Shown here: in pieces, positions 1 to 64,000 of the stretch | How positions within the stretch are numbered: position 1 is the first letter of the stretch | Layout of the letters: each line of letters begins with the position of its first letter | Origin: Planctomycetota bacterium | GTDB lineage: Bacteria > Planctomycetota > JAJSAM01 > JAJVHW01 | Length of the DNA: 64,000 bases | Direction: 5' to 3' | NCBI GenBank assembly: GCA_021776825.1 | Contig: JAJFFG010000051.1 | Span: forward strand, 17,283-81,282 | Notes under the pieces: generated by a model | What the model saw: only the letters and a program-made list of their open reading frames with translations | Database searches by the model: none | What the model was told of the DNA's origin: nothing | Translations under genes and position numbers: made by a program

Positions 1-265
1 ACGATCGTCGTCCTGCAGGAGCGCCGCCAATGCGGGCACCTTGTCGGAAGCGACGGCCGCGAGCTCCCAGGCGGCGCGCGAGCGCGCCTCCCAGCCAGCC
101 GCTGCGGTCTTGCCACGACGCGGCTTCGCCGCGGCCGCGTGATCGACCTTCCGGAAGGCCACGAGAGCCTCCTCGGCGCTGGCCGGCAGACGTGGAACGG
201 CGTCCGGTTCGGCCGCCGTTGCGGTCAATGCGAGGGCGGCGGTGACGAGCACGATCAGGGTGCGC
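1..265 (-). CDS. partial CDS (N-terminal part, continues beyond window start): secreted hypothetical protein with signal peptide
   Basis: Reverse-complement of 1-265 translates from ATG (rc of 263-265) as MRTLIVLVTAALALTATAAEP... with no stop before the window edge. Hydrophobic signal-peptide-like N-terminus. Not in the ORF track because it runs off the edge. Confidence 0.4.
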
Positions 266-501
266 ATGGAGATCTCCGAGGCGTTCCGATTCAAGGAGTC
301 ATCGGAAACCTGGCATCGTCGGGTTGAATCGCCCACCCGATGTCCTCTCCCCTCGTCTTCCCGATCTTCCCGCTCGAAGCGGTGCTGCTCCTCCCCGGGG
401 CGCTGCTCCCGCTGCACATCTTCGAGGCGCGCCTGAACTGAGAGGCCGCCCTCGTCGGCGACACGCGTCGTCACAGTGCCCCCGTCGGGGTAGAGTCCGG
501 C

Positions 502-1875
502 GTGCCCCACGAGACTGCGGCGGACCCGACGCTCCCCTCCGCACGAGGCGCGGTTCGGAACACGCTCGCCATCCTCGGCGGTCAGTCCGCCGGCATGCTC
601 GTCCGCACGCTCGGCACGCTGCTGCTGATCGCGCTGCTCCCCCGCGATGCGTACGGCGTGCTCACGGCGGCCATCGCGTTCGTGGACCCGATCCGATTCC
701 TCGCCGTCCTGAACCTCGACACGATCGCCATCCGCCAGGCCACCGTCGCGCCGCGCGACGCCGCTCGGATCGTCGGGACGCTCCTGCGGCTGCGTCTCGC
801 GCTCGCTGGTGTCGCGTTCCTCCTCGCAGGCGCGGCGGGGTTCCTCATTCGCGGCGCTGCGCCCGGCGGCGGCGTGGTCATCGTGTGCGCGGCTCTGCTC
901 CTGCTCCCGCAGGGGTTCCAGGGACCGTTCGAGGTCGCGTTCCAGGCTCGACAGCGCATGCGTCGCATCGCGGCGGTCCCGGCGCTCGCGGGCAGCGTGA
1001 ACCTCCTCGCCTTCGTCTGCCTGTGGAGGCTCGACGCACCGATCGCCTTCTACATCGCTGCGCCCGCGCTGGGCGACGCGGTCGGGTGCGCGGTCACGTG
1101 GCGCGTCCTCCGTCGCGACCTGACCGAATGGAACAAGTCGGCCGAGTTGAACAAGTCGGCCGAATCGAACGAGTCGGAGGTGTCGGAGGTGTCGGCCAGG
1201 GAGACGCGACTGGCAGGCGATGCCTCGATCGCGCGCGCCATGGTGCGCGACGGACTCCCGCTCGCATACGTGGGGCTCTTGACCGTGCTGTACACGCGCA
1301 TCGGGTTCTACCTGGTGGAGTGGAGTCATGGACTCGGCGACGTCGCGGACCTCGGCGTCGCCGTGAAGCTCTCGATGCCGTTGCTCCTGATCGGGTCGGC
1401 ACTCTCCGTGTCCGCTCAGCCCTACGCGACGAGGCTGGCCACGGAGGGGCGCTTCGACGACCTGCGACAGTTCTTTCGAACGACACTCGTCCGCGTGATC
1501 GGGACGCTGCTCCCCGTCGCCGTACTCGCCGCGCTCGTCGCGGAGCCCATGGCGCAATGGCTGAAGCCCGAGTACACCGGGGGCGCCCTGGCATTCCGCT
1601 GGCTGGTGTTCGGGGCGCTCTGGATGCTGGTCTGCCAGTTCTCCTCCGCGTGTCTGATCGCTCTCGAGCGCTATCGCGTCATCGCGTTGATGACGACGTT
1701 CAACCTGGTGCTCTTCCTCGCTCTCGCCATTCCCCTGACACCGTTGCTCTCCGCCGAGGGCGTCGCGGTGTCGACGTTCGTGATGGAGCTCGTCAACGCC
1801 GTGGTTCAGGTGACGATCGTCTTCTGCCTGCTCGGCCGCGGCGTGCCACGACTCGGCGCAGGACGCGGCGCATGA
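502..1875 (+). CDS. polysaccharide biosynthesis membrane protein, Wzx-like flippase (MOP superfamily)
   Basis: 457 aa, about 12 predicted hydrophobic segments, typical Wzx/MATE-like composition. Stop overlaps the start of the downstream GT4 gene (ATGA at 1872-1875). Contains an internal NKSAE/SEV low-complexity insertion encoded by a tandem DNA repeat around 1130-1200. Confidence 0.55.
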   Translation: MPHETAADPTLPSARGAVRNTLAILGGQSAGMLVRTLGTLLLIALLPRDAYGVLTAAIAFVDPIRFLAVLNLDTIAIRQATVAPRDAARIVGTLLRLRLALAGVAFLLAGAAGFLIRGAAPGGGVVIVCAALLLLPQGFQGPFEVAFQARQRMRRIAAVPALAGSVNLLAFVCLWRLDAPIAFYIAAPALGDAVGCAVTWRVLRRDLTEWNKSAELNKSAESNESEVSEVSARETRLAGDASIARAMVRDGLPLAYVGLLTVLYTRIGFYLVEWSHGLGDVADLGVAVKLSMPLLLIGSALSVSAQPYATRLATEGRFDDLRQFFRTTLVRVIGTLLPVAVLAALVAEPMAQWLKPEYTGGALAFRWLVFGALWMLVCQFSSACLIALERYRVIALMTTFNLVLFLALAIPLTPLLSAEGVAVSTFVMELVNAVVQVTIVFCLLGRGVPRLGAGRGA

Positions 1876-3068
1876 GTCGAGGATCGCCGCCGCGCCGCTA
1901 CGCCCTGGACGCCTCGCCGTTGCTCGGACGACGCACCGGCATCGGGCGCTACGTCGAGGAGCTGGTCGATCACTTCGTGCCGCTCCTGTGCGAGGACGAG
2001 CGGCTGACGCTGTTCGCCGGGACCTTCCGCCAGAACCCGCTCTTCGGGATCTCGCACGAGCCCCTGACCCGTCGCGCGCGCGCTGACCGACGCGTGCGAG
2101 TGCGCCGCTCGTGGCTGCCCTTCAGCGTGCTGCGGACAGGCTGGAACCTGCTCGACTGGCCGGGCGTCGATCGTCTAGCCGGGCGCCCGCACGTCTTTCA
2201 CGGGACGAACTACAGACTCCCACCACCCGGGCGAGCCGCGGGGATCGCGACGTTCCACGACATGGCGGTGCTGCGGTATCCGGACACCGTCCCGCCGGCC
2301 TTCCGTCAGTGGTTCCGCACGACTGTCGACGCCGCGGCACGTCGCGCGAGCTGGATCGTGGCCGACTCGGACGCCTCGCTGCGCGACACGCTCGAGCTGA
2401 CGGACGCCGACCCCGAGCGCATCACGTCGATCCCGCTCGCGGTCAGTGAGGCTTACCTGGTCCCAGGTGACCGTGATCAGGACCGGCGCCACATCGCGGA
2501 GCGCTACGGGATCACCCAGCCGTACGTGCTGTATGTCGGGACGACGCATCCTCGGAAGAACCTGCCACGGCTGTTGGACGCCTTCGCGAAGGCACGTGCC
2601 GCGGTGGACCTGCCGCATCGTCTCGTCCTCGTCGGCGACAAGGGCTTCGGTTCGGGCGACGTGCAGACCCGCGTCGCGCGCCTCGGCCTCGCCGACACGG
2701 TGTCCCTGCCCGGGTACGTCCCGGAGGACGACCTGCCGCGCTTCTATCGTGCGGCCGACCTGTTCGCGTTCCCGTCGCTGTACGAGGGCTTCGGGTTCCC
2801 CGTCCTCGAGGCGATGGCCACCGGCTGCCCCGTCGTCACGTCGTCGGTCTCGTCCCTGCCGGAGGTCGCCGGTGACGCGGCGCTGATGGTCGATCCGCTC
2901 GACGTCGACGGCATCGCCGAACGGATCGAGCAGGTTCTGACGCGACCCGAACTCGCCGCCGAACTCCGCGAGCTCGGACGTGAACAGGCGGCGCGCTTCT
3001 CGTGGCAACGGACCGCCGAGGCACACGTGGCCCTCTATCGCCGCCTCGCAGAGGAGAGTGAAGCGTGA
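1872..3068 (+). CDS. glycosyltransferase family 4 (GT-B fold, RfaG/WbaZ-like)
   Basis: C-terminal GT4 signature EGFGFPVLEAMATGCPVV...SLPEV. Forms the C-terminal third of the 914-aa ORF 324..3068, whose upstream part I reject. Confidence 0.85.
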   Translation: MSRGSPPRRYALDASPLLGRRTGIGRYVEELVDHFVPLLCEDERLTLFAGTFRQNPLFGISHEPLTRRARADRRVRVRRSWLPFSVLRTGWNLLDWPGVDRLAGRPHVFHGTNYRLPPPGRAAGIATFHDMAVLRYPDTVPPAFRQWFRTTVDAAARRASWIVADSDASLRDTLELTDADPERITSIPLAVSEAYLVPGDRDQDRRHIAERYGITQPYVLYVGTTHPRKNLPRLLDAFAKARAAVDLPHRLVLVGDKGFGSGDVQTRVARLGLADTVSLPGYVPEDDLPRFYRAADLFAFPSLYEGFGFPVLEAMATGCPVVTSSVSSLPEVAGDAALMVDPLDVDGIAERIEQVLTRPELAAELRELGREQAARFSWQRTAEAHVALYRRLAEESEA

Positions 3069-4195
3069 CGCGCCTTCACCTGGCGTTCGACGGGCTCACG
3101 ATCACCGCGCGCCCCGCCGGCGTCGGCAGTGCGGCACGAGAGATCCTGACGGGCCTGCTCGCTCTGCCCGACGGGCCGCGCATCACCGCAACGCTGCCGC
3201 GTGGGACCAGCCTATCGGCCGCCGCGCTGGGGTCCGACCGCCTCTCGGTCATCGAGGCTCCGGTCGACGGCCCCGACACGCCGCGCGCCCTGCTGCAGCA
3301 GCATGTGCGCCTGGCTCGACGACTCGCGGCGACGCGCCCCGACGCGTATCTCGGGCCGGCGTTCGTCCTACCGCTGCATCCGGTCCGGGCCCCGATGGCG
3401 GTCATCGTCTACGACGCCGCGTGGCGACGCTTCCCCGCGACGAAGACGCGCCGCTTCCGCGCGTACATGGATCGAGTGGTCCCGTCGTCCATGCGTCGCG
3501 CTGCCGCGGTCATCACGTGCTCGCGCTTCACCGCGGGCGAGTGTCGCGAGCTCGCACCCGACCTTCCGAACGAGCGACTTCACGTCGTGCCGCTCGGCGT
3601 GCCACCGCGTCCCGCCACCGCCGATCCCGGTAGCGTCCTCGAGGAGCTGGGCATACGTCGGCCATACGTCCTGGCCGTCTCGAACTTCGATGCGCGCAAG
3701 AACCTCCCGCGTCTCATCGATGCGTGGCGGACGCTGCGCGACATGTTCGCGTTCGAGACGACGCTCGTCCTCGTCGGCCACCCGGAGCGGGCGGCGCTGC
3801 TCCGCGCCGAGCGCGAGGTCGGTCCTCACGAACGCGTCGTGACCCCCGGCTACGTGAGTGACAGCCGGCTCGGGGCGCTGTACGCGGGAGCCGGGCTGGT
3901 CGTCGTGCCCAGCCTCTACGAGGGCTTCGGGTTCCCGGTGCTCGAAGCGTACGCCGCGGGAGCGCCCGTGGCGTGCGCGGAAGCGGGCAGCCTGCCGGAG
4001 GTCGCCGGCACGGCGGCGCTACTGTTCGATCCGACGGACGTGGCCGGCATGGCCCAGGCGATCGCCGAGGGACTCCGACCGAGCGCGGCGCGACAGCATC
4101 GCGTGGAGACCGGTCGTGAGATCGCAGCGAATCACTCTTGGGAGTCGACGGCGAGCGGCGTGCTCGACGTGCTGCGCGCGATCACTCGGGCGTGA
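3065..4195 (+). CDS. glycosyltransferase family 4 (second paralog)
   Basis: GTG start overlapping the previous stop (GTGA). Motif EGFGFPVLEAYAAGAPV...SLPEV. Confidence 0.85.
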   Translation: MTRLHLAFDGLTITARPAGVGSAAREILTGLLALPDGPRITATLPRGTSLSAAALGSDRLSVIEAPVDGPDTPRALLQQHVRLARRLAATRPDAYLGPAFVLPLHPVRAPMAVIVYDAAWRRFPATKTRRFRAYMDRVVPSSMRRAAAVITCSRFTAGECRELAPDLPNERLHVVPLGVPPRPATADPGSVLEELGIRRPYVLAVSNFDARKNLPRLIDAWRTLRDMFAFETTLVLVGHPERAALLRAEREVGPHERVVTPGYVSDSRLGALYAGAGLVVVPSLYEGFGFPVLEAYAAGAPVACAEAGSLPEVAGTAALLFDPTDVAGMAQAIAEGLRPSAARQHRVETGREIAANHSWESTASGVLDVLRAITRA

Positions 4196-5717
4196 AGACC
4201 ACGCCGGTGTTCAGCGCGTTCGACGCCTCTTCCGTAAAGCCGCCTGCGAAGAGAATGCGGCCATCGCGCAGCGCGGTCGCCGTGTGCTGGGAGCGCGACT
4301 TCTCGAGCACGACTTGCGTCCGAACGACGCGACCGGTCCCGGTGCCCGAGAAGTCCGGCAAGTAGAGATCCATGGACGACAGCGCAATGAAGTTGTCGCC
4401 CTGCTTGTCGAACCCACCGACGATCAGGACGCGGTTGCTCGGTAGCCGCGTTGCGGTCGCAAACGTGCGCCGCACGAAGCTGGCGCCGCCGGCATCGAAG
4501 AAGCGCTCCTGCGTGGAGTCGTAGAGCTCGAGCTTGCCCTGACCGCCGTCGGCGATCAGCACGGCGCCACCCTCGAGGTACGTCGCGGTGTGGAGCGAGC
4601 GCAGCCCGGCTGTGGGTGGACTGGTCGTGAACGTGAACGTCTCGCCTGACGGGTCGAAGAGCTCGGCCGTCGCTCCACTGGGACTTCCCGGCGGGTCGCC
4701 GCCGACGATGAGCACACGCCCGTCGTCCAAGAGCGTCATCGTGTGGCCGGCGCGGCGCTGGTTGGGACGACTGCGCGTGACACGCCACTCGCCGCGAGCC
4801 ACGTCGTAGATCTCGGCATCCAGGCTGAACTCGGCTCCGTTGGCGCCGTAACTCAGCCCGCCCATCACAAAGATGCGACCATCCGCCAGGTTGATGGCTC
4901 GGATGAAGTCACGCTCCTCGAGCATCGGTGGACCAGGCCGGAACGCACGCGCCGAGGGATCGTAAATCTCCGTCGAGGCGAGTGAGGAGGGAGCGGCGAT
5001 GGGGCCTCCGAACCCGCCGAGCAACATGACGGCTCCGCCGAGTTCGGCCGAGGTGTGGAACGCGCGCGGATCGATCAGCCGTGACCCGACGGCCCGGAAC
5101 TCGTCGGAAGCCGGGTCGAAGACGTCGGCGGTGTCCGTGATCTGGACGAAATCGGTCTGCCCACCCGCGAGGAGCACGGTGCCGTCGCGCATGCGCGTCG
5201 CCGTGTGGGCCGCACGGCCCTCGAACATCGCGCTCGTGAGCGTCCGGAACTGCTCCGGATGGAGGAAGGCAAACTGCTCGAAGGTCGGGTCGGTGAAGAA
5301 GTTTGCCTGCTTCTCGCGCTTCAGCACGCGGCCGTCGACGGACTGTATGCCGAAGCGAATGCGCACCTGGTAGTCGGTTCCCGGCTCGAAGAACGCCGTC
5401 GGCGAGAGGACGAGGACGCGATCGTTCTTCTCAAACCGCGCGTTCCACGATCGCGCCGTGCCGTTCAGACGGCAGAGGTGGATGGTCGACGGCGTGATGG
5501 AGGCGCGGTTGACGGGCCGCGAGAAGCGGATCCGGACCTCGGTCGTCGGGTCGACGAACTTCTTCCCGTGCCGCGGCTTGATGCGCTTGACCTTGATGAA
5601 GCGCTGCCGCTTCGCGGTCGGCTGGGAGCCGTCATCGGCGTGCGCCAGGCGAACGTCTGCGAACGCCAACAGCGCGAACGCTGCCAGAAGAGTCGCGATC
5701 CCAGTCCTGATCCTCAC
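4182..5717 (-). CDS. secreted Kelch-repeat beta-propeller protein with N-terminal Ig-like domain
   Basis: Signal peptide MRIRTGIATLLAAFALLAFA. Repeated GG-x-D/Y-x-W-like blades (VLLAGGQ, VMLLGGFGG, IFVMGGLSY, VLIVGGD, VLIADGGQ, VLIVGGFD, ILFAGGF) typical of Kelch/galactose-oxidase-type propellers. Confidence 0.7.
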   Translation of the reverse strand: MRIRTGIATLLAAFALLAFADVRLAHADDGSQPTAKRQRFIKVKRIKPRHGKKFVDPTTEVRIRFSRPVNRASITPSTIHLCRLNGTARSWNARFEKNDRVLVLSPTAFFEPGTDYQVRIRFGIQSVDGRVLKREKQANFFTDPTFEQFAFLHPEQFRTLTSAMFEGRAAHTATRMRDGTVLLAGGQTDFVQITDTADVFDPASDEFRAVGSRLIDPRAFHTSAELGGAVMLLGGFGGPIAAPSSLASTEIYDPSARAFRPGPPMLEERDFIRAINLADGRIFVMGGLSYGANGAEFSLDAEIYDVARGEWRVTRSRPNQRRAGHTMTLLDDGRVLIVGGDPPGSPSGATAELFDPSGETFTFTTSPPTAGLRSLHTATYLEGGAVLIADGGQGKLELYDSTQERFFDAGGASFVRRTFATATRLPSNRVLIVGGFDKQGDNFIALSSMDLYLPDFSGTGTGRVVRTQVVLEKSRSQHTATALRDGRILFAGGFTEEASNALNTGVVFTPE

Positions 5718-5819
5718 CCGAACAGCATAGCGCGGTCGGGCGTCCCGTGGGGACCCCGGTCTCCCGGAAACGCAACTTCGACCGAGGTCTCCGCCACCTC
5801 CGGGTGAGATCCGGCCGGG

Positions 5820-6512
5820 CTACGCCACCGGGGCGTCGAGCTCAGAGGCCTCGGCCTCCGCTGCCACGGCCGCGTCGGTGCTCACGGCCAGCTCGGCCTC
5901 GGGCATCGGAACCGACTCGACACCGTCAGCGTCGGACGAGACGTGTCGATCGAGGCGCTCGGCGGCGTCGAGCGCAGCGTGCGAGAGCGTCAGGAGCTCA
6001 GCGGTCGGCGCGCTACGCTCGACCGCGGCGATCACGGCGCGAGCGGACTCCAGCGTCATCTGGTTCATGCGGGTGACGCGCACCTGATCCTCGCGCAGCG
6101 CCTGGACCGTGACCGTCATCGCCTCGGCGACGTCGAGCATGTAGTCGCCCTCGCGGAACGTCACGCGCTCTGGGAAGCGACGCTGTGCGATCTGCGCCAG
6201 CACGGCCTTGACGCGATAGACGGGTCCGGCGAGGCGGTGCGTGAGGAAGACCCCGTGCACAGCCATGGCCACGAACGTCAGCGTGAGGGGCACGACGACG
6301 AAGCTCCCGAACGCGCGCAACTGCGAGACGGCCTCGGCGTACGCCGGGTCGCCGATCTTGGCGAACACGAGGTCGCTCATGGCGGCCGCGTTCGAGCCGA
6401 GCGCGAAGAGCACGATGTAGAAGTAGAGCCAGCTGACCAGATGCAGGCCGAGCCCGAGCTGGAGCTTCGGATCCACGAGCTTCTGACGACGTCGATGAGC
6501 AGTCTTGGACAT
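5820..6512 (-). CDS. membrane protein with two TM helices and a HAMP-like linker, no output domain
   Basis: Likely start MSKTAHRRRQKL (ATG rc at 6510-6512). The upstream part of ORF 5820..6968 is another frame of the downstream gene's tandem repeats and is rejected. TM helices LHLVSWLYFYIVLFAL and FVVVPLTLTFVAMAV, then a HAMP-like LAGPVYRVKAVLAQIAQRRFPERVTFREGDYMLDVAEAM segment. Confidence 0.45.
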   Translation of the reverse strand: MSKTAHRRRQKLVDPKLQLGLGLHLVSWLYFYIVLFALGSNAAAMSDLVFAKIGDPAYAEAVSQLRAFGSFVVVPLTLTFVAMAVHGVFLTHRLAGPVYRVKAVLAQIAQRRFPERVTFREGDYMLDVAEAMTVTVQALREDQVRVTRMNQMTLESARAVIAAVERSAPTAELLTLSHAALDAAERLDRHVSSDADGVESVPMPEAELAVSTDAAVAAEAEASELDAPVA

Positions 6513-6660
6513 GAGGGGACTCCGCGGTGCCGTGTCTCGCATCGGCACGATCCTCACCATCGCTTGAGCCCATCGACCCTGGCGGTGGGTGGCGGCCTCG
6601 CCGCCGCACGCGATCCGCGGCAGGCGATCCGCGGCAGGCGATCCGCAGCGACGTGTGCCG

Positions 6661-8004
6661 TCAGCGATCGTCGGCCGGGGGGACCGGCGCATCGTCGTCG
6701 GGAGTCGGCGCAGGCTCGTCGGGAGTCGGCGCAGGCTCGTCGGGAGTCGGCGCAGGCTCGTCGGGGCTCTCGCCAGCAGCATCGTCCCCCCCCTCCGGGG
6801 CGGCATCATCCGGCGCGGCATCATCCGGCGCGGCATCATCCGGCACGGCATCATCCGGCACGGCATCATCCGGCACGGCATCGGCTGGCGCGCCATCGAC
6901 CGGAGCCCGGCGCTTGGCACGGACCTTCTCGAGCCGGTCCTGGATGCGCTCGCCCTCCTCGACCTCACCCAGTTCGAAGAGGAAGCGGCCCAGCGAGCTC
7001 ATGATCGTCTCGTCCTCAGGAGAGAGACGGTGCGCCCGGCGCAGGATCTTGACGGCCTTGTAAGGCTCGCCGCGCTCCTTCTGGATCATGGCCAGGAGGA
7101 ACAGCCCGGCGGGCGCATCGCGACGGACGGCGAGGTAGCCCTCGGCGGCGCGCTCGCACTCGTCGAGGCGCCCCATCCGCAGGAGAACGCGGGCCTTGGC
7201 GACGAGCGTGTCGTCGAACGGGATACGTGTCGCTGACGCCTTCAGGATCGATCGGTCGAACGCATCGAGAGCGTCGTCCAAGCGCCCCATGTCGTTCAGG
7301 ACCTGACCCAGCGTGTGCCAGGCGCGGGCGGCATCGGGGTGCTCCTTGACGACGCCGAGGAGGATCTCCTCGGATCGCTTGCGCTCGTCGCGATGCCGAT
7401 GCGCGTCGGCCAGGTTGATCTTCGCGGCCACCTCGTCGCCGTGACCCGGTACGAGTTCGAGCGCAATCCCGATGTCCTCGATCGCCTCGTCGAACCGCGC
7501 GGCCTCGATCAGCATCCCCGCTCGGTTCACGAGCCCGCGGTAGTACCAGCGCCGCGCCATCTCGACGTCGAGGCCGACGGCCTCGGCGCCTTCGTACGCC
7601 TCCTTGAACATGTCGTGCGCGAGCGCGAAGTCACGATCGACCCACCGCAGCCGGCCGATGGCGAACGCCAGTCGCGCATCGCCCTTGCCGCCGCGCGAGA
7701 CGGCGTGCCGGATCAGATCCTCGGCCACCCGGTAGTGGCGAGACGTCTTGGTCAGGCCACCCGGGCGGGCGACGCCAGACTCGATCGCGAGGATCGCGGC
7801 ATCGGCCAGCTGGCCCATCGCGCTGGCCTTGATGGCAGCGCACGCGAACAGTTCCTCGACGGCCTCATCGACACGACCGGCCGCCAGAAGCTCGTCCGCA
7901 CGTGCTTGATGCCAGGCGAACCACTCGTCGGAGGTCTCCTCTCCCGCGTACGTGGGCGTGGCGAGGGACGCGAGGACGATCAGCAGCAGGGGGGCGATGC
8001 GCAT
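6661..8004 (-). CDS. secreted TPR-repeat protein with C-terminal acidic Pro-rich tandem repeats
   Basis: Signal peptide MRIAPLLLIVLASLATPTYA and multiple TPR-like helical repeats. C-terminus (DDAVP/DDAAP)x6 and (DEPAPTP)x3 is encoded by 15-bp and 21-bp DNA tandem repeats at about 6700-6900. Confidence 0.75.
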   Translation of the reverse strand: MRIAPLLLIVLASLATPTYAGEETSDEWFAWHQARADELLAAGRVDEAVEELFACAAIKASAMGQLADAAILAIESGVARPGGLTKTSRHYRVAEDLIRHAVSRGGKGDARLAFAIGRLRWVDRDFALAHDMFKEAYEGAEAVGLDVEMARRWYYRGLVNRAGMLIEAARFDEAIEDIGIALELVPGHGDEVAAKINLADAHRHRDERKRSEEILLGVVKEHPDAARAWHTLGQVLNDMGRLDDALDAFDRSILKASATRIPFDDTLVAKARVLLRMGRLDECERAAEGYLAVRRDAPAGLFLLAMIQKERGEPYKAVKILRRAHRLSPEDETIMSSLGRFLFELGEVEEGERIQDRLEKVRAKRRAPVDGAPADAVPDDAVPDDAVPDDAAPDDAAPDDAAPEGGDDAAGESPDEPAPTPDEPAPTPDEPAPTPDDDAPVPPADDR

Positions 8005-8030
8005 GGCGGCAGTCTACGGGACACCGCGCA

Positions 8031-9011
8031 TCACGGGATCCACGCCCGGGCGCGATACCACGCGGCCGTCTCGCGCAGTCCGTCATCCAGGGTGCGAGCC
8101 GGTTCCCAGCCTAGGTCCCGCCGGGCTCGGGAGACGTCGCACGCCCAGCCTGACGCCGTGAACTCGACGGCCTTGTCGCGCGAGAACTCGGGCACGCGGC
8201 CTCGAATCCGCGCGATCTCCTCCGCGACGACGCCCACGGCCTGGATGACGCACTCGGGGACGCGCACTGTCACGCCACGTCGACCGACCGCATCGGCGAT
8301 CTTCTCCAGCACGGCGTCGATCGGCAGGCTGCCTGGATTGGCGAGGTAGTACGTGCGCCCGGCGGCCGACGGCGCCTCGAGGGCCTGCCGCAGACCGACG
8401 GCGAGATCCGCGCCGTGCACGATGGAGACCCGACGCGGGCGCGTGCCGATGCGAAGGCGCACGCCGCGCGCCGCCGCTCGAAACAGGTCCAGGATGCCGC
8501 GGTCCCATGGCCCGTAGACCGCCGGCGGACGGATGACGGTGAGCTCGACCTGACCGGGCAGCGCGCGTCGGGCCGCGTGCTCCCCGAGCAGTTTCGTGAG
8601 GCCGTAGCGGCTGACGGGACGGTCGTCGTCCTCCTCCGACACGCCCCGATCGACGCTCGGCCCGCCGGCTGCCAGCGACGAGACCAGGAGGAAGCGTCGC
8701 ACGGTGCCCGCGGCCGCGCAGGCAGCCGCCAGGCGTGCCGCCCCACCCTCGTTCACCGCCCGCATTGCCTCGAACGAGCGTGCCGTGATCAGCCCAGCGA
8801 CGTGAACCACGGCGTCGCAGCCCTGGAGCGCGTCTCGGAGGAGCAACGTCGAGGAGAGGTCTCCCACGACCAACTCGTGACCGGCGGCCGCCAGGTGCTC
8901 GGCGCGAGGCTCCGACCGCACGAGGCAGCGCAGATCGTGCCCCGCCCGCGCCAGCTCGTCGGCGGCGTGGCGGCCGACGAACCCCGTCGCTCCGGTGAGC
9001 AGCACCTTCAT
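8031..9011 (-). CDS. NAD-dependent epimerase/dehydratase (extended SDR); candidate CerR-like ceramide reductase
   Basis: Rossmann motif MKVLLTGATGFVGRH at the likely start, and a YxxxK-type catalytic region. Divergently adjacent to an Spt-like gene. Confidence 0.75.
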   Translation of the reverse strand: MKVLLTGATGFVGRHAADELARAGHDLRCLVRSEPRAEHLAAAGHELVVGDLSSTLLLRDALQGCDAVVHVAGLITARSFEAMRAVNEGGAARLAAACAAAGTVRRFLLVSSLAAGGPSVDRGVSEEDDDRPVSRYGLTKLLGEHAARRALPGQVELTVIRPPAVYGPWDRGILDLFRAAARGVRLRIGTRPRRVSIVHGADLAVGLRQALEAPSAAGRTYYLANPGSLPIDAVLEKIADAVGRRGVTVRVPECVIQAVGVVAEEIARIRGRVPEFSRDKAVEFTASGWACDVSRARRDLGWEPARTLDDGLRETAAWYRARAWIP

Positions 9012-9262
9012 CGAGCCTCGCGACCTCCTGGACATGTGACCCTGCGCGCACGGGCATTCGAACGTCTAACGCCGCCCCGTCCAAGGCCTGCAGTCAGGCG
9101 GCTTCCTCAACGCCGCACGAGCCTCCAAACACATTGACACGCAATCGCGACGCTCCCTACCCTCCGTCCGCGCCTGACCTTGCGTGCGTCGCAGTGACGC
9201 ACCGCCGCCGCGAAGACCGCTTCGGCCACCGTCGCAACGGGCGCACAGCGAGAGACCGCCCG

Positions 9263-10452
9263 TGGATCTGTTCGAGAAGTGCAACCGTTTCGATCGCGCG
9301 AACGCGCTGAAGCGGCAGGACCTCTATCCGTACTTCCTCGAGATCTCCGAGAACCACGCGGAGGAGGTCGTCTGCGAAGGCCGGTCGATGATCATGATCG
9401 GCTCGAACAACTACCTCGGGCTGACGCATCATCCGCGTGTCAAAGAGGCCGCTGTCGAGGCCGTCCGACGCTACGGATCGGGATGCACGGGCTCGCGCTT
9501 CCTCAACGGGACGCTGGACCTCCACAACGAGCTCGAGCGGCGACTGGCGCGTTTCGCCCGCAAGGAAGCGGCGCTGACCTTCTCGACGGGGTTCCAGGTG
9601 AACCTGGGCGTGATCTCCACGCTGGCCGGCAAGAACGACGTGATCCTCTGCGACCGCGAGAACCACGCGTCGATCTTCGACGGTTGCCGGCAGTCGTACG
9701 CGACGCTGCGCAAGTACCGCCACAGCGACATGGAGGACCTCGAGCGCCAGCTCGCGATGGTCCCCGAGCACGCGGGCCGCATGATCGTCACCGACGGTGT
9801 CTTCTCGATGAAGGGCGACCTCTGCGACCTGCCGAGCATCGTGCGACTCGCGCGCAAGTACGGCGCGCGGATCGTGCTCGACGATGCCCACGGCATCGGC
9901 GCTCTGGGTGTGGGCGGCCGCGGCACGGCGGAGCACTTCGGGCTCGAGGACGACGTCGACCTCGTCGTCGGGACGTTCTCGAAGTCGCTCGCGTCGCTCG
10001 GCGGCTTCGTCGCCGGCCAGGCGAACGTGATCGACTACGTGAAGCACACCGCCCGGGCGTTGATGTTCTCGGCGTCGCCGGCGCCGGCCTCCGCTGCCGC
10101 CACGCTGGCCGCGCTCGACATCGTCGAGAACGAGCCAGAGCGTCGCGCACGCCTCTGGTCGAACGTGCGTCGGATGTGCAAGGCGTTCCTCGAACTCGGC
10201 TACGACGTCGGAATGAGCAAGTCGCCCATCATCCCGATCCCGGTCGGGGGAGACGTCGAGACCTTCCGCTTCTGGCGACAGCTCCACGAAGAGGGGATCT
10301 TCACGAACCCCGTGGTGTCGCCCGCGGTGGCGGCCGGCGAGGGGCTTCTGCGCACGTCGTACATGGCGACGCACACGATCGAGGAGCTCGACCGCGTCAT
10401 CGAGGTGTTTGCGCGCCTCGGGCGAGCGGCCGGGCTCCTGCACGTCGCGTAG
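9263..10452 (+). CDS. alpha-oxoamine synthase, serine palmitoyltransferase (Spt)-like PLP enzyme
   Basis: Motifs GSNNYLGL and DDAHG. The PLP-lysine motif VGTFSKSLASLGGFV is the Spt form (GTFSKS, versus GTLGKA in KBL or GTLSKA in BioF). C-terminal RERLWSN-like region. Probable GTG start at 9263 (VDLFEKCNRF); the ORF track's maximal start is 9184. Confidence 0.85.
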
Positions 10453-10455
10453 GCG

Positions 10456-11592
10456 ATGCACCCCGAGCTCGCCGCGATCCCGATCGGCCGCGGCCGGGCC
10501 GAGCGCGCGCGCTTCTGGCGCTCCGGACTCCCGCCGTACGAGGGCGACCGGCACCACGTGGTCCCGCTGCTCATGGACTGCCACGCACGGTGGCACCCGG
10601 AGCACCCGTTCTTCCGGCACGCCGAGACGCAGCACTTCGTCCTCACCGGACCAGGCCGCCACGATGGGCGCATTGCCGCGACCGTGGACCGTGCCAACGA
10701 CGCGCTGGGCGAGGCGCATGTCGGACTGTTCGGCTGGTTCGAGTGCACGCAGAGTCCGAAGCGCGCCGAGTGCTTACTCGACGCCGCTGCGGCCTGGCTC
10801 CGCGAGCGCGGCTGCACGCGGATGCGCGGGCCCGTCTCGTACACGACCAATGGCCTGAGCGGGCTGCTCGTCGAGGACAACCACCCGGGCCCGCCGACGC
10901 TCGACATGCCCTACAACCCGCCGTGGTACGCGGAGCTCCTGGAGGGCTGGGGGCTCGAGAAGGCCCAGGACCTGGTCTCCCTGCGCCTCGACGTCGGTGC
11001 TGCGCCCGACCCGCGCCACGTACGGGTCACGGATCGCGCGCTGGCGCGAGGCGGGTTCTCGATCCGGCACGTCCGCGCCGATACTGCTGGGTTCGCCGCC
11101 GACGTCGAGCACGTCCTGCGCATCTACAACGGAGCCTGGGAGCAGAACTGGGGCTTCGTGCCGCTCACCGCGGGCGAGATCCGACACGAGGCGAAGACGC
11201 TGAAGAGTGTGCTCGTCCCGGAGCTGATGCTCTTCGTCGAGAAGGACGGAGAGCCAGTGGCGTTCTCGCTCACGCTCCCCGACCTCAATCAGGCTCTGCG
11301 CACGATTCGCGGACGCCTCTGGCCGTGGTCCGTGGTGCGGTTCCTGCGAGCGCGGAAGCAGATTGACCACGTCCGCGTCATCACCCTCGGCGTCCTGCCG
11401 GAGTTCCGGCGCAACGGGCTCGACATGGCGCTCATCGTTCGAACCCACCTGGCGGCGTATCCGCGCGGGGTCCGGAGCGCCGAGTGCGGTTGGGTCCTGG
11501 ACGACAACGACGCCATGATCTCGGCCATCCGACGGGTCGGCGGAGAGATCAGCCGAACCTATCGGGTGTACGAGCGCGACCTGTCACATTGA
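10456..11592 (+). CDS. GNAT-fold N-acyltransferase-like protein (candidate bacterial ceramide synthase)
   Basis: 378 aa. Only a 3-nt gap after the Spt-like gene, same strand. C-terminal acyl-CoA N-acyltransferase-like region (VITLGVLPEFRRNGLDMALI). Family assignment is from motif resemblance only. Confidence 0.45.
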   Translation: MHPELAAIPIGRGRAERARFWRSGLPPYEGDRHHVVPLLMDCHARWHPEHPFFRHAETQHFVLTGPGRHDGRIAATVDRANDALGEAHVGLFGWFECTQSPKRAECLLDAAAAWLRERGCTRMRGPVSYTTNGLSGLLVEDNHPGPPTLDMPYNPPWYAELLEGWGLEKAQDLVSLRLDVGAAPDPRHVRVTDRALARGGFSIRHVRADTAGFAADVEHVLRIYNGAWEQNWGFVPLTAGEIRHEAKTLKSVLVPELMLFVEKDGEPVAFSLTLPDLNQALRTIRGRLWPWSVVRFLRARKQIDHVRVITLGVLPEFRRNGLDMALIVRTHLAAYPRGVRSAECGWVLDDNDAMISAIRRVGGEISRTYRVYERDLSH

Positions 11593-11764
11593 CAGCCAAC
11601 GAGCCGAATCAAGTAGCCCCGCGCAGGGGGTCCGGCTAACCTGCGCCCCGCCCGAGGGCGTTCGGATTCGGACGCGGCACCGGGGCGCCACCCGACGTCC
11701 TGCGTGCGTGATCGCACATCTGGCGTCAGGCCGCTCCATCCGCTTCGACGCGTGAACGAGCGCC

Positions 11765-13591
11765 ATGCAGGAACGCTCGGGAGAACGACGGTTCACGCAC
11801 ACGGAAGGACCAGGCGTGGCGACCAGATCCAAGGCAGCGAAGTCGAAGGCAGCGAAGACGGGGCCTTCGAAGGCCGCGCGAGCGGCTCCAGCCCGCAAGA
11901 CGTCGACGAAGCCCACCGCCAAGAAGGCCCCATCCAAGAAGGCCACGTCGAAGAAGGCCCCATCCAAGAAGGCCCCATCCAAGAAGGCCACGTCGAAGAA
12001 GCCCGTGGCGAAGAAGTCCGCCGCCAAGCGGGCGACGCGCAACGCCCCGGCGAAGAAGGCCCCCGCGAAGAAGGCCCCCGCGCGAACGACCTCAGCGCGG
12101 AAGCCGACCGCGAAGAAGGCCCCGGCGAAGAAGATCACGGCGAAGAAGTCCACCGCCAGGAAGACGCCGGCTAAGAAGGCTCCGGCCAAGAAGGCCGCGT
12201 CGAAGCGCCCGGCTGCCAAGAAGCCCACCGCCCGCAAGGCTCCCGCACGGACGTCCACGACGAAGCGCTCGGCCACCAAGAAGCCGACGAAGTCGTCCGC
12301 GCGGAAGCCAGCGAAGAAGACCGCCAAGAAGCCCGCGGAGCGCACCGCGTCGACCAAGCCGGCCACGAAGTCGACGACGCGCCGCACGACATCGAAGAAG
12401 GCGCCCGTCAAGAAGACCACCGCGAAGAAGGCGGCGACCCGGAAGGCGCCCGCTAAGAAGGCGACCATCAAGAAGTCGCCGGCCAAGAAGGCGCCCACGA
12501 AGAAGGGCTCTGCGAAGAAGCCCGCCGCCAAGAAGTCCACAGGTAGGAAGACGGCGACGAAGCCGGCTGCAAAGACCACCGTGGCAACGAAGAAGACAGC
12601 GGCCAAGAAGGCCGCACCCAAGACGAAGAGGAGCACCCAGTTGGCCGATAGCCAGACCGGGTCCTCGGCGGAAACCGCCGGGGACCTCAGTACGAAGAAG
12701 TCCAAGTCCGCCTCGTCCGTCGCGACCGCGACGAAGACGGCGGGCGCGCGCCCGAAGCGCAAGCGTGAGCGCAAGCCGAAGCCGCCCGCGAAGACCATGA
12801 ACGCGCCCGAGCCGGTGCGCGACATCCTCCTGTCGATGGACATGCCCGACGTGCGCCGGGCGCGGACGGCGAACCAGCGTCGCCAGGCCTCCCGCGGCCA
12901 CCTCAAGCCGGCCCACACGGATGACCTCGCACAGGACGACATCACGGCGCCGCGTGAGCCGCTCGACGCGACGCTCATCATGAACACGCTGGCCGTCGAC
13001 GTGCAGCCGCGCATCGAGGATCACTACGACTACACGGTGCTCGAGGAGTTCAGCGAGTCCGACGAGTGCCCGCGCTCGACCCGCATGGTCAACACTGGCT
13101 GCGGTGGTGGCGAGGCAGCCGTCTTCTTCGCGAAGCGTGGGTTCCACTGCGTCGGGATCGATCCCGATCGCGGCGACGTCGGCCTCGCCCGCGAGCGTGC
13201 GTGGCTGGCCGGAGTGGACATCGACTTCATGGTCGGTGACCTCTTCGAGACCCCCAACCTCCTCCCCGGTGGTTCGTTCGGGCTCGCTGTGGATCGCGGC
13301 GCGTTCCACCGCATCGAGGAGCCGCGCGAACGTCAGCGCTACCTGGCGAACATTCGTCGGCTTCTCTCTGAGGGCGGCGTGCTGCTCCTCAGCGCCGGGT
13401 ACTTCCCGGTACGCTCCGAGAAGGGTCAGAGTCGCTCACGCCGCACCGGCGAGACGATCCTGCTCGCCGAGGAGGGTGGAGTCGTCGTCGGCGAGATGCG
13501 CACGGCGGGCTTCGCGTTGCTCCACCGCGTGCTGAGGCAGACGGCGGACTCGGGCGAGTTCGGCGAGCTGGTCCTCTACCTGCGGAAGTAG
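11765..13591 (+). CDS. fusion protein: histone H1-like Lys/Ala/Pro-rich repeat domain (about 300 aa) plus C-terminal class I SAM-dependent methyltransferase
   Basis: N-terminal (A/P/T)KK(A/P) repeats (AKKAPAKK, SKKAPSKK and similar). C-terminal Rossmann MTase motif I VNTGCGGGEAAVFFAKRGFHCVGIDPD and post-I acidic motif DFMVGDLF. Confidence 0.7.
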   Translation: MQERSGERRFTHTEGPGVATRSKAAKSKAAKTGPSKAARAAPARKTSTKPTAKKAPSKKATSKKAPSKKAPSKKATSKKPVAKKSAAKRATRNAPAKKAPAKKAPARTTSARKPTAKKAPAKKITAKKSTARKTPAKKAPAKKAASKRPAAKKPTARKAPARTSTTKRSATKKPTKSSARKPAKKTAKKPAERTASTKPATKSTTRRTTSKKAPVKKTTAKKAATRKAPAKKATIKKSPAKKAPTKKGSAKKPAAKKSTGRKTATKPAAKTTVATKKTAAKKAAPKTKRSTQLADSQTGSSAETAGDLSTKKSKSASSVATATKTAGARPKRKRERKPKPPAKTMNAPEPVRDILLSMDMPDVRRARTANQRRQASRGHLKPAHTDDLAQDDITAPREPLDATLIMNTLAVDVQPRIEDHYDYTVLEEFSESDECPRSTRMVNTGCGGGEAAVFFAKRGFHCVGIDPDRGDVGLARERAWLAGVDIDFMVGDLFETPNLLPGGSFGLAVDRGAFHRIEEPRERQRYLANIRRLLSEGGVLLLSAGYFPVRSEKGQSRSRRTGETILLAEEGGVVVGEMRTAGFALLHRVLRQTADSGEFGELVLYLRK

Positions 13592-13713
13592 GCATCGGCG
13601 TCGCGGGGCGTCTCGGAGACCGGCTGGAGTTACGGCTCGGGCTGGCCTTCTGGTGCGTCACCGCGACGACTGCATCCCTGACCGGCGCCGGGGCGGCGTT
13701 CCTGCCGTACGCG

Positions 13714-14484
13714 GTGCCGGTGGTGGTGCTCATCCTGCTCTGGCCGCGGCTACGCACGCTGCGGCTCGCGCCCGCGGTGCTTGACTGGCTGCCGCTCCCG
13801 TTCGTCGTCCTGACGTACGAGATGCTGCACGCTGTCGTGCCACGGTGCTGGAGCGCGACCATCGATCCATGGCTGCGCCAGGCCGACCGCGCGTTGCTCG
13901 GCGCGGACGCCGCCTCGTTGCTCGAGCCGTGGGTCGACGCGGGTCTGACGACCGCGCTCTCCACGGCCTACGCGAGCTACTACGTCCTGCCGGTCGGTCT
14001 CGCGATCTGGTGCTGGCGACGGAACCGCGTCGCGTTTCGATGCCTCATCGTGGGCGAGGTGGGCGCACTCTTCATCGGGTACCTCGGGTATCTCTTCCTC
14101 CCCGCCATCGGCCCGCACCTGTTCTTCGAGCCGGGCACGTTCGCCGCCGCGCTCGACGGCGACTTCATCGGGGAGCTCATTCGCTCGCTGAACGGCGCGC
14201 ACGACGGGCGCTATCCACGGGACGCCTTCCCGAGCCTGCACACGGCGAACGCCGTGACCGCCGTGATCGTCGCCTGGCGACACGAGCGCCGAGCGCTCGC
14301 CGTCGTCGCCCCGCTCGCCGCGGGAATCATCGCCGCGACGGTGTACCTGCGATTCCACTACGTCATCGACGTCGCGGCCGGAGCCGCGCTCGCCGTGGCC
14401 TGGCAGGCCTGGGTGCCACGGCTGGTCGCGAGCGAGACTCACGCGACGTCCACTGTCCCTTCGCCGGAGCGCAGCACGACATGA
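13714..14484 (+). CDS. PAP2-family (type 2 phosphatidic acid phosphatase / sphingolipid phosphotransferase-like) membrane protein
   Basis: PAP2 motifs: PSLH (PSGH-like) in DAFPSLHTANAV and the SRxxxxxHxxxD-like YLRFHYVIDVAAG. Multiple TM segments. The N-terminus may extend upstream, since the frame is open from 13594. Confidence 0.7.
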   Translation: MPVVVLILLWPRLRTLRLAPAVLDWLPLPFVVLTYEMLHAVVPRCWSATIDPWLRQADRALLGADAASLLEPWVDAGLTTALSTAYASYYVLPVGLAIWCWRRNRVAFRCLIVGEVGALFIGYLGYLFLPAIGPHLFFEPGTFAAALDGDFIGELIRSLNGAHDGRYPRDAFPSLHTANAVTAVIVAWRHERRALAVVAPLAAGIIAATVYLRFHYVIDVAAGAALAVAWQAWVPRLVASETHATSTVPSPERSTT

Positions 14485-15656
14485 ACCCCGCGTCGACCTC
14501 TCCCGCCCTCGCCGGTGCACTGGTGCCGCTCCAGCGCCGTGACGCGGGGAGTGGTGCGAAGATCGGAGCGGCGATCCTCGTCCGGCTCGACCACGCTCAG
14601 GCGTACGCACCGCGGGCGGTGACGGCCGTGGCGGCAGCTGCGGCTGACGGAGTCGAGCGGCTCTCGGCCTACGGAGCCGGATGGGCCGCGGATGTCGCCG
14701 CCGTCGCTGCTGCGCGCGACATCCCGTGCACTGCGGTGATCGAGGAGGACGCGCCGACGACGTACGTGACGCTCCTCGCCGCACTGGGCGCGGAGATCCA
14801 GCGTGGGCCCGGCGACGTGCCGGGGAGCACGCTCGTCGATCCCGCAGAGGGGCTGGACCCGCCCGCCGAGGACGTCGAAGGAGATGTCCTCGTCGGCTAC
14901 GGCCGCGCGCCGGAAGGGGCCGCCACGCGCCGTGTGGGGGTGACGGTCTCGGGCACCTCATCGAGCGGCCTGTTCCCGGCATCGCGGATGGACGCCGCGG
15001 ACGAGCTCATCAGCGTCGACGCGCGCGAAGCGATCGCTGCGGCGCGCGCGGTGGCGCGCGACGATGGCCTGCTGGTCGGACCGGCCTCGGGTGCCGTTCT
15101 CGCGGTGGCTCGGCGCCTCGCGGGCGAGATCGCCGACGACATGCGCGTCATCGCCGTCCTCCCGGACGGTGGCGCCGCCGCGCTGGCGACGATCCACGAC
15201 GAGGCCTGGCTGCGTCGACACGGGCTGCTCGCCGACACTCCGGCCCTGACCGCCGCCGACCTTCTCTCGCGCAAGGGCGGCGGGCCCCAGGACATGGTGA
15301 TGCTCGCACCCGACGCGAGCGTCGATCATGCGATCCGGATCATGCAGGACCTCGAGGTCTCGCAGATCCCGATCGTCGATGAGGGCGAGGTCGTGGGCAC
15401 GATCCGCGAGGATCAGGTCATCGACCTCCTCCTGCACACGCCGGAGCGCAAGGACGGCCCGGTGGCGGACGTCATGGACGATCCGCTCCGCGAGATCACG
15501 CCCGACGCGGATATCGAAGACATCCAAGCGATGATCGTGGCCGGCGGCTCCGCCCTGATCGTGCGGTGGCCCGACGGCCGACGAGAGATCCTCACGAAGT
15601 ACGACCTGATCCACGGACTCGCGCGCGAGTCCGGCGACCGAGACGAGGAACGATGA
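14481..15656 (+). CDS. cystathionine-beta-synthase-like protein (fold-type II PLP domain plus tandem CBS domains), probably catalytically degenerate
   Basis: ATG at 14481 overlaps the PAP2 stop (ATGA). The C-terminal half carries two CBS-domain-like segments. The N-terminal CysK/CBS-like fold lacks the conserved SVKDR lysine (replaced by AQAYAPRA). The upstream part of ORF 13845..15656 is rejected. Confidence 0.6.
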   Translation: MNPASTSPALAGALVPLQRRDAGSGAKIGAAILVRLDHAQAYAPRAVTAVAAAAADGVERLSAYGAGWAADVAAVAAARDIPCTAVIEEDAPTTYVTLLAALGAEIQRGPGDVPGSTLVDPAEGLDPPAEDVEGDVLVGYGRAPEGAATRRVGVTVSGTSSSGLFPASRMDAADELISVDAREAIAAARAVARDDGLLVGPASGAVLAVARRLAGEIADDMRVIAVLPDGGAAALATIHDEAWLRRHGLLADTPALTAADLLSRKGGGPQDMVMLAPDASVDHAIRIMQDLEVSQIPIVDEGEVVGTIREDQVIDLLLHTPERKDGPVADVMDDPLREITPDADIEDIQAMIVAGGSALIVRWPDGRREILTKYDLIHGLARESGDRDEER

Positions 15657-16813
15657 GCGACCACGACGACCAGGGGTTCGGAACGCGCTGCATCCACGGC
15701 GGACAGAAGCCGTGCGAGGCAACCGGGGCGATCATGCCGCCCGTCTACATGACCAGCACGTACGTGCAGAGCTCGCCCGGCGTCAACCAGGGCTACGACT
15801 ACTCGCGCACGATCAACCCGACGCGCCGCGCGCTGGAGCGCAACCTGGCGTCGCTCGAGGGTGGTCGGCACGGGCTCGCCTACTCGAGCGGGATGGCCGC
15901 TGCCGACTGCGCGGTGCACCTGCTCTCGCAGGGCGATCACATCGTCGCGTGCAACGACCTGTACGGCGGCAGCTACCGTCTGCTGCGCGCCGTGTACGAG
16001 CAGCTCGGGATCGAGTCGACGTTCGTCGACACAACCGACGAAGCCGCGTTCCGCGAGGCCTTCCGCCCGACGACGCGCATGGTCTGGATCGAGACGCCGA
16101 GCAACCCCCTGCTGCGGATCACCGACATCGAGCTCTGCACGTCCATCGCGCGCGCGAGCGGCGCGCTCTCGGTCGTCGACAACACGTTCGCGACGCCGTA
16201 CCTGCAGCAGCCGCTGGGACTCGGCGCGGACATCGTCCTGCACAGCACCACCAAGTACATGGGCGGCCACTCCGACGTCGTCGGGGGCGCGCTCGTGGTG
16301 AACGACGATGCGCTCCACGAGCGGCTCCGCTTCCTGCAGAACTCCGTCGGCGCGGTGCCCGGACCGATGGACTGCTTCCTCACGTTGCGCGGCGCGAAGA
16401 CGTTGCACCTGCGCATGCAGCGTCACGCCGAGAACGCCTCGCAGATCGCTGCCTGGCTAGAGGCGCACGAGGCCGTCGACACGGTCATGTACCCGGGCCT
16501 GCCGTCGCACGCGCAGCACGCGCTCGCGATGCGGCAGATGAAGAATGGCGGCGGGATGGTGAGCTTCGAAGTGCGCGGCGGGCTCGACGCGAGTCGCATC
16601 GTCGCGGAGCGCGTGCGCCTGTTCGCCCTGGCCGAGAGTCTGGGCGGCGTCGAGTCGTTGCTCGACCACCCGGCGATCATGACGCACGCCTCGATCCCGG
16701 TGGCCGAGCGTCACGCAGCGGGTCTCACCGACGGACTACTGCGTCTCTCGGTCGGGGTCGAGGACGTCGCCGATCTGATCGGAGACCTCACGCAGGCTCT
16801 CGCGGAGATCTGA
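15652..16813 (+). CDS. cystathionine gamma-lyase / gamma-synthase family (Cys/Met metabolism PLP-dependent enzyme)
   Basis: ATG at 15652 overlaps the previous stop. PLP-lysine motif HSTTKYMGGHSDVVGG. Family-typical N-terminus GTRCIHGG. Confidence 0.85.
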
Positions 16814-16903
16814 TTCGAGTCCTCGCGGAAAAGCGCTTCCTCCCGTCGCGATCTCGATCCGTCTCACGGAGACAGGGATGGCAGGGGACTCCGGGAGGGT
16901 GCC

Positions 16904-18160
16904 ATGCGCAACACGTTGAGGTTCACTGCGTTCGTCGCGGGTCTGCTACTCGTCTCCGCCTGCTCGGGCGGCTCGTCGGAACGAGGTGCCGCCCCGGATG
17001 GGAGCGGGATGCCGAGCGCGACCGAGGTCGCGCAGCTCGACGAACACCGCTCGCTCGGCGAGCCCGTGTCGATCGACAACCTGACCGTCTGGCCCGTGCA
17101 CACGGACGCCCCGCTCGAGATCGGCGAGTTCCTGACGCTCCAGGAGGCGCAGGCCGACGGCGTCGCGGCAGTTCGCGAGGTCGGCGGCAGCGCTCCGGGC
17201 GAGGCGCCGAACGGATCGAGCTCGAATCGCAGCGGCCGTCAGGTCGACAACCATCTCGCGAACGGCTCCGCGACGGTCAACACGCTCGTGGTCGAGAACT
17301 CCGGCGACAAGCCGATCCTGATCTGCGCCGGCACGATCGTGAAGGGCGGCAACCAGGATCGCCAGATCGGGCAGGACCTCGTCATCGCTGCCGGGAAGAC
17401 GGTCCCCGTCGGCGCGTTCTGCGTCGAGCAGGGCCGCTGGACGAACGTCCGCGAGGGCGTGGCGAACGACGGGACGTTCGCGGCCATGAACGTCGTGGCC
17501 CCGATGAAAGTGCGCACGAACGCCCAGTACGAGAAGGACCAGGGCAAGGTGTGGGAAGAGGTCGCGGCGGCACGCGTCGTCGCGTACCGGATGAGTGGCG
17601 GGGGCGGTGAGAGCACTGCGGCGCGCCGCTTGGCCTTCGAGTTCGAGGCCGACCCTCAGGCCGACGACATCCAGGTCCAAACCGCCAGTTTCGGCGGCGG
17701 CACGAGCTTCGTCGACGCCCTTGAGAAGGCGGACGGCTCCGTGCAGAAGGCGCGATCCCAGCGGACCGACGCGATCCGCGCGCACTTCGCCGAGCTAGCG
17801 GGCGACGACGCCCCCATCGGCTTCGCGTACGCCATCAACGGCAAGCCCGTCACCGTGCGCGTGTTCGCGCACCACCGTCTGCTCGAGCAGAACCTCGACC
17901 CGTTCCTGAACGCCATGGCGCTCGAGGCCGAGGCCGCGGAGGAGCAGGAGTTCACGCCCTGCACGGCGCACGACGTGGTGACGATGGTCAACGAGATCAA
18001 CGTGGCTGCCGAGCAGCGCGAGGAGACGAAGGCCGCCAACTGGAACGGACTCCGTCAGAACGACCGCGGCTTCAACGGGAACTGCTACTTCGGGGACGGA
18101 GACGCTGAGGACGCGGAGTTCCTCTACATCCCGGTGACCCAGGACTGGACGTCTCGGTAA
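16904..18160 (+). CDS. hypothetical lipoprotein
   Basis: Lipoprotein signal with lipobox (MRNTLRFTAFVAGLLLVSAC). Coding-like composition, no recognisable domain. Confidence 0.55.
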   Translation: MRNTLRFTAFVAGLLLVSACSGGSSERGAAPDGSGMPSATEVAQLDEHRSLGEPVSIDNLTVWPVHTDAPLEIGEFLTLQEAQADGVAAVREVGGSAPGEAPNGSSSNRSGRQVDNHLANGSATVNTLVVENSGDKPILICAGTIVKGGNQDRQIGQDLVIAAGKTVPVGAFCVEQGRWTNVREGVANDGTFAAMNVVAPMKVRTNAQYEKDQGKVWEEVAAARVVAYRMSGGGGESTAARRLAFEFEADPQADDIQVQTASFGGGTSFVDALEKADGSVQKARSQRTDAIRAHFAELAGDDAPIGFAYAINGKPVTVRVFAHHRLLEQNLDPFLNAMALEAEAAEEQEFTPCTAHDVVTMVNEINVAAEQREETKAANWNGLRQNDRGFNGNCYFGDGDAEDAEFLYIPVTQDWTSR

Positions 18161-18164
18161 GTTC

Positions 18165-18339
18165 GATCCGTCGTCGGCGCGGGTGGGTCACCCCGCACAC
18201 AGTCGCGTGGCCCGTCGGTCGCAGCCTTGCGTGGCCTCAATCCACGCGTCACCGACGGCGCCTGCGCGAAGCGCAACCTCCGCGCCCCGGGTTCGGATTC
18301 GGGTGGGTGTCGTCTCCTCCAATCCAACGCGATCGCTAC
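18165..18339. repeat. truncated copy of composite repeat (unit tail plus GC stem-loop connector)
   Basis: Contains cggtcgcagccttgcgtggcctca and gcgcaacctccgcgccccgggt, shared with the loci at 21313, 43323 and 55036. Confidence 0.6.
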
Positions 18340-18630
18340 GTCAACGGCGGCGTAGGGGCGGACCCCCTGGTCCGCCCCGCCCGCTGGGGTTGCTCGCGCC
18401 ATGCGGGTCCGATGGCGCACTGCGAACGACCGGCGCGACGCGGACGGCCATCGGACGACGGCGCCGAACCCGATGGACTTCCCTGTGCGTCGGCGTCATC
18501 GGGTCGCGACGGGGATCGCCCGTGACGGACCGATCCACCCCCCCAGCGGTCGCTCGCTGACCGCCATCCACCCGCCTCATCCGGGCGACGCGTGTCGGCG
18601 GGGCGGACCGGGGGGTCCGCCCCTACGGGC
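18340..18630. repeat. MITE-like element copy A (about 290 bp) with about 22-bp terminal inverted repeats containing nested palindromes
   Basis: 5' end GTCAACGGCGGCGTAGGGGCGGACCccctGGTCCGCCCC. 3' end GGGGCGGACCggggGGTCCGCCCCTACGGGCGG. The ends are inverted with respect to each other, and each holds its own palindrome. Confidence 0.7.
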
Positions 18631-18687
18631 GGTCCCGGAAGTTCCCGACGCCGTCCGGGCGGCATACCCGATCGAACGGTGTCGCAA

Positions 18688-18880
18688 CTCAACGGTCCCG
18701 TACGGGCGGATCTCCTGATCCGCCCGCGCCCGCTGGGGTCGCTCGCTCTGGGCGGGTCCGACGGCGCTCGGCGGACGACTCGCGTGATGCGGACAGCCGT
18801 CGGTCGATCTGATGGCGGCTCGACGTCGGGGCTCGATCCCTCGATGACGCCGTCGGCGCCCCCGCCTACCCCTCGTCGGG
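18688..18880. repeat. MITE-like element copy B (partial, 5' TIR of the GATCTCCTGATC variant)
   Basis: Starts CTCAACGGTCCCGTACGGGCGGATCTCCTGATCCGCCCGCGCCCGCTGGGG. Core is homologous to copy A (gcccgctgggg...gggtccgacggcgc...gatgcggacagccgtcgg). Confidence 0.6.
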
Positions 18881-19456
18881 CTTCGGCCGATCCACGCCCA
18901 CCCAGCAGTTCGCCGAATCGAGCGCGCTCGCCCCGGCCTGCTTGGCGTAGAGGAAGAGCTGCATCCGGTACGCCACGAGCGTCTTCAACACCATGTCGAC
19001 GAACCCCTGGCCCTGCTTGCACGCAGTCCCCCACGGCATGGTCCGATCCGTCTCGAGCGCGTCGGCAACCTCGATCCCGTCGAGGATCTTCTCGAGCGCA
19101 TCCATCTGCGCGTCCATCGCATCGCAGAAGCCCTCGGGCGTAACCGCCTGTGCGCGCTCGTTGTGCTCGGGCCCGTGATCCCAGTTGTCGTTGACCAGGT
19201 TCACGGCGGGCAGCCACGCCGAGATCGCCATGTACTGCAGCAGTTCCCGCATCGACCGTTGCCCGTCAGTGGGACGCCAGTCCATCTGTCCTTCGGGGAT
19301 CTTGGTCGAGAGGTGCTTGATGATCTCCACCTCGTGACGCATCGAGGCGAGCAGCTGTTCCTTCGTGATCAACGGGGCCTCCGGGAGCAAGCAGAATGGT
19401 CGCGACGAGCGTCCAGCATACAGCGCACCGTGACCAGGCCCCGCGGCTCCCGCCAA
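18866..19456 (-). CDS. DinB/YfiT-like four-helix-bundle protein (hypothetical)
   Basis: Coding-like 196-aa ORF. The probable true start is MRHEVEIIKHL (ATG rc at 19340-19342), giving about 158 aa. Weak resemblance to the DinB_2 family. The stop abuts repeat copy B. Confidence 0.4.
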   Translation of the reverse strand: MAGAAGPGHGALYAGRSSRPFCLLPEAPLITKEQLLASMRHEVEIIKHLSTKIPEGQMDWRPTDGQRSMRELLQYMAISAWLPAVNLVNDNWDHGPEHNERAQAVTPEGFCDAMDAQMDALEKILDGIEVADALETDRTMPWGTACKQGQGFVDMVLKTLVAYRMQLFLYAKQAGASALDSANCWVGVDRPKPDEG

Positions 19457-19493
19457 CGTTGCACCGCTCCCGCGCCTCCCCCACCCTCTGCGG

Positions 19494-21311
19494 ATGAGCG
19501 CCGACTCCGCTCCGCTACTCGTCGATGTCGAGCGTCCGATGCGCCGCCTGTTCCGCTACCTGCGGCCCATGCGAGGTCGACTGACGTTCTCGGTCGTCTC
19601 GAGCGTGCTGAACAAGGTCTTCGACCTGATGCCGCCGCTGCTCGTGACGTGGTTCGTGGACGTTGCGCTGCGCGAGTCGCCAGAGTGGCTGTCGGCCATC
19701 TCCGGAGAGGGTATCCAGCCGGAGCTGATCGCTCTGGGCGTCCTCACCGTGATGATCTTCGCGGGCGAGAGTCTGTTCCAGTGGATGTACAGCTGGGGGT
19801 TCATGACGCTCGCGCAGAACCTGCAGCACCGCCTCCGTGTCGACGCCTACGACCGCATGCAGGAGCGCGAGCTGCGCTTCTTCGAGGAGCACCGGTTGGG
19901 CCGGACGCTCTCGATGCTGAACGACGACGTCAATCAGCTGGAGCGCTTCCTCAACGCGAGCCTCAGCGATCTGGTGCAGCTCACCGTGCTCGTGCTGTTC
20001 GCGGGCACGGTGCTGCTCTCGACGGCGCCGACGCTGGCGCTGATCGGGCTCGCGCCGGTGCCGCTGATCATCTGGGGCAGCCTCCGATTCTCGAAGCTGC
20101 TCGAGCCGCGCTACGCGCGAGTCCGCGCCGCGGTCGGTGAGCTCGCCGCGCGCCTCGAGAACAACATCGCTGGCATCCTCGTCATCAAGAGTTTCACCGC
20201 CGAGGAGCACGAGAGCGCCCGCGTCGAAGAGGTCTCCGACGACTACCGCCGCGCCAATCACGACGCGATCCGGCTCTCGGCCGTCTTCGTCCCTCTGATC
20301 CGCATGGCCATCGCCGTCGGCTTCGCCGGGGCCCTCGTCGTGGGCGGAACGTGGGTGGCTTCCGGCGAGCTGAAGGTGTCGGTCTTGGTGCTGTTCGGGA
20401 TGATGATCCAGCGCATCCTCTGGCCGATGACGCGGCTCGGAACGACGTTCGACGAGTACCAACGCGCAGCGGCGAGCGCTCGGCGCGTCTTCAGCCTCCT
20501 CGACACGCCGTCACAGGTGGTTGACCCCGCCGAGCCGCTGGAGCTCACAGCCGTGCGCGGCGAGATCGCGTTCGACGACGTCGTCTTCGACTATCACCGC
20601 GGCGAGAGCGTTCTGCGCGGGCTGTCGTTCCGGGTCGCTGACGGTGAGACCGTCGGCGTCGCCGGCCCGACCGGAGCCGGCAAGTCCACGCTGATCAAGC
20701 TCCTGCTCCGCCTCTACGACGTGACCGGTGGAGCCGTCCGCATCGACGACACCGATGTGCGGGGCGTGCGTCAGCGAGACCTCCGGCGTCAGATCGCCGT
20801 GGTGACGCAGGACGTCTATCTGTTCCACGGGACCATCCACGAGAACATCGCCTACGGTCAGCGCGCGAACGGCGTGACCGAACCGACGTTCGAAGAGGTC
20901 CGCGCCGCGGCACAGGCGGCGCATCTTCACGAGTTCGTGGCGACGCTGCCCGACGCCTACGAGACGGTGGTCGGCGAGCGCGGCATCAAGCTCTCCGGCG
21001 GGCAGCGCCAGCGGCTGAGTCTGGCGCGCGCCATCCTGAAGGACGCTCCCGTACTCGTGCTGGACGAGGCGACGAGCTCCGTCGACACCGAGACGGAGCG
21101 CCAGATCCAAGAGAGTCTGCGCAGTCTGGCCGCGGGACGGACGGCCATCGTCGTGGCGCACCGACTGAGCACGATCCGTCACGCAGATCGCATCCTCGTG
21201 CTCGACGACGGCCGCGTCGTCGAGGAGGGTCGCCACGACGATCTGGTGGCATCCGGCGGGCTGTATGCGGATCTGTGGAACGTGCAGTCGGGGAACATTC
21301 GGCCGGAGTAG
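19494..21311 (+). CDS. ABC transporter, fused permease/ATP-binding exporter (MsbA-like type I exporter)
   Basis: Six N-terminal TM helices. NBD with Walker A GPTGAGKST, ABC signature LSGGQRQRLSLAR, Walker B VLVLDEATSSVD and an H-loop. Confidence 0.9.
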   Translation: MSADSAPLLVDVERPMRRLFRYLRPMRGRLTFSVVSSVLNKVFDLMPPLLVTWFVDVALRESPEWLSAISGEGIQPELIALGVLTVMIFAGESLFQWMYSWGFMTLAQNLQHRLRVDAYDRMQERELRFFEEHRLGRTLSMLNDDVNQLERFLNASLSDLVQLTVLVLFAGTVLLSTAPTLALIGLAPVPLIIWGSLRFSKLLEPRYARVRAAVGELAARLENNIAGILVIKSFTAEEHESARVEEVSDDYRRANHDAIRLSAVFVPLIRMAIAVGFAGALVVGGTWVASGELKVSVLVLFGMMIQRILWPMTRLGTTFDEYQRAAASARRVFSLLDTPSQVVDPAEPLELTAVRGEIAFDDVVFDYHRGESVLRGLSFRVADGETVGVAGPTGAGKSTLIKLLLRLYDVTGGAVRIDDTDVRGVRQRDLRRQIAVVTQDVYLFHGTIHENIAYGQRANGVTEPTFEEVRAAAQAAHLHEFVATLPDAYETVVGERGIKLSGGQRQRLSLARAILKDAPVLVLDEATSSVDTETERQIQESLRSLAAGRTAIVVAHRLSTIRHADRILVLDDGRVVEEGRHDDLVASGGLYADLWNVQSGNIRPE

Positions 21312-21312
21312 G

Positions 21313-21737
21313 GCGGGGCCGGATGAGGTCACGTCGATTGCGAGCAGTCGGTTGGTGACGCGCTTCGGGACATGCGGCAATCGCCGTGCCCACGGTGTCT
21401 CTGGTCGGCTCCGCGGCCGCGTCACCTCGCTAGCGAGCGCGTTGCCCCTCGGTCGCACCCTTGCGTGGCCTCCACTACCCGCGTCACGGCGCGGGGTCAC
21501 GCCGATTGCGGGCGGTTCGTTGGTGACGGGCATCGGGGCCTGCGGCAATCGCCGCGCCTCCGTTGTTGTTGGTCGGCTCCGCGGCTGCGTCTGCTCTCAC
21601 GCAAGAGCAGACCCCTCGGTCGCAGCCTTGCGTGGCCTCATTCCCCGCGTCACGGCGCTTGCGCTGACGCGCAACCGCAGCGCGCAGGGCTAGGATCCGG
21701 GTCGGCCTCGCCCCCGCCAACCTCACGCGATCGCTGT
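21313..21737. repeat. tandem array of about 169-bp hairpin units plus GC stem-loop connector (composite repeat, plus orientation)
   Basis: GTCACGnCGATTGCG at 21328 and 21497; GCGGCAATCGCCG(T/C)GCC at 21374 and 21543, so period 169 bp. Connector CGCGTCACGGCGCTTGCGCTGACGCGCAACCGC at about 21645-21680. Confidence 0.7.
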
Positions 21738-22073
21738 GTCAACGGCGCCGTAGGGGCGGACCCCCTGGTCCGCCCCGCCGACGCGCGCCGCACGCACGAC
21801 TCGGGTGGATGGCGCACCGCGGACGAGGACCGTCGTGTGTTCGGCGACCGGCCGACGGCGCGGTCGCGGCGAGGCGGATGGGAAGCCATCCGGATTGACC
21901 GACGACCGTGCGCATCAAGTCATCGTTCGCTGAGCGCCCGCGTGCCCGAGTCCTCCGCGCGCGCCCCAGTCGGCGGGGTGGATCAGGAGATCCACCCGTA
22001 CGGCAGTTCGGGCACCGATCCGCGAGGTCCTCGTAGGGGCGGGCCCCCGGGCCCGCCCCTACGGCGCCGTTGA
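21738..22073. repeat. MITE-like element copy C (336 bp) with perfect 22-bp TIRs
   Basis: 5' GTCAACGGCGCCGTAGGGGCGG and 3' CCGCCCCTACGGCGCCGTTGAC are exact reverse complements. Nested palindromes GGGGCGGACCccctGGTCCGCCCC and GGGGCGGGCCcccGGGCCCGCCCC. Confidence 0.75.
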
Positions 22074-22079
22074 CCTAGC

Positions 22080-22490
22080 GTGTCCGTGGGATCGGAGGAG
22101 ACGACACCCATCCGGATCCCCACCCGGGGCGCGGAGGTTGCGCGTCAGCGCAAGATCCGTGACGCGGGTATGGAGGCCACGCAAGGCTGCGACCGGGGGG
22201 AACCGCTCTCGCGTGCGAGGTGACGCAGCCGCGGAGCCGACCAGAGACAAACGAGGGCGCGGCGATTGCCGCATGTCCCCGATCAGCGCCCGCCGATCCA
22301 CGGGCCCGCAATCGCCGTGACCGCCACGCAAAGGCAATGGAGGCCACGCAAGGGTGCGACCGAGCAGGCAACGCCCTCGGCAGCGGGGTGACGCACCCGC
22401 GGAGCCGACCAGACAACAAACTAGGGCGCGGCGATTGCCACATGCCCCCGACGAACGCCCACCCACCGGGCGCCCAGCAATCGCCGTGAC
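22080..22490. repeat. inverted (reverse-complement) copy of the connector plus tandem hairpin-unit array
   Basis: ggcgcggcgattgccgcatgtccccgat is the reverse complement of the unit atcggggacatgcggcaatcgccgcgcc. gcgcgtcagcgcaag...cgtgacgcggg is the reverse complement of the connector. Confidence 0.7.
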
Positions 22491-23912
22491 CTAGTTCCTC
22501 TGCAACTCCGCCGGGGTCATCGACACGCCTTCGGGCGGCGTGTCCTTGTTCTTGTCCCACCACTTCTTCGCGGTGCGCGCTCGGCGGCGGCGCTCGGCGA
22601 GGGACTGGTCCTGCGTGACCTCGAAGTCCTGCTGCGTGATGTTGCGCAGGGCGAAATTCGCCTGCTGCGCGACGTACGCCTCCTTGTCCTCGAGCGCCTC
22701 GATCAGGTACGGCGTGGCGAACCACGACTTCAACATCGAGAGCGAGCGGGCACAGGCGCGCCGCACCAGGAAGTGCTTGTCGTTCACAAGAGCCCAGGCG
22801 AGCGCCGGCGTGGCGGCGGGATCGCCAATGCGGCCGAGTTCGTTGGCGGCCGGGAAGCGCACGCCGTCCTCACCGGACTCGAGCAGGTCCTTCGAGAGAC
22901 GCACGACCTCCTCGTTGACCTCGGGAACCACTGGCTGGTCGTCCCGCGGCTGGTCGTCCACTCTTGTTCGCTCGGGAGTCGTGTCGGTCTTCTTGACGAC
23001 GACCTCGGGTCGCGTGACGGTCGCGTTCGCACGCGAGACGACATCGTCGATCCGCTGCTGCAGTCCCTTGAGCTCGCCCTCCATCCGTGCGACGCGCTGG
23101 TCGAGTCGCACGTCGTCCCGAGCCAGGTCGGCGCGCACGCCGGCCAGATCGGTCCGGAGTTTCCCGATCTCGTCGGCGACGTCGCCACCCACGGCCTCGG
23201 CGAACTTCTTGAGTTCACCGGTGATCGCGGCGCGATCGTCGTCGCGCTGCTTCGCGATCTTCGCGATGCGCCCGTCCATCTCGGCGCGGAGTGCGGCGAC
23301 CTCGTCGCTCGGAGTCGGACCGCCCGCCATGCGTTTCTGCACCATCGGACCGATCACGTAGCCGATGCCGCCAGCCAGCGCTGCAACGATGAGGAAGACG
23401 GCCAGCACGCGCAGACCACCGCCGCCCGACTTCGACGACGAGACGGCGCGACAACTCTCACAGACGACGCGGTCGCCCTGGACGAGTGCCTTGCCCGTCA
23501 CGACATGACTGTGCGGCACGACCGCTGAGCAGACGTTGCACCGCGTCGGCTTGACGGGGTCCTCCGCCTCGATGTCGGCAGCCATCTCGGCCTCGACCGC
23601 CTCACGACGCGCGGCCCGCTTGCCGGGATCAGCCTTCGTGCACACGGCGCAGAGGAGCGAGCCGTACTCCTTTCGAGCACGACCCGAGCGCTGGTCCGAC
23701 GCAGGGACCGACACGCGGCAGTTCGCGCAGAAGAGAAGCTCGAGCTCGGTGCCGTCGTCGGTGGCCGGCGCGGTCTCCGCTGGCTTCGCGTCGGCCGCTC
23801 CGTCGCGATGCTCCGAGCAGAGGTTCTTGCCGCCTTCGCCCATGGCGAGGCCAGACTCGACCTCCACGTTGGGGATCGACACGCCACACACACTGCAGAA
23901 ATGGAGTTCCAT
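22491..23912 (-). CDS. membrane protein: three N-terminal CxxC zinc ribbons, one TM helix, coiled-coil region, C-terminal HEAT/PBS-lyase-like repeats
   Basis: Probable start MELHFCSVCGVSIP (ATG rc at 23910-23912), with GGAGAG 7 nt upstream. CxxC pairs: CSVC...CSEH, CANC...CAVC, CNVC...CESC. TM helix LRVLAVFLIVAALAGGIGYVIG. C-terminal segment DPAATPALAWALVNDKHFLVRRACARSL is HEAT-like. Confidence 0.6.
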   Translation of the reverse strand: MELHFCSVCGVSIPNVEVESGLAMGEGGKNLCSEHRDGAADAKPAETAPATDDGTELELLFCANCRVSVPASDQRSGRARKEYGSLLCAVCTKADPGKRAARREAVEAEMAADIEAEDPVKPTRCNVCSAVVPHSHVVTGKALVQGDRVVCESCRAVSSSKSGGGGLRVLAVFLIVAALAGGIGYVIGPMVQKRMAGGPTPSDEVAALRAEMDGRIAKIAKQRDDDRAAITGELKKFAEAVGGDVADEIGKLRTDLAGVRADLARDDVRLDQRVARMEGELKGLQQRIDDVVSRANATVTRPEVVVKKTDTTPERTRVDDQPRDDQPVVPEVNEEVVRLSKDLLESGEDGVRFPAANELGRIGDPAATPALAWALVNDKHFLVRRACARSLSMLKSWFATPYLIEALEDKEAYVAQQANFALRNITQQDFEVTQDQSLAERRRRARTAKKWWDKNKDTPPEGVSMTPAELQRN

Positions 23913-24420
23913 CAAGGTCTCTCCGTGGCCTGCCATTCTAGCCCCCGTTCGCAGCCTGGCGCGTTCGTCGTCGGGAAACCGCGGTGCGAGGCCCCGTGCC
24001 CACGACCGCGAGTCCGATCTCGATCGCCAGAAGGGCCGCAAGGGGCGTGCCCGCCGCGAGCGCTATCGCTCGCGAGCGACCACGAACGCGCCCGGCAGGG
24101 AGCGCGAGGAAGTTCGCCGTGGCGTGAAGGTCGCGCGAACAGGTTGCGCGCGGCCGGGAGTTCGGTCAGATCGAGTCGTGACGAGCCCGGTCTGTCAGAA
24201 GGCGCCACGTCGGCCATCTGAACGGTGACCATCTGAACGGTGAATATCTGAACAGTGACCATCTGCACGGCGGCAGACGGAGCCGCTGCGGGCCGCGGGT
24301 CGGGACACGATGCGCGGAGACACCGTGCGTTGAGACACCGTGCGTTGAGACACGGTGCGTTGAGACACGGTGCGTAGAAGTACCGTGCGTCGAAGTACCG
24401 CGCGCCGCGAGGGCGCGGCG

Positions 24421-24501
24421 CTACATCACGAAGAAGGCGACGACCACCATCACGATCGCGACGAGAACGGGCAGCTCGGATGCAGCCTGGCGAACGGACA
24501 T
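24421..24501 (-). CDS. possible small hydrophobic peptide (26 aa)
   Basis: Reverse-complement ATG..TAG ORF: MSVRQAASELPVLVAIVMVVVAFFVM. GAGG is upstream of the ATG. Too short to validate. Confidence 0.2.
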   Translation of the reverse strand: MSVRQAASELPVLVAIVMVVVAFFVM

Positions 24502-24626
24502 CTCGACCTCCTGTCGAGAGCCTCAGATCGCGGCCTACCGGGGCCACGGCCTCTCGACACGGGGAGCCTACGATGAGGGAGGGACACCGATTCCCAGTCG
24601 CCGTCATGCGCAGGCTCGGGAGGCTC

Positions 24627-24950
24627 TCAGGAGAGCGCCGTGGGAGGTCGCGGGCTCGGACTGGGGTCGTCGGTGACCCGCTTCTTCATGAGGCGGCCAA
24701 CCTTGAACTTCACGACGCGCTTGGCCGGGACATCGACTTTCTCGAGCGTGCGGGGGTTCTGGGCGCGCCGTGCAGGGCGTCCCTTGATCTCGAACACCCC
24801 GAACTCGCGGAACTCGAGACGGTTGCCCTTGGCCAGCTCGTTGATGATCTCGTCGAGGAAGCGCTGCAGGATGTCCTTCGTGACGACCTTCGTCTCTCCG
24901 GTCTGCGATGCGATTCGTGCGACGAGTTCCTTCTTGGTGATCGTGGCCAT
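24627..24950 (-). CDS. HU/IHF-family nucleoid-associated DNA-binding protein with Pro/Ser-rich C-terminal tail
   Basis: MATITKKELVARIASQTGETKVVTKDILQRFLDEIINELAKGNRLEFREFGVFEIKGRPARRAQNPRTLEKVDVPAKRVVKFKVG is the canonical HU/IHF fold sequence. The upstream part of ORF 24627..25061 is rejected. Confidence 0.85.
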   Translation of the reverse strand: MATITKKELVARIASQTGETKVVTKDILQRFLDEIINELAKGNRLEFREFGVFEIKGRPARRAQNPRTLEKVDVPAKRVVKFKVGRLMKKRVTDDPSPSPRPPTALS

Positions 24951-25061
24951 GCTCAACTCCGCGGTGTCCGGCGGCTCGGCCGGGCGCCTTGGCGGCCCCC
25001 TCACGTTTCGACTTATCTCCGCTCTCCAACGAGAGTTAGAAGAACGTAGCCAAGTGGCCAC

Positions 25062-25958
25062 ATGGGAATCAAGCGCGAATCCGAGGTGGACGTGACGGAG
25101 CCCCGCCCTGAGCCATCACCCGCACGGGCCGGCGACACCGTCCGGACCCAGGTCACGTCTCGCTGGGAACGCGTGTTCCCGGACGAGACCACGCGCGACC
25201 GTCTCGCGCGACTGCGAGCATCTTACGAGGCGCTCCCGGTAGAGACCTGGGCGACGAGTCGCACCACGGACACGTCGGTGATCGAGGTCGGCGCACTTGG
25301 GCGCATCGTCCGTAAACGGTGGAGATTTCACGAGTTACGGGATCGTCTCCGCGGCATCGGGCGGACGACGGCGTGGGCCGACTCGCCAGCGGCCCGCGAG
25401 TTCGCCAGCCTCCAGGCTGGGGCGGACGTGCACGAGCAGGACGCCTCCGGGCTTCGGTACCCGCGACCGCTCGCAGTCCTCGAACTGCGTCAGGGGGGGC
25501 TCCTGATGGACTGCCTCCTGCTGCTCGAGGAGGTCGCGGGCGCCCGCGATCTGGCGACATGGCTGCGCGCGACGGATCGGCGGCGCGCGAGACGAGACGT
25601 CCTCGCTCAGCTGGGCCGCAGAGCGGCCGGCATGCACGCCCTCGGCATCGTCGACGGCGACTTTCATCTGCGTAACCTGCTCGTGGACCCCGAGTTGAGG
25701 CTCTGGAAGGTCGATTGTCGGCGTCTCCGGACGCGGGCGCTCTCGCGACGTCGGCGGGTCTACGATCTGGCCAGCGCCGACGTCGGCCTGCGCGTGCTCG
25801 CGTCGCGCACGGAGCGCGCGCGGGCTCTGCGCGCCTACGCTGACGGTCTCACACGGGCCGAGCGACACGCGCTCGCGAGACTCGTCGAGAGACTCCGCGC
25901 TCGGCTGGCTCCCGACGAAGAACGGCGTCTTCCGCCGATCGACGCGTCCGGCGACTGA
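25062..25958 (+). CDS. lipopolysaccharide kinase (Kdo/WaaP) family protein
   Basis: Kinase-like catalytic motif VDGDFHLRNLLV (the family's GDxHxGNxL). Divergent from the HU gene. Start uncertain. Confidence 0.6.
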   Translation: MGIKRESEVDVTEPRPEPSPARAGDTVRTQVTSRWERVFPDETTRDRLARLRASYEALPVETWATSRTTDTSVIEVGALGRIVRKRWRFHELRDRLRGIGRTTAWADSPAAREFASLQAGADVHEQDASGLRYPRPLAVLELRQGGLLMDCLLLLEEVAGARDLATWLRATDRRRARRDVLAQLGRRAAGMHALGIVDGDFHLRNLLVDPELRLWKVDCRRLRTRALSRRRRVYDLASADVGLRVLASRTERARALRAYADGLTRAERHALARLVERLRARLAPDEERRLPPIDASGD

Positions 25959-26099
25959 CCAGCGGCCCGTTTGGGACAGGGTGAGGAACAACGTTTCCAC
26001 TCGATCGTTCTCTCTCGATAACGATCGTTCTCTGGATCCCGACGGCTAGGGGGGGAAGTCCAGTGGTACGGCGTGTGCAAAAGGAACGGTGCGATCCCC

Positions 26100-26537
26100 T
26101 CAAAAAGGCGGCGTCAGGAGAGTCCCAAGCGGGGCCCTGGCGCCGTCGATCGTTTGGGGCCGGCCTACCGGGCTCACACGCACGGTCGCGCGCCCGGTAC
26201 GCCGGCCCCTCGACGGAGTGGTACCCGGGACGACACAGTGAGGAACACGGCGCGACGCGCTACGCACGCAGCACGAAGCGGCGAACTGGGCCGGAGTCGT
26301 CGACGTCGAACGCATCGGGGTCGGCGCAGCACGCGCGGAAGTAGGCCAGCGAGGCGGCGGGTCGAGGGTCGTGGTGTCGCTGAACCCGTCGAAGGTGAGG
26401 CCAGTCGCCGTGACGCGGAACGTGTAGCGGAACACGAGGCCGCGCTCCGGCACGAGCGCTCCCGTCCAGACGAGCTCCTTCAGCGCGTGTCCCTCGGGCC
26501 ACGGGTTCCCCGGGAACCAGATGCGGCCGTTCACGAC
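26100..26537 (-). CDS. hypothetical protein (only the N-terminal roughly 70 aa look protein-like)
   Basis: The frame continues downstream of the LAB_N gene: NGRIWFPGNPWPEGHALKELVWTGALVPERGLVFRYTFRVTATGLTFDGFSD, followed by an R/S/P-rich tail that may be spurious. Confidence 0.2.
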   Translation of the reverse strand, partial: VVNGRIWFPGNPWPEGHALKELVWTGALVPERGLVFRYTFRVTATGLTFDGFSDTTTLDPPPRWPTSARAAPTPMRSTSTTPAQFAASCCVRSASRRVPHCVVPGTTPSRGRRTGRATVRVSPVGRPQTIDGARAPLGTLLTPPF

Positions 26538-26836
26538 GGTGGTGCCTCGGCCGCGCGACGCTTGCGGTACACGAGCACGAGGTTCCGCGTGTAGACGACG
26601 AGGCCGAACATCTGGCCGAGCACCGCGGGCGGGGATGCGATCTGGATGAAGTAGACGAGCGAGATCGCGCCGCCGACGAGCGAGCACCACCAGAACCCGA
26701 TCGGGATGACGCTCTCGCCGCGACGCTCCGACACGACCCACTGCAGTGCGAAGCGCGTGAAGAAGATGCCCTGCCCCACGAAGCCGAGGATGTGGATCGG
26801 GTCCTGGAGAGCCCCGAGGAGCTCGCTCCAGTTCAC
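26531..26836 (-). CDS. lipid A biosynthesis N-terminal (LAB_N) domain small membrane protein
   Basis: About 101 aa, three hydrophobic helices (ILGFVGQGIFFTRFALQWVVSE...IGFWWCSLVGGAISLVYFI...). GTG start overlaps the stop of the upstream GT2 gene. This family characteristically partners GtrB/ArnC-type GT2 enzymes. Confidence 0.65.
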   Translation of the reverse strand: MNWSELLGALQDPIHILGFVGQGIFFTRFALQWVVSERRGESVIPIGFWWCSLVGGAISLVYFIQIASPPAVLGQMFGLVVYTRNLVLVYRKRRAAEAPPS

Positions 26837-27576
26837 GACTCCTCCTCGCCAACCGACACGACCCGGTAGCTCAGCCGCCGACGCTGCATCCACCGGATCG
26901 CGCGGAGATCGACCATCCCTCGAAAGACGCGGTTCCACACGCCGTACTTCGAGGTGCCACCGCGTCGTGGACGGTGTCGCACGGGGACCTCGACCACCGA
27001 GAAACCCGCCATCTCGGCGAGCGTCGGGAGGAAGCGGTGCATGCCGTCGAACGGGAGGAAGGCATCCCGCACGTCGCGGCGGAACGCCTTCAGCGGGCAG
27101 GTCACGTCCCGGATCGAGCTGGAGGTCCGGAGGTTTCGGAACGAGTTGGCGACACGCGACGAGGCCCGTTTGACGAACGAGTCGTGGCGCTCGCGTCGCC
27201 AGCCGCACGCCATGTCCGCGTCGCCGCGGCGCACGACGTCCACCAGGCTGGGCAGATCCCGCGGGTCGAGCTGACCGTCGCTGTCCATCATCGCCAGGAT
27301 CTCGCCACGCGCAGCGCGGAAGCCACAGTGCAGGGCGGCCGAGAGCCCGTGGTTGCGATCGAGACGCAGCACTCGCACAGTGGGATGGAGCCGCGCGAGC
27401 TCGTCCAGTTGCGCGGAGCTCCCGTCCTGCGAGCCATCATCGACGAACACGACCTCGTACGCGGGCGCGAGGTCCTCGAGCACCGGCAGGATCTCGTCGA
27501 GCAGCGTGCGCAGCGACTCGCACTCGTCGTAGACCGGCAGCACGAGACTGAGTTCGACGTCGTCGCGACCGCTCAT
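26833..27576 (-). CDS. glycosyltransferase family 2, polyprenyl-phosphate hexose synthase (ArnC/GtrB/DPM1-like)
   Basis: Start MSGRDDVELSLVLPVYDE (ATG rc at 27574-27576). DxD region VVFVDDGSQDGS. The upstream extension of ORF 26833..27885 is rejected. Confidence 0.85.
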   Translation of the reverse strand: MSGRDDVELSLVLPVYDECESLRTLLDEILPVLEDLAPAYEVVFVDDGSQDGSSAQLDELARLHPTVRVLRLDRNHGLSAALHCGFRAARGEILAMMDSDGQLDPRDLPSLVDVVRRGDADMACGWRRERHDSFVKRASSRVANSFRNLRTSSSIRDVTCPLKAFRRDVRDAFLPFDGMHRFLPTLAEMAGFSVVEVPVRHRPRRGGTSKYGVWNRVFRGMVDLRAIRWMQRRRLSYRVVSVGEEES

Positions 27577-27730
27577 CACACTCCATTCTCGTCCGCCGCG
27601 GACCGGCCGCGTCAGTCTACGTCGGCCGCTCCACGGCGAACGTACACTCCCGCGATGCGTCTCAGCGTCCGCGTCGCGATCGGCTCTCCGGGCGGAGTGA
27701 GGAGCCCGGCGTCGTGAGGAAGCCAACGTC

Positions 27731-28957
27731 GTGAGATCCGATCGTCGCTTCATCGCGGGTGTCGTCCTGCTGGCGCTCCTCGTGCGGTCGATCGCGCTCG
27801 GTCGGGACGACCTGTGGGCGGACGAGATCCACACGCTGCAGGCCATCGAGCTCGACTGGCGAGCGATGATCGTCGAGCGGTTCACGCAAGGTCACGTGCC
27901 CGGCTACTTCGCGATCGCGAAGGCGTGGTCCATCGCGGCCGGAACGTCGCAGGCCGCCCTGCGAGGGCCGTCGGTCGCGTTCGGCGCCCTGGCGATTGTG
28001 CCCCTGTTCGCGGTCGCGCGTCGCCTGTCTCCGTCCGCCGGCGCCGCACGGTGGACGGTCGTGCTGCTCGCGGCCCACCCGCTGCTGATCGAGTTGTCCC
28101 GCGAGGCGCGCATGTACCCGCTGCTGCTGCTGGTCGGGGCGGTCTTCGTCGCAGCGACTCTGCGCATCCTCGACGGCGGCGCGGGCTGGGCGTGGCTCTT
28201 CCCAGCAGCGATCGCCGGCCCGCTCATCCACCCCACGTGGGCGTTCATGCTCGTACCGCTCCTTGCCGCCGTGCTCTGGAGTCGCAGCGACGGAGAGCCG
28301 CGCCGCCGCCGTGGCATCGTCCTCGCCTGTCTTCTCAGCGCCGCCGTGACCGTCGCGGTGCTGCTCCCGGTCGACGCCCAGACTGGTCAAGAGCTCCTCC
28401 GGCGCCCGTGGTGGCGAGAGATCGGCGTGTTCGTCGTACGGCTTGTCGCCGGCGCCGGTGTCCGCGAACACTTCCTCCTCTGGTACGCACTGCTCCTGGC
28501 TGCCTCGACCTGGTGCGCGGTGCGCGGGTGGTCGCTGCTCGATGCACGCGCACGCCGTTTCGCCGTCTGCCTCGGACCGGGGGTCGTGGCTGCGGGGGGG
28601 TTCGCGTCCGTGTTCGGGCTGACGCTCGGCCCGATGCGCTACGTGCAGTTCGCGACGATCGGGATGTGCTTGGTCATCGGGGCCGGTGCGTCGACGGGTC
28701 GCGCGCGCTGGCTGCTCGTGCCGGCGCTGGTGCTGGTGCTCGGTCTGCGCTTCGTGCCGGCGCGTACGGCATGGAGCACCGCGCTCGCCGGCGTCGATCC
28801 CGCGCTGCCGCTCGTCTTGGTCGATCCCTCGGCGCGGATGGTGGCCGAGCACTACGCAGGGCGTCCGGTCTCGATCGGAGATCCACCGGCGGGCGCGGCG
28901 GCGTGGATCGAGCTCGCGGCGAACGCGGACGAGGTGCGGGTCATCGAGCGTCCCTGA
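27731..28957 (+). CDS. GT-C fold membrane glycosyltransferase, ArnT/PMT-like (GT39/GT83-type), paralog 1
   Basis: About 11 TM segments. N-terminal periplasmic-loop DE motif LWADEIHT. Divergent from the GT2 gene. Confidence 0.7.
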   Translation: MRSDRRFIAGVVLLALLVRSIALGRDDLWADEIHTLQAIELDWRAMIVERFTQGHVPGYFAIAKAWSIAAGTSQAALRGPSVAFGALAIVPLFAVARRLSPSAGAARWTVVLLAAHPLLIELSREARMYPLLLLVGAVFVAATLRILDGGAGWAWLFPAAIAGPLIHPTWAFMLVPLLAAVLWSRSDGEPRRRRGIVLACLLSAAVTVAVLLPVDAQTGQELLRRPWWREIGVFVVRLVAGAGVREHFLLWYALLLAASTWCAVRGWSLLDARARRFAVCLGPGVVAAGGFASVFGLTLGPMRYVQFATIGMCLVIGAGASTGRARWLLVPALVLVLGLRFVPARTAWSTALAGVDPALPLVLVDPSARMVAEHYAGRPVSIGDPPAGAAAWIELAANADEVRVIERP

Positions 28958-28984
28958 GGAGTTCCGACGCGCGACGCCTCGGCT

Positions 28985-30565
28985 TCAGCGTGGGCCGCGG
29001 CGGAGTTCCCAGATGCGGATCACGTTGCCGCCTTCGCCGTACTCACCAACCCGCGAGACGCGTTGGTTGCCCTCCGCGTGGAGCGCCAAGTAGAGCTGAC
29101 GCTGCAGCGCGAGTTCCTCCGACCTCGGGTGATCCGGTGGGATCGCGGACCGCACGAAGCGGTCCGACCATGCGCTCGCTTCGACGAGGAACACACGCCC
29201 CGTGGCCTCCGCCAGCGCGTCCCAGTCGGGAACCGGTGTACGGACCACGCGCGCTCGGGGCAGCCGCCGCCAGTGATCGTCGAGCACGTCGCGCGCCCGA
29301 GCATCCACGTGCGGTCGCTGCGACCACGGCACGGCGTCAACATCCACGACGACGGGAACGTAGTCGGGGGCCAGCCACACGGTGTCGCCCGGCTGCAGTA
29401 GATCCCGGAGGTACTCGCCTGCGGCGGCGCGTCCGTCCGACGCCTTCGTCGCGAACGCGTCGCGGGCCTGGATTCCCAGAATGGCGAGGAGCGCCATCCA
29501 CGCCACGCCTCGCAACCAAAGCGGTTCGGCCAACGACGTCCCGTCGTCACGCCGCGGCTGTAGCACGCCGTACGCCACGGTCGAGAGCAGCGGCAGCAGG
29601 TAGTGGGCCGACTTCTTCTCGATCCCCCAGAGCAAGACAAGCGCCCCGACAGCCCCCCACACCCACGGCTCCCGCAGCATGCGTCGCTGCCGGACGAGCA
29701 CGGCCACGGCGACCGCCGCGGCGAGGAACACGATCCCGTCGGGCACGAGCCGCTCGATCAGCCAGACGCCGTCGATGCCCCAGTCCACAAGGTGACCGTC
29801 CACGCGGACATGCGCGTTCTCGGCGAGCAACGCCTCGAGATGCGCGCGTCCCGCGACGAGCCACGACGGAGCGCCGACGACGAACCCGATCAGTCCGCCC
29901 ACGGCGAGCCGACCCGCAACGCGAGCCCGCCCGCGGAGATCGTTCGCGAGAAGCAGGGGCGCTGCGATCCACGCGAACCCGACCGTAGCGGCGGTCGCCT
30001 TTGCGGCGAACGCGAGCCCGAACGCGAACCCCGCCCGGCCCGGTCGCTCGGCGTCCCACTGCGCGAGCGCAACGACAGCGAGGAGCGAAACGAGCACGTC
30101 TGGCACCGCGAACGCGCCGTAGCGCAGGAACGGCGGCCACAGGAGGAGCCCGACCACCAGCAGCGCCCCCACGGCGGGCGTCCGACTCCCCGCGGCCCGG
30201 CGCAAGAGCAAGCGAGCCAAGACGACGTACGCGACCAGCGACGGGACGCGCGTCCACCAGACCAGTCGCTCCGGCGTGGCGAACCAGTCCACGAAAGCCT
30301 GGACGACGATCGACTGACCGTCGCTCCACGCCTGCAGCGCGATCCCGAGCGCGGCGAACGGCGCGGCGAGGTACGAGTAGAGGGGGCCGTACGCGAAGTG
30401 GCCCGGAACGAGCGTCCGGCCCTGCGCGAACGTGAACACGTTGCGGCTCGTCGCCAACTCGTCTGAGAAGACTGGTTGGTCCCATGCGCCGAACAGCATC
30501 ACGCCGACGGCGACCAGCAGCACGTCGACCCAGCGGTTCCGCAGTCGCTGCAGCGGCTCGCTCAC
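28985..30565 (-). CDS. GT-C fold membrane glycosyltransferase, ArnT/PMT-like, paralog 2
   Basis: Probable GTG start VSEPLQRLRNRWVDVLLVAVGVMLFGAWDQPVFSDELATS (DE motif). Many TM helices. The 5' extension of ORF 28985..31327 is R-rich and rejected. Confidence 0.6.
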   Translation of the reverse strand: MSEPLQRLRNRWVDVLLVAVGVMLFGAWDQPVFSDELATSRNVFTFAQGRTLVPGHFAYGPLYSYLAAPFAALGIALQAWSDGQSIVVQAFVDWFATPERLVWWTRVPSLVAYVVLARLLLRRAAGSRTPAVGALLVVGLLLWPPFLRYGAFAVPDVLVSLLAVVALAQWDAERPGRAGFAFGLAFAAKATAATVGFAWIAAPLLLANDLRGRARVAGRLAVGGLIGFVVGAPSWLVAGRAHLEALLAENAHVRVDGHLVDWGIDGVWLIERLVPDGIVFLAAAVAVAVLVRQRRMLREPWVWGAVGALVLLWGIEKKSAHYLLPLLSTVAYGVLQPRRDDGTSLAEPLWLRGVAWMALLAILGIQARDAFATKASDGRAAAGEYLRDLLQPGDTVWLAPDYVPVVVDVDAVPWSQRPHVDARARDVLDDHWRRLPRARVVRTPVPDWDALAEATGRVFLVEASAWSDRFVRSAIPPDHPRSEELALQRQLYLALHAEGNQRVSRVGEYGEGGNVIRIWELRRGPR

Positions 30566-30702
30566 TCGGCCCGGTCTCGCGGAACTCTCGTCGCGACGGC
30601 GCGCGCAGGCGACGCGCGCGTTCGCGGGGCGAGCGCGACGACGGCGCAGCGGCAGAGTAGTCTCCGACTCATGAGTTCGGGACGAGCGTAGCGGCAGGCG
30701 GA

Positions 30703-32175
30703 ATGGAGTCGAACAGCGGAACTTCGTCGCAGCCCGACCGCTCCGGGCGGGATCGCCTCGTTCGCGCGAGCTGCAACGTCGGCGTGTTCGGTCTCGCCCT
30801 CGGGATCGCGCTGTATGGGCTCGGTCGAGCGGACCTCTGGCACGACGAGGCCGCGTCGCTTCACTTCGCACGGCTCTCGCTCTCGGAGCTGCCGGGAGAG
30901 CTCGCGCGGCGGGACAACCACGGGCCGACGTACTTCGCGTTCCTGCACGCCTGGGCGTCGGTATTCGGCGAGGGCGCGTTCGCTGCGCGTCTGCCCTCAG
31001 CGCTCGCTGCGGCGCTCGCTTGCGTCGGGACGACGTGGATCGGGCAACGGATCGCCGGGCTTCGCGCCGGAGTCGCCGCTGGGGTCCTCCTCGCCACGAG
31101 CCCGATGCACCTCTGGCACGCGCAAGAGGTGCGCTTCTACGCACCCGCTCTGATGCTCGTGACGGCCCAGGTGGCTGCGGCGATGACGCTCTGTGATCGA
31201 CCGACGCGACGGAGAGCAGCGGTGCTCGGCGCCACCGCCCTACTGGGCTTCTCCACGTTCTACCTGGTCGGGCTGGTGTCGATCGCGATCGCCGCCGGCG
31301 CGTTCCTCGGGCGCGACGACGCCGCACGCGCCAGTCGGCGGCACGTCATCGGCGCGTTCGCGGGCGCGGCGGCGGTCGGCCTGCTCTGGGTGCCGTCGCT
31401 GATCGAGCAGTCGCGTCACGCGCTGCGGTTCCTGTCGTGGATCCCCGATCGACCGATCGGACAGTTCCTCGTGGACGTCGGTCTGGAGGCGGTCGCCGGC
31501 GAGGGTGGCGCAGGCATCCTCCCTTCGATGGCGATCATCGCACTCTGCCTCGCGAGCGCCGTGTTCGTCGCGGCCACGATCCGACGGCGGCGGCCCGACG
31601 ATCTGCTCATCACCTTCTGGCTCGTCCTGCCTCTTGTCGTGGTGCTCGTTCTCTCGCTGCGGCAGTCGTTCCTGTTGGTGCGCTACCTCTACATCGCGCT
31701 GCCGGCGCTGTACGTTGCTGCGGCCGCGGGGATCGCACTCCTGTCGCGTCGACGACCGGGACGTCTCGGCGGATGGGCGCTCGCCGCCGTTGGTGCCGGA
31801 CTCGTGCTCCCTGCGCAGGGTCTGGGTCTGCTCGATCAGCACAGCGCCCCGAAGCGCCCCGAGCGCTGGCGGGAGGCGGTCGCGTGGGTCCGTCCGCAAC
31901 TTCGCGCCGGCGACGTGCTGGCGGTGGCTCCGCACTGGGACCTGTACACGCTGGAACTCCACTTCGACGGCGCCGGGCCATTCGTCGCCCTGCGGGCTGA
32001 CGAGGACTCGCTCTCCTCGCTCGGCAACGATGCGCGTCGTCTGTGGGTGCTGCAGTCGTTCGACGAGGGGGAGCCGACGCGGATCGCCCTGCGCGAGGAC
32101 CTGACCCTCAGCGACGAGCGCACCTTCGGCACGCTTCACGTCGACCGGTTCGAGTTGGCGCGAGACGACCGTTGA
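30703..32175 (+). CDS. GT-C fold membrane glycosyltransferase, ArnT/PMT-like, paralog 3
   Basis: DE motif LWHDEAASLHFA after the first TM. About 12 TM helices. Confidence 0.7.
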   Translation: MESNSGTSSQPDRSGRDRLVRASCNVGVFGLALGIALYGLGRADLWHDEAASLHFARLSLSELPGELARRDNHGPTYFAFLHAWASVFGEGAFAARLPSALAAALACVGTTWIGQRIAGLRAGVAAGVLLATSPMHLWHAQEVRFYAPALMLVTAQVAAAMTLCDRPTRRRAAVLGATALLGFSTFYLVGLVSIAIAAGAFLGRDDAARASRRHVIGAFAGAAAVGLLWVPSLIEQSRHALRFLSWIPDRPIGQFLVDVGLEAVAGEGGAGILPSMAIIALCLASAVFVAATIRRRRPDDLLITFWLVLPLVVVLVLSLRQSFLLVRYLYIALPALYVAAAAGIALLSRRRPGRLGGWALAAVGAGLVLPAQGLGLLDQHSAPKRPERWREAVAWVRPQLRAGDVLAVAPHWDLYTLELHFDGAGPFVALRADEDSLSSLGNDARRLWVLQSFDEGEPTRIALREDLTLSDERTFGTLHVDRFELARDDR

Positions 32176-33695
32176 ACGAGCTGGCTCCGCTGCTTCGCCT
32201 TGGTCCAACGCTCGTCGCCGCGCTCGCGATCTGGGCGCTCACGACGGCGTGGCTCTCGTGGTGTGGGCGCACCGGGCGCGACCGACTCGCGTTCTGGCCG
32301 CTCGCCGCCGTCGCGAGCGGCGCTGCGCTGTTCTGGGCGGCGCAGGTCGGGGTGGACTGGGACGAGTCCGAGCACCTGCACGCCGCGTGGCGCGTCGCGG
32401 TCGGTGAGCGGCCGTTCGTCGACTTCTGGCAGCACCACTCGCCGACACTCTGGTTCGTGACGTCGCCACTCGCCGGAGCGCTCGGCGAGTCGCCGTGGCT
32501 CATTCCGGTCGCAAGGGCGCTGAGCACGATCGCGACCATCATCGCGGCCTGGATCGCATGGCGTCTCGCCCGGCGACTGCATGGCGACGTCGCGTCGCCG
32601 TCACGGTTCGTGTTCCTGTTCGCTGCGGGCGCGATCACGTGGCAGTTCGCCTGGCTGCGGCCGGACGTGCCCGCCCTGCTCTTGCTCCTCGGTGCCGGTC
32701 ACGCGTGCGTCGACGTCGCCGAGGGTCGCCGCCGCGGCGCGCTGCTCGCGGGAGCGATGCTGGCACTCGCGTGGGGCTTCGCGCCGAAGCAGTTGGCCTT
32801 CGCCGTGCTGCCGCTGGGCGCCATCGTCTTGGGCGGGATCGGTCCGGGCAGGCGAGACCGGCTCCCGCATCGGCTCGGAGCCTTCGGGATCGGCCTCGTC
32901 CTCGGCGCCGCGCCCCTCGTCGGCGTGCTCCTGCAACAGGACCTCGCCCACGCGTTCTGGCAGAACGTGGTCCGCTTCAACGCGCAGCACGTCGGACCCG
33001 GGTTCCCGTTCGGACCAGCGTGGCTGGTGCTCGGGACCGCGGCGGCCGTTGCTGCGTGGCGGCGGTCGGATCGCTCAGCTGCGGGCAGCGTACTCGTCGT
33101 TGCACTGGCTCTCGTCACGCTCGGTTCCGTGGTCGCCGTGCAACACACGGCCCGCTACCACCTGGCGCCGTGGATGGTGCTGGTCGCTGTGCTTGCGTGC
33201 GGTGCAGACGTTCCGGCCGGACTGGGCGGACTGGGCGGCCGCGTCCGACCCGCCGTGATCGGCCTCCTCTGCGCACTGCTTCTCGTGCCCGGTCTCCGGC
33301 AGGCCTGGAACGCGCGCGGCGAACTCTCCCAGGACATCGCGCGGCGCACGGAGTTGCTCGCGGTCTCGCGCGGCGAGAGCGTCCTGTGTGTCCATCCCGA
33401 CCATCCGATCGCTCGGCCGGACGCGACGCGCCTGCACTCGACGTGGCAGCTGCGCTTCACGCGGCGCAATCAGCTGACGCCGCTGGAACCCGACACCGGC
33501 GCGGGGTTCCTGGACCGCATGCGCGCGGCCCGCCCTGCTGTCGTCGTCACCGAGATCGATCAGGTGCCGATCGCCGAAGCCCTTGCCGCGCGCGGCGTTC
33601 TCTCCGAGGCTGAGGCGCTGGAGCTGAAGACGCTCCTCAGCAGTGCCTACGCGCTGCGAGTCGTCGCAGGCCGGACGTTCTACGTTGCGGAGTAG
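32172..33695 (+). CDS. GT-C-like polytopic membrane protein, paralog 4
   Basis: TTG start overlapping the upstream stop (TTGA). DWDESEHLHAAW acidic loop motif. Many TM helices. The upstream part of ORF 32043..33695 overlaps paralog 3 and is rejected. Confidence 0.5.
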   Translation: MNELAPLLRLGPTLVAALAIWALTTAWLSWCGRTGRDRLAFWPLAAVASGAALFWAAQVGVDWDESEHLHAAWRVAVGERPFVDFWQHHSPTLWFVTSPLAGALGESPWLIPVARALSTIATIIAAWIAWRLARRLHGDVASPSRFVFLFAAGAITWQFAWLRPDVPALLLLLGAGHACVDVAEGRRRGALLAGAMLALAWGFAPKQLAFAVLPLGAIVLGGIGPGRRDRLPHRLGAFGIGLVLGAAPLVGVLLQQDLAHAFWQNVVRFNAQHVGPGFPFGPAWLVLGTAAAVAAWRRSDRSAAGSVLVVALALVTLGSVVAVQHTARYHLAPWMVLVAVLACGADVPAGLGGLGGRVRPAVIGLLCALLLVPGLRQAWNARGELSQDIARRTELLAVSRGESVLCVHPDHPIARPDATRLHSTWQLRFTRRNQLTPLEPDTGAGFLDRMRAARPAVVVTEIDQVPIAEALAARGVLSEAEALELKTLLSSAYALRVVAGRTFYVAE

Positions 33696-33782
33696 CCGGG
33701 CTCGGTCACGGCGCGCGCGAAGGATCTCGGCGCTCCGATGACAGAATCCACCGCACTGGCACGGCCGCCACCCGTTGGTGAG

Positions 33783-35996
33783 ATGGAGACCCCCATGCGC
33801 CCCTCGACCGCCTCGATCGCCGCCGCTCTCCTCCTTGCCGTCGCCGCCTGCGGGACGCCACGCGCCGAGGAGGCGCCGAGCGCGACGAACCCGGACGCCC
33901 CCGTGACGGTCGCGGAGCCGGTCGCCGAACCGATCAAGATCGTGTTCGAGCCTCCGTTCACCGGGCCGTACGTCGACATCGACACGCCGGTCGTCACCAC
34001 GGCGCCGCAGCCGCATCCCGTGCGGCGATTGACGACCTCCGACCGTGTTCTCGTGACCGCGACCGATTGGGGCTTGCACGACGATCGCGAGACCGAGGGC
34101 ACACGTCCGTTCCGCCTGCTGGTGGTCGATGCCGTGACCGAGGCGGTGGTACCGGACGCCGAGATCCGCTTCTTCCGGGTCTCCGACCGCGGTCCGGACT
34201 GGCGCCAGCAGCTCCCCGCGCGGCTGTACGCGGACGAGACCGGCACGGTGAACGTCGACGTCGCGCTCGATGCGCGTGTCGCCATGGTCGCCCGCGCTCC
34301 GGAGTGCCTGCCGGTGACGGCGATCCTCGATCCACTGGCCGGCGTGCGCACGCGAGAGGGTCTGCTCGGTCGCGGCCTGGTCGTCGGGCCGTCGGGTGAG
34401 TCGGCGACGCTCTTCGTCGGCGGCGGCGGGCGCCTCCACGGAGTGGTCACGGACGAGGACGGCCTGCCGCTCGCCGACGCCGTGGTGAGGATCTCGCCGC
34501 CGGACGAGACGCAGCGACAGCCCTGGCGACACGGCTACCTCGTCGACGCCGATGCGAAGCGCTTCCTGTCCCCCATGTGCACAACGGACGCGGAGGGCGC
34601 GTACGACCTCCGCGGGGTCGCGGTCCCGGGCCGCTACGTCGTCCTCGCCGGGCGGGCCCACGATGCGACGGGGCGCTCCGCTGAGACGCTCTTCCTTCCG
34701 GAAACCGACGAGGCCTGCGCGGACGTCCGACTCGAGCCGAGGTCCATGCTGATCGTGCGCGTCATGGACGCCGACGAGACACCGCAGCCGGAGGCGTGGA
34801 TCGAGCTGCAGGCCACGTGGGGCCCGAAGACTCCGGACGTCAGCGACGGTGCCGCTACCGGAGAGTGGCGCTACGGACCGCTGCTCGCAGGCGAGTACCG
34901 CATGTCGGTCAACGCGCCGGACCTGGTCGGAGAACGCCGTGTCGTCACCGTCGACGGGCTCCGAGAGAGCACGCAGACATTCCTGCTGAACCGCGGCGGC
35001 GCGCTGACTGGTCGCCTCACGAACCCCTCCGGCACGCCGATCTCGGGCGTCGAGGTCCGCTTCACGAACCGCAGCTCGCGGCACTCCGCCAAGTCCGACG
35101 ACGACGGCCGCTTCTCGATCCCGGGCGTCTCCGCGGACCCCGGCACCGTGCAGATCTTCACCCCGCCGGGACATCGATCGTACCTCCGACGCAAGGTCGT
35201 CCCCACCGGCGACCCGCTCGAGATCACGTTGGAGCCGCTCTCGTCGATCCGCGGACGCGTGCTCCCCGTGCCGGCCTGCGGCACGGTCACGTACTCCGGT
35301 CCGGGCGGCTCCCGCACGGGCTGGAAGACGCGCGAGATCGCGGTCGACGACGACGGCACGTTCCTTATCGATGGCATCGACGGGGTGCGCGCGTTCGACA
35401 TGCTGCTCTGGCCCGGCGGCGGCGCGTGTCACATCCTGCGTGGCACGAAGCTTACCTCCGGCAAGACACTCGACATCGGCACGATCGACGGCTCCCCCGA
35501 GGCGCGCCTCACGGGTCACGTTGTCGACGAGAACGGAGAGCCGCTCCCCGGCGCGACGGTGTTCCTCGAGCAGTTCCCGGTGGCGCAGCGCGTCCGCACG
35601 CGGACCGACGCGGACGGCTCGTTCACGCTGCCGCTGAACGCGCGAGGCGACGGGCTGCTCGTCGTCAAGGCCGACGGCCTGCCCACGACCCACGTGCCCC
35701 TCGCCGTCGATCCCGATCGTCGACGTGTGTCGCTGCAGGTCCTTCCGGGCGGCACCGTCGCCGGCACGCTCCCCACGACGGGCAGCGGGCGGCAGTCCTC
35801 GTACATCGAGTTCCGGCGCAAGGCGGGCCCCGGGCGCTGGGTCGCGAACGCGACCGCCGGGCTGGGTCTCTACGAGGTCCGGCTCCCCGCGGGCACGTAC
35901 ACCACGCGTGGACGCATCAACGGCAAGTGGGTCGCCGGCGACGAGGTCGAGGTCCGGAGCGGCGGAAAGCACGTCGTCTCGATTAAGGCGCGCTGA
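33783..35996 (+). CDS. lipoprotein with repeated carboxypeptidase-regulatory-like (CarbopepD_reg/Big-like) beta-sandwich domains
   Basis: Start METPMRPSTASIAAALLLAVAACG (lipobox). Repeated G(R/V)V-x-DE-x-G-x-P-L-x-GA-x-V motifs (GVVTDEDGLPLADAVV, GRLTNPSGTPISGVEV, GHVVDENGEPLPGATV). Confidence 0.65.
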   Translation: METPMRPSTASIAAALLLAVAACGTPRAEEAPSATNPDAPVTVAEPVAEPIKIVFEPPFTGPYVDIDTPVVTTAPQPHPVRRLTTSDRVLVTATDWGLHDDRETEGTRPFRLLVVDAVTEAVVPDAEIRFFRVSDRGPDWRQQLPARLYADETGTVNVDVALDARVAMVARAPECLPVTAILDPLAGVRTREGLLGRGLVVGPSGESATLFVGGGGRLHGVVTDEDGLPLADAVVRISPPDETQRQPWRHGYLVDADAKRFLSPMCTTDAEGAYDLRGVAVPGRYVVLAGRAHDATGRSAETLFLPETDEACADVRLEPRSMLIVRVMDADETPQPEAWIELQATWGPKTPDVSDGAATGEWRYGPLLAGEYRMSVNAPDLVGERRVVTVDGLRESTQTFLLNRGGALTGRLTNPSGTPISGVEVRFTNRSSRHSAKSDDDGRFSIPGVSADPGTVQIFTPPGHRSYLRRKVVPTGDPLEITLEPLSSIRGRVLPVPACGTVTYSGPGGSRTGWKTREIAVDDDGTFLIDGIDGVRAFDMLLWPGGGACHILRGTKLTSGKTLDIGTIDGSPEARLTGHVVDENGEPLPGATVFLEQFPVAQRVRTRTDADGSFTLPLNARGDGLLVVKADGLPTTHVPLAVDPDRRRVSLQVLPGGTVAGTLPTTGSGRQSSYIEFRRKAGPGRWVANATAGLGLYEVRLPAGTYTTRGRINGKWVAGDEVEVRSGGKHVVSIKAR

Positions 35997-36043
35997 CCCG
36001 AATCGCAGACGCCGGGGACCGACCGGCCTCGTAGGCTCCGTCC

Positions 36044-37513
36044 ATGCGACGACGGCTCATCGGCTTGGCGGTTGCGCTCGGAGGCCTCGCGGTCGTCGGC
36101 GATGCGCTCGCCGTGGATGCCGAGACCCGCAAGCTGGCGCGCTCGGACGACTGGTCGGAGCGAACCGACGCCGCGATACTGCTCGCGACAGAGGGCACGC
36201 CGGAGGCCGTGAAGTTGCTGCGCAAGCTCCTCACCGACGACCAGCCCTACGTCCGTGATTGGTCCGTCTACTACTGCGACCGGCTGAAGAACGAGGCGGG
36301 GATCGCCGCGCTCGAGCCGCTGACGCGGTCGCGTCACGAGTGGGCGCGGCTCAACTGCGCATCCGCGCTCGGCCGCACGGAGTCGCCGTTCGCGGCGCCA
36401 CTGCTGACGCAGATCACGCTCAACGACCGATCCGCCGGAGTGCGGGCGGCCGCGATGACGGGCCTGGTCCAGCTGAAGAAGCAGGTCGATGTCGACAGCG
36501 TGCTGATGGAGGCATTCCAGAACACCGACGCCGACGTTCGCGCGGCCGCGGTCGTGGCCCAGGACAAGCTGCGCGGGGCGAGCGCGAAGGTCATGGCACT
36601 CGCCGCGTGCGACGACCCAGACGAGGGCGTGCGATGTGTCGGAACGTGGCTGCTGCGGCGTGTCGACCGATCGGCGCTGCTCGCACGTCTCGGCCAGACG
36701 CACAAAGGCGACCGATGGCGCAGTCGAGTTCAGCTCGCAGAGAACGCGACCTTCCTCCGCGCGCGGGAGTCGATCGACGTGCTCGTCGCGCTCCTCGACG
36801 ATGCGAACCCGCGTGTGGCGTCACAGGCGCATCGCGGGCTGCGCCGTCTGAGCGGCACGCGTCTGGGCCGCGACCGGGATCTGTGGGACAGCTGGTGGAA
36901 GGCGAACCGCGCCGGGTGGACGGTGACCAAGGAGATGCCACCCGCCCCGTCGGTCGAGGCCGGCGACACGTTCGCGCGCTACCACGGAATGGAGGTCGAT
37001 TCCGCCGGCGTGCTGTTCGTGCTGGACGCCTCCGCGAGCATGTACGGGCGGCTGGACGAGGACGCCACCGAAGGTCCTTCCAGGTGGGAACTCGCGACGA
37101 CCGAGCTGTTCGCCACGCTCGATCAGCTCCCAGACGGACTGCCCGTCAACGTCGCGCGCTTCCACGAGGATGCCAAAGCAGCCTTTCCGACGCCGCGAGC
37201 TCTCAGCAAGTCCACCCGAAAGGCGCTGCGGGCCTTCATCGAGGGCACCGAGCTCGAGGCGGCGACCAACCTCTACTCGGCACTCCGCCTGACGCTCCGC
37301 ATGAAGGGCATCGACACGGTCTTCATCCTGTCGGACGGCGACTCCACGCACGGCGAGATCGTCCGCGACGACCGCATCGCACCGATCTTCTGGCGCGCGA
37401 ACCGGAGCCGAAAGCTCGCCGTGCACACGATCGCGTTCGGCGCGGACCAGTCCGGGAGCGAACTGCTGACGCGACTTGCAACGAACAACGGCGGCCGCTT
37501 GGTGAAGAAGTAG
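36044..37513 (+). CDS. secreted HEAT-repeat protein with C-terminal von Willebrand factor A (vWA) domain
   Basis: Signal peptide. HEAT/PBS-lyase-like repeats (DWSERTDAAILL, DRSAGVRAAAMTGL, DADVRAAAVVAQ, DPDEGVRCVGTWLL, NPRVASQAHRGL). The vWA MIDAS-containing segment VLFVLDASASM...TNLYSAL...VFILSDGD. Confidence 0.7.
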   Translation: MRRRLIGLAVALGGLAVVGDALAVDAETRKLARSDDWSERTDAAILLATEGTPEAVKLLRKLLTDDQPYVRDWSVYYCDRLKNEAGIAALEPLTRSRHEWARLNCASALGRTESPFAAPLLTQITLNDRSAGVRAAAMTGLVQLKKQVDVDSVLMEAFQNTDADVRAAAVVAQDKLRGASAKVMALAACDDPDEGVRCVGTWLLRRVDRSALLARLGQTHKGDRWRSRVQLAENATFLRARESIDVLVALLDDANPRVASQAHRGLRRLSGTRLGRDRDLWDSWWKANRAGWTVTKEMPPAPSVEAGDTFARYHGMEVDSAGVLFVLDASASMYGRLDEDATEGPSRWELATTELFATLDQLPDGLPVNVARFHEDAKAAFPTPRALSKSTRKALRAFIEGTELEAATNLYSALRLTLRMKGIDTVFILSDGDSTHGEIVRDDRIAPIFWRANRSRKLAVHTIAFGADQSGSELLTRLATNNGGRLVKK

Positions 37514-37531
37514 CGGCGGCGTTTCCGCGCT

Positions 37532-40500
37532 CTACCGGTCGAAGAGGCCGTGCTTCTCCATCTTCTTCCGCAGCCACACGCGGGAGATGCCGAGGTCCTT
37601 CGCAGCGCGGGTCTGGTTCCCGCCGGTGTGATCGAGGGCCTTCTCGATCAGCGCGCGCTCCATCTTCTCGAGGTTCTCCTTGAGCGTGCGGCCGGCCTCG
37701 GGGCGCACGAGTTCGGGCTCGGGGCCAGCACGCTCGCCCTGGATGGCGAACGAGAGGTCCTCGAGCGTGACGCGGTCGTCGGAGAGCGTCAGCGCCTTCT
37801 TCACCTCGTTGTCGAGCTCGCGGACGTTCCCGGGCCAGGCGTAGCCGGCCATGGCGTCGAGGGCGTCCGCGTCGAACGCCTTGCGCGTCAGGCCGAGCTC
37901 GATCGCGGCGCGATCGGCCATGTGCTCGATCAGCAGCCGGATGTCGCCGTCGCGGTCGCGAAGCGGCGGCATCGCGATGCTGATGACGGCGATGCGGTAG
38001 TACAGGTCCTCGCGGAACGTGCTCTCGCCCATCATCTTGCGCAGGTCGCGATTGGTGGCCGAGATGACGCGTACATCGACCTTCTTCACGTCCTTGCCAC
38101 CGACGGCGCGCACCTCGCGCTCCTGGAGCACGCGCAGGAGCTTCTTCTGCATGTCGAAGCTCATCTCCCCGATCTCATCGAGGAAGATGGTGCCGCCGTC
38201 GGCCGCACTGAAGAGACCCTGCTTGTCCTCGTGCGCGCCGGTGAACGAGCCGCGCACGTGGCCGAAGAGTTCGCTCTCCATCAGCGACTCGGTGATCGCG
38301 CCGCAGTTGACGGTCACGAACGGTCCCGCCTTGCGGCGCCCGTACTGGTGCAGCGCGCGCGCGATCAGCTCCTTGCCCGTGCCCGACTCGCCGTGCACGA
38401 GCACCGGGACCTCGGTGTCGACGACCTTGTCGACGAGTAGGAGCACGCGGTGCATCTGCGGGGACTCGCCGATGAGCTCCGTATACGGGTACTTCGTGGC
38501 GCGCTCCGCGAGGGCCCGCGACGCCTGCTCGAGCTCCGCACTCTTCTGCTCGAGGTTGTGCTCGAGCTGACGGTTGAGCTGCTGCATGCTCTCGGCCTGC
38601 CGCAGGTTGCGGATGGCGAGCGCGGCCTGGTCACCGAGCGCCGTCAGGAACTGCAGGTCGCCGGTCCCGAACTGACCGTTGCGGGCCGGGTTGTCGAGGT
38701 AGAGAGCGCCGATCGTCTCCTCGCCCAGACGGAACGGCACCGAGATGATCGACTTCAGTTCGAGGCGCTCGACGCTCTCGAACTCGCTGAAGCGCTGATC
38801 TTCGGTCGCGTTGTCGGTGAGGATCGGCTGGCCGCTCTTCATCACGCGCGTAACGAGCGTGCGGCTGACCTTCAGCTCCGGCTTCGGGACCTCCTCGCGG
38901 CGGAAGTTGCGCGCCGTCTGGAAGGAGATCTTCTTCGCGTCGTCGACCAGGATCAGGAATCCGCGCTCCGCGCCCGTCGCCTCGGTGGCGACGTCCATGA
39001 TGGTGTCGAGCAAGCCGCGCACGTCGGTGGCCAACGCGAGCTTCTTGTTGATCTCGAGCAGTTTGAACAGGCGTTCCTGGTCCATTTCGTCCTCTCGAGC
39101 GGCCTCCGGCGTCGCGTCCGACCCTGAACCAACAAGCAGCGCCATCTCATCCGCGAGCCGGTCCAAGCGCTCCTTCTTCGCCCCCGCGGCACGCGTCCCT
39201 CGTAGCGCCGGCGGCAGCGAGGCCTGGAGGTCGTCTTCACACTGGATCGCCTCCGCCAGCGCGGTGCTCGCGCCGTCGCGATCACCGGCGGAGAAGCGAC
39301 CCCGCGCCAGAGCGTACGCGGCGGTGGCGCGGTAGTCACGACGCCCTGCCGCGTGGACGTATCGATGGAAGCGTTGGAGGGCTGCGAGAGCCTCGTCCGA
39401 GGCCTCGCGATCGGCATCCAGACGCCCCCGGACGAGGTCCACCCGAGCGCGCAGATCGGCCGGCCCGTGTTCCGCGGCGATGTCCTTGGCAGCCCGCCAC
39501 GACTTGATCGCCGTGCCGCGGCGATTGCGGGCGTGATCCGCCAGCGCCGTCTCGAGCATCACTTCGGCGAGGCCCGCCCGATCGCCGGCCTCTTCGTGCA
39601 ATCGAGCCGCGGCCTGGAGATGTGCCTGCGCTGCGTCGCTGTGAGGATCCAGGCGGCTCTCGAGACGACCGAGCAGCATCTCCGCTACCGCCTGGTGGCT
39701 GCGCAGTGAGGCCGAGGCGGCCCGCGACAGCGCCCGTATCAGAAGCGGCCGAACGCCCACGAGGTCGTCGGCAAGCAGGTGGATGTCGGCCATCTGGATC
39801 AGGAACTGCACCTCTCCGCGGGCGTCGCCGAGCGCGCGCAGGCGGCGCGTCGCGGTGTGGAGCAGTGTCAGGGCGGTCCCAAGGCGGCCACGAGCGCGAT
39901 ACAGTCCGGCGAGGTTGCCCGTCGTCACGGCGATCCCGGCCAGGTCACCGATACGACGGCGCAGAGCGAGACTCCGTCGCTGCAGTTGCTCGGCTTCCGT
40001 GAAGTCGCCGTGCTCGGCGCGCAGGTTCGCCAGATTGCCGAGCGTCTGGGCGACGCCCTGCAGGTCCTTGGCGCGGCGTGCCAGTCGCAGCGACTGGCGA
40101 TAGCTCGCAGCAGCGTCAGCCGCGCGCCCCTGCTGGGCGGAGACCACACCCAGATTGTGCAGCGCGGTCGCCATGCCACGCCGCCGCCCGAGCGCACGAC
40201 ACGCGGCCAGACAGCTCTCGTGGAACTGCCGCGCGCGTCCGAGTTCGCCGAGCTGGAGGTACACGTTGCCGAGCAGGGTCAGGAGCGTCGCGCGCTCGGC
40301 GCCACGCCCCTCTCCCGCCAGCGGCAGTGCTCCACGGACCGTCTCGATCGCGCCGCGCAGATCGCCCAGGCCGCGCTGGGCGCTCGCCATTCGCGCGAGC
40401 AGTTGGAGGCGTAGGTCGCCCCTCTCGGCCGGATCGAGCGAGGTCCCCGGCTCTTCGATCAGGTCGAGTGCGCCGCGGCAAGCCGGCTCGACATCGGTCG

Positions 40501-42916
40501 CCTGCCCCGCCGAATCGAGGGCTTCGACGAGACCGAGGAGCAGGCGCACGCGTGCCCCGGTGTCGGTCTCGGCATCGAGGAGGTCGCGATAGACGTTCGC
40601 CGCAGCAGCCGGACGCCCCGAGCTGACGAGGAGCTCCGCCAGCGAGCGACGCACGTGCGGCACGCGCGGGTCCGACTCGTCGAGGGTCCGCAACGCCTGC
40701 CGGACGCAGTCGGCCGCACGTCCCGGCTCGCCGTCGCCACGCAGCCGACGCGCAGCGGAGGTGGCTGCCTGGAAGCCCTTGTCCGGGTCGGTTCCGCGCG
40801 CGACGTGATACGCCCGTCGGATCTCCGTCGCCGCCCCATGCCCGACGATGCCCCGCGCGAGCAGGTCATGGAGTTTCGCCCGCCCGCGCGGCGACAGCAT
40901 CTTCAGCGCCGCCTGGCCGATGACGGAGTGCACGACGGTGACACCGCTCCCGTCGCCGGTCGGCGTGATGAGGCCCTCGGCTTCCAGCTCCGCGAGCAAC
41001 GCCGCGGTCTCTGCGCCGAGGTACATCCCCGCGCGAGTCCGTGCGAGCGGCAGCTCGTGCCCGGCGACGATCTGGAGTGCCGCGCGCTCCCGCTTCGGCA
41101 GCGCTTCGAGACGCACACTCACGGCATCGGTGAGGCTCGCCGGCAGTCGCGGCGCCGCCTTCGTGTCGACGATCCAACGGATGCCGTCGTGACGCAGTCC
41201 GCGTCCCTGCACGAGCTGACCGAGGAGCTGCTCGGCGAACAGCGGGAGCGCACCACCGTGGGCATGGACGACCTCAGCCACCCACTCGGCGGGCGCCCGG
41301 GGACCGAGGATGCCGGCGACCATCTCGGCGACGCCCGCGGGCCCCAGCGTCCGCACGGGCATCGAGAGCACCAGTTCCTCGGTCGTCATCGCGGCGAGCG
41401 TCTCGACGATCTCCTCCGCGACCGGGACGCCCTCGGTGAACGACGCCACGGTCATCAGGAATGGCGCCTGGCCGGCGGCGTGGCTCTCGGTGATGGTGCG
41501 GGCGATGGCTCCGAGGACCCGGAGCGTCATCGCCGTGGCGTTCTGCAGGTCCTCGACGACGAGCAGGATGCCGCCGCACTCGACTGCCCGTTCCAGGAGG
41601 AAGCGTGCGGCCGTCTCGGCGCCGCTCTGGTCACCCTTGGCCGCCAGGAGGCTCGCCACAGCGCGTCCGCGCCGCTCGATCGCCGGCGAGTCCGCGGGCG
41701 CCGAGCGCAGGACTGCATCGATCAGCGTGCCGAGAGCGGGCAGCGGTCGATCGCGTTCCTCGGAGCACGAGGCCGACACCGTCGACCACCCCGCCGCGAT
41801 CGCGCGCAGACGCATCTCGAACAGCAGGCTCGACTTGCCGACGCCGGACTCACCCTGGACCAGCACGAGACCGGCGAGATCTGGAGTCGGGCCCTCGGTG
41901 GCTGCGGTCGCGGCACCGGAACGCGCCTCGACCAGGTGACGCTCCAGACGCGCCAGCTCCGCCTCGCGCCCCGCGGGTTCGGGAGCGTGCGGCAAGGGGC
42001 GTGGGGATCGCCGGAAGCCGTCGGGACCGAGGGCGGCCTCGAGTTCTTGGAGCGCCACCTCCGCCGACTCGAAGCGTCGCTCGGGGCGTGGGTGGAGAAG
42101 CACGCGCAGCCAGTCTCGCGGTAGCGGGATGTCGCCGTCGGGCACGTCGTCGGGACCGAGCGTCGCCACGGGCGGGAACTGACGCCCGAGGACGAGCTGC
42201 AGCAGGACCGCGCCCGCCGCCCACAGATCGGAGCGAGCGTCGGCGGGCTCCCCAGCGAGCACCTCCGGAGCCACGTACGGCAGCGTGCCGCGCGGCGGAA
42301 CGTCACAGCCTTCGCGGACGGCGAAGCCGTAGTCGAGGAGGACCACGCGTCGACCGCGGGCGACGACGACGTTCGCCGGCTTCACGTCCTGATGGAGCCA
42401 GCCATGGCGGTGCAGGTGACCCAGCACGTCGAGCAGGCCTCGCGCGACGTGTGCCGGGTCCTCGTCCTCGGTCGGCGTCTCCGACTCGACGTAGTGCATG
42501 AGGATCCACGGCCCGCTCTCGGGCTCGCGTCCGATCTCGACAAGCCGCGGCACGCCGCGATGCACGATCGAGGCCAGGACCCGGGCCTCGTGGAGCAGGC
42601 GCTCTCCGGCCTCCGCGGACGGCAGCGGACCGTCCTCGCCGAGAGTGCCGACCGTCTTCAGCGCACGGAGCACGCCGCCCCGTCTCAGATCCCGCACCAG
42701 AACGACCTGCCCGCCGCCGCCAGAACCGAGCGGGCGGACGACCTCGAATCGCCCACGCAGGCCGTCGGGAGGAGACCCCGCGGGCTGATCGGTCTCGGTG
42801 GTCGGCGGGGCCTGAGGGCTCTGAGATTCCACGCGTGCGTTCGCAGCGGCACCGTAGGTTGAGCGCTTCATCCTACGACGCGAACCGCATCTCGGGCGCG
42901 CCCCCTGGAGACGCAC
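37532..42916 (-). CDS. multidomain regulator: Ser/Thr protein kinase - AAA/NTPase (STAND-like) - TPR repeats - GAF - sigma-54 interaction (EBP) domain - Fis-type HTH
   Basis: Single open frame of 1794 aa. Kinase motifs GSGGGGQV, LHQDVKPANVVV, DYGFA. P-loop GESGVGKSSL. Multiple TPR-like repeats. GAF segment IMDVATEATGAERGFLILVDD. Sigma-54 EBP Walker A GESGTGKELIARALH with the GAFTGA-type GSFTGA loop, ESELFGH and Walker B IFLDEIGE. C-terminal HTH NQTRAAKDLGISRVWLRKKM. The true start may be the ATG at 42869-42871 (MKRSTYG). Confidence 0.85.
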   Translation of the reverse strand: MRLQGARPRCGSRRRMKRSTYGAAANARVESQSPQAPPTTETDQPAGSPPDGLRGRFEVVRPLGSGGGGQVVLVRDLRRGGVLRALKTVGTLGEDGPLPSAEAGERLLHEARVLASIVHRGVPRLVEIGREPESGPWILMHYVESETPTEDEDPAHVARGLLDVLGHLHRHGWLHQDVKPANVVVARGRRVVLLDYGFAVREGCDVPPRGTLPYVAPEVLAGEPADARSDLWAAGAVLLQLVLGRQFPPVATLGPDDVPDGDIPLPRDWLRVLLHPRPERRFESAEVALQELEAALGPDGFRRSPRPLPHAPEPAGREAELARLERHLVEARSGAATAATEGPTPDLAGLVLVQGESGVGKSSLLFEMRLRAIAAGWSTVSASCSEERDRPLPALGTLIDAVLRSAPADSPAIERRGRAVASLLAAKGDQSGAETAARFLLERAVECGGILLVVEDLQNATAMTLRVLGAIARTITESHAAGQAPFLMTVASFTEGVPVAEEIVETLAAMTTEELVLSMPVRTLGPAGVAEMVAGILGPRAPAEWVAEVVHAHGGALPLFAEQLLGQLVQGRGLRHDGIRWIVDTKAAPRLPASLTDAVSVRLEALPKRERAALQIVAGHELPLARTRAGMYLGAETAALLAELEAEGLITPTGDGSGVTVVHSVIGQAALKMLSPRGRAKLHDLLARGIVGHGAATEIRRAYHVARGTDPDKGFQAATSAARRLRGDGEPGRAADCVRQALRTLDESDPRVPHVRRSLAELLVSSGRPAAAANVYRDLLDAETDTGARVRLLLGLVEALDSAGQATDVEPACRGALDLIEEPGTSLDPAERGDLRLQLLARMASAQRGLGDLRGAIETVRGALPLAGEGRGAERATLLTLLGNVYLQLGELGRARQFHESCLAACRALGRRRGMATALHNLGVVSAQQGRAADAAASYRQSLRLARRAKDLQGVAQTLGNLANLRAEHGDFTEAEQLQRRSLALRRRIGDLAGIAVTTGNLAGLYRARGRLGTALTLLHTATRRLRALGDARGEVQFLIQMADIHLLADDLVGVRPLLIRALSRAASASLRSHQAVAEMLLGRLESRLDPHSDAAQAHLQAAARLHEEAGDRAGLAEVMLETALADHARNRRGTAIKSWRAAKDIAAEHGPADLRARVDLVRGRLDADREASDEALAALQRFHRYVHAAGRRDYRATAAYALARGRFSAGDRDGASTALAEAIQCEDDLQASLPPALRGTRAAGAKKERLDRLADEMALLVGSGSDATPEAAREDEMDQERLFKLLEINKKLALATDVRGLLDTIMDVATEATGAERGFLILVDDAKKISFQTARNFRREEVPKPELKVSRTLVTRVMKSGQPILTDNATEDQRFSEFESVERLELKSIISVPFRLGEETIGALYLDNPARNGQFGTGDLQFLTALGDQAALAIRNLRQAESMQQLNRQLEHNLEQKSAELEQASRALAERATKYPYTELIGESPQMHRVLLLVDKVVDTEVPVLVHGESGTGKELIARALHQYGRRKAGPFVTVNCGAITESLMESELFGHVRGSFTGAHEDKQGLFSAADGGTIFLDEIGEMSFDMQKKLLRVLQEREVRAVGGKDVKKVDVRVISATNRDLRKMMGESTFREDLYYRIAVISIAMPPLRDRDGDIRLLIEHMADRAAIELGLTRKAFDADALDAMAGYAWPGNVRELDNEVKKALTLSDDRVTLEDLSFAIQGERAGPEPELVRPEAGRTLKENLEKMERALIEKALDHTGGNQTRAAKDLGISRVWLRKKMEKHGLFDR

Positions 42917-42917
42917 G

Positions 42918-43328
42918 ATGCCCTTGGCGAAAGAACCCGCTCACCCGCTCGACAAGCGCGAGCTCCTCCACGCCGATCCTCCGGACGCGAAGCGCATCGA
43001 TGCGGTGGCGTCGAAGCTCCTCGACGAGGGCCGTGAGGGCGAGTCCGTGGAGTACATCGAGGTGACGCGCAACGCGGAGCTCATCGCGCGCCTCACCACC
43101 GCCGCGAAGAAGAAGGGCTCGCCCTTCCTGCTCGAGCAGTCGCAGCGCCTGTCCGGCGAGATCCAAGACGAGACGGCCTGGCGCGACATTGCCGACGCTG
43201 CGCAGCGAGCGGAGCGTCATGTCGACGTCGTGCGCGCGTACTCGGCCGCCGGGCTCGAGGCAGAGGCCGAGGAGTACCGGGTGGTGAACTGCCCGGACTA
43301 CGACCCGTTCAAGCCCCATAACAAGTAG
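42918..43328 (+). CDS. hypothetical protein
   Basis: ATG with GGAG 7 nt upstream. Divergent from the megaregulator gene. 136 aa with no recognisable domain. The stop TAG at 43326-43328 abuts the composite repeat. Confidence 0.5.
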   Translation: MPLAKEPAHPLDKRELLHADPPDAKRIDAVASKLLDEGREGESVEYIEVTRNAELIARLTTAAKKKGSPFLLEQSQRLSGEIQDETAWRDIADAAQRAERHVDVVRAYSAAGLEAEAEEYRVVNCPDYDPFKPHNK

Positions 43329-43934
43329 CGGTCACGGCGATTGCGGCGGGCGTCGAAGGTGGGCGCGCGTCGACACAGTGGCAATCGCCGCGCCCGCTAG
43401 TGCTGTCTGGTGTGTGCTCGGACTCGTCACGCGTCACGCGAGGGAAACCGGCGCCGGTCGAGGACCTCCGCGCACACATTCCCCGCGTCACGGCGCGGGG
43501 TCACGTCGATTGCTGGTCGTGGGTTGGTGACGCACATCGGGACATGCGGCAATCGCCGCGCCTCCCATGTTTCTGGTCGGCTCCGCGGCTGCGTCACCTC
43601 TCACGCGAGAGCAACCCCCTCGGTCGCAGCCTTGCGAGGCCTCATCTCCCGCGGGGGCGGTCACGATCTCCCGCGGGGGCGGTCACGGCGATTGCGGGCG
43701 GTCGGTTGGTGACGCCGATCGGGGCATGAGGCAATCGCCGCGCCCTCGTTGTTGAGTGGCGTGTGCTCGGTCTCATCACGCGTCACCCGAGGGCAATCGG
43801 CGCCGGTCGAGGACCTCCGCGCACACATTCCCGCGTCACGGCGCTTGCGCTGACGCGCAACCGCCGCGCCCCGGGTGAGGATCCGGGTGCCGGTCGCCTC
43901 CTCCCGTCCAACCGGTCCATTACCTCAACGGCGC
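43323..43934. repeat. tandem array of three about 180-bp hairpin units plus GC stem-loop connector (composite repeat)
   Basis: GTCACGnCGATTGC at about 43323, 43500 and 43681, each followed about 45 bp later by GCAATCGCCGCGCC. Connector CCGCGTCACGGCGCTTGCGCTGACGCGCAACCGCCGCGCCCCGGGTG at about 43835-43880. Confidence 0.7.
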
Positions 43935-44205
43935 CGTAGGGGCGGATCTCCTGATCTGCCCCGCCCGCTGGCGTGCGCGCGATCGATGCGGGTCCGATGG
44001 CGCTCGGCGCGCGGCTCCCGTGATGCGGACGGCCATCGGTCGACCGCGCCTCACTTCGGCGATCCGCCCGATCGTGATTCGTGCGCATCGCCGTCACCGG
44101 TCGGACGCGCCAGCCACCACCGTCGCCCGCGCGATCCGTCGTCGGCGCGGGTGGGTCAGGAGACCCACCCCTACAACGCCGTTGACCAGGCGAACCCCGT
44201 CGTAC
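43935..44205. repeat. MITE-like element copy D1 (GATCTCCTGATC variant)
   Basis: 5' CTCAACGGCGCCGTAGGGGCGGATCTCCTGATCTGCCCCGCCCGCTGG. 3' GGGTGGGTCAGGAGACCCACCCCTACAACGCCGTTGAC. Confidence 0.65.
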
Positions 44206-44214
44206 GGGCGGATC

Positions 44215-44345
44215 TCCTGATCCGCCCCGCCCGCCGGGTCACGCGCGGTCAACGCGATCCGATGGCGCTCCGCGGACGATCCCGCTCATGCGGACGGCGA
44301 CCGGTCGAGGGCGTCGCAGGCGATCGGCCGCGCAACCGACGCCTC
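44215..44345. repeat. partial tandem second copy (D2) of MITE-like element
   Basis: CGTACGGGCGGATCTCCTGATCCGCCCCGCCCGCCGGG followed by core-homologous sequence. No 3' TIR is seen before the next gene. Confidence 0.5.
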
Positions 44346-44347
44346 TC

Positions 44348-45472
44348 CTACCACCCGCGTACCGGTCTCCACTCCCCCACCACGTCACCGCCCCGCGCCA
44401 CATGAAAGCGCTCGAACAGGGCCGCCGTCAGGCACGAGTGGTTCGGGACGATACGGAGGCGACGACCGACACGCAGGCTCGCGAGGGCCGCGGCGTCGCC
44501 ACGCAGCTCGCCGTGCTCCTGCGAGAGCGACGCGAGTGTCAGGCCTGTGTCCGCACCGCTCTCCGCGTCGAGCACAGCGCCGTACCCGCCGTCCCAGCCG
44601 GACACGTGCGTCGCGCCCGCGTCCTTCGAGAATGCCGTCGCTCCGCCGTCGACGATCGCTGTGCCGCGTGCTGGGTACGCGCCGATCACGGTCACGATCA
44701 CCGACAGCGCACAGTCCTCCGGCGCGCACGAGTCGATGGCGGACTGATAGCGGTCGAAGAACACGTAGTTTCCCGGGCGCACCTCCGTGATGCCCGACAG
44801 GTCGTCGATCACGGCCATCGTCGGGGTGGACCCGATGCTCACCTCCGGTACGTCCAGGCCCTCGGCCCGCAACCGCTCGGCGAACCCGACGGTCACGTCG
44901 CGCTCAGCGGCGGCGACGACGGCGATCGCCTCGCGTCCGGCCGCGTAGTACGCGTGTCCGCCGTGTGCGAGCACGCCACGGAACTCGATGCCACGCGCGT
45001 CGGCGAGTCGCCGCGCGAGGCGCGGCCCAACGGCGCCATCGGGCGCAACTCCGGCGCGGTGGTAGCCGCAGTCGAGCTTCAGGTAGACGGGGACGTCCCG
45101 CGCGGCCGAACGCCCCGCGTGCGCCACGGCATCGGCCGCCTCGTCGGAGTCCACGAGCAACGCGAGCCGTCCGACTTCCGCTCCCAGAGCCACGGCAGCG
45201 GCCGCCTTCGCTGGGGCGAGCGGCACCGCGTACGTGATGTCGGCGAAGCCAGCCGCTCCGAACGCGCGCGCCTCGGCCAGGGTCGACACCGTGATCCCGC
45301 CGAAGTGGCCCTCCACGGAGAGAAGCGCCGCCTCCACGCACTTGTGCGTCTTCACGTGGGGACGCAGGCGCGTTCCGAGTCGGGACATCCGCTCGGACAT
45401 GTGCGCGCAGTTGCGCTCGACGACGTCGAGGTCCACGACGGCTACGGGAGTCGGGAGATCGGTCACGCTCAC
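44348..45472 (-). CDS. alanine-racemase-fold PLP enzyme (DSD1 / D-threonine aldolase / D-serine dehydratase-like family)
   Basis: Probable GTG start VSVTDLPTPVAVVDLDV. PLP-lysine motif LRPHVKTHKC typical of the DSD1/D-TA family. C-terminal beta-domain. The 5' extension of ORF 44348..45853 overlaps the divergent gene and is rejected. Confidence 0.7.
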   Translation of the reverse strand: MSVTDLPTPVAVVDLDVVERNCAHMSERMSRLGTRLRPHVKTHKCVEAALLSVEGHFGGITVSTLAEARAFGAAGFADITYAVPLAPAKAAAAVALGAEVGRLALLVDSDEAADAVAHAGRSAARDVPVYLKLDCGYHRAGVAPDGAVGPRLARRLADARGIEFRGVLAHGGHAYYAAGREAIAVVAAAERDVTVGFAERLRAEGLDVPEVSIGSTPTMAVIDDLSGITEVRPGNYVFFDRYQSAIDSCAPEDCALSVIVTVIGAYPARGTAIVDGGATAFSKDAGATHVSGWDGGYGAVLDAESGADTGLTLASLSQEHGELRGDAAALASLRVGRRLRIVPNHSCLTAALFERFHVARGGDVVGEWRPVRGW

Positions 45473-45524
45473 CACGAAACGGTAGCGCCGGCGCTCACGC
45501 GACCCGGGCCGGAATCCCGATGGG

Positions 45525-46118
45525 ATGCTGATGAGCCCGAACTCGAACTCTCTGCGCGAGAATTCCCTGCGCGATCCGGCTTGCGGCCTGACGGACGTCC
45601 ACGGCGTCGCGATGGCGTACGCGGTGGCGGTCACGCCGGTCGAGAGCGAGCTGCCACAGCGCACGCTACTCATGCGGGCACGCGGCAAGGATTGGCTCCC
45701 GGTGCTCCGGCTCAACGCCAAAGGACAGCTCGTCGCGCGTGAGGACGACGCACGGGCGCTCGTCGATGATCTCGGTGTGAGCGGTCCATTCTGGGCGGTG
45801 TGGCTCACGAACCTGATGGTCGGGTGCCTGGTGCTCTTCGGATGCCTGTGCATCCTGGCGCCGTTCGCACTGCTGACCGCCCCCCTGGCGAGCGCGACCT
45901 GGGCGGTCTTCTCCGCAGCGGGCGTGTTCTTCGGGCACTCGGTTCAGACGACCTTCCGCAACCACGTCGCGGTCTCGCTCCAGCGCACGATCGACGATCT
46001 CGAGATCTCGCTCCGCGCGGGCCTCCTCGAGCGCGCGACGCTCGATGCAGCGTCGCCCACGCCGCGGAGCGTCGACGCGGACCCCACTCACGCGCCAAGC
46101 CCTGCCCCAACTAACTAA
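45525..46118 (+). CDS. hypothetical membrane protein
   Basis: Hydrophobic helices (FWAVWLTNLMVGCLVLFGCLCILAPFALL, WAVFSAAGVFFG). Alternative start MAYAVAVTPV at 45612. Confidence 0.4.
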   Translation: MLMSPNSNSLRENSLRDPACGLTDVHGVAMAYAVAVTPVESELPQRTLLMRARGKDWLPVLRLNAKGQLVAREDDARALVDDLGVSGPFWAVWLTNLMVGCLVLFGCLCILAPFALLTAPLASATWAVFSAAGVFFGHSVQTTFRNHVAVSLQRTIDDLEISLRAGLLERATLDAASPTPRSVDADPTHAPSPAPTN

Positions 46119-46210
46119 CCAGCAGCCTCGAGTTGCTCGGCGCCCCGGGCGGACCCCTCGTGTCGCTTTCAAGAAGTTGAGGCCGCAAGTTAGTTAGTCA
46201 GGGCAGGGCT
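46098..46210. terminator. bidirectional intergenic hairpin between convergent genes (21-bp near-perfect inverted repeat, about 60-nt loop)
   Basis: GCCCTGCCCCAACTAACTAAC (46098-46118, includes a stop) pairs with GTTAGTTAGTCAGGGCAGGGC (about 46188-46208), with one mismatch. Confidence 0.5.
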
Positions 46211-46220
46211 GAGAACGGGA

Positions 46221-47861
46221 CTACCGCAGTCGAGCGCGCAGCTTAGTGGCCACGGACAGCGTCGGCATGCGTTCGAGCGCCTCGTCCAGCAGCACCAGCG
46301 CCTCGGACTTGCGCTCCGTGCGCGCGAGGAGCACGGCCAGGTTGTACCGCGCGATGGCACCGGCCTCGGGCTTGCCACCCGCCAGCGCCACCGCCCGCCG
46401 GAGAGGGCTCTCGGCGTCCGCGTCGCGGTGCGCCTCGAGCAGGATCGCACCGAGGATGCGCACCTCCTCGTCGGGTCGCGCGAGGCGATCAGCGGCCGCG
46501 CGGAGAAGACGCAGCGATTCGTCGAGATCCGCCGCGTCGCCGGTGTCGCTCAGCGCCGCTGCCAGTCGCTGCGTCGCCCCGCGGCTCTCGGGGTAGCTCT
46601 GCAGCACGTTGCGGTTCCACGTGATCGCGTCGTTCCAGGCGAGCACACGCACGTGAGACAGAACCCCCAGGGTCGCCATCAGCAGGAACGTCACCACGAC
46701 GACGCCCGGCGAACGAACGCGGTCGAAGACGCGCTCGAGTCCCTCCCCGGCCAGCAGGTAGACGAACAGCGCCGGCAGGTAGACGAAGCGGTCGGCAACG
46801 ATCGCCCCGATCGGCACGATCTGTAGGACTGGCACGAGCATCAGCGCGAACGCGAGGAGTGGGAATCCCACCTTCGGTCGCGAGCGTAGGAACGCGATGC
46901 CCAGACCGACGCACGCGGCGAGCAACGCCAGTCCCAGCGCGGCCTGCGGACCGAGCCCACCCAGCGCCGGCTGGAATGCCGCGTCAGGTCCGTAGTCGCC
47001 GCACAGTCGTGCGGGGAGGACGATCTGCGACATCATGATCGAGACGGCGCGACCGACGCCGAGCAGGCGATCGCCGACGGCGACCTCCTTCCACGCGACG
47101 CCAACGTCGGCCGGCAGCGCGTTCTCCAGCACCGCGGCGCGGGCGGCCAACCAGATCGCGATCGGCGCCGCAAATGCGGCCAGCCGCGGTCCGTGACGGC
47201 GACCGAGCAACTGCCGCGGCGGGAGACCGCGGTATGCCACGACGCCGAGAAACGTCACGACGGGCAGCATCACGGCGCTCGCCTTCGCGAAGAGCGAGAG
47301 CGTGAAGCAGAGGAGCGCCGGCACGAGCAGCATCCGGCGTGCAGGCGCGCGAAGGAGCAGGATGCCGGCGGCGAGCCCGAACGCCGTCGCGAGCAGGTCT
47401 CCGCGGCCGACGATCCACGCCACGGGCTCGACCGCGAGCGGGTGCACCGCGAACAGCGCAGCGCCGAGCATCGGAGCGCCGAGCTTGCGCCCGGTGAGGT
47501 GCGCCAGGAACAGGTACGCCAGTCCGGCGTTCAACGCGTGGAGCAGGAGGTTCGTCAGCTTGAACCACGCCAGGTCGACGGCCTCGGGCGTGCTGCCGGA
47601 CAGGAACCAGTCGACCGCCAACGACGCATTGACGAGCGGCCGGTACGTCTCGTGGCGTGTCAGCCCGCCGAACACCGAGTCGCCGAATGCAGTGAGGACC
47701 GAGGAGAGGCTGCGCAGGCGCTCGTCGTGCAACAGGAGGGTCGCGTCGTCCCAGACGGGAGCGTCGCCCCCCATCGCGCCGAACTGAGCCAGCACCGCCA
47801 GAGCCGCCGCGATGACGAAGCCCGTGAGCGGAGCGCCGGGGGAGAGTCGGGGTGGGGTCAC
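46221..47861 (-). CDS. polytopic membrane protein with C-terminal TPR repeats (TMTC/DUF1736-like GT-C-type glycosyltransferase candidate)
   Basis: Probable GTG start near 47861 (VTPPRLSPGAPLTGFVIAAALAVL). Acidic loop VWDDATLLLHDERL. About 10 TM helices, then a TPR-like C-terminus (LRRAVALAGGKPEAGAIARYNLAVLLARTERKSEALVLLDEALE). The Arg-rich 5' extension is rejected. Confidence 0.55.
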   Translation of the reverse strand: MTPPRLSPGAPLTGFVIAAALAVLAQFGAMGGDAPVWDDATLLLHDERLRSLSSVLTAFGDSVFGGLTRHETYRPLVNASLAVDWFLSGSTPEAVDLAWFKLTNLLLHALNAGLAYLFLAHLTGRKLGAPMLGAALFAVHPLAVEPVAWIVGRGDLLATAFGLAAGILLLRAPARRMLLVPALLCFTLSLFAKASAVMLPVVTFLGVVAYRGLPPRQLLGRRHGPRLAAFAAPIAIWLAARAAVLENALPADVGVAWKEVAVGDRLLGVGRAVSIMMSQIVLPARLCGDYGPDAAFQPALGGLGPQAALGLALLAACVGLGIAFLRSRPKVGFPLLAFALMLVPVLQIVPIGAIVADRFVYLPALFVYLLAGEGLERVFDRVRSPGVVVVTFLLMATLGVLSHVRVLAWNDAITWNRNVLQSYPESRGATQRLAAALSDTGDAADLDESLRLLRAAADRLARPDEEVRILGAILLEAHRDADAESPLRRAVALAGGKPEAGAIARYNLAVLLARTERKSEALVLLDEALERMPTLSVATKLRARLR

Positions 47862-47947
47862 GATCGGAGTCCCAGAACGACCACGACCCGCGTCAGACGC
47901 GGGTCGTGGTGATGCAGTCGGTGCGAGCAGGGCGAGCGGTGCCCGTC

Positions 47948-50569
47948 CTAGTCGTCCTTCTTCTCGTCGTCGTCCCCGTCGTCCCCGTCGTCGTCGTCGT
48001 AGTCGCCGCCGCCGCCGTCTTCCTCGTCCGGCTCCCAACGTCCCTCAGGGGGCGTCGTCAGGGGCGTCTCCCACTGACTCGAACCGCGCTTGCGGCCGAC
48101 CTTGCGGCGGAGGAGGAGGTTCCAGTACCAGTCGAACTCCTTCTGCACGTTGCCGAAGTCGTCCGGACCGGCCACACCGAGCGCCTTGGCGAATGCCTCG
48201 GGCCCGTGCTCCTGCTGGAACACACGCTCCTGGTAGTCCAGGAGGTTCCCTCGGTACTTGCCGTTGTCGTAGTACCACATGAAGTGGATGAGGCCCCACG
48301 CCTGGGCGTAGAAGATGTTCGCCATGAACGTGGGGTTGTGCGGCAGGAGCTCCGCACTCTTCTGCAGCAGCTCACCATTGTGATTCGGCTCGAGCAGATC
48401 GCTGATCGTCCACCAGCCGCCGTTCGCACTCTGTGACTCGTTGCGACGGTGGCGCCGCGCCTGAGCGATGCGCTCGAGCAGCAGGCGGTTGTGGAACCAC
48501 TCAACGCCTTCGAGGTCGTAGGACTTGTCCTCGGCGATCTCGACCGCGCCCATGAACTCCGCCATGCCCTCGTCGAACCACATCGACTTGCGAGGCGCGA
48601 CCGGGTCGTCACCGTCGGTGAGCGGCGTGCCGCGGAGGATCGCACCGTACTCGTGCTGGAGTTGGTGCGTGCCCTCGTGGAACGTCACCTGGTCACTGCC
48701 CTTCTGGATGTGACCGTCGGCGCAGTAGATGGCGTCCTTCTCCTGCAGCGCCTCGTCCCCGAGGTAGTGCACGATGTGCTTCTCGGTCGGGCTGTAGTAC
48801 GCCCGGATGAAGCCCGAGATGCCGGAGTCCTGGCGCCGGTGCCACTCGTCGAACGTCGTGCGGTTCCAGAGGATCAGGACCTTCAGCAGGCGGTTCTTAT
48901 CGCGCAGCTCGGGCATCCCGTAGCGCTCGGCGAACAGCTCGCGATAGCGGTGGTTCAACTCAGAGAAGATCTTGGCGTCACGCTTGATGAAGAGCTGCGC
49001 CTTCTTCGACCGATCCTTGTTGGCGCTGTCGACGTCGATTCCGCGCTTGACCACGATCGGGTGGTCGGCCGTGTAGACCTCCCACTCCTGGAAGATCACG
49101 TACGGGTCCGAGTAGCGCGAGATGACCTCGAGATCCTTGAAGAGGTCGTTCTTGCGGATCCAGTCGCGCGCCTTCTCGACCTGCACCATGCGCGGGTCGT
49201 TGTCGAGCGAGTCGCTGCGCACGCGAACGGCGTCGACGAGCGTCTGGAGCTGCTTCAGCTTCTTCGCGTCGACCCACTTCGACGAGTCCTCGAGCGCGGC
49301 GAGCGCCTCGCGGACCTTCCCCTCGTTCTCGTCGGCGAATTCGAACGCCTTCGGACACTCGTCCATGCACGTCTGCAGGAGATCGAGCCCGTTGGCGTGG
49401 CCGAGCGAGACGTGCGCCCACTCGCAGTCCTTGTCCTGGTCGAGGGCGGCCTTCGCGATGCGCTTCACGCCCTCCTTGGCGGCGGCGCTGCTCTTGAAGT
49501 CGTCCTTCGCGTAGAAGTCGAGCAGTTCCTTCAGCGCGACGACGCTGCCCTTGTTCGCAGCGAGCTTGCGCGTGATCTCGTCGCTCGCCGCCTGCAGATC
49601 CAGGGCGAGGAACTTGCCCTCGGGTGTCGTCGGCGCGGGCGTGTTCGCACCCGCCGTCGAGGTCCCGCCGGTCCCGGCTCCCGGAGCCGTCCCCGTCTCG
49701 GTCGTGCCGTCCGGGTTCGTGACGCCAGGCGGGTTGCCGTTCGGGTTGGCACTCTCGCCGCCGCCGTCGTCGCCCATCATGACGAAGCCGACGACGCCGG
49801 CGATGAGGACGACCGCGCCGATGCCGATGAACAGCGGCGCCTGAGACTTCTTCTGCGCTGGGGCCGCGCGACCGCTCGCAGCGGGCTTGCGACCGCCGCC
49901 CTTCGACGACTTCCCAGCCGCGCCGCGCTTCGAGCCCTTCTGCGCCTTCTTCTGAGCGGGCTGCTGGGCTTGCTGCTGCGCCTGCTGCTGGGCGGCTCCG
50001 GCGCGCTGCGCCGGTGCCGCCTTCTGCGCACGCTTCTGCATGGCCTTGGGGAGCTGAGCCTGCGGCTTCGCGGCGCCGGCCGGAGCAGCCCCGGCTGAGC
50101 GCTGCTGACGGGCCTCGTTCATCGCCTTGCGCATCTGATCCGGCGATAAAGCGACCGTCGGCGGCGGCGCGACGCCACCGCGCGGCGTGCCCGGCTGGAT
50201 GGGCGTCCGCGCAGGCTTCTTGCCAGGCTGGATCGCCTTCTTCCCAGGCTGGATCGCCTTCTTTCCAGGCTGGACAGGCTGGCGTCGGGCAGCGGGAGCA
50301 GCCTTGGGCTTCGGGGTCTGCGTGTCGCCGACCTCTTGCGAAGCCTGCAACGCCTTCCGCATCTGCGCCGGGCTCAGCGCCACGGTGGGCGGCGGCGCGG
50401 TAGAGCCAGCTCGACGGCCGGACTGACCGGGCTGGATCGGCTGGACGACGGGCCCCGCGGCCGGCACCTGGAGCACGGTGCGGCAGCTGCCGCACACGAA
50501 GCTGGTGCCCGCCGTCATCGTGGAGACGTCGAACTGGGAGTTGCACTTCTGACAGGTGATCAGCCGCAT
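47948..50569 (-). CDS. membrane protein: N-terminal MJ0042-type CxxC zinc ribbon, Lys/Pro/Gln-rich repeat linker, one TM, large extracytoplasmic domain with HExxH motif, poly-acidic C-terminus
   Basis: Start MRLITCQKCNSQFDVSTMTAGTSFVCGSCRTV (GAGGAA upstream). Repeats (QPGKKAI)x3 from a 27-bp DNA tandem repeat at about 50200-50290. TM LFIGIGAVVLIAGVVGFVMM. FHEGTHQLQHE is an HExxH...E gluzincin-like motif. Tail DEEDGGGGDYDDDDGDDGDDDEKKDD. Confidence 0.6.
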   Translation of the reverse strand: MRLITCQKCNSQFDVSTMTAGTSFVCGSCRTVLQVPAAGPVVQPIQPGQSGRRAGSTAPPPTVALSPAQMRKALQASQEVGDTQTPKPKAAPAARRQPVQPGKKAIQPGKKAIQPGKKPARTPIQPGTPRGGVAPPPTVALSPDQMRKAMNEARQQRSAGAAPAGAAKPQAQLPKAMQKRAQKAAPAQRAGAAQQQAQQQAQQPAQKKAQKGSKRGAAGKSSKGGGRKPAASGRAAPAQKKSQAPLFIGIGAVVLIAGVVGFVMMGDDGGGESANPNGNPPGVTNPDGTTETGTAPGAGTGGTSTAGANTPAPTTPEGKFLALDLQAASDEITRKLAANKGSVVALKELLDFYAKDDFKSSAAAKEGVKRIAKAALDQDKDCEWAHVSLGHANGLDLLQTCMDECPKAFEFADENEGKVREALAALEDSSKWVDAKKLKQLQTLVDAVRVRSDSLDNDPRMVQVEKARDWIRKNDLFKDLEVISRYSDPYVIFQEWEVYTADHPIVVKRGIDVDSANKDRSKKAQLFIKRDAKIFSELNHRYRELFAERYGMPELRDKNRLLKVLILWNRTTFDEWHRRQDSGISGFIRAYYSPTEKHIVHYLGDEALQEKDAIYCADGHIQKGSDQVTFHEGTHQLQHEYGAILRGTPLTDGDDPVAPRKSMWFDEGMAEFMGAVEIAEDKSYDLEGVEWFHNRLLLERIAQARRHRRNESQSANGGWWTISDLLEPNHNGELLQKSAELLPHNPTFMANIFYAQAWGLIHFMWYYDNGKYRGNLLDYQERVFQQEHGPEAFAKALGVAGPDDFGNVQKEFDWYWNLLLRRKVGRKRGSSQWETPLTTPPEGRWEPDEEDGGGGDYDDDDGDDGDDDEKKDD

Positions 50570-50770
50570 GACTGGGGGTTCCTCGCGGTCTCTTCGAGGT
50601 CGCTCGATCCCTCCCGTCGCGGGAGGGCCGGACAGTCTAGTTTCCCTGGTGGCGGTTGTCGCGGACTCCGACGCGCCCGGACGTCGCCCGCGTGCCCGGG
50701 AACCCTTGCCGGAGCGTGCCGCAAGCGACACACTCGGAGCCGGTGCGTCAGTTGCGCGCCTCCACCGCCA

Positions 50771-51750
50771 TGCGATCCCCCCCGCGCCGTCCCCTCTCTA
50801 CGCTCGTCGCGGCGCTCGCGATCGCGGCCGTGGTGCCGGCGGCGGCGCAGGACCGTGAGTCCCCGCGCGTCGCGCTGTTCGAGATCGGCGAGGGGCCGCT
50901 GCAGAAGGCGGCGTCGGCCGGCGTCCGCGACGGGCTCCGGCTCGCCGAACTCGAGCCGACCCTGGACCTGGTCGTGGCCCCCGGTGATGAGGCGCGCGAG
51001 GCGCTGGCCGAGCTGGCGTTCGAGCCGCTCGACGTCGTCATCGCAGTCGGACCTCGGGCGGCGATGGCGTTGCGGGACGCGCGCCGAGCGAATCCCATCG
51101 TGTTCACGGGCGTGCGCCATCCGGAGGCCCTCGAGCTCCCCGGCCGCTCCACGGTCTGCGGTACGGCCGGAGGCGTGGACATCGACGAGGTCCTCCGCAC
51201 AGTGCGTCGAGCGGCGCCGAGGGCGCGCACGTTCGAGATCTTGTATCGCGCCGACGATACCGAGGGGGCCTGGTTCGCAGAGCGGCTCGCCACGGCAGCC
51301 GAGGACTCACCGCTCACCGTCACGACGATCGAGTGCTCGCCCTACGACCGCACCGGGCTCGTCGCGATCGACGGCGTCTCCGTCGGGGGCGCGCAGCAGG
51401 AGGCGGACGTGGTGCTCATGACCGGGGGATTCAGCCCGCGGCAGGTCGAGACCATGGCGGAGTGCATGGCAGCCGACGGTCACGCGCTGATCGGCTCGCG
51501 GCGTGACCACCTGCTCGCTGGATGCGGGGTCGTGATCCGCACGGACGCGCGCAGGCTCGGCACCCACGCGATCGCCCTAGCGAGGCGCGTGCTCGACGGC
51601 GAGGCGCCGTCGGAGATCGGCGTGCACCGCCCCCGCCGACGACTGGTCGAGGTCAACCTCGATGCCGCGCGGCGGCTCGGCTGGGAGATCCCGCTGCCGG
51701 TCGTCGCGGGAGCCGACCACGTGATCCCTGCGCTGGGAGGACGACGATGA
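50771..51750 (+). CDS. ABC-transporter-type periplasmic substrate-binding protein (YhfZ/PF04392-like), frequently HK-associated
   Basis: Signal peptide MRSPPRRPLSTLVAALAIAAVVPAAAQ. Periplasmic-binding-fold composition. Stop overlaps the HK start (ATGA). Confidence 0.6.
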
Positions 51751-53246
51751 GCGATCCAGAACCGCTGGCGGATCGAGAGCGCCAAGCGGACGAAGTGCCG
51801 CTGCGGCGTTCGCTACTGATGCGGACGACCGTCGCGCTGGGCCTCGGTCTGGCGCTGGCCGCGCTCGTGCTCGTCCTGCTGTTCCAGCCGTACCTGAAGT
51901 CGGAGTTCCAAGACCGCAGCGGCGCCCTCCTGAGCGATCAAGCGCGCCGCGCGCGGAACGCCGCACAAGCGGACGCGACGGACGCCGGCACGTGGGTCCG
52001 CGAGTCAGTAACGCAGGCCCTGACGGCGTCGTCCGACGCCGTCGCCGATCTCCCGCTGGAGCTGGTCACGAACAACGCCGACGGCGTGCGCGCACTGGCG
52101 GACGAGCAATTCGCGGTGCTGCGCACCGACTCTCAGGGCAACCTCGACGCCCTCGCCGCTGAGATCAGCGAGCGCACGGAAGCGCGTCTACGACGCGAGG
52201 CCGGGCGCGTCGCGGAACGCAATGCCGAACGAGCCGAGGAGTTCGGTGCCGGAACATCTCGCCGGGCCGCCGCGCTGATGATCTCGCTGCTCGCCGCCCT
52301 GTTCCTCCTGCATGGCGCCTTGCTCTACCGCAGTGTGCTCTCCCCCATCCGCCGCCTCAGCCAGGCCACGCGCGACGTCGCCCACGGCGACCTCGAAACG
52401 CGACTCCCCGTCGCGGGCGACGACGAGGTCGCTCGTCTCGCCGGCTCGTTCAACGCAATGACCGCGAGCCTCGCCACGGCGCACTCAGATCTCGCCACGC
52501 TGAACGCCGAGCTCGAGGAGCGCGTCCGGAAGAAGACCGAGGAGCTACGCGAGAAGGATCGCGCCCTGCGCCATGCCGAGCGCATGGCGTCTCTCGGCAC
52601 GCTCGCGGGCGGCGTCGCCCACGAGTTCAACAACCTGCTCGGAGGCATTCTCGGCTGCGCCGAAGATGCAGCCCGCGAGGACGACCCCGACGAGATGCGA
52701 GCGACGCTGGCGATGATCGAGCGCACCGCGCGTCGCGGCACGGCGATCACCGCGAACCTGCTGCGTTTCGCGCGGCCCGGGACCGGCTCGATGGAGACGG
52801 TCGACGTCGCGCATCTGCTCGATGACGTTGCCGGGCTGATCGAACCCGAGGCCGTCCGTCTGGGGGTGACGGTTCACGTCACACGCGGCGCGGCGCTGCA
52901 AGTCCGGGCCGAGGCATCCGGGGCGCATCAGGTGTTCCTCAACCTCGCCACGAATGCGCTGCACGCAATGCCGGACGGTGGCGAGCTGACGCTGTCTGCT
53001 GAGCAACGCGGCGACGAGATCGGCGTGAGTGTGGCGGACACGGGTCGCGGCATCGCGGCCAAGGATCGCGAGCGGCTGTTCGAGCCGTTCTTCACGACGC
53101 GCCCCGAGGGCACCGGACTCGGGCTCTCGGTCAGCTACGGAATCGTGAACGCGCATGGCGGGCGCATCGAAGTGGAGAGCGAACCCGGTCACGGAGCCAC
53201 GTTCCGCGTGTGGCTGCCGGCCGCGGACAACGGAGGCCGCTCATGA
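51747..53246 (+). CDS. sensor histidine kinase (TM - HAMP - HisKA - HATPase_c)
   Basis: H-box HAERMASLGTLAGGVAHEFNNLL. N-box NLATNALHA. G-boxes DTGRGI and GTGLGLSVS. HAMP LSPIRRLSQATRDVAHGDLETRL. Confidence 0.85.
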   Translation: MSDPEPLADRERQADEVPLRRSLLMRTTVALGLGLALAALVLVLLFQPYLKSEFQDRSGALLSDQARRARNAAQADATDAGTWVRESVTQALTASSDAVADLPLELVTNNADGVRALADEQFAVLRTDSQGNLDALAAEISERTEARLRREAGRVAERNAERAEEFGAGTSRRAAALMISLLAALFLLHGALLYRSVLSPIRRLSQATRDVAHGDLETRLPVAGDDEVARLAGSFNAMTASLATAHSDLATLNAELEERVRKKTEELREKDRALRHAERMASLGTLAGGVAHEFNNLLGGILGCAEDAAREDDPDEMRATLAMIERTARRGTAITANLLRFARPGTGSMETVDVAHLLDDVAGLIEPEAVRLGVTVHVTRGAALQVRAEASGAHQVFLNLATNALHAMPDGGELTLSAEQRGDEIGVSVADTGRGIAAKDRERLFEPFFTTRPEGTGLGLSVSYGIVNAHGGRIEVESEPGHGATFRVWLPAADNGGRS

Positions 53247-54010
53247 TCGAACGTCGTTCCGTGGTGCTCGTCGTCGACGACGAGGAGAGCATGCGCTACT
53301 TCCTCGCGAAGACGCTGCGCCGCGAGGGGTATGAAGTGATCGAGGCCGAGGACGGCCCTGCCGCGCTCGCTGCCGCGAACGCTCGTCCACCCGACGTCGC
53401 GTTGCTCGACGTGCGCATGCCGGGCATGGACGGCGTGTCGCTCATGCGCGCGCTGCGTTCCACGCTGCCCGGGCTGCCGGTCGTGCTCATGACTGCGTAC
53501 GGCTCCGTCGAGAGCGCACTCGCCGCGATGAAGCAGGGCGCGAACGACTACGTCACGAAGCCGTTCCGCGTCGACGCCATCCGCACGACGGTCGCCAAGG
53601 CACTCTCCAAGTCAGAGCGACCGGAGCCGCTGCGCACCGTCCGAAACGTACCGACGGTCGACGAGCCGCCCGTGCCGCGCCCGCTGCCCGAACCGACGAC
53701 GCCGCCCCGCTCGGCCGCCAATGTCGAGGTCCCGGAGCGATCACTGGCCGCATTCCTGCGCGAACGCACCGAGGCGCGCGCGTTGCCGGCTCCGGTGGAG
53801 AGCGCGGCGGGCGACCTCGGATTGCGCGACGTCGTGCGTCTGACCGAACTCGTGTACGTCGACGAGCTGTTGCGACTTACTGGAGGGAACGTGAGCCGCG
53901 CGGCAGAGATCGCCGGGATCACGCGCCCGAACATGCACCGCAAGGTGATCGACCTCGGACTCACCGCGGACGCGTACCGCGGCAACGATGACAACGGAGG
54001 ATCGCGATGA
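53243..54010 (+). CDS. response regulator: REC domain plus C-terminal Fis-type HTH (no AAA domain)
   Basis: Start MIERRSVVLVVDDEE with GGAGG upstream, overlapping the HK stop. Phosphoacceptor region VALLDVRMPGMDG. C-terminal HTH_8-like NVSRAAEIAGITRPNMHRKV. Confidence 0.85.
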   Translation: MIERRSVVLVVDDEESMRYFLAKTLRREGYEVIEAEDGPAALAAANARPPDVALLDVRMPGMDGVSLMRALRSTLPGLPVVLMTAYGSVESALAAMKQGANDYVTKPFRVDAIRTTVAKALSKSERPEPLRTVRNVPTVDEPPVPRPLPEPTTPPRSAANVEVPERSLAAFLRERTEARALPAPVESAAGDLGLRDVVRLTELVYVDELLRLTGGNVSRAAEIAGITRPNMHRKVIDLGLTADAYRGNDDNGGSR

Positions 54011-55035
54011 AGCCCAAGGTGTTCCTGTCTCTGGTCGCGGCGCTCGTCGTCGCGGTGGTCACGGTGACGTTCCTCTGGCCCCGGCAGGAGGGCGTCACGC
54101 TCTACTGCGCGGTCGACGACGTGCACGCGATCCCGATCCTCGACGCGTTCGAGGCGCGCACGGGCATCCACATTCATCGCAACTTCGACACCGAGGCGAA
54201 CAAGACGGTCGGCCTGGTCGCGAAGCTGCGCGAAGAGCGCGCGAACCCGCGTGCCGACGTGTTCTGGAACAACGAGATCATGCACACGATCCGCCTGGCT
54301 CGGGAAGGCGTGCTGACTCCGTACGCGTCCGACTCCGCGAAGGACATCCCCGATGCCCTCAAGGACGCCGACGCGCTCTGGACCGGGTTCGCTGCGCGCG
54401 CGCGCATCCTGATCGTCAACACCGAGCTGCTCCCCGACCAGGCTGAGCACCCGACGTCGATGCAGGACCTCCTCGCCGAGCCGTGGAAGGGCCGCACGTC
54501 GTTCGTGCGTCCACTGACGGGCACGACGTTGACCCACGCCGCCGTGCTCTACACCGTGCTCGGTGACGACGGCGCGCGCGACTGGTTCAAGGGCATGCAC
54601 GCGAACGGCACCGTGTTCCCGAGCGGCAACGGTCAGCTCGCCCGCGCGGTCGCCGGCGGTCAGTCGACGTTCGGGTTCACCGACACCGACGACTTCGAGA
54701 AGGTGCGCCGCGATGGCCGGCCAGTCGCGAAGGTCTACCCCGATCAGGGCGAGGGCCAACCTGGCACGCTGCTCATCCCGAACACCATCGGTCTCGTGAA
54801 GGGCGGCCCTCGCCCCGACCTGGGCCAACAGCTCATCGACTTCCTCCTGTCGAGGGAAGTCGAGGCGATGCTCGCCGCCGGCGACAGCGCTCAGATCCCG
54901 GTCCGCAGCGACGTCGCTCGCCCCCCGAGCGTCATCGGACCGCCGACGTTCCGGACGATGGTGGTCGACTGGAATGACGTGGTCGAGAACTTCGATCAGC
55001 GGCTGGGGGAGTTGGAGGCCCTCTGGCGGCCCTAG
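54007..55035 (+). CDS. extracellular solute-binding protein (iron(III)/SBP family 1-like)
   Basis: ATGA overlap with the RR stop. N-terminal TM/signal MKPKVFLSLVAALVVAVVTVTF. Periplasmic-binding-protein-like sequence. Confidence 0.7.
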   Translation: MKPKVFLSLVAALVVAVVTVTFLWPRQEGVTLYCAVDDVHAIPILDAFEARTGIHIHRNFDTEANKTVGLVAKLREERANPRADVFWNNEIMHTIRLAREGVLTPYASDSAKDIPDALKDADALWTGFAARARILIVNTELLPDQAEHPTSMQDLLAEPWKGRTSFVRPLTGTTLTHAAVLYTVLGDDGARDWFKGMHANGTVFPSGNGQLARAVAGGQSTFGFTDTDDFEKVRRDGRPVAKVYPDQGEGQPGTLLIPNTIGLVKGGPRPDLGQQLIDFLLSREVEAMLAAGDSAQIPVRSDVARPPSVIGPPTFRTMVVDWNDVVENFDQRLGELEALWRP

Positions 55036-55279
55036 TCACGCCGATTGCGAGGCGCGTCGCAGGTGGGCGCGCCTCGGCTGAGAGGCAATCAGCGAGCCTT
55101 GCGTTGTTGTCTGGCGTGTGCTCGGTCTCGTCACGCATCTGACGAGGGCCATCGGCGCCGGTCGAGGACCTCCGCGCACACACTCCCCGCGTCACGGCGC
55201 CTGCGCTGACGCGCAACCGCCGCGCCCCGGGCGGGGATACGGGCGGGCTGGGTCTTCTCCGATCCCACGGGTCCGCTCT
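55036..55279. repeat. single hairpin unit plus GC stem-loop connector (composite repeat) directly after stop codon
   Basis: GTCACGCCGATTGCG...GGCAATCAGCG, then CGCGTCACGGCGCCTGCGCTGACGCGCAACCGCCGCGCCCCGGGCGGGG. Confidence 0.65.
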
Positions 55280-55572
55280 GTCAATGGTGCCGTAGGGGCG
55301 GATCTCCTGATCCGCCCCGCCCGCTGGGGTGGCGCGCGCTCGATCGGGGCGGATGGCGCTCTGCGGACGATGTCGGTGATGCGCGCGGCTCCCGGTCGAG
55401 GGCGTCGGCGCCGATCGGCGATGCGACGACTGGCGTCATCGGGTCGCGACGGTGATCGCCCGTGGCCGTCCGATCCACGGCCGTCGTCCGCTGTCCGCCA
55501 CTCACCCGCCGGGTCCGAGCGACGCGCGTCGGCGGGGCGGATCAGGAGATCCGCCCCTACGAAGCCGTTGAG
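55280..55572. repeat. MITE-like element copy E (293 bp) with inverted ends each holding the GGGGCGGATCaggaGATCCGCCCC palindrome
   Basis: 5' GTCAATGGTGCCGTAGGGGCGGATCTCCTGATCCGCCCC. 3' GGGGCGGATCAGGAGATCCGCCCCTACGAAGCCGTTGAG. Confidence 0.7.
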
Positions 55573-55600
55573 CTGTCGTTCCCCTGATGGCATCGACGGA

Positions 55601-55963
55601 TCACAGGCTGTCCACAATCCACACCGCAACCGTCACGAACGGCGGCAACAGACCCGCCAGCGCGGCAACGCCGACAAGACGTCGCTCGACGTCCGACAGA
55701 CCGCGCTCCTTCTGCGCGTCGCGACGCAGCGTGACCGTGGCGGCCACCGGTCCGCAGAGCCAGATCAACGTCACGGCGATGCCCAGGCTGCCTCGCTCGC
55801 CCACCGTGCCGCCGAGGATGATCGCGCACGCGGCGACGGCGGCTACGCAGAGGAGCAGGCAGGCCGCACCAAACCGCACCCGCAGCCACAGCGAAACGAG
55901 CGCGGTGTGGACCGACGCCGTCGCCGGTTTGCGCGGACGGGGGACGGGGGTGGGAACGGCCAC
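55601..55963 (-). CDS. hypothetical small membrane protein
   Basis: 120 aa, three hydrophobic segments. Weak call. Confidence 0.3.
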   Translation of the reverse strand: MAVPTPVPRPRKPATASVHTALVSLWLRVRFGAACLLLCVAAVAACAIILGGTVGERGSLGIAVTLIWLCGPVAATVTLRRDAQKERGLSDVERRLVGVAALAGLLPPFVTVAVWIVDSL

Positions 55964-56023
55964 GAACGGAAGACTACCACTCGCCTCGGATCCGCTGAGC
56001 GACAGCCACTCTCGTCGCCCGCG

Positions 56024-56722
56024 TCAGACCGACCGCGCCGTCACAAACTCCGCTAGCGCCGTCCGCTGCACGGCGGTCAGGCCCGCACGCGGACGACGCT
56101 CGCAGATCAGTGCCTCCGCTTCGGTAGCATCCGCGACTCGTTCGAGAGTCACCAACAGCGCCGCCACGAACGTGGCGCTGCGACCGTGACCCATCGCGCA
56201 GTGCACGTACACCGTTCCGTCGCTCATCTCGCGCTGGAGCCAGGCCACGCCGCGCTCGAGGTCGACGGCCGTCGGTGCCTTCGTGTCGAGCAGCGGAATG
56301 CAGAGGTAGCGCTGCGTGCGCCGGAGAAACGCGATCTCCGAGAACTCACACGTGAGGTCGAGCACGCCGGAGAGCCCGTGCTTCGCAAGCGCCGCCTCGT
56401 CGCGGGCGTACAACCGGGCGCCCAGCACGACGCCGTCGGCGACCTCGTCGAAGGCGTTCTCGCGTGTGAACAACCGGTACCCAAGCAGGAGGAGATGGTT
56501 GAGCGCGAAGTACGGCCAGAACAGCACGTACGTCGCGGGCGGCAGGCGACCGTCACGCCGCTTTCGGAAGATCCGAGCGCCGACCCCTGAGTACGCCAGT
56601 GCGACGCCGAGGAATGCGATGGCGACGCTGGTGAGAATGACCCGCTCCGCCATCGTCTCCGCGAGGAGCGCCATGAGGCCGACCGTGGCGCCGAAGACGG
56701 AGAACGCTAGCGCGAACTTCAT
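56024..56722 (-). CDS. membrane-anchored dual-specificity (Cys-based) phosphatase
   Basis: Two or three N-terminal TM helices, then a DSP/PTP domain with CX5R active site VHCAMGHGRSAT. Confidence 0.7.
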   Translation of the reverse strand: MKFALAFSVFGATVGLMALLAETMAERVILTSVAIAFLGVALAYSGVGARIFRKRRDGRLPPATYVLFWPYFALNHLLLLGYRLFTRENAFDEVADGVVLGARLYARDEAALAKHGLSGVLDLTCEFSEIAFLRRTQRYLCIPLLDTKAPTAVDLERGVAWLQREMSDGTVYVHCAMGHGRSATFVAALLVTLERVADATEAEALICERRPRAGLTAVQRTALAEFVTARSV

Positions 56723-56731
56723 CGAGTGAGT

Positions 56732-57184
56732 CTAGTCGAGTCGAGAGCGCGGCTCGCTCGGCTCGCTCACCCGCGTCCGAACGTCCCCGGCGCCCAGGAG
56801 GCCAGGAGGCCAGGAGGCCAGGAGAACGAGCAGGGGCACGAGGCCGGCGATCGCGACGAGGCGGACGAGGGTGCGTTCCAATCCGACCAGATTCCGGGAC
56901 CGCAGCGCGCGATAGCGCAGGAGCAAGGCCGCCAGCAACACCAGCACATCGAAGGACACCGCTGCGCCGAACACCATCGCGTGGACGGCCAACTCGACAT
57001 CCGGCGGGGTGGGCTGGCCGGCGACGATGAACGACACGATCGACGCGACAGCGACCGCGATGAGGACGATGCCCACGTACACCACGTAGCCCGAGCGCAC
57101 CGTCACTGGCGCGATCGTCGCCCCGACCGTGGCCGTCGCCGGTCGGCGAGGGTCATGCGCCGCCGCCGGTTCGTCGTCACTCAC
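56732..57184 (-). CDS. hypothetical membrane protein
   Basis: 150 aa, 3-4 TM segments. Contains an in-frame GGAGGCCA x3-4 DNA tandem repeat at 56800-56830. Confidence 0.35.
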   Translation of the reverse strand: MSDDEPAAAHDPRRPATATVGATIAPVTVRSGYVVYVGIVLIAVAVASIVSFIVAGQPTPPDVELAVHAMVFGAAVSFDVLVLLAALLLRYRALRSRNLVGLERTLVRLVAIAGLVPLLVLLASWPPGLLGAGDVRTRVSEPSEPRSRLD

Positions 57185-57247
57185 GCCCTCGACGATAGCC
57201 GATCGAAGTCGAAGCCGGGTTGGCGAGGGACTCCCCCACGACTCCGC

Positions 57248-58048
57248 CTACATCTCCAGGTCGAGCTCTCCGCTGAAGTAGTGGCTCGTGTTCTGCGCGC
57301 TCGTCAGCGGCGACTCGGCGGGGTTGTCCACCACCCCGACGATCCAGCCGTCGTAGCGGATCATTCGAAGCGTGTCGGCGACGCCGCGTAGATCGATGCG
57401 GCCGCGGCCCGGATCCACGAACTCGTCACCGCTGATCGAGTCGTCGTCCTCGCGACGCAGATCGCGGATGTGTACGACACCCAGACGGTGCTTCTGGGTC
57501 AGCAGGAACATCGTGGGGTCGAAGCCCATCTGCTCCAGGTGCGCCGTGTCGGCCGACAGCGAGAGCAGAGAGGGGTCGGTCTCACGCATGAGGCGCGCGA
57601 CGCCCTCGCGAGAGTTGAACGGGCAGTGCCGATCCGGCTCGTAGCAGAGTTTCACCCCGACCTCGAGACCGATGGCGCCAACGCGATTCAGCAGCGCGGC
57701 TGCCCGCTTCGTGTCGGCGTCCGCATCGCCGGTGCCCTCACCGCCGTAGTAGATGGCGTAGTCGCCGCCGGCCGCCTTCACCCACTCGAGCAGTCGCCGC
57801 CACTCGAGCTCTTCGGCCTCGTGGAACTCCTCGTTCGTCAGGAGCCCGCCCGAGTGGATGCCGGCAAGCGGGACGCCCGTGATCTCGAGGATGTCCTTGA
57901 ACTCCTCGGGACGGTCCGCGAACACGTGCGAGACATCGGCGTAGACCTCGATGCCGCCGAAGCCGCATCGGGCAAGGCCATGCAGTGCGGCCAGGAGGTG
58001 GTCGCTGCCCCACGCACTCGCGTGGAATCCGATCCGCGGGTTCCCCAC
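57248..58048 (-). CDS. sugar phosphate isomerase/epimerase (xylose-isomerase-like TIM barrel)
   Basis: Probable GTG start VGNPRIGFHASAWG. Typical TIM-barrel family segments (GFGGIEVY, LEVGVKLCYEP, HLGVVHIRD). Confidence 0.65.
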   Translation of the reverse strand: MGNPRIGFHASAWGSDHLLAALHGLARCGFGGIEVYADVSHVFADRPEEFKDILEITGVPLAGIHSGGLLTNEEFHEAEELEWRRLLEWVKAAGGDYAIYYGGEGTGDADADTKRAAALLNRVGAIGLEVGVKLCYEPDRHCPFNSREGVARLMRETDPSLLSLSADTAHLEQMGFDPTMFLLTQKHRLGVVHIRDLRREDDDSISGDEFVDPGRGRIDLRGVADTLRMIRYDGWIVGVVDNPAESPLTSAQNTSHYFSGELDLEM

Positions 58049-58062
58049 AGTTCGCTTCGGCT

Positions 58063-58869
58063 CTACTTGAAGAGCTTCTTGTTGGCCGAGACCCAGGCCT
58101 TCCACTCGCGGTGCGTGCGGAACTCGTTGCCCGTGATCTCTTTCAGCGCCCAGCGGATGTACCCTTCCGTCTCCTGCCAGATCTTGTACCGCTTCTCCCA
58201 GTACGAGGCCGGGGGGTTGTTCTCGGAGTTCGGATTCTCGGGATACGGCTCACGTATCTGAGCCACGAGCATCGGAACGGACTTCATGTACTTCATCTTG
58301 CCGAAGTACATCGTGGCGCTCTTCACGAGGCCGGGAGCCCAGCTGGCGGTCATCCGTCGCTCGTTCGTGTAGAGCGGCCGGAAGTGATCCTCGAGGACCT
58401 TCTCCTCGTGACCCTCGATGGCGAACTTCGCAAAGTACGTGATGCACGCCGCGCCCAGACTGCCGTTGATGCCGCCACCCTGACTCTTCGGCTTCTTCTT
58501 CTCCGCGCGCTTGAAGGCCTTCTTGATGGCCTTCTCCTGGTCGTGCATGCCGTTGGCGACGGCAGCGAGCACCGCCGACTCGAGCACCCGCGCGTTCTTG
58601 CTCGCGAGACCCGCGAGGATCACGGGGACGAACTTCTCGTGACTGCGACGGCCCATGTCGTGCAGCGCCGCTGCGAGGAGCTCGGTGTCCTTCTTGCCGG
58701 CCTTCTCCACCGCATCGAGGAGCTGCGTCACCTCGTCGTCGGTGGCGGGGAGCACCGCCTCGAGCGTCGGCTCCTCGGGCTCGTTGCCCGCCGACGCATC
58801 GGGTGGGTGGACGAGCAACGTCAGGAGTCCAACCGCCATGAGTCCCAGGATGGTGACCGTGGTACGCAT
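58063..58869 (-). CDS. secreted hypothetical protein (HEAT-like N-half, Lys-rich C-half), locally reduced GC
   Basis: Signal peptide MRTTVTILGLMAVGLLTLLVHPPDASA. Local GC is about 58-60% versus about 70% in the flanks. Confidence 0.5.
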   Translation of the reverse strand: MRTTVTILGLMAVGLLTLLVHPPDASAGNEPEEPTLEAVLPATDDEVTQLLDAVEKAGKKDTELLAAALHDMGRRSHEKFVPVILAGLASKNARVLESAVLAAVANGMHDQEKAIKKAFKRAEKKKPKSQGGGINGSLGAACITYFAKFAIEGHEEKVLEDHFRPLYTNERRMTASWAPGLVKSATMYFGKMKYMKSVPMLVAQIREPYPENPNSENNPPASYWEKRYKIWQETEGYIRWALKEITGNEFRTHREWKAWVSANKKLFK

Positions 58870-58878
58870 GAACCCAGT

Positions 58879-59655
58879 CTACGTCGTCGGTGGGTCCTCG
58901 CGCACGTCCGCGCCGTTTCGAGAGGCGCGGCGAGCCCGAAGTTCCAGCGTGAGCTTGCGTCCGCGCTGCCAGACCACAAAGAGCACGACCCCCAGGACAC
59001 CCAGCCCCGCAGCCTGGAACTCCCACGAACGGCGGAGCTCCTCGGTGAAGATCGCGCTGAACGTCTCGGCGAACGCGGCCATCGTGGAACAGCCGATCGC
59101 AGCGCCCGTCGCGATGGCGATCAGGGTGCGGATCGGAGACAGACCGAGCAGGCGCCCGAAGATGCTCCCCCCGATCGCTCCCGTGCCCGTGAGCGGGAAC
59201 ATCACGAACACGATGACGCCGAAGAACGTCACGCGGCCGAGCCAACTGCGCTTCTCCAGCATGTAGAGGCCGTGCTCGGCGAGATCCTCGATCGTCGTGC
59301 CGACCCGTGGCAGCCGGTAGAGGCGCGGCAGGTTCAGGACGAGGAGCGTTGCGACCGTCACGTCCAGGTAGGCGACGAGGCCGGCCCACTCCCAAACCGA
59401 GAACGGGCTGTCGCCGCTCACGCCGGCCAGGATCGCGAACTTCCCGAGCACCGTGAACACGAGGACGGACGAGACGACCAGGCTCCACGCCGTCTCCGGC
59501 CCGCGCAAGACGCCGGCGACAATCAGCAGACCGATCGAGACCGCGATGGGCGCGATGAACGTGGCCGCGGCGATCTTCCCGGCGTGCCGGTGTCCGGATC
59601 GAGACTCCTCGTCCTCGAGGAGGCGGCGGATGTCGGGAGGGCCTGGAGGAGTCAT
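58879..59655 (-). CDS. small polytopic membrane protein (COG2426-like putative small multidrug export protein)
   Basis: Probable start MTPPGPPDIRRLLEDEE (ATG rc at 59653-59655). 5-6 TM helices. Confidence 0.45.
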   Translation of the reverse strand: MTPPGPPDIRRLLEDEESRSGHRHAGKIAAATFIAPIAVSIGLLIVAGVLRGPETAWSLVVSSVLVFTVLGKFAILAGVSGDSPFSVWEWAGLVAYLDVTVATLLVLNLPRLYRLPRVGTTIEDLAEHGLYMLEKRSWLGRVTFFGVIVFVMFPLTGTGAIGGSIFGRLLGLSPIRTLIAIATGAAIGCSTMAAFAETFSAIFTEELRRSWEFQAAGLGVLGVVLFVVWQRGRKLTLELRARRASRNGADVREDPPTT

Positions 59656-59815
59656 GAGTCGTCGGGTGGGGCCGGGCATTGTCCCCAAACACCCGAGGCC
59701 GCCCAGTTCTGCCGGGAGCTCCCCTTGCACGCCTCCGTCTCGCCGCGAACGGCTCGACGGAGGCGGCGATCGGTTGCGCCGGGCCATCGCGCCGCGCCGT
59801 CGATATGATCCCGCC

Positions 59816-60289
59816 ATGCCGCCGCCGCCGATCATCGATCCGGAGCTCTGGGACGTGGGCAACGTGCTCTACGGTCCCGAGGAGATCCGCGCCACCAACC
59901 AGCAGCGCTTCGAGATGGAGCAGCTCGACGCCGTCAGCTACTTCGACATGGAGGTTGGCGAGATCGTCGGCTGGAAAGACGTCGCCGCCGACGAGTTCTG
60001 GGTGCCCGGCCATGTGCCCGGTCGCCCGCTCATGCCCGGCGTGATTCAGATGGAGTGCCTGGCGCAGCTCATGAGCTTCGCCACGACCCGGGTGATCGAG
60101 GACATCGGGTTCGTCGGCCTGGCCGGCATCACCGACGCGAAGTTCCGCGCAACGGTCGAGCCCGGTCAGCGCTTCGTGCTGCTGGCGAAGAAGATCGAGC
60201 TGAAGCGACGACGCGCCATCTACGACGCCCAAGGCTGGGTCGACGGCCGCCTCGCGATCGAGTGTCGGATCACCGGCGTCCGCGTCTAG
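59816..60289 (+). CDS. FabA/FabZ-like hotdog-fold 3-hydroxyacyl-ACP dehydratase
   Basis: Active-site region FWVPGHVPGRPLMPGVIQMECLAQL (His ... conserved Glu). Confidence 0.8.
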   Translation: MPPPPIIDPELWDVGNVLYGPEEIRATNQQRFEMEQLDAVSYFDMEVGEIVGWKDVAADEFWVPGHVPGRPLMPGVIQMECLAQLMSFATTRVIEDIGFVGLAGITDAKFRATVEPGQRFVLLAKKIELKRRRAIYDAQGWVDGRLAIECRITGVRV

Positions 60290-60580
60290 CCCGACCTTCT
60301 CACCACGTCGCCACGCCTGACACGTCGCGGGGACCACGATCTCTGCGTTGACACAGCTCGTTGGGGGGATGGGCCACGACCACGCCGCGTCCGCCTTGAT
60401 CTCGCGGCCCCCGCTCGGTCAGGACACTCTGTCTTCGGTCCAACACCAGTTCTCACGTCGACCATCCCTTGTAGTTCCTGCCGTCCGGCCGCGGGCCGCG
60501 CCGACGTGGAGAGAAGGCCCGGCGAGGCGCAGGTCCTCCGACCGGGGTCACTCGTGCTCGTTCTCGTGTTGCTCGCCGTG

Positions 60581-62431
60581 TTAGTGATCGTCGTGCTCGT
60601 GGTCGTCGTACGTGGGGTCGAGCTCGACGTGGGCCTCCCCCGACGCCAGCAACGCGTGCGCTCCACGCCCGGTTTCCCCAGCCATCACGCGCAGCTTCAC
60701 GCCACGCACGCCCGGCGGCAGGCCACGCAGAGTGAGGTGACCGAGTGAATCCGTGCGTCCCCACGTCGAACCGGAGCCCGCTCGCGCATCGAGCGAGAAC
60801 GCGCCGACGCTGACAATCGCATCAGCCACCGCCCGCCCGCGCCGCGTGACACGCACGTCGAGAATGGCACCGACGTGCGCCGGATCGACCTCGACCCGCA
60901 GCGTACCGGCCACCGCACCCTCCAGCACCTCGAACGGAGTCTCGCCCCAGCGCTCCCCGTCGCGCACAGCAGCGCGATACGAACCGACGATCATCGACTC
61001 ACCTAGAGCGACCGAAGCGCCATCGGCCACGTCCCGGAACGCCCGCAGGACACGGTCGCCATCCAGGACCATCAGTTCGACCGGCGCGCCGGAACGAGAT
61101 CGCACGGTCACCGTCGGGCCCCCGGCGACCACGACACGAGCGGGAGGCGCCACCTCGACCTGGATCTCGGCGACGGCGGAGTCGACGAGCGCCTCCCCCG
61201 TCGCGAGCACCTGTGCAGTCGGCAGCAGCGGATGGCGCGAGATCGAGTACATGAGCGACCCCACGGGAAGACCGCGCAGCACAGCAACGCCATCGGCATC
61301 GAAGGGGACCGGGCCGAGCGTCGCGAAGACGGGCACGCCATCGCGGCGCGTCGATGAGCTCGCCAGAACGTGCACGCCGGAGAGATCCGAGACGCCCGAG
61401 AGTCGAAGCGTGAGCTGGGTCGGCGCGACGGCGAGGTCACCCACGTCGTGTCGGCCGATGCCGAGGTTCCGGAACTCTCGGTCCAGCGTCCACGCATCGG
61501 ACGAGCGTGAATCGAACGCGCTGACGCGGATGAACGACAGCGGCTCGAGCGCCACCGTGCGAAACGCGCCGTCGGCGCGCGTGCGTACCCACGAATCCGC
61601 CTCGTAGCGTCGCACGCCGTTCGAGTGCCCAGCCACGAGACAGTGCACCTGCACGCCGGCAAGAGGTTGCCCGGCGTGATCGACCAGGCGACCGATGACC
61701 ACGACGCCTTCACGCAGCGAGAGGGACAGTTCCGCGGTCTCTCCCGGAGTGACCTCCACGCGCTCGACGACCTCCTTGCGGTGGTCCGGATGCCGAACCT
61801 CGAGCGAGTAGGCGACGCGCGGGTCGAGGCCGCGGATCAGCAGGACTCCGTTCGCGGCCGTCACGGCCTGGCGCTCCGTCTCGCCGAACACGCCGCCGGT
61901 GGGCCGCTTCTCTGGCAGCACAGCCAGTGTGGCGCGTGCGCCCTCGACCGGCGCTCCGGCGCTCGTTGCCTGGACTCGCAGCGCGGCGACCGCGACCAAC
62001 GTCAGCCGGATCGGGTTCACCGGCGCCAACCCCGGACGGAGCCGCAATCGGTCGCCGATGCAACCATCGGCCTCGAGTTCGAGCGAGAACCCGTCCTCTG
62101 TGCTGGCGACTGCGTGTGTGACCGTTCGCGCACTGCGGCCGGCGATGCTCGTCGGTCCCTCACCGGCGTCGACGACCAACGTCCATTCGAGCTCGGGAGC
62201 GTCGGGCTCGAGCACGACCTCCACCTCGATCTCGATCGCCTCGTCGGTGTCCACGCGACGTGTCTCGGCTGGCGGGAGTCCGCGGGCTGGAGACTCCGCA
62301 GCGCGCCCCCCCGGCCCCCCGGGGTTGCTCACCGATCCGCACGCCCTGGCCGCGAGCAGGGCGACGAGGAGCACGACGGCGAGACCCCCGCAGCCCATGA
62401 CCCAGCGTCCGATTCTCCGCCGACCTGTCAT
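60581..62431 (-). CDS. secreted protein with carboxypeptidase-regulatory-like beta-sandwich repeats and His/Asp-rich C-terminus
   Basis: N-terminal TM/signal. Repeated beta-sandwich-like segments. C-terminal DPTYDDHEHDDH. Confidence 0.6.
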   Translation of the reverse strand: MTGRRRIGRWVMGCGGLAVVLLVALLAARACGSVSNPGGPGGRAAESPARGLPPAETRRVDTDEAIEIEVEVVLEPDAPELEWTLVVDAGEGPTSIAGRSARTVTHAVASTEDGFSLELEADGCIGDRLRLRPGLAPVNPIRLTLVAVAALRVQATSAGAPVEGARATLAVLPEKRPTGGVFGETERQAVTAANGVLLIRGLDPRVAYSLEVRHPDHRKEVVERVEVTPGETAELSLSLREGVVVIGRLVDHAGQPLAGVQVHCLVAGHSNGVRRYEADSWVRTRADGAFRTVALEPLSFIRVSAFDSRSSDAWTLDREFRNLGIGRHDVGDLAVAPTQLTLRLSGVSDLSGVHVLASSSTRRDGVPVFATLGPVPFDADGVAVLRGLPVGSLMYSISRHPLLPTAQVLATGEALVDSAVAEIQVEVAPPARVVVAGGPTVTVRSRSGAPVELMVLDGDRVLRAFRDVADGASVALGESMIVGSYRAAVRDGERWGETPFEVLEGAVAGTLRVEVDPAHVGAILDVRVTRRGRAVADAIVSVGAFSLDARAGSGSTWGRTDSLGHLTLRGLPPGVRGVKLRVMAGETGRGAHALLASGEAHVELDPTYDDHEHDDH

Positions 62432-62525
62432 CCGTGCCCCCTCTCGGCTCGCCCGCCGATGTCCGTTGAGGCGGAGCGGCGCACTCGGCGCCGCTCCGCC
62501 GTGTCTCTCCTTCGCCGACCCGCGG

Positions 62526-63398
62526 CTACGGCGCCGGGAACGTGTTGTGGTTCAACACGCGCATCGTGCGCCCGCACATCCCGTCGCACGTCGCGTCGAC
62601 GATGGCATGCCAGTAGATGTTGTCGATGTCCCCGACCGCAACGTCCAGCATGTCGAGGTCGAGTTTGAACGCACAGTCCGTGGCTGTGTGCAACTGGAGT
62701 GGGGTCTTGCCGCCCTTGCCGATGTCGAAGTCCTTCACGATCTGCGTCTCCGAGCCACCGGTCGAGGCCTTCAGCGTCAGCGTGATGCCGAACGCCTGGA
62801 CCTGAACCGTCGAGCTCGAGGAACTGTGATCGTCGTCGATCGACACGCCGCCCGCAGCGTCCGAGTGGACGATGCTGGGCGGGTTCACGGTGCTCGGGAT
62901 GCCGGCCCAGAACTGCAGCCGCCCCATCACCTCGCACACCTCGTCGGCGTTGAGTGACGCAGAGGCACGGAACTCCTGACGCACGTCGGCCTCGATGTCC
63001 TCGAGCGGTGCCTCGCACGCCTGGACACGCGAGACCGTCCAGATCGCACCGCCGGAGATGGCGCCGGATACAGCCCCGAAGCCCCAGTCACGCGAGTACG
63101 CGTCGAGATCCATGTGAATCTTCCAGACGCCCGCGTCTTGCAGAACCCGCCAAGACCACACCTTCAAGGGATCGAACGCGTCGACGGTCGTGTCGTTCAC
63201 CGTGTCGTAGTAGTCGGTCAGCGGGAACGTCCACGTGGACGACTCCCCGGCCAGGTACTCCAATGGTGGATCACTCGTCAGCACGGGCAGCAGCGCCCAC
63301 TGACAGACGGACTCCTCGCCGCCCTCGTGAGCCAGAGCGGGAGAGGGGAGCGCAAGGGCCGCGAGCGCGGCGGCGAAGAGAGCATGGCGAAGTCGCAT
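62526..63398 (-). CDS. secreted hypothetical protein (Cys-containing)
   Basis: Start MRLRHALFAAALAALALPSPALA with a perfect AAGGAGG RBS 5 nt upstream. The upstream part of ORF 62526..63482 is rejected. Confidence 0.6.
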   Translation of the reverse strand: MRLRHALFAAALAALALPSPALAHEGGEESVCQWALLPVLTSDPPLEYLAGESSTWTFPLTDYYDTVNDTTVDAFDPLKVWSWRVLQDAGVWKIHMDLDAYSRDWGFGAVSGAISGGAIWTVSRVQACEAPLEDIEADVRQEFRASASLNADEVCEVMGRLQFWAGIPSTVNPPSIVHSDAAGGVSIDDDHSSSSSTVQVQAFGITLTLKASTGGSETQIVKDFDIGKGGKTPLQLHTATDCAFKLDLDMLDVAVGDIDNIYWHAIVDATCDGMCGRTMRVLNHNTFPAP

Positions 63399-63771
63399 CG
63401 AACCTCCTTGAACGGGGCGCTCCGGCTGTGCTGTGCACGCCAGAACGCGATCCCGGCCAGACCATGGCTCCCACCCAATCACCCCGGCCGACCGTCGGCG
63501 CGGGGATCGCCCGTTAGTAGGACGGTCTCAGAGTCGCGAACGTGACATCCGGTTGCCCGTGAGTTCCGGCTCATCCACGGCCAGATCCGGAACCTGTTGA
63601 CATGAAACGACTTATGAGAATCGGTGCGCGCGACGAGGGACGCAGGCGGTGGTGATTGCGGACGAGACTCGGCGGGCGGCACACGTTCGTCGACGCACCG
63701 AGCGCGTGCGTGCCCCGCAATCGCGCCAGATTGCGCCGGCATGCGGCGGCGCGAGCGCCTGGAGGCCGGAT

Positions 63772-64000
63772 CAGCCCGAGGCGCGGTGCGGATCGAACGG
63801 CGAGAGGTCGCGGCGTCCCTCTCCGGCGACGAGCTCGCGGACGATCTCCGCGGTCACCGGCGCCAGCATGATGCCGCTGCGGTAGTGCCCCGTCGCCGCG
63901 ATCAGACCCGGCTCGACGTGCCCCAGCACGGGAAGGTGGTCCGGTGTGTCCGGTCGCAGGCCGGCCCACGCTGTCTCGACCGGTGCGGAGGCCAGCCCGG
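63772..64000 (-). CDS. partial CDS (C-terminal end): FAD-dependent oxidoreductase of the DAO/glycine oxidase (ThiO-like) family
   Basis: The reverse complement translates to ...WAGLRPDTPDHLPVLGHVEPGLIAATGHYRSGIMLAPVTAEIVRELVAGE...*, the conserved DAO-family C-terminus. Confidence 0.5.

Follow-up and report, generated by a model that had tools for sequence, protein, structure and literature searches.

The ends of several genes in a planctomycete genome are adjoined by tandem arrays of hairpin-forming units about 170 nt long, and this arrangement raises the question of what kind of element the arrays represent and why they lie so close to stop codons. In this analysis, we examine the whole 64-kb stretch of DNA in which they occur (the window; G+C 69.7%), together with loci from related genomes and larger sequence collections. 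The genes in it are most like planctomycete ones. For the ABC exporter gene that precedes one of the arrays, the best named matches are 'Planctomycetes bacterium', and its closest database relatives share 72-74% protein identity.

Units, connectors and hairpins in the window

The window contains eight full units (165-181 nt) and one half unit, arranged in arrays of one to three at five places within four intergenic regions (Table 1). The pattern CACGNCGATTGC-N28-45-GCAATCRSCG matched eight times, against 0.00 matches expected from 100 shuffles, at 21330 and 21498 (+), 22488 and 22319 (-), 43333, 43502 and 43684 (+), and 55037 (+). A unit profile searched with nhmmer recovered the same eight full units (E 1e-31 to 1e-42), whose starts in the arrays are 21328 and 21497 (+), 22491 and 22322 (-), 43330, 43500 and 43681 (+), and 55034 (+), and added a 3'-half unit at 18166-18255 (E 1e-17). 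The first-pass annotation, which had described tandem hairpin arrays of one to three units downstream of stop codons, is confirmed by both searches, the half unit being an addition that it had overlooked. The connector, GCGTCACGGCGCTTGCGCTGACGCGCAACC, was found with 0-2 mismatches at 21647, 43833, 55189 and 22165(-), where 0 were expected, and in a diverged copy at 18246. REP hairpins (n = 12), connectors (n = 5) and units (n = 8) are each expected about zero times by chance, and these repeat families are confined to the four intergenic regions, which make up 5.4% of the window.

Several details of the earlier description required adjustment. Its unit spacing of 169 at 21328/21497 stands, but at locus 3 the spacings are 170 and 181 nt and not about 178-181 throughout; the first unit of that locus starts at 43330 rather than at 43323; and the arms CGATTGC and GCAATCG, reported as about 45 nt apart, are separated by 35-38 nt. 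The 181-nt spacing at locus 3 includes a perfect 22-nt duplication (43644-43687). The repeats were correctly judged not to be CRISPR-like, as the units, which measure 165-181 nt and are 54-83% alike, follow one another directly and without spacers. The earlier question of whether the unit corresponds to a known ncRNA family was answered in the negative by Rfam, which gave 0 window matches at the gathering threshold, the best sub-threshold hits (E 0.4-5) being at the level of chance. A protein-coding repeat was likewise ruled out, since the unit lengths are not multiples of 3, every frame is stopped in some unit, and six-frame unit translations compared with 5.8 billion proteins gave nothing at E <= 1e-4. 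Neither sigma-70 promoters nor intrinsic terminators were found inside the repeats.

Table 1. Coordinates of the repeat features in the window, with strand and supporting evidence.
Feature	Coordinates	Strand	Evidence or remark
Unit 1 after ABC exporter, H1 alpha + H2 A + tail	21328..21496	+	nhmmer E 3.7e-42; alignment A1; cmsearch 158 bits
Unit 2, H1 alpha + H2 A, tail merging into connector	21497..21646	+	nhmmer, alignment
Connector, a short-loop H1 hairpin, GTCACGGCGCTTGCGC-TGAC-GCGCAACCGCAGCGC	21647..21685	+	3' arm of this copy is GCGCAACCGCAGCGC
Conserved bridge, connector to left REP	21686..21738	+	5-way alignment
GTAG-tagged REP head-to-head dimer ('MITE')	21739..22005	.	REP+ 21739-21779, core, REP- 21965-22005
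Extra GTAG REP hairpin heading minus-strand module	22031..22073	-	CTAG flank at 22075
Bridge + connector, minus-strand module	22074..22165	-	alignment, connector pattern
Unit H1 gamma + H2 A, second after HEAT gene	22150..22322	-	nhmmer, alignment, covariance model
Unit H1 gamma + H2 A, 0 nt after HEAT gene TAG	22323..22491	-	H1 CTAG-flanked on both sides (22491, 22421)
Unit H1 beta + H2 B, 1 nt after TAG of ORF 42918-43328	43330..43499	+	nhmmer, alignment
Unit H1 alpha + H2 A with perfect 22-nt duplication 43644-43687	43500..43680	+	nhmmer, alignment
Unit H1 alpha + H2 B, recombinant of two types	43681..43832	+	nhmmer, type comparison, covariance model
Connector (short-loop H1) + bridge	43833..43924	+	connector pattern, alignment
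GTAG REP dimer + further REP+ (44199) with half core	43925..44335	.	REP+ 43925, REP- 44148-44185
Single unit H1 beta + H2 B, 0 nt after solute-binding protein (SBP) TAG	55034..55188	+	nhmmer, alignment
Connector + bridge	55189..55280	+	connector pattern, alignment
GTAG REP dimer	55281..55571	.	REP+ 55281, REP- 55534-55571
Fifth locus: half unit (H2 A only) + diverged connector	18165..18290	+	nhmmer, alignment
GTAG REP dimer (18341-18628) + further REP+ (18689) with half core	18341..18830	.	hairpin/inverted-repeat search

Architecture of the units, the connector and the REP dimers

An alignment of the eight units (A1; 75% mean column identity) was folded for a consensus structure. The first domain, H1 (columns 3-72 of A1), has an outer stem of 13 pairs that hardly varies, GTCACGnCGATTGC / GCAATCGCCGCGCC, in which the T-C and A-C mismatches are fixed, and an interior that varies among copies and self-pairs in each of them, as with GTCGA/TCGAC at 43330 and GAGGCGCG/CGCGCCTC at 55034. 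The second, H2 (columns 86-157), is a long-range stem domain of about 70 nt with 14 pairs, and occurs in two versions, A and B, which are 47-59% identical and differ by five pairs changed on both sides and a sixth changed partly (5-6 compensatory double changes). The tail of the unit forms CCCGCG-tcacgg-CGCGGG at unit junctions. In the unit structure, 93.2% of cells are paired, a share that falls to 37-48% on shifting the partners by 1-3 columns, and pair changes affecting both sides number 10, compared with 1-4 in the shifted controls. Single-sequence folding of the units is unexceptional for their composition (z +0.2 to -2.0; not significant on either strand). A strand-specific structure in the RNA sense was dropped as an explanation, because the antisense alignment folds almost equally well (consensus fold energy -31.5 kcal/mol for the sense and -30.3 kcal/mol for the antisense strand). 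These data show that a hairpin architecture is maintained, which may form on either strand and in RNA or in DNA. Assignment of H1 to the CGTC-tagged REPs was considered and rejected, as the N of CGNC varies (T, C, G) and sits inside the stem, where it is not a tag.

The units are mosaics of these domains. The H1 interior is of type alpha at 21328, 21497, 43500 and 43681, of type beta at 43330 and 55034, and of type gamma at 22491 and 22322, while H2 is of version A at 21328, 21497, 22491, 22322 and 43500 and in the half unit, and of version B at 43330, 43681 and 55034. The combinations present are alpha+A, alpha+B, beta+B and gamma+A, a pattern of independent assortment, and the H2 order within one array is B-A-B. 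Over the full unit, pairwise identity is 54-83%, the units at 43500 and 21497 sharing 83%. Since units from different loci can match each other better than they match their array neighbours, the arrays are not simple recent local duplications, and modules have been exchanged.

The connector, too, belongs to the H1 hairpin family, as a version with a short loop: it reads GTCACGGCGCTTGCGC-TGAC-GCGCAACCGCCGCGCC, with the arms and mismatches of H1 but a loop of 4 nt. Its canonical 3' arm, GCGCAACCGCCGCGCC (copies 43833 and 55189), is identical at 16 of 16 positions to a hairpin arm in the relative L084. The GC-only stem proposed at first is better drawn as CGGCGC-tTGCGC-TGAC-GCGCAa-cCGCCG, on the evidence of the copies at 22136(-) and 18246; in the minus-strand copy the outer part of the redrawn stem is preserved through a compensated CGGA/TCCG, and at 18246 the GCGTCA/TGACGC pairing is gone while TGCGC/GCGCA remains. 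The connector is followed by a conserved bridge of about 60 nt leading into the left inverted hairpin, and from the connector onward the five copies align as a single block of about 390 nt. As conservation runs without a break over roughly 100 nt, from the connector to the left hairpin, the copies of the composite share a common origin.

GTAG-tagged REPs, which have been catalogued in 8 phyla including Planctomycetes, are defined by an unpaired GTAG/GYAG head, a 5-13-bp stem and a 2-20-nt loop, occur in many, mostly extragenic copies per genome, frequently form head-to-head dimers with partners usually 20-100 nt apart, and show complementary stem sub-types (PMC3733652). In the window, the hairpins of the form (TCAACGGCGCC) GTAG GGGCGGATC-TCCT-GATCCGCCC all lie within the four repeat regions. 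The head directly 5' of the stem is GTAG in 8 of the 12 and GTAC in the other 4, with the last G pairable in most copies; the stem measures 9-10 bp and the loop 2-4 nt. All cells of the stems are paired (99/99), with three compensated pairs (C-G to U-A, A-U to G-C, and U-A to C-G), and folding against shuffles gives z of -3.5 and -4.6. Four head-to-head dimers are present, with partners 186-220 nt apart and inverted ends of 56-58 nt that are 78-80% complementary. The element that had been called MITE-like is indeed an inverted-hairpin element following every connector, but it is a head-to-head dimer of bona fide GTAG-tagged REPs, having the tag, stem and loop of that class. Copies of the GTAG-REP without array or connector occur at 18689-18830, 44199-44335 and 21965-22005. 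Separately, the first 26 nt of the half unit at 18165 are identical to a REP flank at 44133-44158.

Convergent gene ends, stop codons and related genomes

According to a gene map based on third-position G+C and on Pfam searches of 38 ORFs, the repeat regions coincide with the four long spacers that separate convergent genes (4 of the 6 convergent junctions versus 0 of 31 others; Fisher p = 2.3e-4). BOX, RUP, SPRITE and IS elements are likewise distributed between convergent genes (PMC3049150), as are REPs (PMC3733652). The first unit begins 16 nt after the stop codon of the ABC exporter, 0 nt after that of the HEAT gene (minus strand), 1 nt after that of ORF 42918-43328 and 0 nt after that of the SBP gene, and at locus 1, which holds the half-unit module, the repeat starts 4 nt after a TAA. 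Four of the five modules start 0-4 nt from the stop of the co-oriented gene, and the old spacer remains on the far side.

How much this proximity means depends on the spacers themselves. Since the ancestral spacers were short (16-100 nt), any insertion would come to lie near a stop codon, and since the 5' end of an element in a convergent spacer always faces the end of a same-strand gene, co-orientation with the upstream gene carries no information. Nevertheless, adjacency in 4 of 5 modules is tighter than that of random insertion into a 16-40-nt spacer (a rough p of ~0.004 by our own calculation on a small sample). It hints at target choice or selection beyond plain 'junk accumulation'.

TAG as a special target was ruled out, because it makes up 19 of the 38 stop codons in the window. 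The tetranucleotide CTAG occurs at 21 sites, compared with 178 expected from composition or 45 from a Markov model, and 8 of these 21 lie in or at the repeat regions, compared with 1.1 expected (p = 8e-6). Five fall exactly on module boundaries, namely at 22491 and 22421 (both sides of H1), 43397, 55032 and 22075 (beside a REP head). In three cases, the stretch that follows H1 on its 3' side is complementary to the end of the gene together with its stop codon (AACTAGG/CCTAGTT at 22491, TAGCGG/CCGCTA at 43330, and GCTGACC/GGTCAGC in L084). For these five cases, either a (C)TAG target preference or selection for a hairpin closing over the stop codon would fit. The bare motif GTCACGNCG, considered as an empty target elsewhere (e.g. 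at 33705), was dropped, its excess over chance being explained by the arrays themselves.

Compared with related genomes, the whole composite block is an insertion. The spacer between the ABC exporter and HEAT genes is 16 bp long in the relative L079 and 1179 bp long here; the 16 nt to the left of the first unit in the window equal the L079 spacer in length, and both HEAT genes end in a native TAG at the same place. This is the presence/absence difference that the first-pass annotation had suggested looking for at orthologous loci. In L081, this spacer is occupied by another palindromic element, unrelated to the present ones and bordered by CTAG. The 135-aa gene of L086 and L085 terminates in the same AAGTAG, and no unit follows it. 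Contigs assembled independently from short reads (run SRR15505515) match the window at 100% identity and break off within the repeats at either side (e.g. L082, corresponding to window positions 18847-21462), which is the usual behaviour of assemblers at multi-copy sequence and argues that the repeats are multi-copy in the genome. The unit count per array is that of one assembly, the short-read contigs stopping inside the repeats.

Both hairpin families also occur singly in relatives. In L084, a locus picked by protein similarity and with no DNA pattern, the unit covariance model found a lone short-loop H1 hairpin (TGA cc GTCACGGCGGTTGC-N14-GCAACCGCCGCGCC), which lies 2 nt after the stop of a kinase/sigma-54 activator gene and contains an A-T to G-C compensated pair. 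L080 carries a perfect hairpin on the same H1 framework, and L086 a lone GTAG GGGCGGCC-N17-GGCCGCCC hairpin (GTAG-GGGCGG) in the spacer after the 135-aa gene. As the lone H1 of L084 and the lone GTAG-REP of L086 show, both families are older than the composite. Full units or composites outside the window were found neither in about 80 kb of relatives nor in viral contigs, plasmids, 5.8 billion proteins (six-frame) or Rfam. When a genome collection was scanned with the loose pattern CACGNCGATTGC-N28-45-GCAATCRSCG, at least 76 loci matched, nearly all of them chance hairpins, and a metagenome scan with a stricter pattern gave two matches, L077 and L078, that are essentially H1-only. L077 shows a weak full-length covariance alignment (40.6 bits) with H2 poorly paired, and the homology of both matches is uncertain because they were selected by pattern. 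Among the scan matches listed, two spirochaete genomes contain a 165-nt multi-copy element with the same H1 arms; this family was rejected as a homologue of the unit and kept as a lead only, its covariance scores of 20-31 bits being driven by the pattern-forced arms.

Origin and possible role of the composite

The repeats constitute a dispersed, insertion-polymorphic, non-coding and modular family of maintained hairpins at convergent gene ends. At all five places, the composite consists of [H1-H2]n (n = 0.5-3), then a short H1, the bridge and the REP dimer, the organization of a BIME/BOX-type mosaic. The order of array, connector and inverted-hairpin element noted by the first-pass annotation therefore holds throughout (5/5), and its proposal of a single module rather than independent repeats is in part sustained: the fixed order, the block of common origin and the insertion relative to relatives speak for it, but the parts are separable and the H1 and H2 types recombine. 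Separable parts, the half unit, H1/H2 recombination, the connector's place in the H1 family and the lone hairpins in relatives all point to a mosaic of REP-type modules resembling BIMEs and BOX elements. We consider it probable, though well short of certain, that the family is a lineage-specific set of non-coding, hairpin-rich mosaic repeats of REP/BIME/BOX type, that is, non-autonomous mobile DNA, in a planctomycete genome of ~70% G+C. Against this explanation stand the distance of 186-220 nt between REP partners, which exceeds the usual 20-100 nt, and the lack of any sequence relative of the 170-nt units among described repeats.

On this explanation, the composite [H1-H2]n - short H1 - bridge - REP dimer would have been copied to several places, after which recombination would have exchanged modules among the copies, and slippage or unequal exchange would have altered the arrays from within; the perfect 22-nt duplication at 43644 may be a fresh example of slippage. 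Copies would persist in short convergent spacers, where insertion is presumably harmless, and would thereby abut stop codons. A link between REPs and RAYTs has been described (PMC2817692, PMC3333891). A REPIN/RAYT system has a single-copy RAYT gene, for a Y1 HUH transposase, with the same REPs on its flanks. In the present genome, a REP-associated tyrosine transposase (HUH/Y1) whose gene lies outside the window may recognise the hairpins in single-stranded form. Against this inferred RAYT link, Pfam found no transposase of any kind, and no Y1_Tnp, among the 38 window ORFs. Once inserted, the elements would be transcribed as 3' UTR stem-loops and might slow 3' exonucleases or limit convergent read-through, as E. 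coli REPs do, a service that could be passive or mildly useful.

The closest analogues are BIMEs and, above all, streptococcal BOX elements. BOX elements of Streptococcus have the structure boxA - boxB(n) - boxC, with a boxB of ~45 nt (PMC3049150). Like the present family, they are composite, with variable tandem internal modules whose repeated module is predicted to be structurally independent, are enriched between convergent genes, and vary in length by gain or loss of modules. The repeated module here is, however, 170 nt long, itself a two-domain mosaic, of 70% G+C and without sequence similarity to BOX, and the composite opens with the array, which adjoins the gene end and is preceded by no 5' terminal module. 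Identity with BOX proper was accordingly rejected, both the 5' terminal module and sequence similarity being missing. With the GTAG REPs, REPINs and BIMEs of E. coli, Pseudomonas and Stenotrophomonas, the dimers share a GTAG/GTAC head, a G+C-rich compensated stem, a short loop, an extragenic position, head-to-head dimerization, mosaics with other modules and a preference for gene 3' ends. Unlike those REPs, the hairpins here stand 186-220 nt apart with a conserved core and a conserved outer flank, TCAACGGCGCC, and are welded to a second, unrelated hairpin family, the H1/H2 units.

The MIRU/VNTR loci of mycobacteria are also variable-number intergenic tandem repeats that touch the stop codon of the upstream gene, a feature shared with the arrays described here. 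MIRUs are 46-101 bp long, lie within operons and often contain small ORFs overlapping the flanking genes; in contrast to the present arrays, they do not consist of long compensated hairpins and are not joined to REP dimers. In E. coli, Liang, Rudd and Deutscher reportedly observed in 2015 that REPs occur within ~15 nt of stop codons. Stable stem-loops right after the stop and a location between convergent genes are further points of resemblance to the E. coli REPs near stops or in 3' UTRs (bioRxiv 10.64898/2026.03.23.713779), a resemblance that is a functional analogy only.

This analogy bears on a different reading, in which the units would be functional 3' UTR RNA structures serving as exonuclease barriers, as insulators or terminators between convergent genes, or as modulators of translation termination. 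Preservation of the stems by compensatory change counts in its favour, as do the 29 G-U cells against 4 A-C cells in the sense-strand structure, the start of units 0-2 nt after native stops at three loci, and the pairing of post-H1 sequence with the gene end, including the stop, in three independent cases; E. coli REPs, for their part, are stabilisers of 3' UTR terminators and have been linked to higher expression of convergent pairs (bioRxiv 10.64898/2026.03.23.713779). However, strand preference is missing, with fold energies of -31.5 sense versus -30.3 antisense and single-sequence z-scores non-significant on either strand, sense orientation is automatic in convergent spacers, and the elements are insertion-polymorphic, multi-copy and modular in the manner of mobile DNA; furthermore, since CTAG is palindromic, a target duplication could account for one of the three 'stop-codon pairings'. 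As a primary explanation we regard this reading as unlikely, though not negligible, and an RNA-level role in 3' UTRs is possible.

The CTAG sites lend themselves to another account, that of classical MITEs moved by a DDE transposase targeting CTAG (or TAG), with CTAG being found nearly only at stops and the CTAG duplication of each insertion seeding clusters. The enrichment of CTAG in or at the repeat regions (8/21, p = 8e-6), its coincidence with five module boundaries, the 56-58-nt terminal inverted repeats of the REP dimers and the unrelated CTAG-flanked palindromic element in the same spacer of L081 all agree with such an account. It is nonetheless quite improbable: CTAG is absent from the unit-to-unit junctions, the flanks of the four REP dimers are merely CTNN-like (CTGT, CTCT, CTAC, CTAG) with no matching duplications, abutment on TAG is unremarkable where TAG ends 19 of 38 genes, and ends made of compensated hairpins suit hairpin-recognising HUH systems better than DDE transposases. 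It is hardly credible that the arrays arose through faulty assembly or through a local duplication without wider significance. While 170-nt tandem repeats are hard for short reads, and independent contigs stop inside them and leave the unit number unconfirmed, collapse or chimerism would not yield five places with 54-83% identity and different type combinations, and a second assembly agrees exactly on the sequence that flanks the first unit and runs into it.

A further reading, which is distinctly doubtful, takes H1 to be more than filler. With arms that are fixed and asymmetric (GTCACGnCGATTGC / GCAATCGCCGCGCC) and carry the same T-C and A-C mismatches in every copy, H1 could serve an undescribed class of elements as their recognition module; the class would be placed at, or selected for, the site immediately 3' of stop codons, with its flanks pairing across the stop, possibly beyond this lineage. 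Leads to such a wider range are the lone copy that a related genus carries 2 nt past a stop codon and the 165-nt multi-copy elements with the same arms in two spirochaete genomes. If true, the H1 class would consist either of mobile elements that target stop codons or of RNA devices at 3' ends.

Descriptions of small interspersed repeats from Planctomycetota are scarce. What is new here is a family of H1/H2 hairpins welded to a GTAG-REP, which occupies about 5% of the window and places ~0.5-1.1 kb between convergent genes that is absent in relatives. In practical terms, assemblies from short reads break at such repeats, which can also be mistaken for ORFs. Current views are not overturned; rather, a known phenomenon is extended to a new lineage with an unusually large and structured unit, which offers a test case for the recombination of REP-type modules into mosaics, for the relation between post-stop hairpins and expression, and for the way in which a CTAG-poor genome may channel insertions to stop codons.

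CTAG sites and the half unit at the first repeat region

The tetranucleotide CTAG is strongly avoided in the 64-kb window, with 21 occurrences where base composition predicts 178. The repeat regions contain or adjoin eight of these sites, and module boundaries coincide exactly with five CTAG sites (22491, 22421, 22075, 43397, and 55032). At the first repeat region, the 26-nt stretch GATCCGTCGTCGGCGCGGGTGGGTCA at 18165-18190 is identical to a copy at 44133-44158, so that the half unit there opens as a REP flank with its 5′ stem and then continues as H2 type A. This arrangement is either a chimera or a hint of a REP origin of H2.

Tandem repeats and genes elsewhere in the window

Two adjoining arrays of 15-nt tandem repeats, which could be iterated binding sites, are located within the 585-nt gap between the HU gene (24627-25061, minus strand) and the HEAT gene (22491-24041, minus strand). 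Other short tandem repeats, perfect or near-perfect, occur in or beside ORFs at 6601-6897 and 56794-56824, and 15- and 45-nt repeats at 11900-12535 arise from the KKAP repeats in the lysine-, alanine-, and proline-rich N-terminus of the HC2/SAM methyltransferase fusion. The kinase/sigma-54 activator fusion and its neighbours are conserved in every relative fetched, and the ARPP-1 gene is missing at the corresponding position in relatives L079 and L081.

Coordinates of features in the window and of spirochaete element copies (L numbers denote loci from other genomes or metagenomes)
Feature	Position	Remark
21-nt repeat ×3.4	6695-6765	
15-nt repeat ×6.9	6794-6897	
608-aa protein, HC2 (histone H1-like) N-terminus and SAM methyltransferase domain	11765-13591	Pfam
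ARPP-1 domain protein gene (PF20208)	16904-18160	Between Cys/Met-metabolism gene and first repeat region
CCATCTGAACGGTGA ×3.8 and GAGACACCGTGCGTT ×4.9	24214-24404	Adjoining
1794-aa fusion: Ser/Thr kinase, AAA_16, TPR, GAF, sigma-54 activator with HTH_8 domain	37532-42916	
CCAGGAGG ×3.9	56794-56824	
Spirochaete ~165-nt element	L006 3639-3731, 6818-6925; L048 1172-1271, 2319-2409; L051 1079-1172; L018 527-620, 6563-6680; L059 3174-3307	

Similar hairpins and a relative's convergent spacer

A conserved, multi-copy intergenic element of ~165 nt was observed in two spirochaete genomes, Alkalispirochaeta sp. (OZ271836.1) and Spirochaetales bin PL24a_bin.20, and has no match in Rfam. Its central hairpin carries the arms GTCACGnCGATTGC / GCAATCGCCGCGCC, as in H1, a likeness that serves as a lead because the loci were picked by an H1-arm pattern that forced these arms. 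On a metagenome contig of 57% G+C (L078, 57-1537), an IS3-family orfA/orfB pair bears an H1-like hairpin (84-143) at its 3′ end. Some IS3-family members insert into REPs, and the position of this hairpin is reminiscent of them.

In one relative (L081, GCA_024280885.1), the spacer between the convergent ABC exporter and HEAT-repeat genes contains, at 11840-12060, an unrelated palindromic element of ~200 bp whose ends read CTAGGGGTGCGGCCAGAAACCCCCG / CGGGGGTTTCTGGCCGGGCCCCTAG. Small elements repeatedly end up in the ABC/HEAT convergent spacer.

Follow-up and report, generated by a model that had tools for sequence, protein, structure and literature searches.

The spacer between two convergent genes at positions 21313–22490 of the DNA analyzed here (a stretch of 64,000 nt from a Planctomycetota contig, called the window below) forms an imperfect palindrome. 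At face value, 1.2 kb of such symmetry would point to dedicated machinery (a cruciform, an insulator, or a recombination switch), but the data below favor a simpler reading. Pfam confirms the flanking genes of the original prediction, with ABC_membrane and ABC_tran domains in a plus-strand gene that ends at 21311 and a minus-strand gene for a HEAT_2 protein that ends at 22491. Truncation of the HEAT gene by the repeat array was considered and rejected, as its C-terminus is full length relative to nine homologues. Codon-position GC periodicity is absent in the spacer, which is therefore noncoding, and long ORFs that run across the repeat (e.g., 21372–22073) were rejected as coding on the same ground. 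The features of the locus are as follows.

19494–21311, plus strand: ABC exporter (ABC_membrane and ABC_tran, Pfam), stop TAG at 21309–21311, GC3 periodicity 0.89
21308–21326, plus strand: stop codon and 15-nt leader GTAGGGCGGGGCCGGATGA, read from the sequence
21327–21494, plus strand: unit L1, 168 nt, made of H1, H2 (type a), and the linker CCCGCGTCACGGCGC
21495–21662, plus strand: unit L2, 168 nt, tandem copy of L1 at 78–81% identity
21659–21737, plus strand: left tail module T, with the hairpin TTGCGC-TGAC-GCGCAA, a CCCGG..CCGGG motif, and a pyrimidine tract
21738–22004, minus strand: REP doublet (the "MITE copy C" of the original prediction), with head-to-head GTAG hairpins at 21750–21776 (plus) and 21975–22001 (minus)
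22005–22031, no strand: 27 nt of unique sequence that separate the solo REP from the doublet
22032–22075, minus strand: solo GTAG REP that closes the right arm, the palindrome CGTAGGGGCGGGCCC CC GGGCCCGCCCCTACG (22032–22063) followed by GGCGCCGTTGAC
22076–22155, minus strand: right tail module T, from the MAFFT alignment and the tail alignment
22156–22322, minus strand: unit R2
22323–22491, minus strand: unit R1, junction confirmed by contig L029
22491–23912, minus strand: Zn-ribbon/HEAT_2 protein P0001, 473 aa (Pfam), C-terminus full length

The inverted symmetry within 21326–22492 is real and far above chance level. A blastn search of the region against itself aligns 21326–21776 with 22492–22036 over 467 columns, of which 77.5% are identical (E 4.8e-92). 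A repeat search recovers inverted arms of 170 nt at 79% identity (21612–21781 and 22031–22200) and of 79 nt at 90% (21396–21474 and 22171–22249), and in a MAFFT alignment of 21313–21790 with the reverse complement of 22025–22493 the two arms stay colinear throughout, first unit through terminal hairpin. Each arm consists of two tandem units of ~168 nt (166–169), a tail of ~80 nt, and a GC hairpin. Self-blastn and MAFFT thus agree with the earlier proposal of one large, imperfect inverted repeat, in which oppositely oriented copies of a composite repeat flank a hairpin-ended element, though its limits shift. The colinear inverted arms cover 21326–21781 and 22031–22492; the nonsymmetric center is 249 nt (21782–22030) and not 336 bp, since the arms run on through the tail and the first hairpin. 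There are indeed two inverted arms, but the right one overlaps the HEAT stop codon by 1 nt, and the left array, while it does follow the ABC exporter, begins 15 nt past the exporter stop. An assembly chimera is ruled out: 23% of positions are different between the arms, and the sequence agrees with that of an independently assembled short-read contig from Logan (L029). This contig is 100% identical to 24369–22424 of the window, reproduces the HEAT/array junction, and ends 67 nt into H1; we take this break inside the repeat as a sign that the repeat is multicopy.

Large centers and mismatches disfavor cruciform extrusion in duplex DNA. With 23% mismatch, several indels, and the 249-nt center, the whole-region cruciform that had been suggested for 21313–22490 is unlikely on these general grounds. 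The perfect palindrome at 22032–22063, whose 15-nt arms are 100% complementary, is the only realistic local candidate in the region. A weak CRISPR-DR29 match at 22033–22062 is this palindromic REP, and a CRISPR was rejected because the units lack unique spacers.

The modules of the two arms recur in the window, where the family is confined to four spacers, all between convergent genes; about 8 of the 39 junctions between called genes are convergent. The three sister loci are the following.

18161–18865, plus strand: locus A, convergent spacer, with fragmentary H2 and linker, tail, REP doublet, and an extra REP half-element
43329–44347, plus strand: locus C, convergent spacer, with three units, tail, REP doublet, and an extra REP half-element
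about 55033–55600, plus strand: locus D, convergent spacer, with one unit whose start overlaps a TAG stop, tail, and REP doublet

A single array is present at all but one of the four loci. That the palindrome is a unit in its own right is therefore not supported, as the same modules stand as single, nonpalindromic composites in three other convergent spacers. The arms are not homogenized with each other. Left and right units share 65–77% identity, while the left units are 80–82% identical to unit C2, located 22 kb away. The tails of the two arms (five copies of the tail in the window, mean column identity 81%, alignment A5) are 69% identical, the lowest pair. H1 types are arm specific, whereas H2 relationships cross between arms and loci. 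Since the arms are not each other's closest relatives, the region is neither a recent inverted duplication nor a homogenized unit.

Between the two arrays lies the element described earlier as a MITE. Its hairpin, with GTAG, a 10-bp GC stem, and a 4-nt loop, is a GTAG-tagged REP, a class defined by GTAG at one end (GYAG and GTRG being allowed), a stem of 6–13 bp, and a short loop (Di Nocera et al. 2013, PMC3733652). It follows that the "MITE" is a head-to-head, REPIN-like doublet of such REPs. Eleven GTAG-type hairpins occur at the four loci in 64 kb (8 GTAG, 3 GTAC), with GC stems of 10–11 bp and loops of 2–4 nt, where 0.97 pattern matches are expected by chance. The G, T, and A columns of the tag are invariant (alignment A4), and the stems show the compensatory variants CGGAC/GTCCG, CGGAT/ATCCG, TGGAT/ATCCA, and TGGGT/ACCCA. 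The hairpins fold at −18.5 to −34.1 kcal/mol (z −3.8 to −5.0), and none of 200 shuffles was as stable; the solo REP at 22032–22075 gives −34.1 kcal/mol (z −4.5). The hairpins lie in convergent spacers near stop codons, as GTAG-tagged REPs do. Four doublets are present (18352/18626, 21750/22001, 43936/44174, and 55292/55560), each of two inverted REPs and a spacer, as in a REPIN, which replicates as a unit. In the doublets GTAG faces outward, and the spacer is conserved: its alpha and beta halves are homologous across the four loci at ~70–88% local blastn identity. In the 21738–22004 doublet, the ~190-nt spacer comprises the beta half and the alpha half, and the alpha-to-beta order matches the right-arm orientation. 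TIR-like ends are present in this doublet (36 nt, 83%), and inspection found no direct target-site duplication flanking the four doublets or the composites, so they are not classical MITEs. A relative (L028) has four GTAGGGGCGACC...GGTCGCCC REPs. In REPIN/REPtron systems, the cognate RAYT is an IS200/IS605-like Y1 HUH transposase encoded in the same genome; no RAYT or other transposase was found by Pfam among the 44 scanned ORFs of the 64-kb window.

The order of the doublet halves bears on the idea that a recent local inverted duplication has made the region a fragile site, cruciform-extruding and unstable or invertible. Long inverted repeats can mediate inversion of the intervening segment, and the alpha/beta order relative to the left array is opposite to that at loci A, C, and D, as inversion between inverted REPs would give. 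However, the arms carry several indels and are no closer to each other than to their paralogues, so any duplication would be old, the center disfavors extrusion as noted above, and the independent assembly agrees at the sole junction it reaches. We therefore regard this explanation as extremely unlikely.

The arrays have a fixed relation to the genes they follow. The four H1-headed arrays begin +15, −1, +1, and −2 nt relative to a TAG stop and are co-oriented with the gene they follow; in unit R1 the first G is the G of the HEAT gene TAG stop codon. The orientation rule holds for five of five arrays (p about 0.03, statistically weak within the 64-kb window). As with orientation, a TAG or TAA stop precedes five of five arrays against a 50% background (p about 0.03, marginal over the same 64 kb), the background counts being 18 TAG, 20 TGA, and 2 TAA. 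By eye, the leader GTAGGGCGGGGCCGGATGA resembles the 5′ half of a GTAG REP (GTAGGGGCGGGCC), which suggests that 21308–21326 may be a REP remnant whose TAG acts as the stop of the ABC exporter. The mirror symmetry of the locus arises because each array adjoins, and is co-oriented with, its upstream gene.

The same gene pair in relatives indicates how the spacer arose. The orthologous HEAT and ABC genes are convergent and 141 nt apart in one relative (L030) and 232 nt apart in another (L032), versus 1179 nt here, and neither of these two spacers contains such a structure. The spacer here was expanded from an ancestrally short one. The repeat family is genome specific, no copy having been found outside the source genome in the databases searched. 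A gapped H1 pattern gave 6 single matches in 185,579 species genomes and 20 in JGI metagenomes, and these 26 were rejected as chance because they show no blastn similarity to the composite. A six-frame pseudoprotein of the repeat had no match among 5.8 billion proteins, and distant-mode blastn of a plasmid collection returned no match. The recombination hotspot of the original prediction is plausible for this region and fits both the mosaic shuffling of modules and the 141–232 nt spacers of the two relatives.

An expansion of this kind could also be imagined as a single event, in which the whole 1.18 kb is a foldback-type mobile element with ~460-nt terminal inverted repeats that inserted between the two stop codons. 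Its arms would be expected to run colinearly from first unit to hairpin, as they do, and the bounds are exact, a TAG at the left end and a CTA at the right. Yet each of these trinucleotides is a gene's stop codon, and the two genes are 141–232 nt apart in the two relatives; the composite has only one arm at loci A, C, and D; the arms here have diverged by 23% and show mosaic relationships; and no direct target-site duplication is present. A foldback element is thus very unlikely.

Each unit holds two hairpins, H1 and H2. H1 in L1 has the stem GGTCACGNCGATTGC / GCAATCGCCGNGCC and a variable loop of ~35 nt; H1 matches number 8 in the window versus 0 expected. In the unit consensus structure, pairing is kept in 93% of cells versus 37–48% in slid controls, and 10 pairs are changed on both sides; in H2, the compensatory changes go back to one event, the divergence of subfamily a from subfamily b. 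Outside the family, the short motif GTCACGGCGC shows no enrichment. The conserved pairing, and a nearly invariant H1 stem sequence, would be expected if the 168-nt units were genes for a new structured noncoding RNA, that is, sRNA arrays and not selfish repeats. Against this, single-unit folding z-scores are not significant for whole units on either strand (H2 and tail z about 0, H1 only −1.2 to −1.5 against shuffles). No Rfam match reaches the gathering threshold in the whole window, and the E-value threshold yields only two subthreshold chance matches in the region; no promoter-like site occurs in it, and no homologue turned up in the species genomes or JGI metagenomes above. Neither alifold energies nor G-U versus A-C counts reveal a consistent sense/antisense asymmetry, which gives no support to a role at the RNA level. 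The units are, moreover, tandem, mosaic, and variable in copy number, as is typical of selfish repeats. We give the sRNA explanation very little credence. Neither the 168-nt units nor the tail is a REP, both lack a described counterpart, and a link between them and a RAYT would be purely inferential.

Folding of the region as a single strand strongly favors a giant hairpin, with an MFE of −891 or −934 kcal/mol versus −620 or −629 kcal/mol for local folds with a pair span of ≤200 nt, and 335–364 arm-to-arm pairs. This is an argument for selection on the palindrome as a whole, which would serve the convergent pair as an insulator or bidirectional terminator: read-through RNA from either gene would form an imperfect duplex of ~460 bp, and its RNase III-type cleavage would halt antisense transcription into the partner gene. 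The arms begin at stop codons with no other terminator between gene and array: no stem plus U-tract (intrinsic) terminator was found within 21312–22490, the only two matches lying in the HEAT coding sequence. In E. coli, moreover, the presence of REPs between convergent genes correlates with raised expression of the two (bioRxiv 10.64898/2026.03.23.713779). However, three of the four convergent spacers with these modules carry a single array, the arms are not kept alike (the tails being the least similar pair and the left-arm units nearer to locus C), and two relatives keep the gene pair without such a structure. Overlapping convergent transcripts would also be fully complementary already, without an inverted repeat. 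We consider a selected palindrome unlikely. A bidirectional terminator or insulator role for the region is plausible only by analogy with REP elements.

Taken together, the region is probably two diverged, lineage-specific REP/BIME-type mosaic composites placed tail-to-tail, and not a dedicated palindrome. The recurring composite runs from a stop codon through one to three ~168-nt units (H1, H2, linker) and the ~80-nt tail to a GTAG REP hairpin, which is usually the outer end of a head-to-head doublet, and it always points away from the gene it follows. One composite would follow the ABC exporter and the other the HEAT gene, sharing the central REP doublet, and with two composites tail-to-tail the mirror symmetry is an automatic byproduct. 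The elements would have spread as nonautonomous DNA, mobilized probably by a RAYT-like HUH transposase that acts on single-stranded hairpins next to (G/C)TAG, and copies would persist where insertion is harmless, at the 3′ ends of convergent genes. Because nothing lies between stop codon and array, each mRNA would have to enter its own sense-oriented array. There the hairpins may act as E. coli REPs do, as a barrier to 3′ exonucleases and a partial termination signal; REP325 of E. coli is both a partial terminator and an mRNA stabilizer (bioRxiv 10.64898/2026.03.23.713779). A transcript that crosses the center would be expected to fold back into long, imperfect dsRNA. A bolder version of these ideas is distinctly unlikely: that the 168-nt arrays are a new, gene-anchored 3′-end module, inserted strand-specifically by an HUH enzyme 3′ of (G/C)TAG and hence co-oriented with the gene whose stop was targeted, and that the 460-bp foldback of facing arrays would serve as a read-through "fuse" that converts run-on RNA into RNase III-sensitive dsRNA and so insulates both genes.

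Several features of the proposed composites are known from other repeat systems. REPs occur mainly between convergent or unidirectional ORFs, those in convergent spacers lie mostly <20 bp from both 3′ ends, and their GTAG termini often supply a TAG stop (PMC3733652). Known REP biology therefore already covers the convergent spacers, the closeness to stop codons, and the TAG supplied by GTAG. GTAG-tagged REPs typically exceed 100 copies per genome; head-to-head dimers with conserved spacers dominate, and large clusters vary in composition (PMC3733652). Like GTAG REPs (PMC3733652) and REPINs (Bertels & Rainey 2011, PMC3116915), the hairpin CGTAG-GGGCGGATC-TCCT-GATCCGCCCC combines the tag with a GC stem of 10 bp and a short loop, and the family falls into subfamilies with compensatory stem changes. 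It likewise occurs mostly in inverted doublets whose outer ends carry GTAG and whose conserved spacer is able to fold as one long hairpin, and it lies in convergent spacers near ORF 3′ ends, where TAG in the repeat region coincides with stop codons. It differs in that the doublet spacer of ~190 nt has two unlike halves, whereas described dimers mostly have spacers of 20–100 bp (PMC3733652), and in that the last G of GTAG is paired and 3 of the 11 copies read GTAC.

Enterobacterial BIMEs are regularly spaced REPs in alternating orientation with conserved non-REP motifs between them (Nunvar et al. 2010, PMC2817692). The present locus also has alternating REPs with conserved spacers, but non-REP tandem units in a single orientation make up the greater part of it. 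BIMEs have been characterized by the binding of IHF, gyrase, or Pol I, and the RIMEs of rhizobia are mosaic repeats comparable to BIMEs. Like both, the composites combine palindromic units with other conserved motifs, vary in composition by locus, and lie at gene 3′ ends; they differ in that their non-REP modules are large (168-nt double-hairpin units and an 80-nt tail), tandem, and strictly polar to the upstream gene. The BOX elements of Streptococcus pneumoniae have the form boxA-(boxB)n-boxC, with units of 45–59 nt. They resemble the composites in having a modular head, a tandem middle unit of variable copy number (1–3 here), and a tail; there is, however, no sequence relation, the host is unrelated, and BOX is not known to be tied to REP hairpins or stop codons. 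Finally, the Correia elements of Neisseria are MITEs proposed to act as terminators and RNase III substrates, and like these the composites are hairpin forming, noncoding, and probably co-transcribed with neighboring genes. They differ in the absence of an identifiable target-site duplication, in having GTAG stem-loops as ends and not simple terminal inverted repeats, and in that no parent insertion sequence is known for the family.

On this reading, a private REP/BIME-like family of the source organism has inflated several convergent spacers about 5-fold. Such repeat clusters explain why short-read assemblies break at these points, and they flag spurious ORFs in these regions. The family adds a large, modular, REP-associated group from an uncultured high-GC lineage. 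Among the five arrays and eleven REP hairpins studied, all within the 64-kb window, the arrays are strictly polar and abut TAG stop codons; if true genome-wide, this would inform how REP-associated elements choose their targets in REP/RAYT systems.

The ABC exporter gene (ABC_membrane and ABC_tran domains; plus strand, stop at 21311) and the convergent gene for the Zn-ribbon/HEAT_2 protein (P0001, here the HEAT protein; minus strand, stop at 22491) flank a region, 21312–22490, that lacks codon-position GC periodicity and is therefore non-coding; the window has a G+C content of 70%. As originally predicted, the region has inverted symmetry: a blastn self-comparison aligns 21326–21776 with the reverse complement of 22036–22492 at 77.5% identity over 467 columns (E 4.8e-92), and a repeat search of the locus returns inverted arms of 170 nt (79%) and 79 nt (90%). 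In the arm-against-arm alignment proposed with that prediction, made here with MAFFT, the arms are colinear end to end. Each arm contains two tandem units of 166–169 nt (L1 and L2 on the left, R1 and R2 on the right). The asymmetric centre is 249 nt (21782–22030) and not the 336 nt claimed, because the symmetry continues through the tail and the GC hairpin. The elements occur in the following order.

21311, plus strand: stop of the ABC exporter gene
15-nt leader
Units L1 and L2
Tail
Doublet of GTAG hairpins (REPs) enclosing halves beta and alpha
27 nt
22032–22063: solo REP, a perfect palindrome
Tail, inverted
Units R2 and R1, inverted
22491, minus strand: stop of the HEAT gene

Alignment of the window's eight units reveals three parts: a hairpin H1, a hairpin H2 and a linker (CCCGCGTCACGGCGC). 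The H1 stem is nearly invariant and interrupted (GGTCACGNCGATTGC / GCAATCGCCGNGCC) with a variable loop of ~35 nt, and H2 comes as version a or version b, distinguished by compensatory differences at five or six pairs. The last unit is followed 3' by a tail of ~80 nt, the five copies of which have a mean column identity of 81% in their alignment, then by GTCAACGGCGCC and a hairpin, GTAG-GGGCGGATC-TCCT-GATCCGCCCC. The window contains 11 of these GTAG hairpins, as compared to 0.97 pattern matches expected by chance. They usually form both outer ends of a ~265-nt element, the MITE of the original prediction, with an interior built of two dissimilar halves, alpha and beta. Two short linker-like fragments (CCCGCGTCACGGCGCGG) are also present, at 14534–14554 and 33696–33714; one of the two, GGTCACGGCGCG, lies directly 3' of the TAG stop of ORF 32043–33695. 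Both may be single, degraded leftovers of the family, or may match the linker by chance.

Family modules are also found at 18161–18865, 43329–44347 and 55036–55600, and neither blastn nor a window-wide self-comparison reveals further copies in the window beyond these four loci. In a gene map built from GC3 periodicity, all four are spacers between convergent genes, a class that makes up about 8 of the 39 junctions between called genes. The other three loci are single-armed, reading stop, one to three units, tail and REP doublet. The four arrays headed by H1 start at +15, –1, +1 and –2 nt relative to a TAG stop, each oriented away from the gene whose TAG it adjoins; the locus at 18161–18865 has no H1, and its fragmentary H2 begins ~10 nt past a TAA stop. 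Truncation of the HEAT gene by the array is ruled out, as the protein is full length relative to nine homologues, and the array therefore adjoins the natural stop. With this polarity, two arrays behind two convergent genes necessarily form an inverted repeat. The inverted repeat consists of members of a dispersed family and is not a unique palindrome. The 40 called genes of the window end in TGA (20), TAG (18) or TAA (2), and 14 of the 18 TAG codons are preceded by G, which makes GTAG common at gene ends. For a genome of 70% G+C, this proportion of TAG seems high to us.

The GTAG-tagged REP is defined by GTAG, a GC stem and a short loop (Di Nocera et al. 2013, PMC3733652), and the window hairpins (GTAG, GC stem of 10–11 bp, loop of 2–4 nt) are GTAG-tagged REPs by this definition. 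Their folding is thermodynamically exceptional (z –3.8 to –5.0), and their compensatory stem variants are of the subfamily type known from REPs. The doublets carry GTAG on the outside and are therefore head-to-head dimers; with their conserved spacers they match the arrangement of a REPIN (PMC3116915). By eye, the 15-nt leader 3' of the exporter stop (GTAGGGCGGGGCC...) resembles the 5' half of a REP. REPs lie mostly between convergent and unidirectional ORFs, most of those in convergent spacers are ≤20 bp from both 3' ends, the TAG stop codon is often furnished by the GTAG terminus, and the composition of large REP clusters varies (PMC3733652). Since these properties match, the location, stop-codon closeness and TAG association seen here are known REP behaviour.

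Left-arm and right-arm units are 65–77% identical, while left-arm units are 80–82% identical to C2, a unit of the 43329–44347 locus 22 kb away, and the tails of the two arms are the least similar tail pair of all (69%). These relationships exclude both a recent inverted duplication and arm-to-arm homogenisation. H1 types are specific to the arm, and H2 relationships cross arms and loci. The sequence comparisons fit arms that are old members of a mosaic family, each independent of the other, and the two are not kept as a pair.

Across the units, 93% of cells keep the consensus structure, versus 37–48% with slid partners, and ten pairs are changed on both sides; one split, between versions a and b, accounts for most of the H2 compensation. 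Neither whole units nor H2 nor the tail folds better than shuffled sequence. No sense/antisense asymmetry is seen, so the hairpins may matter either in RNA or in single-stranded DNA. As a single strand, the whole region is predicted to form one giant hairpin (–891 / –934 kcal/mol, versus –620 / –629 kcal/mol for local folds), which would matter only where a transcript or a replication intermediate extends across the centre. A duplex-DNA cruciform of the whole region is unlikely given the 23% arm mismatch and the 249-nt centre; the perfect 32-nt palindrome at 22032–22063 is the only good local cruciform candidate. No stem-plus-U-tract terminator, sigma-70-like promoter or Rfam match is found in 21312–22490.

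The closest homologues of the HEAT protein are only ~61% identical. The HEAT/ABC pair is convergent in two relatives, with spacers of 141 nt (L030, 3628–3768) and 232 nt (L032), and other genes lie between the two in relatives L027 and L028; none of these four loci shows similarity to the window repeats. L028 (HEAT protein 61% identical) has, in another spacer (2300–2670), a cluster of four GTAG REPs whose stem is related (GTAGGGGCGACC..GGTCGCCC). Downstream of both its HEAT and ABC-exporter orthologues lies a different element of ~370 nt (6794–7163 and 10799–11220), bounded by terminal inverted repeats of 62 nt. The orthologous spacer of L032 contains a ~205-nt TIR element (11465–11669) whose inverted ends are 25 nt long and finish in CTAG; the 141-nt spacer of L030 has no obvious repeat. 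Hairpin elements have therefore colonised the spacer repeatedly and in independent events, with about five-fold growth in the window's lineage. In 185,579 species genomes and in JGI metagenomes the H1 pattern gave chance singletons only, and the unit-and-tail family appears private to the source genome.

An independent short-read Logan contig (L029, SRR15505515) matches window 24369–22424 at 100% and ends 67 nt into H1 of R1, so the junction is confirmed; a multi-copy repeat would be expected to cause such a break inside H1. The contig's break at 24369 falls within the second of two 15-nt tandem arrays (CCATCTGAACGGTGA x3.8, GAGACACCGTGCGTT x4.9) that lie between the HU and HEAT genes, upstream of the latter (24214–24424). 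The arrays may be iterons that bind a regulator, or belong to a further repeat family; another GTAG-tagged hairpin (GTAGCGCCGCGCCCTCGCGGCGC, minus strand) starts at 24424.

Several other features of the window were recorded. Long 15/45-nt coding repeats of Lys-Lys-Ala-Pro type (AAGAAGGCCCCGGCG) at 11900–12535 have high GC3 in ORFs of both strands (11584–13014, minus; 11756–13591, plus) and are probably a histone-H1-like basic tail of ambiguous coding strand. A 1794-aa fusion (37532–42916, minus strand; Pkinase, AAA_16, TPR, GAF, Sigma54_activat, HTH_8) is encoded by a gene ending 18 nt from a convergent HEAT/VWA gene, and L027 and L032 encode similarly built proteins (1763 and 1756 aa) near the HEAT gene. 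To us, this joining of a kinase to a sigma54 activator recalls Myxococcota. The 874-nt spacer between a convergent Kdo-kinase-like gene and a glycosyltransferase gene (25959–26832) contains neither coding periodicity nor a copy of the repeat family. A ~165-nt repeat pair (2754–2918 and 3890–4054), one copy of which is in or beside a glycosyltransferase gene, is unrelated to the family described above.

The composites in these convergent spacers are modular and polar, abut stop codons and are associated with REPs. They probably spread as non-autonomous DNA, for which a RAYT-like HUH enzyme recognising the GTAG hairpins would be the most plausible mobiliser; none of the 44 window ORFs scanned encodes a transposase. 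The symmetry behind the original prediction stands, and its interpretation only in part. Foldback of the two arms into an insulator between the convergent genes is possible, but is not favoured because three other convergent pairs are served by single-armed clusters and short spacers suffice in two relatives. We instead suggest that each convergent mRNA would enter its own sense-oriented array, whose hairpins would serve as partial terminators and 3'-end stabilisers, as E. coli REPs do (bioRxiv 10.64898/2026.03.23.713779). The family, which is new and private to its lineage, is of the REP/BIME/REPIN kind with unusually large tandem modules, and the palindrome at 21312–22490 is incidental.

What the first reader, a model, noticed from the sequence alone, without database searches (positions are those of the whole stretch)
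26531..33695. Polyprenyl-phosphate glycosylation module with four tandem, alternately oriented GT-C (ArnT/PMT-like) paralogs next to a GT2/LAB_N pair
A GtrB/ArnC-like GT2 (26833-27576) is translationally coupled to a LAB_N-domain mini membrane protein (26531-26836). These are the classic partners that make and handle undecaprenyl-phosphate hexose. They are followed by four large polytopic GT-C-type proteins (27731-28957 +, 28985-30565 -, 30703-32175 +, 32172-33695 +). Each has an acidic DE/DD loop motif after TM1 (LWADEIHT, FSDELATS, LWHDEAASL, DWDESEH). A fifth TMTC-like GT-C with TPR lies at 46221-47861. A Kdo-kinase-family gene and an HU gene sit immediately upstream. A single lipid-linked sugar donor system serving four or five different GT-C transferases suggests modification of several distinct acceptors. 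Candidates are lipid A or core, S-layer or other proteins (O-mannosylation-like), or exopolysaccharide. That would be an unusually elaborate periplasmic glycosylation system.
Basis: partly seen in the sequence, partly recalled or inferred. Interest (0 to 1): 0.65.

Follow-up and report, generated by a model that had tools for sequence, protein, structure and literature searches.

The report
Lipid-linked sugar locus with four transferases
This 7-kb stretch encodes an enzyme that loads a sugar onto a membrane lipid carrier, a tiny sugar-transporter-like membrane partner, and four very different membrane enzymes that probably use such lipid-linked sugars outside the cytoplasm: a real, gene-dense example of a known kind of system, not a new one.

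Summary

- **Donor pair.** The GT2 is a 247-aa ArnC/GtrB/DPMS-type polyprenyl-phosphate sugar synthase with no transmembrane hairpin. Its stop overlaps (GTGA) the start of a 101-aa LAB_N protein.
- **Four GT-C genes.** A, B, C and D are all PMT_2-type GT-C glycosyltransferases. Each has a conserved Asp-Glu pair just after the first inward-to-outward helix. B misses the Pfam threshold, but a family profile and a pLDDT 93 model matching ArnT and ALG12 confirm it.
- **Not recent duplicates.** Only A and C are BLAST-detectable relatives.
- **Fifth GT-C.** The "TMTC-like" gene at 46221-47861 is not confirmed.

Related contigs show separately inherited modules. One is short GT2 + LAB_N (± one GT-C), which recurs across phyla. 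The other is the trio B | C-D, kept in two relatives without GT2/LAB_N nearby. The single full-length A relative found also lacks a GT2 beside it. One donor feeding all four transferases is therefore plausible but not shown.

Comparable systems are known: RgtE/RgtA-D, Ppm1/Ppm2, PpgS/Rv3632/Rv3779, ArnC/ArnT. The least understood part is LAB_N, a SemiSWEET-clan protein that may anchor the synthase or flip its product. I found no experimental paper on it.

The parts
26833..27576 (-). GT2: polyprenyl-phosphate sugar synthase catalytic domain (ArnC/GtrB/DPMS type), 247 aa, no transmembrane segment
   Evidence: PF00535 117 bits. Best PDB relatives are ArnC (E 1.6e-32, residues 8-225 against 9-225 of 322), GtrB (3.5e-20) and P. 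furiosus DPMS (1.5e-17). No hydrophobic segment found. DSD at residue 98 and VDDGS at 45.
26531..26836 (-). LAB_N small membrane protein, 101 aa, three helices, SemiSWEET clan; start overlaps the GT2 stop (GTGA)
   Evidence: PF07578 93 bits. GTGA overlap. AlphaFold pLDDT 84, three long helices. The top four PDB hits of the family profile are SemiSWEETs, best E 0.034. 29 of 44 homologs give sub-threshold MtN3_slv hits. Pfam MtN3-like clan membership per PMC4499210.
27731..28957 (+). GT-C A, 408 aa, PMT_2 type, short C-terminal tail; transcribed divergently from GT2 across a 154-nt spacer
   Evidence: PMT_2 30.5 bits. hhalign against the B-family profile 94.3%. 31% identical to C over 250 aa. 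D31-E32 at 27821-27826.
28985..30565 (-). GT-C B, 526 aa, member of a rare PMT_2-like subfamily with a C-terminal alpha/beta domain; convergent with A, divergent from C
   Evidence: Exhaustive profile search: 226 representatives at E<1e-3, only 3 below 1e-30. Invariant D35 E36 Y65 R106 G183 K189. 58 of 61 members hit PMT_2. Pmt1 E 2.7e-9. AlphaFold pLDDT 93.3; Foldseek ALG12 2.4e-7 and ArnT 1.3e-5. DE at 30458-30463.
30703..32175 (+). GT-C C, 490 aa, PMT_2 type
   Evidence: PMT_2 37 bits. NF052499 mannosyltransferase 74 bits, far below its 900 cut-off. hhalign 98.6%. Orthologs in L082 (43%) and L083 (52-55%) keep DIWHDEAAS. DE at 30844-30849.
32172..33695 (+). GT-C D, 507 aa, PMT_2 type, with one extra N-terminal helix before the motif helix; start overlaps the C stop (TTGA)
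   Evidence: PMT_2 27.4 bits. hhalign 97.1%. Orthologs in L082 (39%) and L083 (46%) keep VDWDExEHLHAAW. DE at 32361-32366.
33738..35996 (+). Putative lipoprotein with CarboxypepD_reg (Ig-like) repeats, same strand directly after D; a possible acceptor or unrelated neighbour. Association not established.
   Evidence: CarboxypepD_reg 127 bits, 3 stretches. LAVAAC lipobox followed by a Pro/Thr/Ala/Val-rich linker. No homolog beside the cluster in L082.

Best explanation
The locus is a composite of modules for glycosylation from polyprenyl-phosphate-linked monosaccharides.

Step 1 (family shown, chemistry inferred). At the cytoplasmic face, the 247-aa GT2 transfers one sugar from a nucleotide sugar to undecaprenyl or another polyprenyl phosphate. 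It has the catalytic domain of ArnC/GtrB/DPMS but lacks their C-terminal membrane hairpin.

Step 2 (inferred). The translationally coupled LAB_N protein is a three-helix SemiSWEET-clan protein that probably dimerises. It supplies the missing membrane part. At minimum it docks or stabilises the synthase, as Ppm2 does for Ppm1 and as proposed for Rv3632 with PpgS. It may also move the lipid-linked sugar to the periplasmic leaflet.

Step 3 (fold and motif shown, substrates inferred). Four GT-C enzymes each carry an Asp-Glu pair at the start of the first periplasmic loop. They transfer the sugar from the lipid carrier to periplasmic acceptors.

B, C and D form a trio inherited together in relatives, so they most likely act on one product, either in successive steps or at different positions of a cell-envelope glycan. 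SGNH/AlgX-like genes inserted in the trio in relatives point weakly to a polysaccharide. A is the GT-C physically paired with GT2-LAB_N here. Whether GT2-LAB_N also makes the donor for B, C and D is unknown. The sugar and the acceptors are also unknown.
For: - GT2 family and lack of TM segments.
- Translational coupling.
- LAB_N family and SemiSWEET relation.
- LAB_N context is always a short GT2 and/or a GT-C: L085, L086/L087 and L088-L091, plus 9 of 80 GT2-centred loci, 8 of them with a TM-less GT2.
- Short GT2s without LAB_N mostly lie next to a 540-610 aa polytopic protein; the three tested on L004 are PMT/PMT_2 and the one on L002 is GT87.
- GT-C identity of A-D.
- Motif position and conservation.
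- Conserved B|C-D trio with SGNH genes in relatives.
- Precedent for a TM-less synthase with a separate membrane partner and GT-C users: PMC3485146.
Against: - No biochemical data exist for any of these proteins.
- The two modules are not linked in relatives. The single A relative (L092) has no GT2 beside it. Shared donor use is therefore an assumption.
- Many TM-less GT2 relatives have no LAB_N within 10 kb, so LAB_N is not obligatory for this GT2 clade.
- Topology is inferred from hydropathy and charge, not measured.
- No sugar-nucleotide modifying genes lie nearby to indicate the sugar.
Confidence: 0.6

Rival explanations
1. Adjacency without shared chemistry. GT2-LAB_N (perhaps with A) is one system. 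B|C-D is an independent system that takes its lipid-linked donor from a synthase encoded elsewhere. The two merely lie side by side in this genome.
For: The B|C-D trio is conserved in L082 and L083 with no GT2, LAB_N or A within the 6.7-21.5 kb of sequence fetched. GT2-LAB_N in L085, from the same assembly as L083, is followed by a GT87 gene and has none of A-D nearby. The closest GT2 relative, L002 (65%), has GT87 downstream and none of A-D.
Against: GT-C enzymes need some polyprenyl-phosphate sugar. The only candidate synthase found among the roughly 34 of about 46 window genes I screened is this GT2, though the genome outside the window is unseen. Tight packing with 27-154 nt spacers suggests co-selection.
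Confidence: 0.4
2. Lipid A or LPS-core decoration, in the manner of ArnT or Rgt enzymes. The GT-Cs would add sugars to lipid A phosphates or core Kdo, linked to the neighbouring Kdo/WaaP-family kinase.
For: GT2 is closest to ArnC. B's model matches ArnT. A Kdo/WaaP-family kinase lies upstream at 25062-25958, and an MsbA-like ABC exporter at 19494-21311 is 5 kb from the kinase gene.
Against: No ArnA, ArnB, ArnD or ArnE/F homologs in the neighbourhood. The kinase scores 38 bits against the Kdo-kinase equivalog cut-off of 142. It is absent next to GT2-LAB_N or B|C-D in relatives. All hits to ArnC and ArnT are far below equivalog level.
Confidence: 0.2
3. Protein O-glycosylation, in the manner of bacterial Pmt or Pgf systems. 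One or more GT-Cs would mannosylate or glycosylate Ser/Thr in secreted proteins or lipoproteins such as the downstream lipoprotein E.
For: The B-family profile's best solved relatives by sequence are protein O-mannosyltransferases Pmt1 and Pmt4. E follows D on the same strand and has a lipobox plus a Pro/Thr/Ala-rich linker. GT2 has a partial match to S. mutans PgfS at 83 bits.
Against: None of A-D hits PF02366 (PMT) at E<=0.01. E is not conserved beside the trio in L082. SGNH/AlgX-like neighbours in relatives point rather to a polysaccharide.
Confidence: 0.2
4. LAB_N is only a passive membrane anchor, with no transport role.
For: The domain is named after its fusion to the N-terminus of some LpxB enzymes. 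The window protein aligns to positions 141-222 of the 610-position PRK01021 LpxB model. LpxB is a peripheral lipid-directed transferase that acts on the cytoplasmic face (my knowledge), which points to a docking role. Ppm2 stabilises Ppm1 without being essential (PMC3485146).
Against: LAB_N has 16 invariant residues across 44 sequences, many of them polar or aromatic in membrane helices (R28 Q32 W33 S36 E37 S42 S52 Y62 Y82 R84 N85). That is more than a plain anchor needs. Clan relatives are transporters, and CLPTM1L is a glycolipid scramblase (PMC9169118).
Confidence: 0.4

Closest known systems
ArnC / ArnT (with ArnE/F) lipid A aminoarabinose pathway of Enterobacteria
   Same: A GT2 loads a sugar onto undecaprenyl phosphate and a GT-C transfers it in the periplasm. 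ArnC is the closest solved relative of the window GT2. ArnT is among the best structural matches of B. From memory, E. coli ArnT has an LWxPDE-type motif after its first helix, as A and C do here.
   Different: ArnC has a C-terminal membrane hairpin and the window GT2 has none. There are no ArnA/B/D sugar-modifying genes and no ArnE/F. A LAB_N protein is present instead. There are four GT-Cs rather than one. Scores are far below the equivalog cut-off (127 vs 529 bits).
Mycobacterial Ppm1/Ppm2 and PpgS/Rv3632/Rv3779 systems
   Same: A TM-less GT2 polyprenyl-phosphate sugar synthase is encoded next to a separate integral membrane partner. The product is used by GT-C enzymes, many of them in the case of PPM (PMC3485146). 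This is the best functional analogy for the split GT2 + LAB_N arrangement.
   Different: The partners belong to other families. Ppm2 has six TM segments. Rv3632 is a small integral membrane protein that I recall as GtrA-like. Neither is a LAB_N or SemiSWEET-clan protein. The PpgS NCBIfam match of the window GT2 is only 39 bits against a 370 cut-off.
Rhizobium RgtE + RgtA/B/C/D galacturonosylation of LPS (Brown et al. 2012, cited in PMC9393093; details from memory)
   Same: One GT2-made lipid-linked sugar donor serves four different PMT_2-type GT-C transferases that decorate distinct positions of one envelope molecule.
   Different: Homology to Rgt proteins was not tested because no sequences were available. 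No LAB_N is known to me in that system. The acceptor there is LPS; here it is unknown.
Eukaryotic DPM synthase / MPDU1 / lumenal GT-C enzymes (ALG3, 9, 12, PMTs, PIG-M)
   Same: Human DPM1 also lacks a membrane anchor and relies on small membrane subunits (my knowledge). MPDU1 belongs to the PQ-loop family, which Pfam places in the same MtN3-like clan as LAB_N, and is needed for all Dol-P-monosaccharide-dependent GT-C reactions (PMC3281891; PMC9169118; PMC4499210). ALG12 and ALG9 are top structural matches of B.
   Different: LAB_N is a half-size three-helix unit and is closer to SWEET than to PQ-loop models. The relation to MPDU1 is at clan level only. MPDU1's own mechanism is unknown.
GtrA/GtrB/GtrX O-antigen glucosylation modules of Shigella and Salmonella phages (my knowledge; GtrB structure)
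   Same: Three-part logic: a GT2 synthase, a small membrane protein thought to flip the product, and a polytopic periplasmic transferase.
   Different: GtrB has TM helices and GtrA is a four-helix protein of another family. In my recollection the Gtr transferases form a separate, serotype-specific group; I did not test whether they relate to PMT_2.

Membership tests
GT-C glycosyltransferases, Pfam PMT_2 (PF13231) group | Significant match to the PMT_2 model at or above the gathering score (26.1 bits) | tested here: met
   A 30.5, C 37.0, D 27.4 bits. B alone scores 21.3 (below), but 58 of 61 of its family members pass E<=0.01 and its profile hits Pmt1 at E 2.7e-9.
GT-C glycosyltransferases, Pfam PMT_2 (PF13231) group | GT-C fold: polytopic membrane domain resembling ArnT/PMT/ALG enzymes | tested here: met
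   B only: AlphaFold pLDDT 93.3, pTM 0.93. Foldseek probability 1.00 to ALG12, ArnT, ALG9, AftA/B and PglB, with TM-score about 0.5. A, C and D are linked by profile comparison only.
GT-C glycosyltransferases, Pfam PMT_2 (PF13231) group | Conserved acidic motif in the first extracytoplasmic loop | tested here: met
   DE follows the first inward-to-outward helix in all four. It is invariant in 61 B-family sequences and kept in C and D orthologs. The side of the membrane is inferred from the positive-inside rule, not measured.
GT-C glycosyltransferases, Pfam PMT_2 (PF13231) group | Uses a polyprenyl-phosphate-linked sugar as donor | not testable with these tools
   Requires enzymology.
ArnC/GtrB/DPMS-type polyprenyl-phosphate glycosyltransferase (GT2) | GT-A catalytic domain most similar to known polyprenyl-phosphate GT2 enzymes | tested here: met
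   PF00535 117 bits. All seven best PDB sequences are ArnC, GtrB or DPMS entries.
ArnC/GtrB/DPMS-type polyprenyl-phosphate glycosyltransferase (GT2) | C-terminal transmembrane hairpin or domain in the same polypeptide | tested here: not met
   No hydrophobic segment. The alignment to ArnC ends at 225 of 322 and the protein ends 22 residues later. The ~35 relatives with the highest scores to this GT2 are nearly all TM-less as well; lower-scoring ones mostly carry 2-4 C-terminal TM segments.
ArnC ortholog (NF007986 equivalog) | Score at or above 529 bits | tested here: not met
   127 bits.
LAB_N (PF07578) | Full-length match above the gathering score | tested here: met
   93.1 bits against 26.7, model positions 1-71 of 71.
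SemiSWEET / MtN3_slv sugar transporters | Significant sequence or structure match to SemiSWEET | tested here: inconclusive
arn (pmr) lipid A aminoarabinose operon | Presence of ArnA/ArnB/ArnD sugar-modifying enzymes and ArnE/F | tested here: not met
   None among the called genes I screened between 13.7 and 55 kb.
Eukaryote-type protein O-mannosyltransferase (PF02366 PMT, GT39) | Match to the PMT model; MIR-domain lumenal loop | tested here: not met
   No PF02366 or MIR hit for A-D at E<=0.01. 40 of 61 B-family members do hit PF02366 weakly.
TMTC / DUF1736-type GT-C with TPR (claimed for 46221-47861) | Match to a GT-C membrane-domain model plus TPR repeats | tested here: not met
   Only TPR_12 at 20.5 bits, below its 30.1 cut-off. 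No GT-C model hit at E<=1. hhalign against the GT-C profile gives 3.8%.

The most novel reading that the evidence does not exclude
LAB_N is a bacterial, half-size member of the SWEET/PQ-loop superfamily that acts on polyprenyl-phosphate monosaccharides. Coupled to a synthase that has lost its own membrane domain, it would hand over or flip the lipid-linked sugar to the periplasmic leaflet for GT-C enzymes. It would then be the prokaryotic counterpart of eukaryotic MPDU1, whose role in Dol-P-Man and Dol-P-Glc utilisation is still unexplained. It would also be a second glycolipid-translocating member of this superfamily after CLPTM1L.
Probability: 0.3. Interest if true: 0.7.

Novelty: new variant of a known kind. 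Interest (0 to 1): 0.4.

Why it matters
The overall scheme is textbook: a lipid-linked monosaccharide donor plus GT-C transferases. The locus mainly adds a dense, well-delimited example from a poorly sampled high-GC lineage. It includes a rare GT-C subfamily (B) and a conserved three-enzyme unit (B|C-D) whose product is unknown.

The part that could matter more widely is the short GT2 + LAB_N pairing. It recurs across phyla, always with GT-C genes or a short GT2. It puts a SemiSWEET-clan protein exactly where a flippase or utilisation factor for polyprenyl-phosphate sugars is expected.

How these lipids cross the membrane, and what MPDU1 does in eukaryotes, are open questions. A two-gene bacterial module would be an easy system in which to test them.

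Tried and rejected
- Single-sequence searches of A-D against PDB sequences found nothing meaningful. Only the B-family profile worked.
- Word-indexed homolog searches gave 2 hits for B and 3 distant hits for D. The exhaustive profile search was needed.
- The AlphaFold-database fold library was unavailable.
- Literature searches for LAB_N / PF07578 found only clan listings and no functional study.
- I suspected that Bordetella LgmD might be a LAB_N protein. I could only learn that lgmD is dispensable for lipid A glucosamine modification (PMC4993483). Its family was not checked.
- Brown et al. 2012 on the rgt genes is not held in the library.
- A 144-aa ORF called after LAB_N (26100-26534, -) has no family hit. 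Its second half looks like non-coding high-GC translation and it is not conserved. I did not count it as part of the system.
- The HU + GT-C synteny seen in 32 of the 70 metagenome loci comes from one closely related soil lineage, with HU 91% identical among them. I rejected it as evidence that the window's HU gene belongs to the system.
- The promoter/terminator scan and Rfam gave nothing useful.
- My count of GT-C genes per locus has limited sensitivity; it missed the GT87 gene of L002. It is used only qualitatively.
- The organism could not be identified. The closest species-level genome, with GT2 at 65%, is an unclassified MAG.

Full report
**1. What is in the sequence**

The window is about 70% G+C, so raw ORF lists are crowded. 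Third-codon-position GC and a simple GC3-based gene caller pick out one frame per stretch.

| Gene | Coordinates | Strand | Length |
|---|---|---|---|
| LAB_N | 26531-26836 | - | 101 aa |
| GT2 | 26833-27576 | - | 247 aa |
| A | 27731-28957 | + | 408 aa |
| B | 28985-30565 | - | 526 aa |
| C | 30703-32175 | + | 490 aa |
| D | 32172-33695 | + | 507 aa |

The same calls were made independently on a Logan assembly that carries the identical sequence (L001). The GT2 stop overlaps the LAB_N start as GTGA, preceded by GAGGAGGAG. The C stop overlaps the D start as TTGA. A and GT2 are divergent across 154 nt. A and B are convergent with 27 nt between their stops. B and C are divergent across 137 nt.

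**2. Family assignments**

Pfam and NCBIfam give the following.
- LAB_N: PF07578, 93 bits.
- GT2: PF00535, 117 bits. The best NCBIfam match is ArnC at 127 bits, far below its 529-bit equivalog cut-off.
- PMT_2 scores against a cut-off of 26.1: A 30.5, C 37.0, D 27.4, B 21.3.

B needed more work because it falls below the threshold.
- An exhaustive profile search of 1.84 billion representative proteins found 226 relatives at E<1e-3 and only three below 1e-30. B therefore belongs to a rare full-length family.
- In an alignment of 61 members, D35, E36, Y65, R106, G183 and K189 are invariant.
- 58 of the 61 hit PMT_2 and 40 hit PMT.
- The family profile hits yeast Pmt1 (E 2.7e-9), Pmt4, PIG-M and ArnT among solved structures.
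- An AlphaFold model of B is confident (pLDDT 93.3, pTM 0.93). Foldseek places it with ALG12, ArnT, ALG9, AftA/B and PglB.

Profile comparison against the B family gives 98.6% probability for C, 97.1% for D and 94.3% for A. All four are therefore GT-C enzymes of the PMT_2 group.

They are not recent duplicates. By BLASTP only A and C are detectably similar, at 31% over 250 residues with E 5e-5.

**3. The acidic motifs**

In A, B and C the DE pair follows the first hydrophobic helix, whose N-terminal flank carries several arginines. In D an extra helix and an Arg-rich loop (GRTGRDR) come first, so the DE pair again lies after an inward-to-outward helix. The pair is invariant in the B family and conserved in C and D orthologs. 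The periplasmic location is inferred from the positive-inside rule and from the known GT-C architecture. It was not measured.

**4. The donor module**

The solved proteins closest to the GT2 are ArnC, Synechocystis GtrB and Pyrococcus DPMS. All are polyprenyl-phosphate glycosyltransferases. The alignment to ArnC stops at residue 225 of 322. The window protein ends 22 residues after that and has no hydrophobic segment. It is thus a catalytic domain without the membrane hairpin.

I examined 80 related loci from species-representative genomes.
- The ~35 with the highest scores to this GT2 are nearly all TM-less. Most lower-scoring ones carry two to four C-terminal helices.
- LAB_N lies next to the GT2 in nine of the 80 loci. 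Eight of those nine have a TM-less GT2.
- TM-less GT2s without LAB_N mostly lie next to a 540-610 aa polytopic protein. Three on L004 were checked and are PMT/PMT_2; the one on L002 is GT87.

I then started from LAB_N itself. Every contig examined carries a short GT2 and/or a GT-C beside it:
- L085: GT2-LAB_N-GT87
- L086 and L087: GT2-LAB_N
- L088: GT2-LAB_N-PMT
- L089: GT2-LAB_N-PMT_2-PMT_2
- L090: LAB_N-PMT_2-GT2
- L091: PMT_2-LAB_N

**5. What LAB_N is**

- Pfam places it in the MtN3-like clan with SWEET, PQ-loop, MPC and the KDEL receptor (PMC4499210).
- The model has three long helices (pLDDT 84).
- The top four PDB hits of the family profile are SemiSWEETs over their full length, though the best E is only 0.034.
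- Foldseek ranks SemiSWEET and SWEET structures first, at a non-significant E.
- 29 of 44 homologs give sub-threshold SWEET-model hits.
- Sixteen residues are invariant across 44 sequences, many of them polar or aromatic.
- I found no functional study of the family.

Two roles fit the evidence.

The first is a membrane dock for the TM-less synthase. Ppm2 plays that role for Ppm1, and Rv3632 has been suggested to play it for PpgS (PMC3485146). The domain's fusion to some LpxB enzymes points the same way.

The second is a translocator of the lipid-linked sugar. Several facts make this worth testing. CLPTM1L, a PQ-loop family protein, is a glycolipid scramblase. MPDU1, another PQ-loop family protein, is required for all Dol-P-monosaccharide-dependent reactions by an unknown mechanism (PMC9169118; PMC3281891). 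The membrane domain of Pyrococcus DPMS has been proposed to flip its own product (PMC12992685).

**6. Synteny**

B has two close relatives, P0001 (51% identity) and P0002 (45%). Their contigs, L083 and L082, keep B divergent from overlapping C and D orthologs. An SGNH/GDSL gene is inserted between B and C. L082 also has a fourth, different GT-C and an AlgX-like SGNH gene. Neither contig has GT2, LAB_N or A in reach.

L085 comes from the same assembly as L083. It has GT2 (55%) - LAB_N (72%) - GT87 and none of A-D. The closest GT2 in a species-representative genome is L002 at 65%. It is followed by GT87 and has no LAB_N.

A has a single full-length relative in the metagenome collection (L092, 43%), with no GT2 beside it.

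The window therefore joins separately inherited units: GT2-LAB_N, A, and the trio B|C-D. Four GT-C genes within 7 kb is at the top of what I saw. Clusters of three around a short GT2 do occur in unrelated phyla (L003 with LAB_N, and L004).

**7. Surroundings**

- HU (24627-25004, -) and a Kdo/WaaP-family kinase (25062-25958, +) are present. The kinase scores 52 bits on Pfam, but only 38 bits against a 142-bit cut-off on the Kdo-kinase equivalog. Neither gene accompanies the modules in relatives.
- Downstream of D, on the same strand, lie a putative lipoprotein with CarboxypepD_reg repeats and a HEAT+VWA protein.
- No sugar-nucleotide modifying genes are nearby.
- The proposed fifth GT-C (46221-47861) is polytopic with a weak TPR tail, but no GT-C model or profile supports it.

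**8. Verdict**

The four GT-Cs are not paralogous copies of one enzyme. Nothing shows that they share the adjacent donor system.

The locus is a variant of a well-known scheme seen in ArnC/ArnT, Gtr, Ppm1/Ppm2 with the PPM-dependent GT-Cs, PpgS/Rv3632/Rv3779 and RgtE/RgtA-D. Its distinguishing points are the split synthase with a SemiSWEET-clan partner, a rare GT-C subfamily, and a conserved three-enzyme unit of unknown product.

Noticed in passing
L097-L156 (metagenome loci); compare window 24627-25004: In 32 of 70 metagenome loci found with GT-C A, an HU-like gene lies 57-135 nt upstream of the distant A-like GT-C, on the same strand. All have GC 0.62-0.66, and the HU fragments are a median 91% identical to each other, so this is probably one soil lineage. 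In the window, HU is 2.7 kb from A and on the other strand.
   Followed up: partly
window 26100-26534 (-): A 144-aa ORF overlapping the LAB_N stop is called as a gene on the Logan contig. It has no family hit, its second half is Arg/Pro/Ser/Thr-rich, and it is not conserved in L085, where a GT87 gene takes that position. It may be a decayed gene or not a gene at all.
   Followed up: partly
window 37532-42832 (-): A 1766-aa fusion protein: Ser/Thr protein kinase, AAA_16 ATPase, TPR, GAF, sigma-54 activator and a Fis-type HTH domain.
   Followed up: no
window 9262-10452 (+): A serine palmitoyltransferase-like enzyme (NF047600, 545 bits against a 640 cut-off). It hints at sphingolipid synthesis in this organism. 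A PAP2_3 phosphatase lies at 13714-14484.
   Followed up: no
window 19494-21311 (+): An MsbA-like ABC exporter (TIGR02203, 421 bits against a 602 cut-off), about 5 kb upstream of the Kdo/WaaP-family kinase gene.
   Followed up: no
window 33738-35996 (+): A lipoprotein-like protein with an LAVAAC lipobox, then a Pro/Thr/Ala/Val-rich linker, then three CarboxypepD_reg repeats, directly after GT-C D on the same strand. It is a conceivable O-glycosylation target but is not conserved beside the trio in L082.
   Followed up: partly
L082 3358-4497 and 9015-10004; L083 2751-3803: SGNH/GDSL (one also AlgX-like) genes are interleaved with the B|C-D trio in relatives but absent from the window, which has only a 137-nt spacer between B and C.
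   Followed up: partly
window 46221-47861 (-) and 47948-50569 (-): A polytopic protein with a weak TPR tail and no recognisable membrane-domain family, followed by an 873-aa protein with no family hit apart from marginal zinc-ribbon and metalloprotease-like matches.
   Followed up: partly
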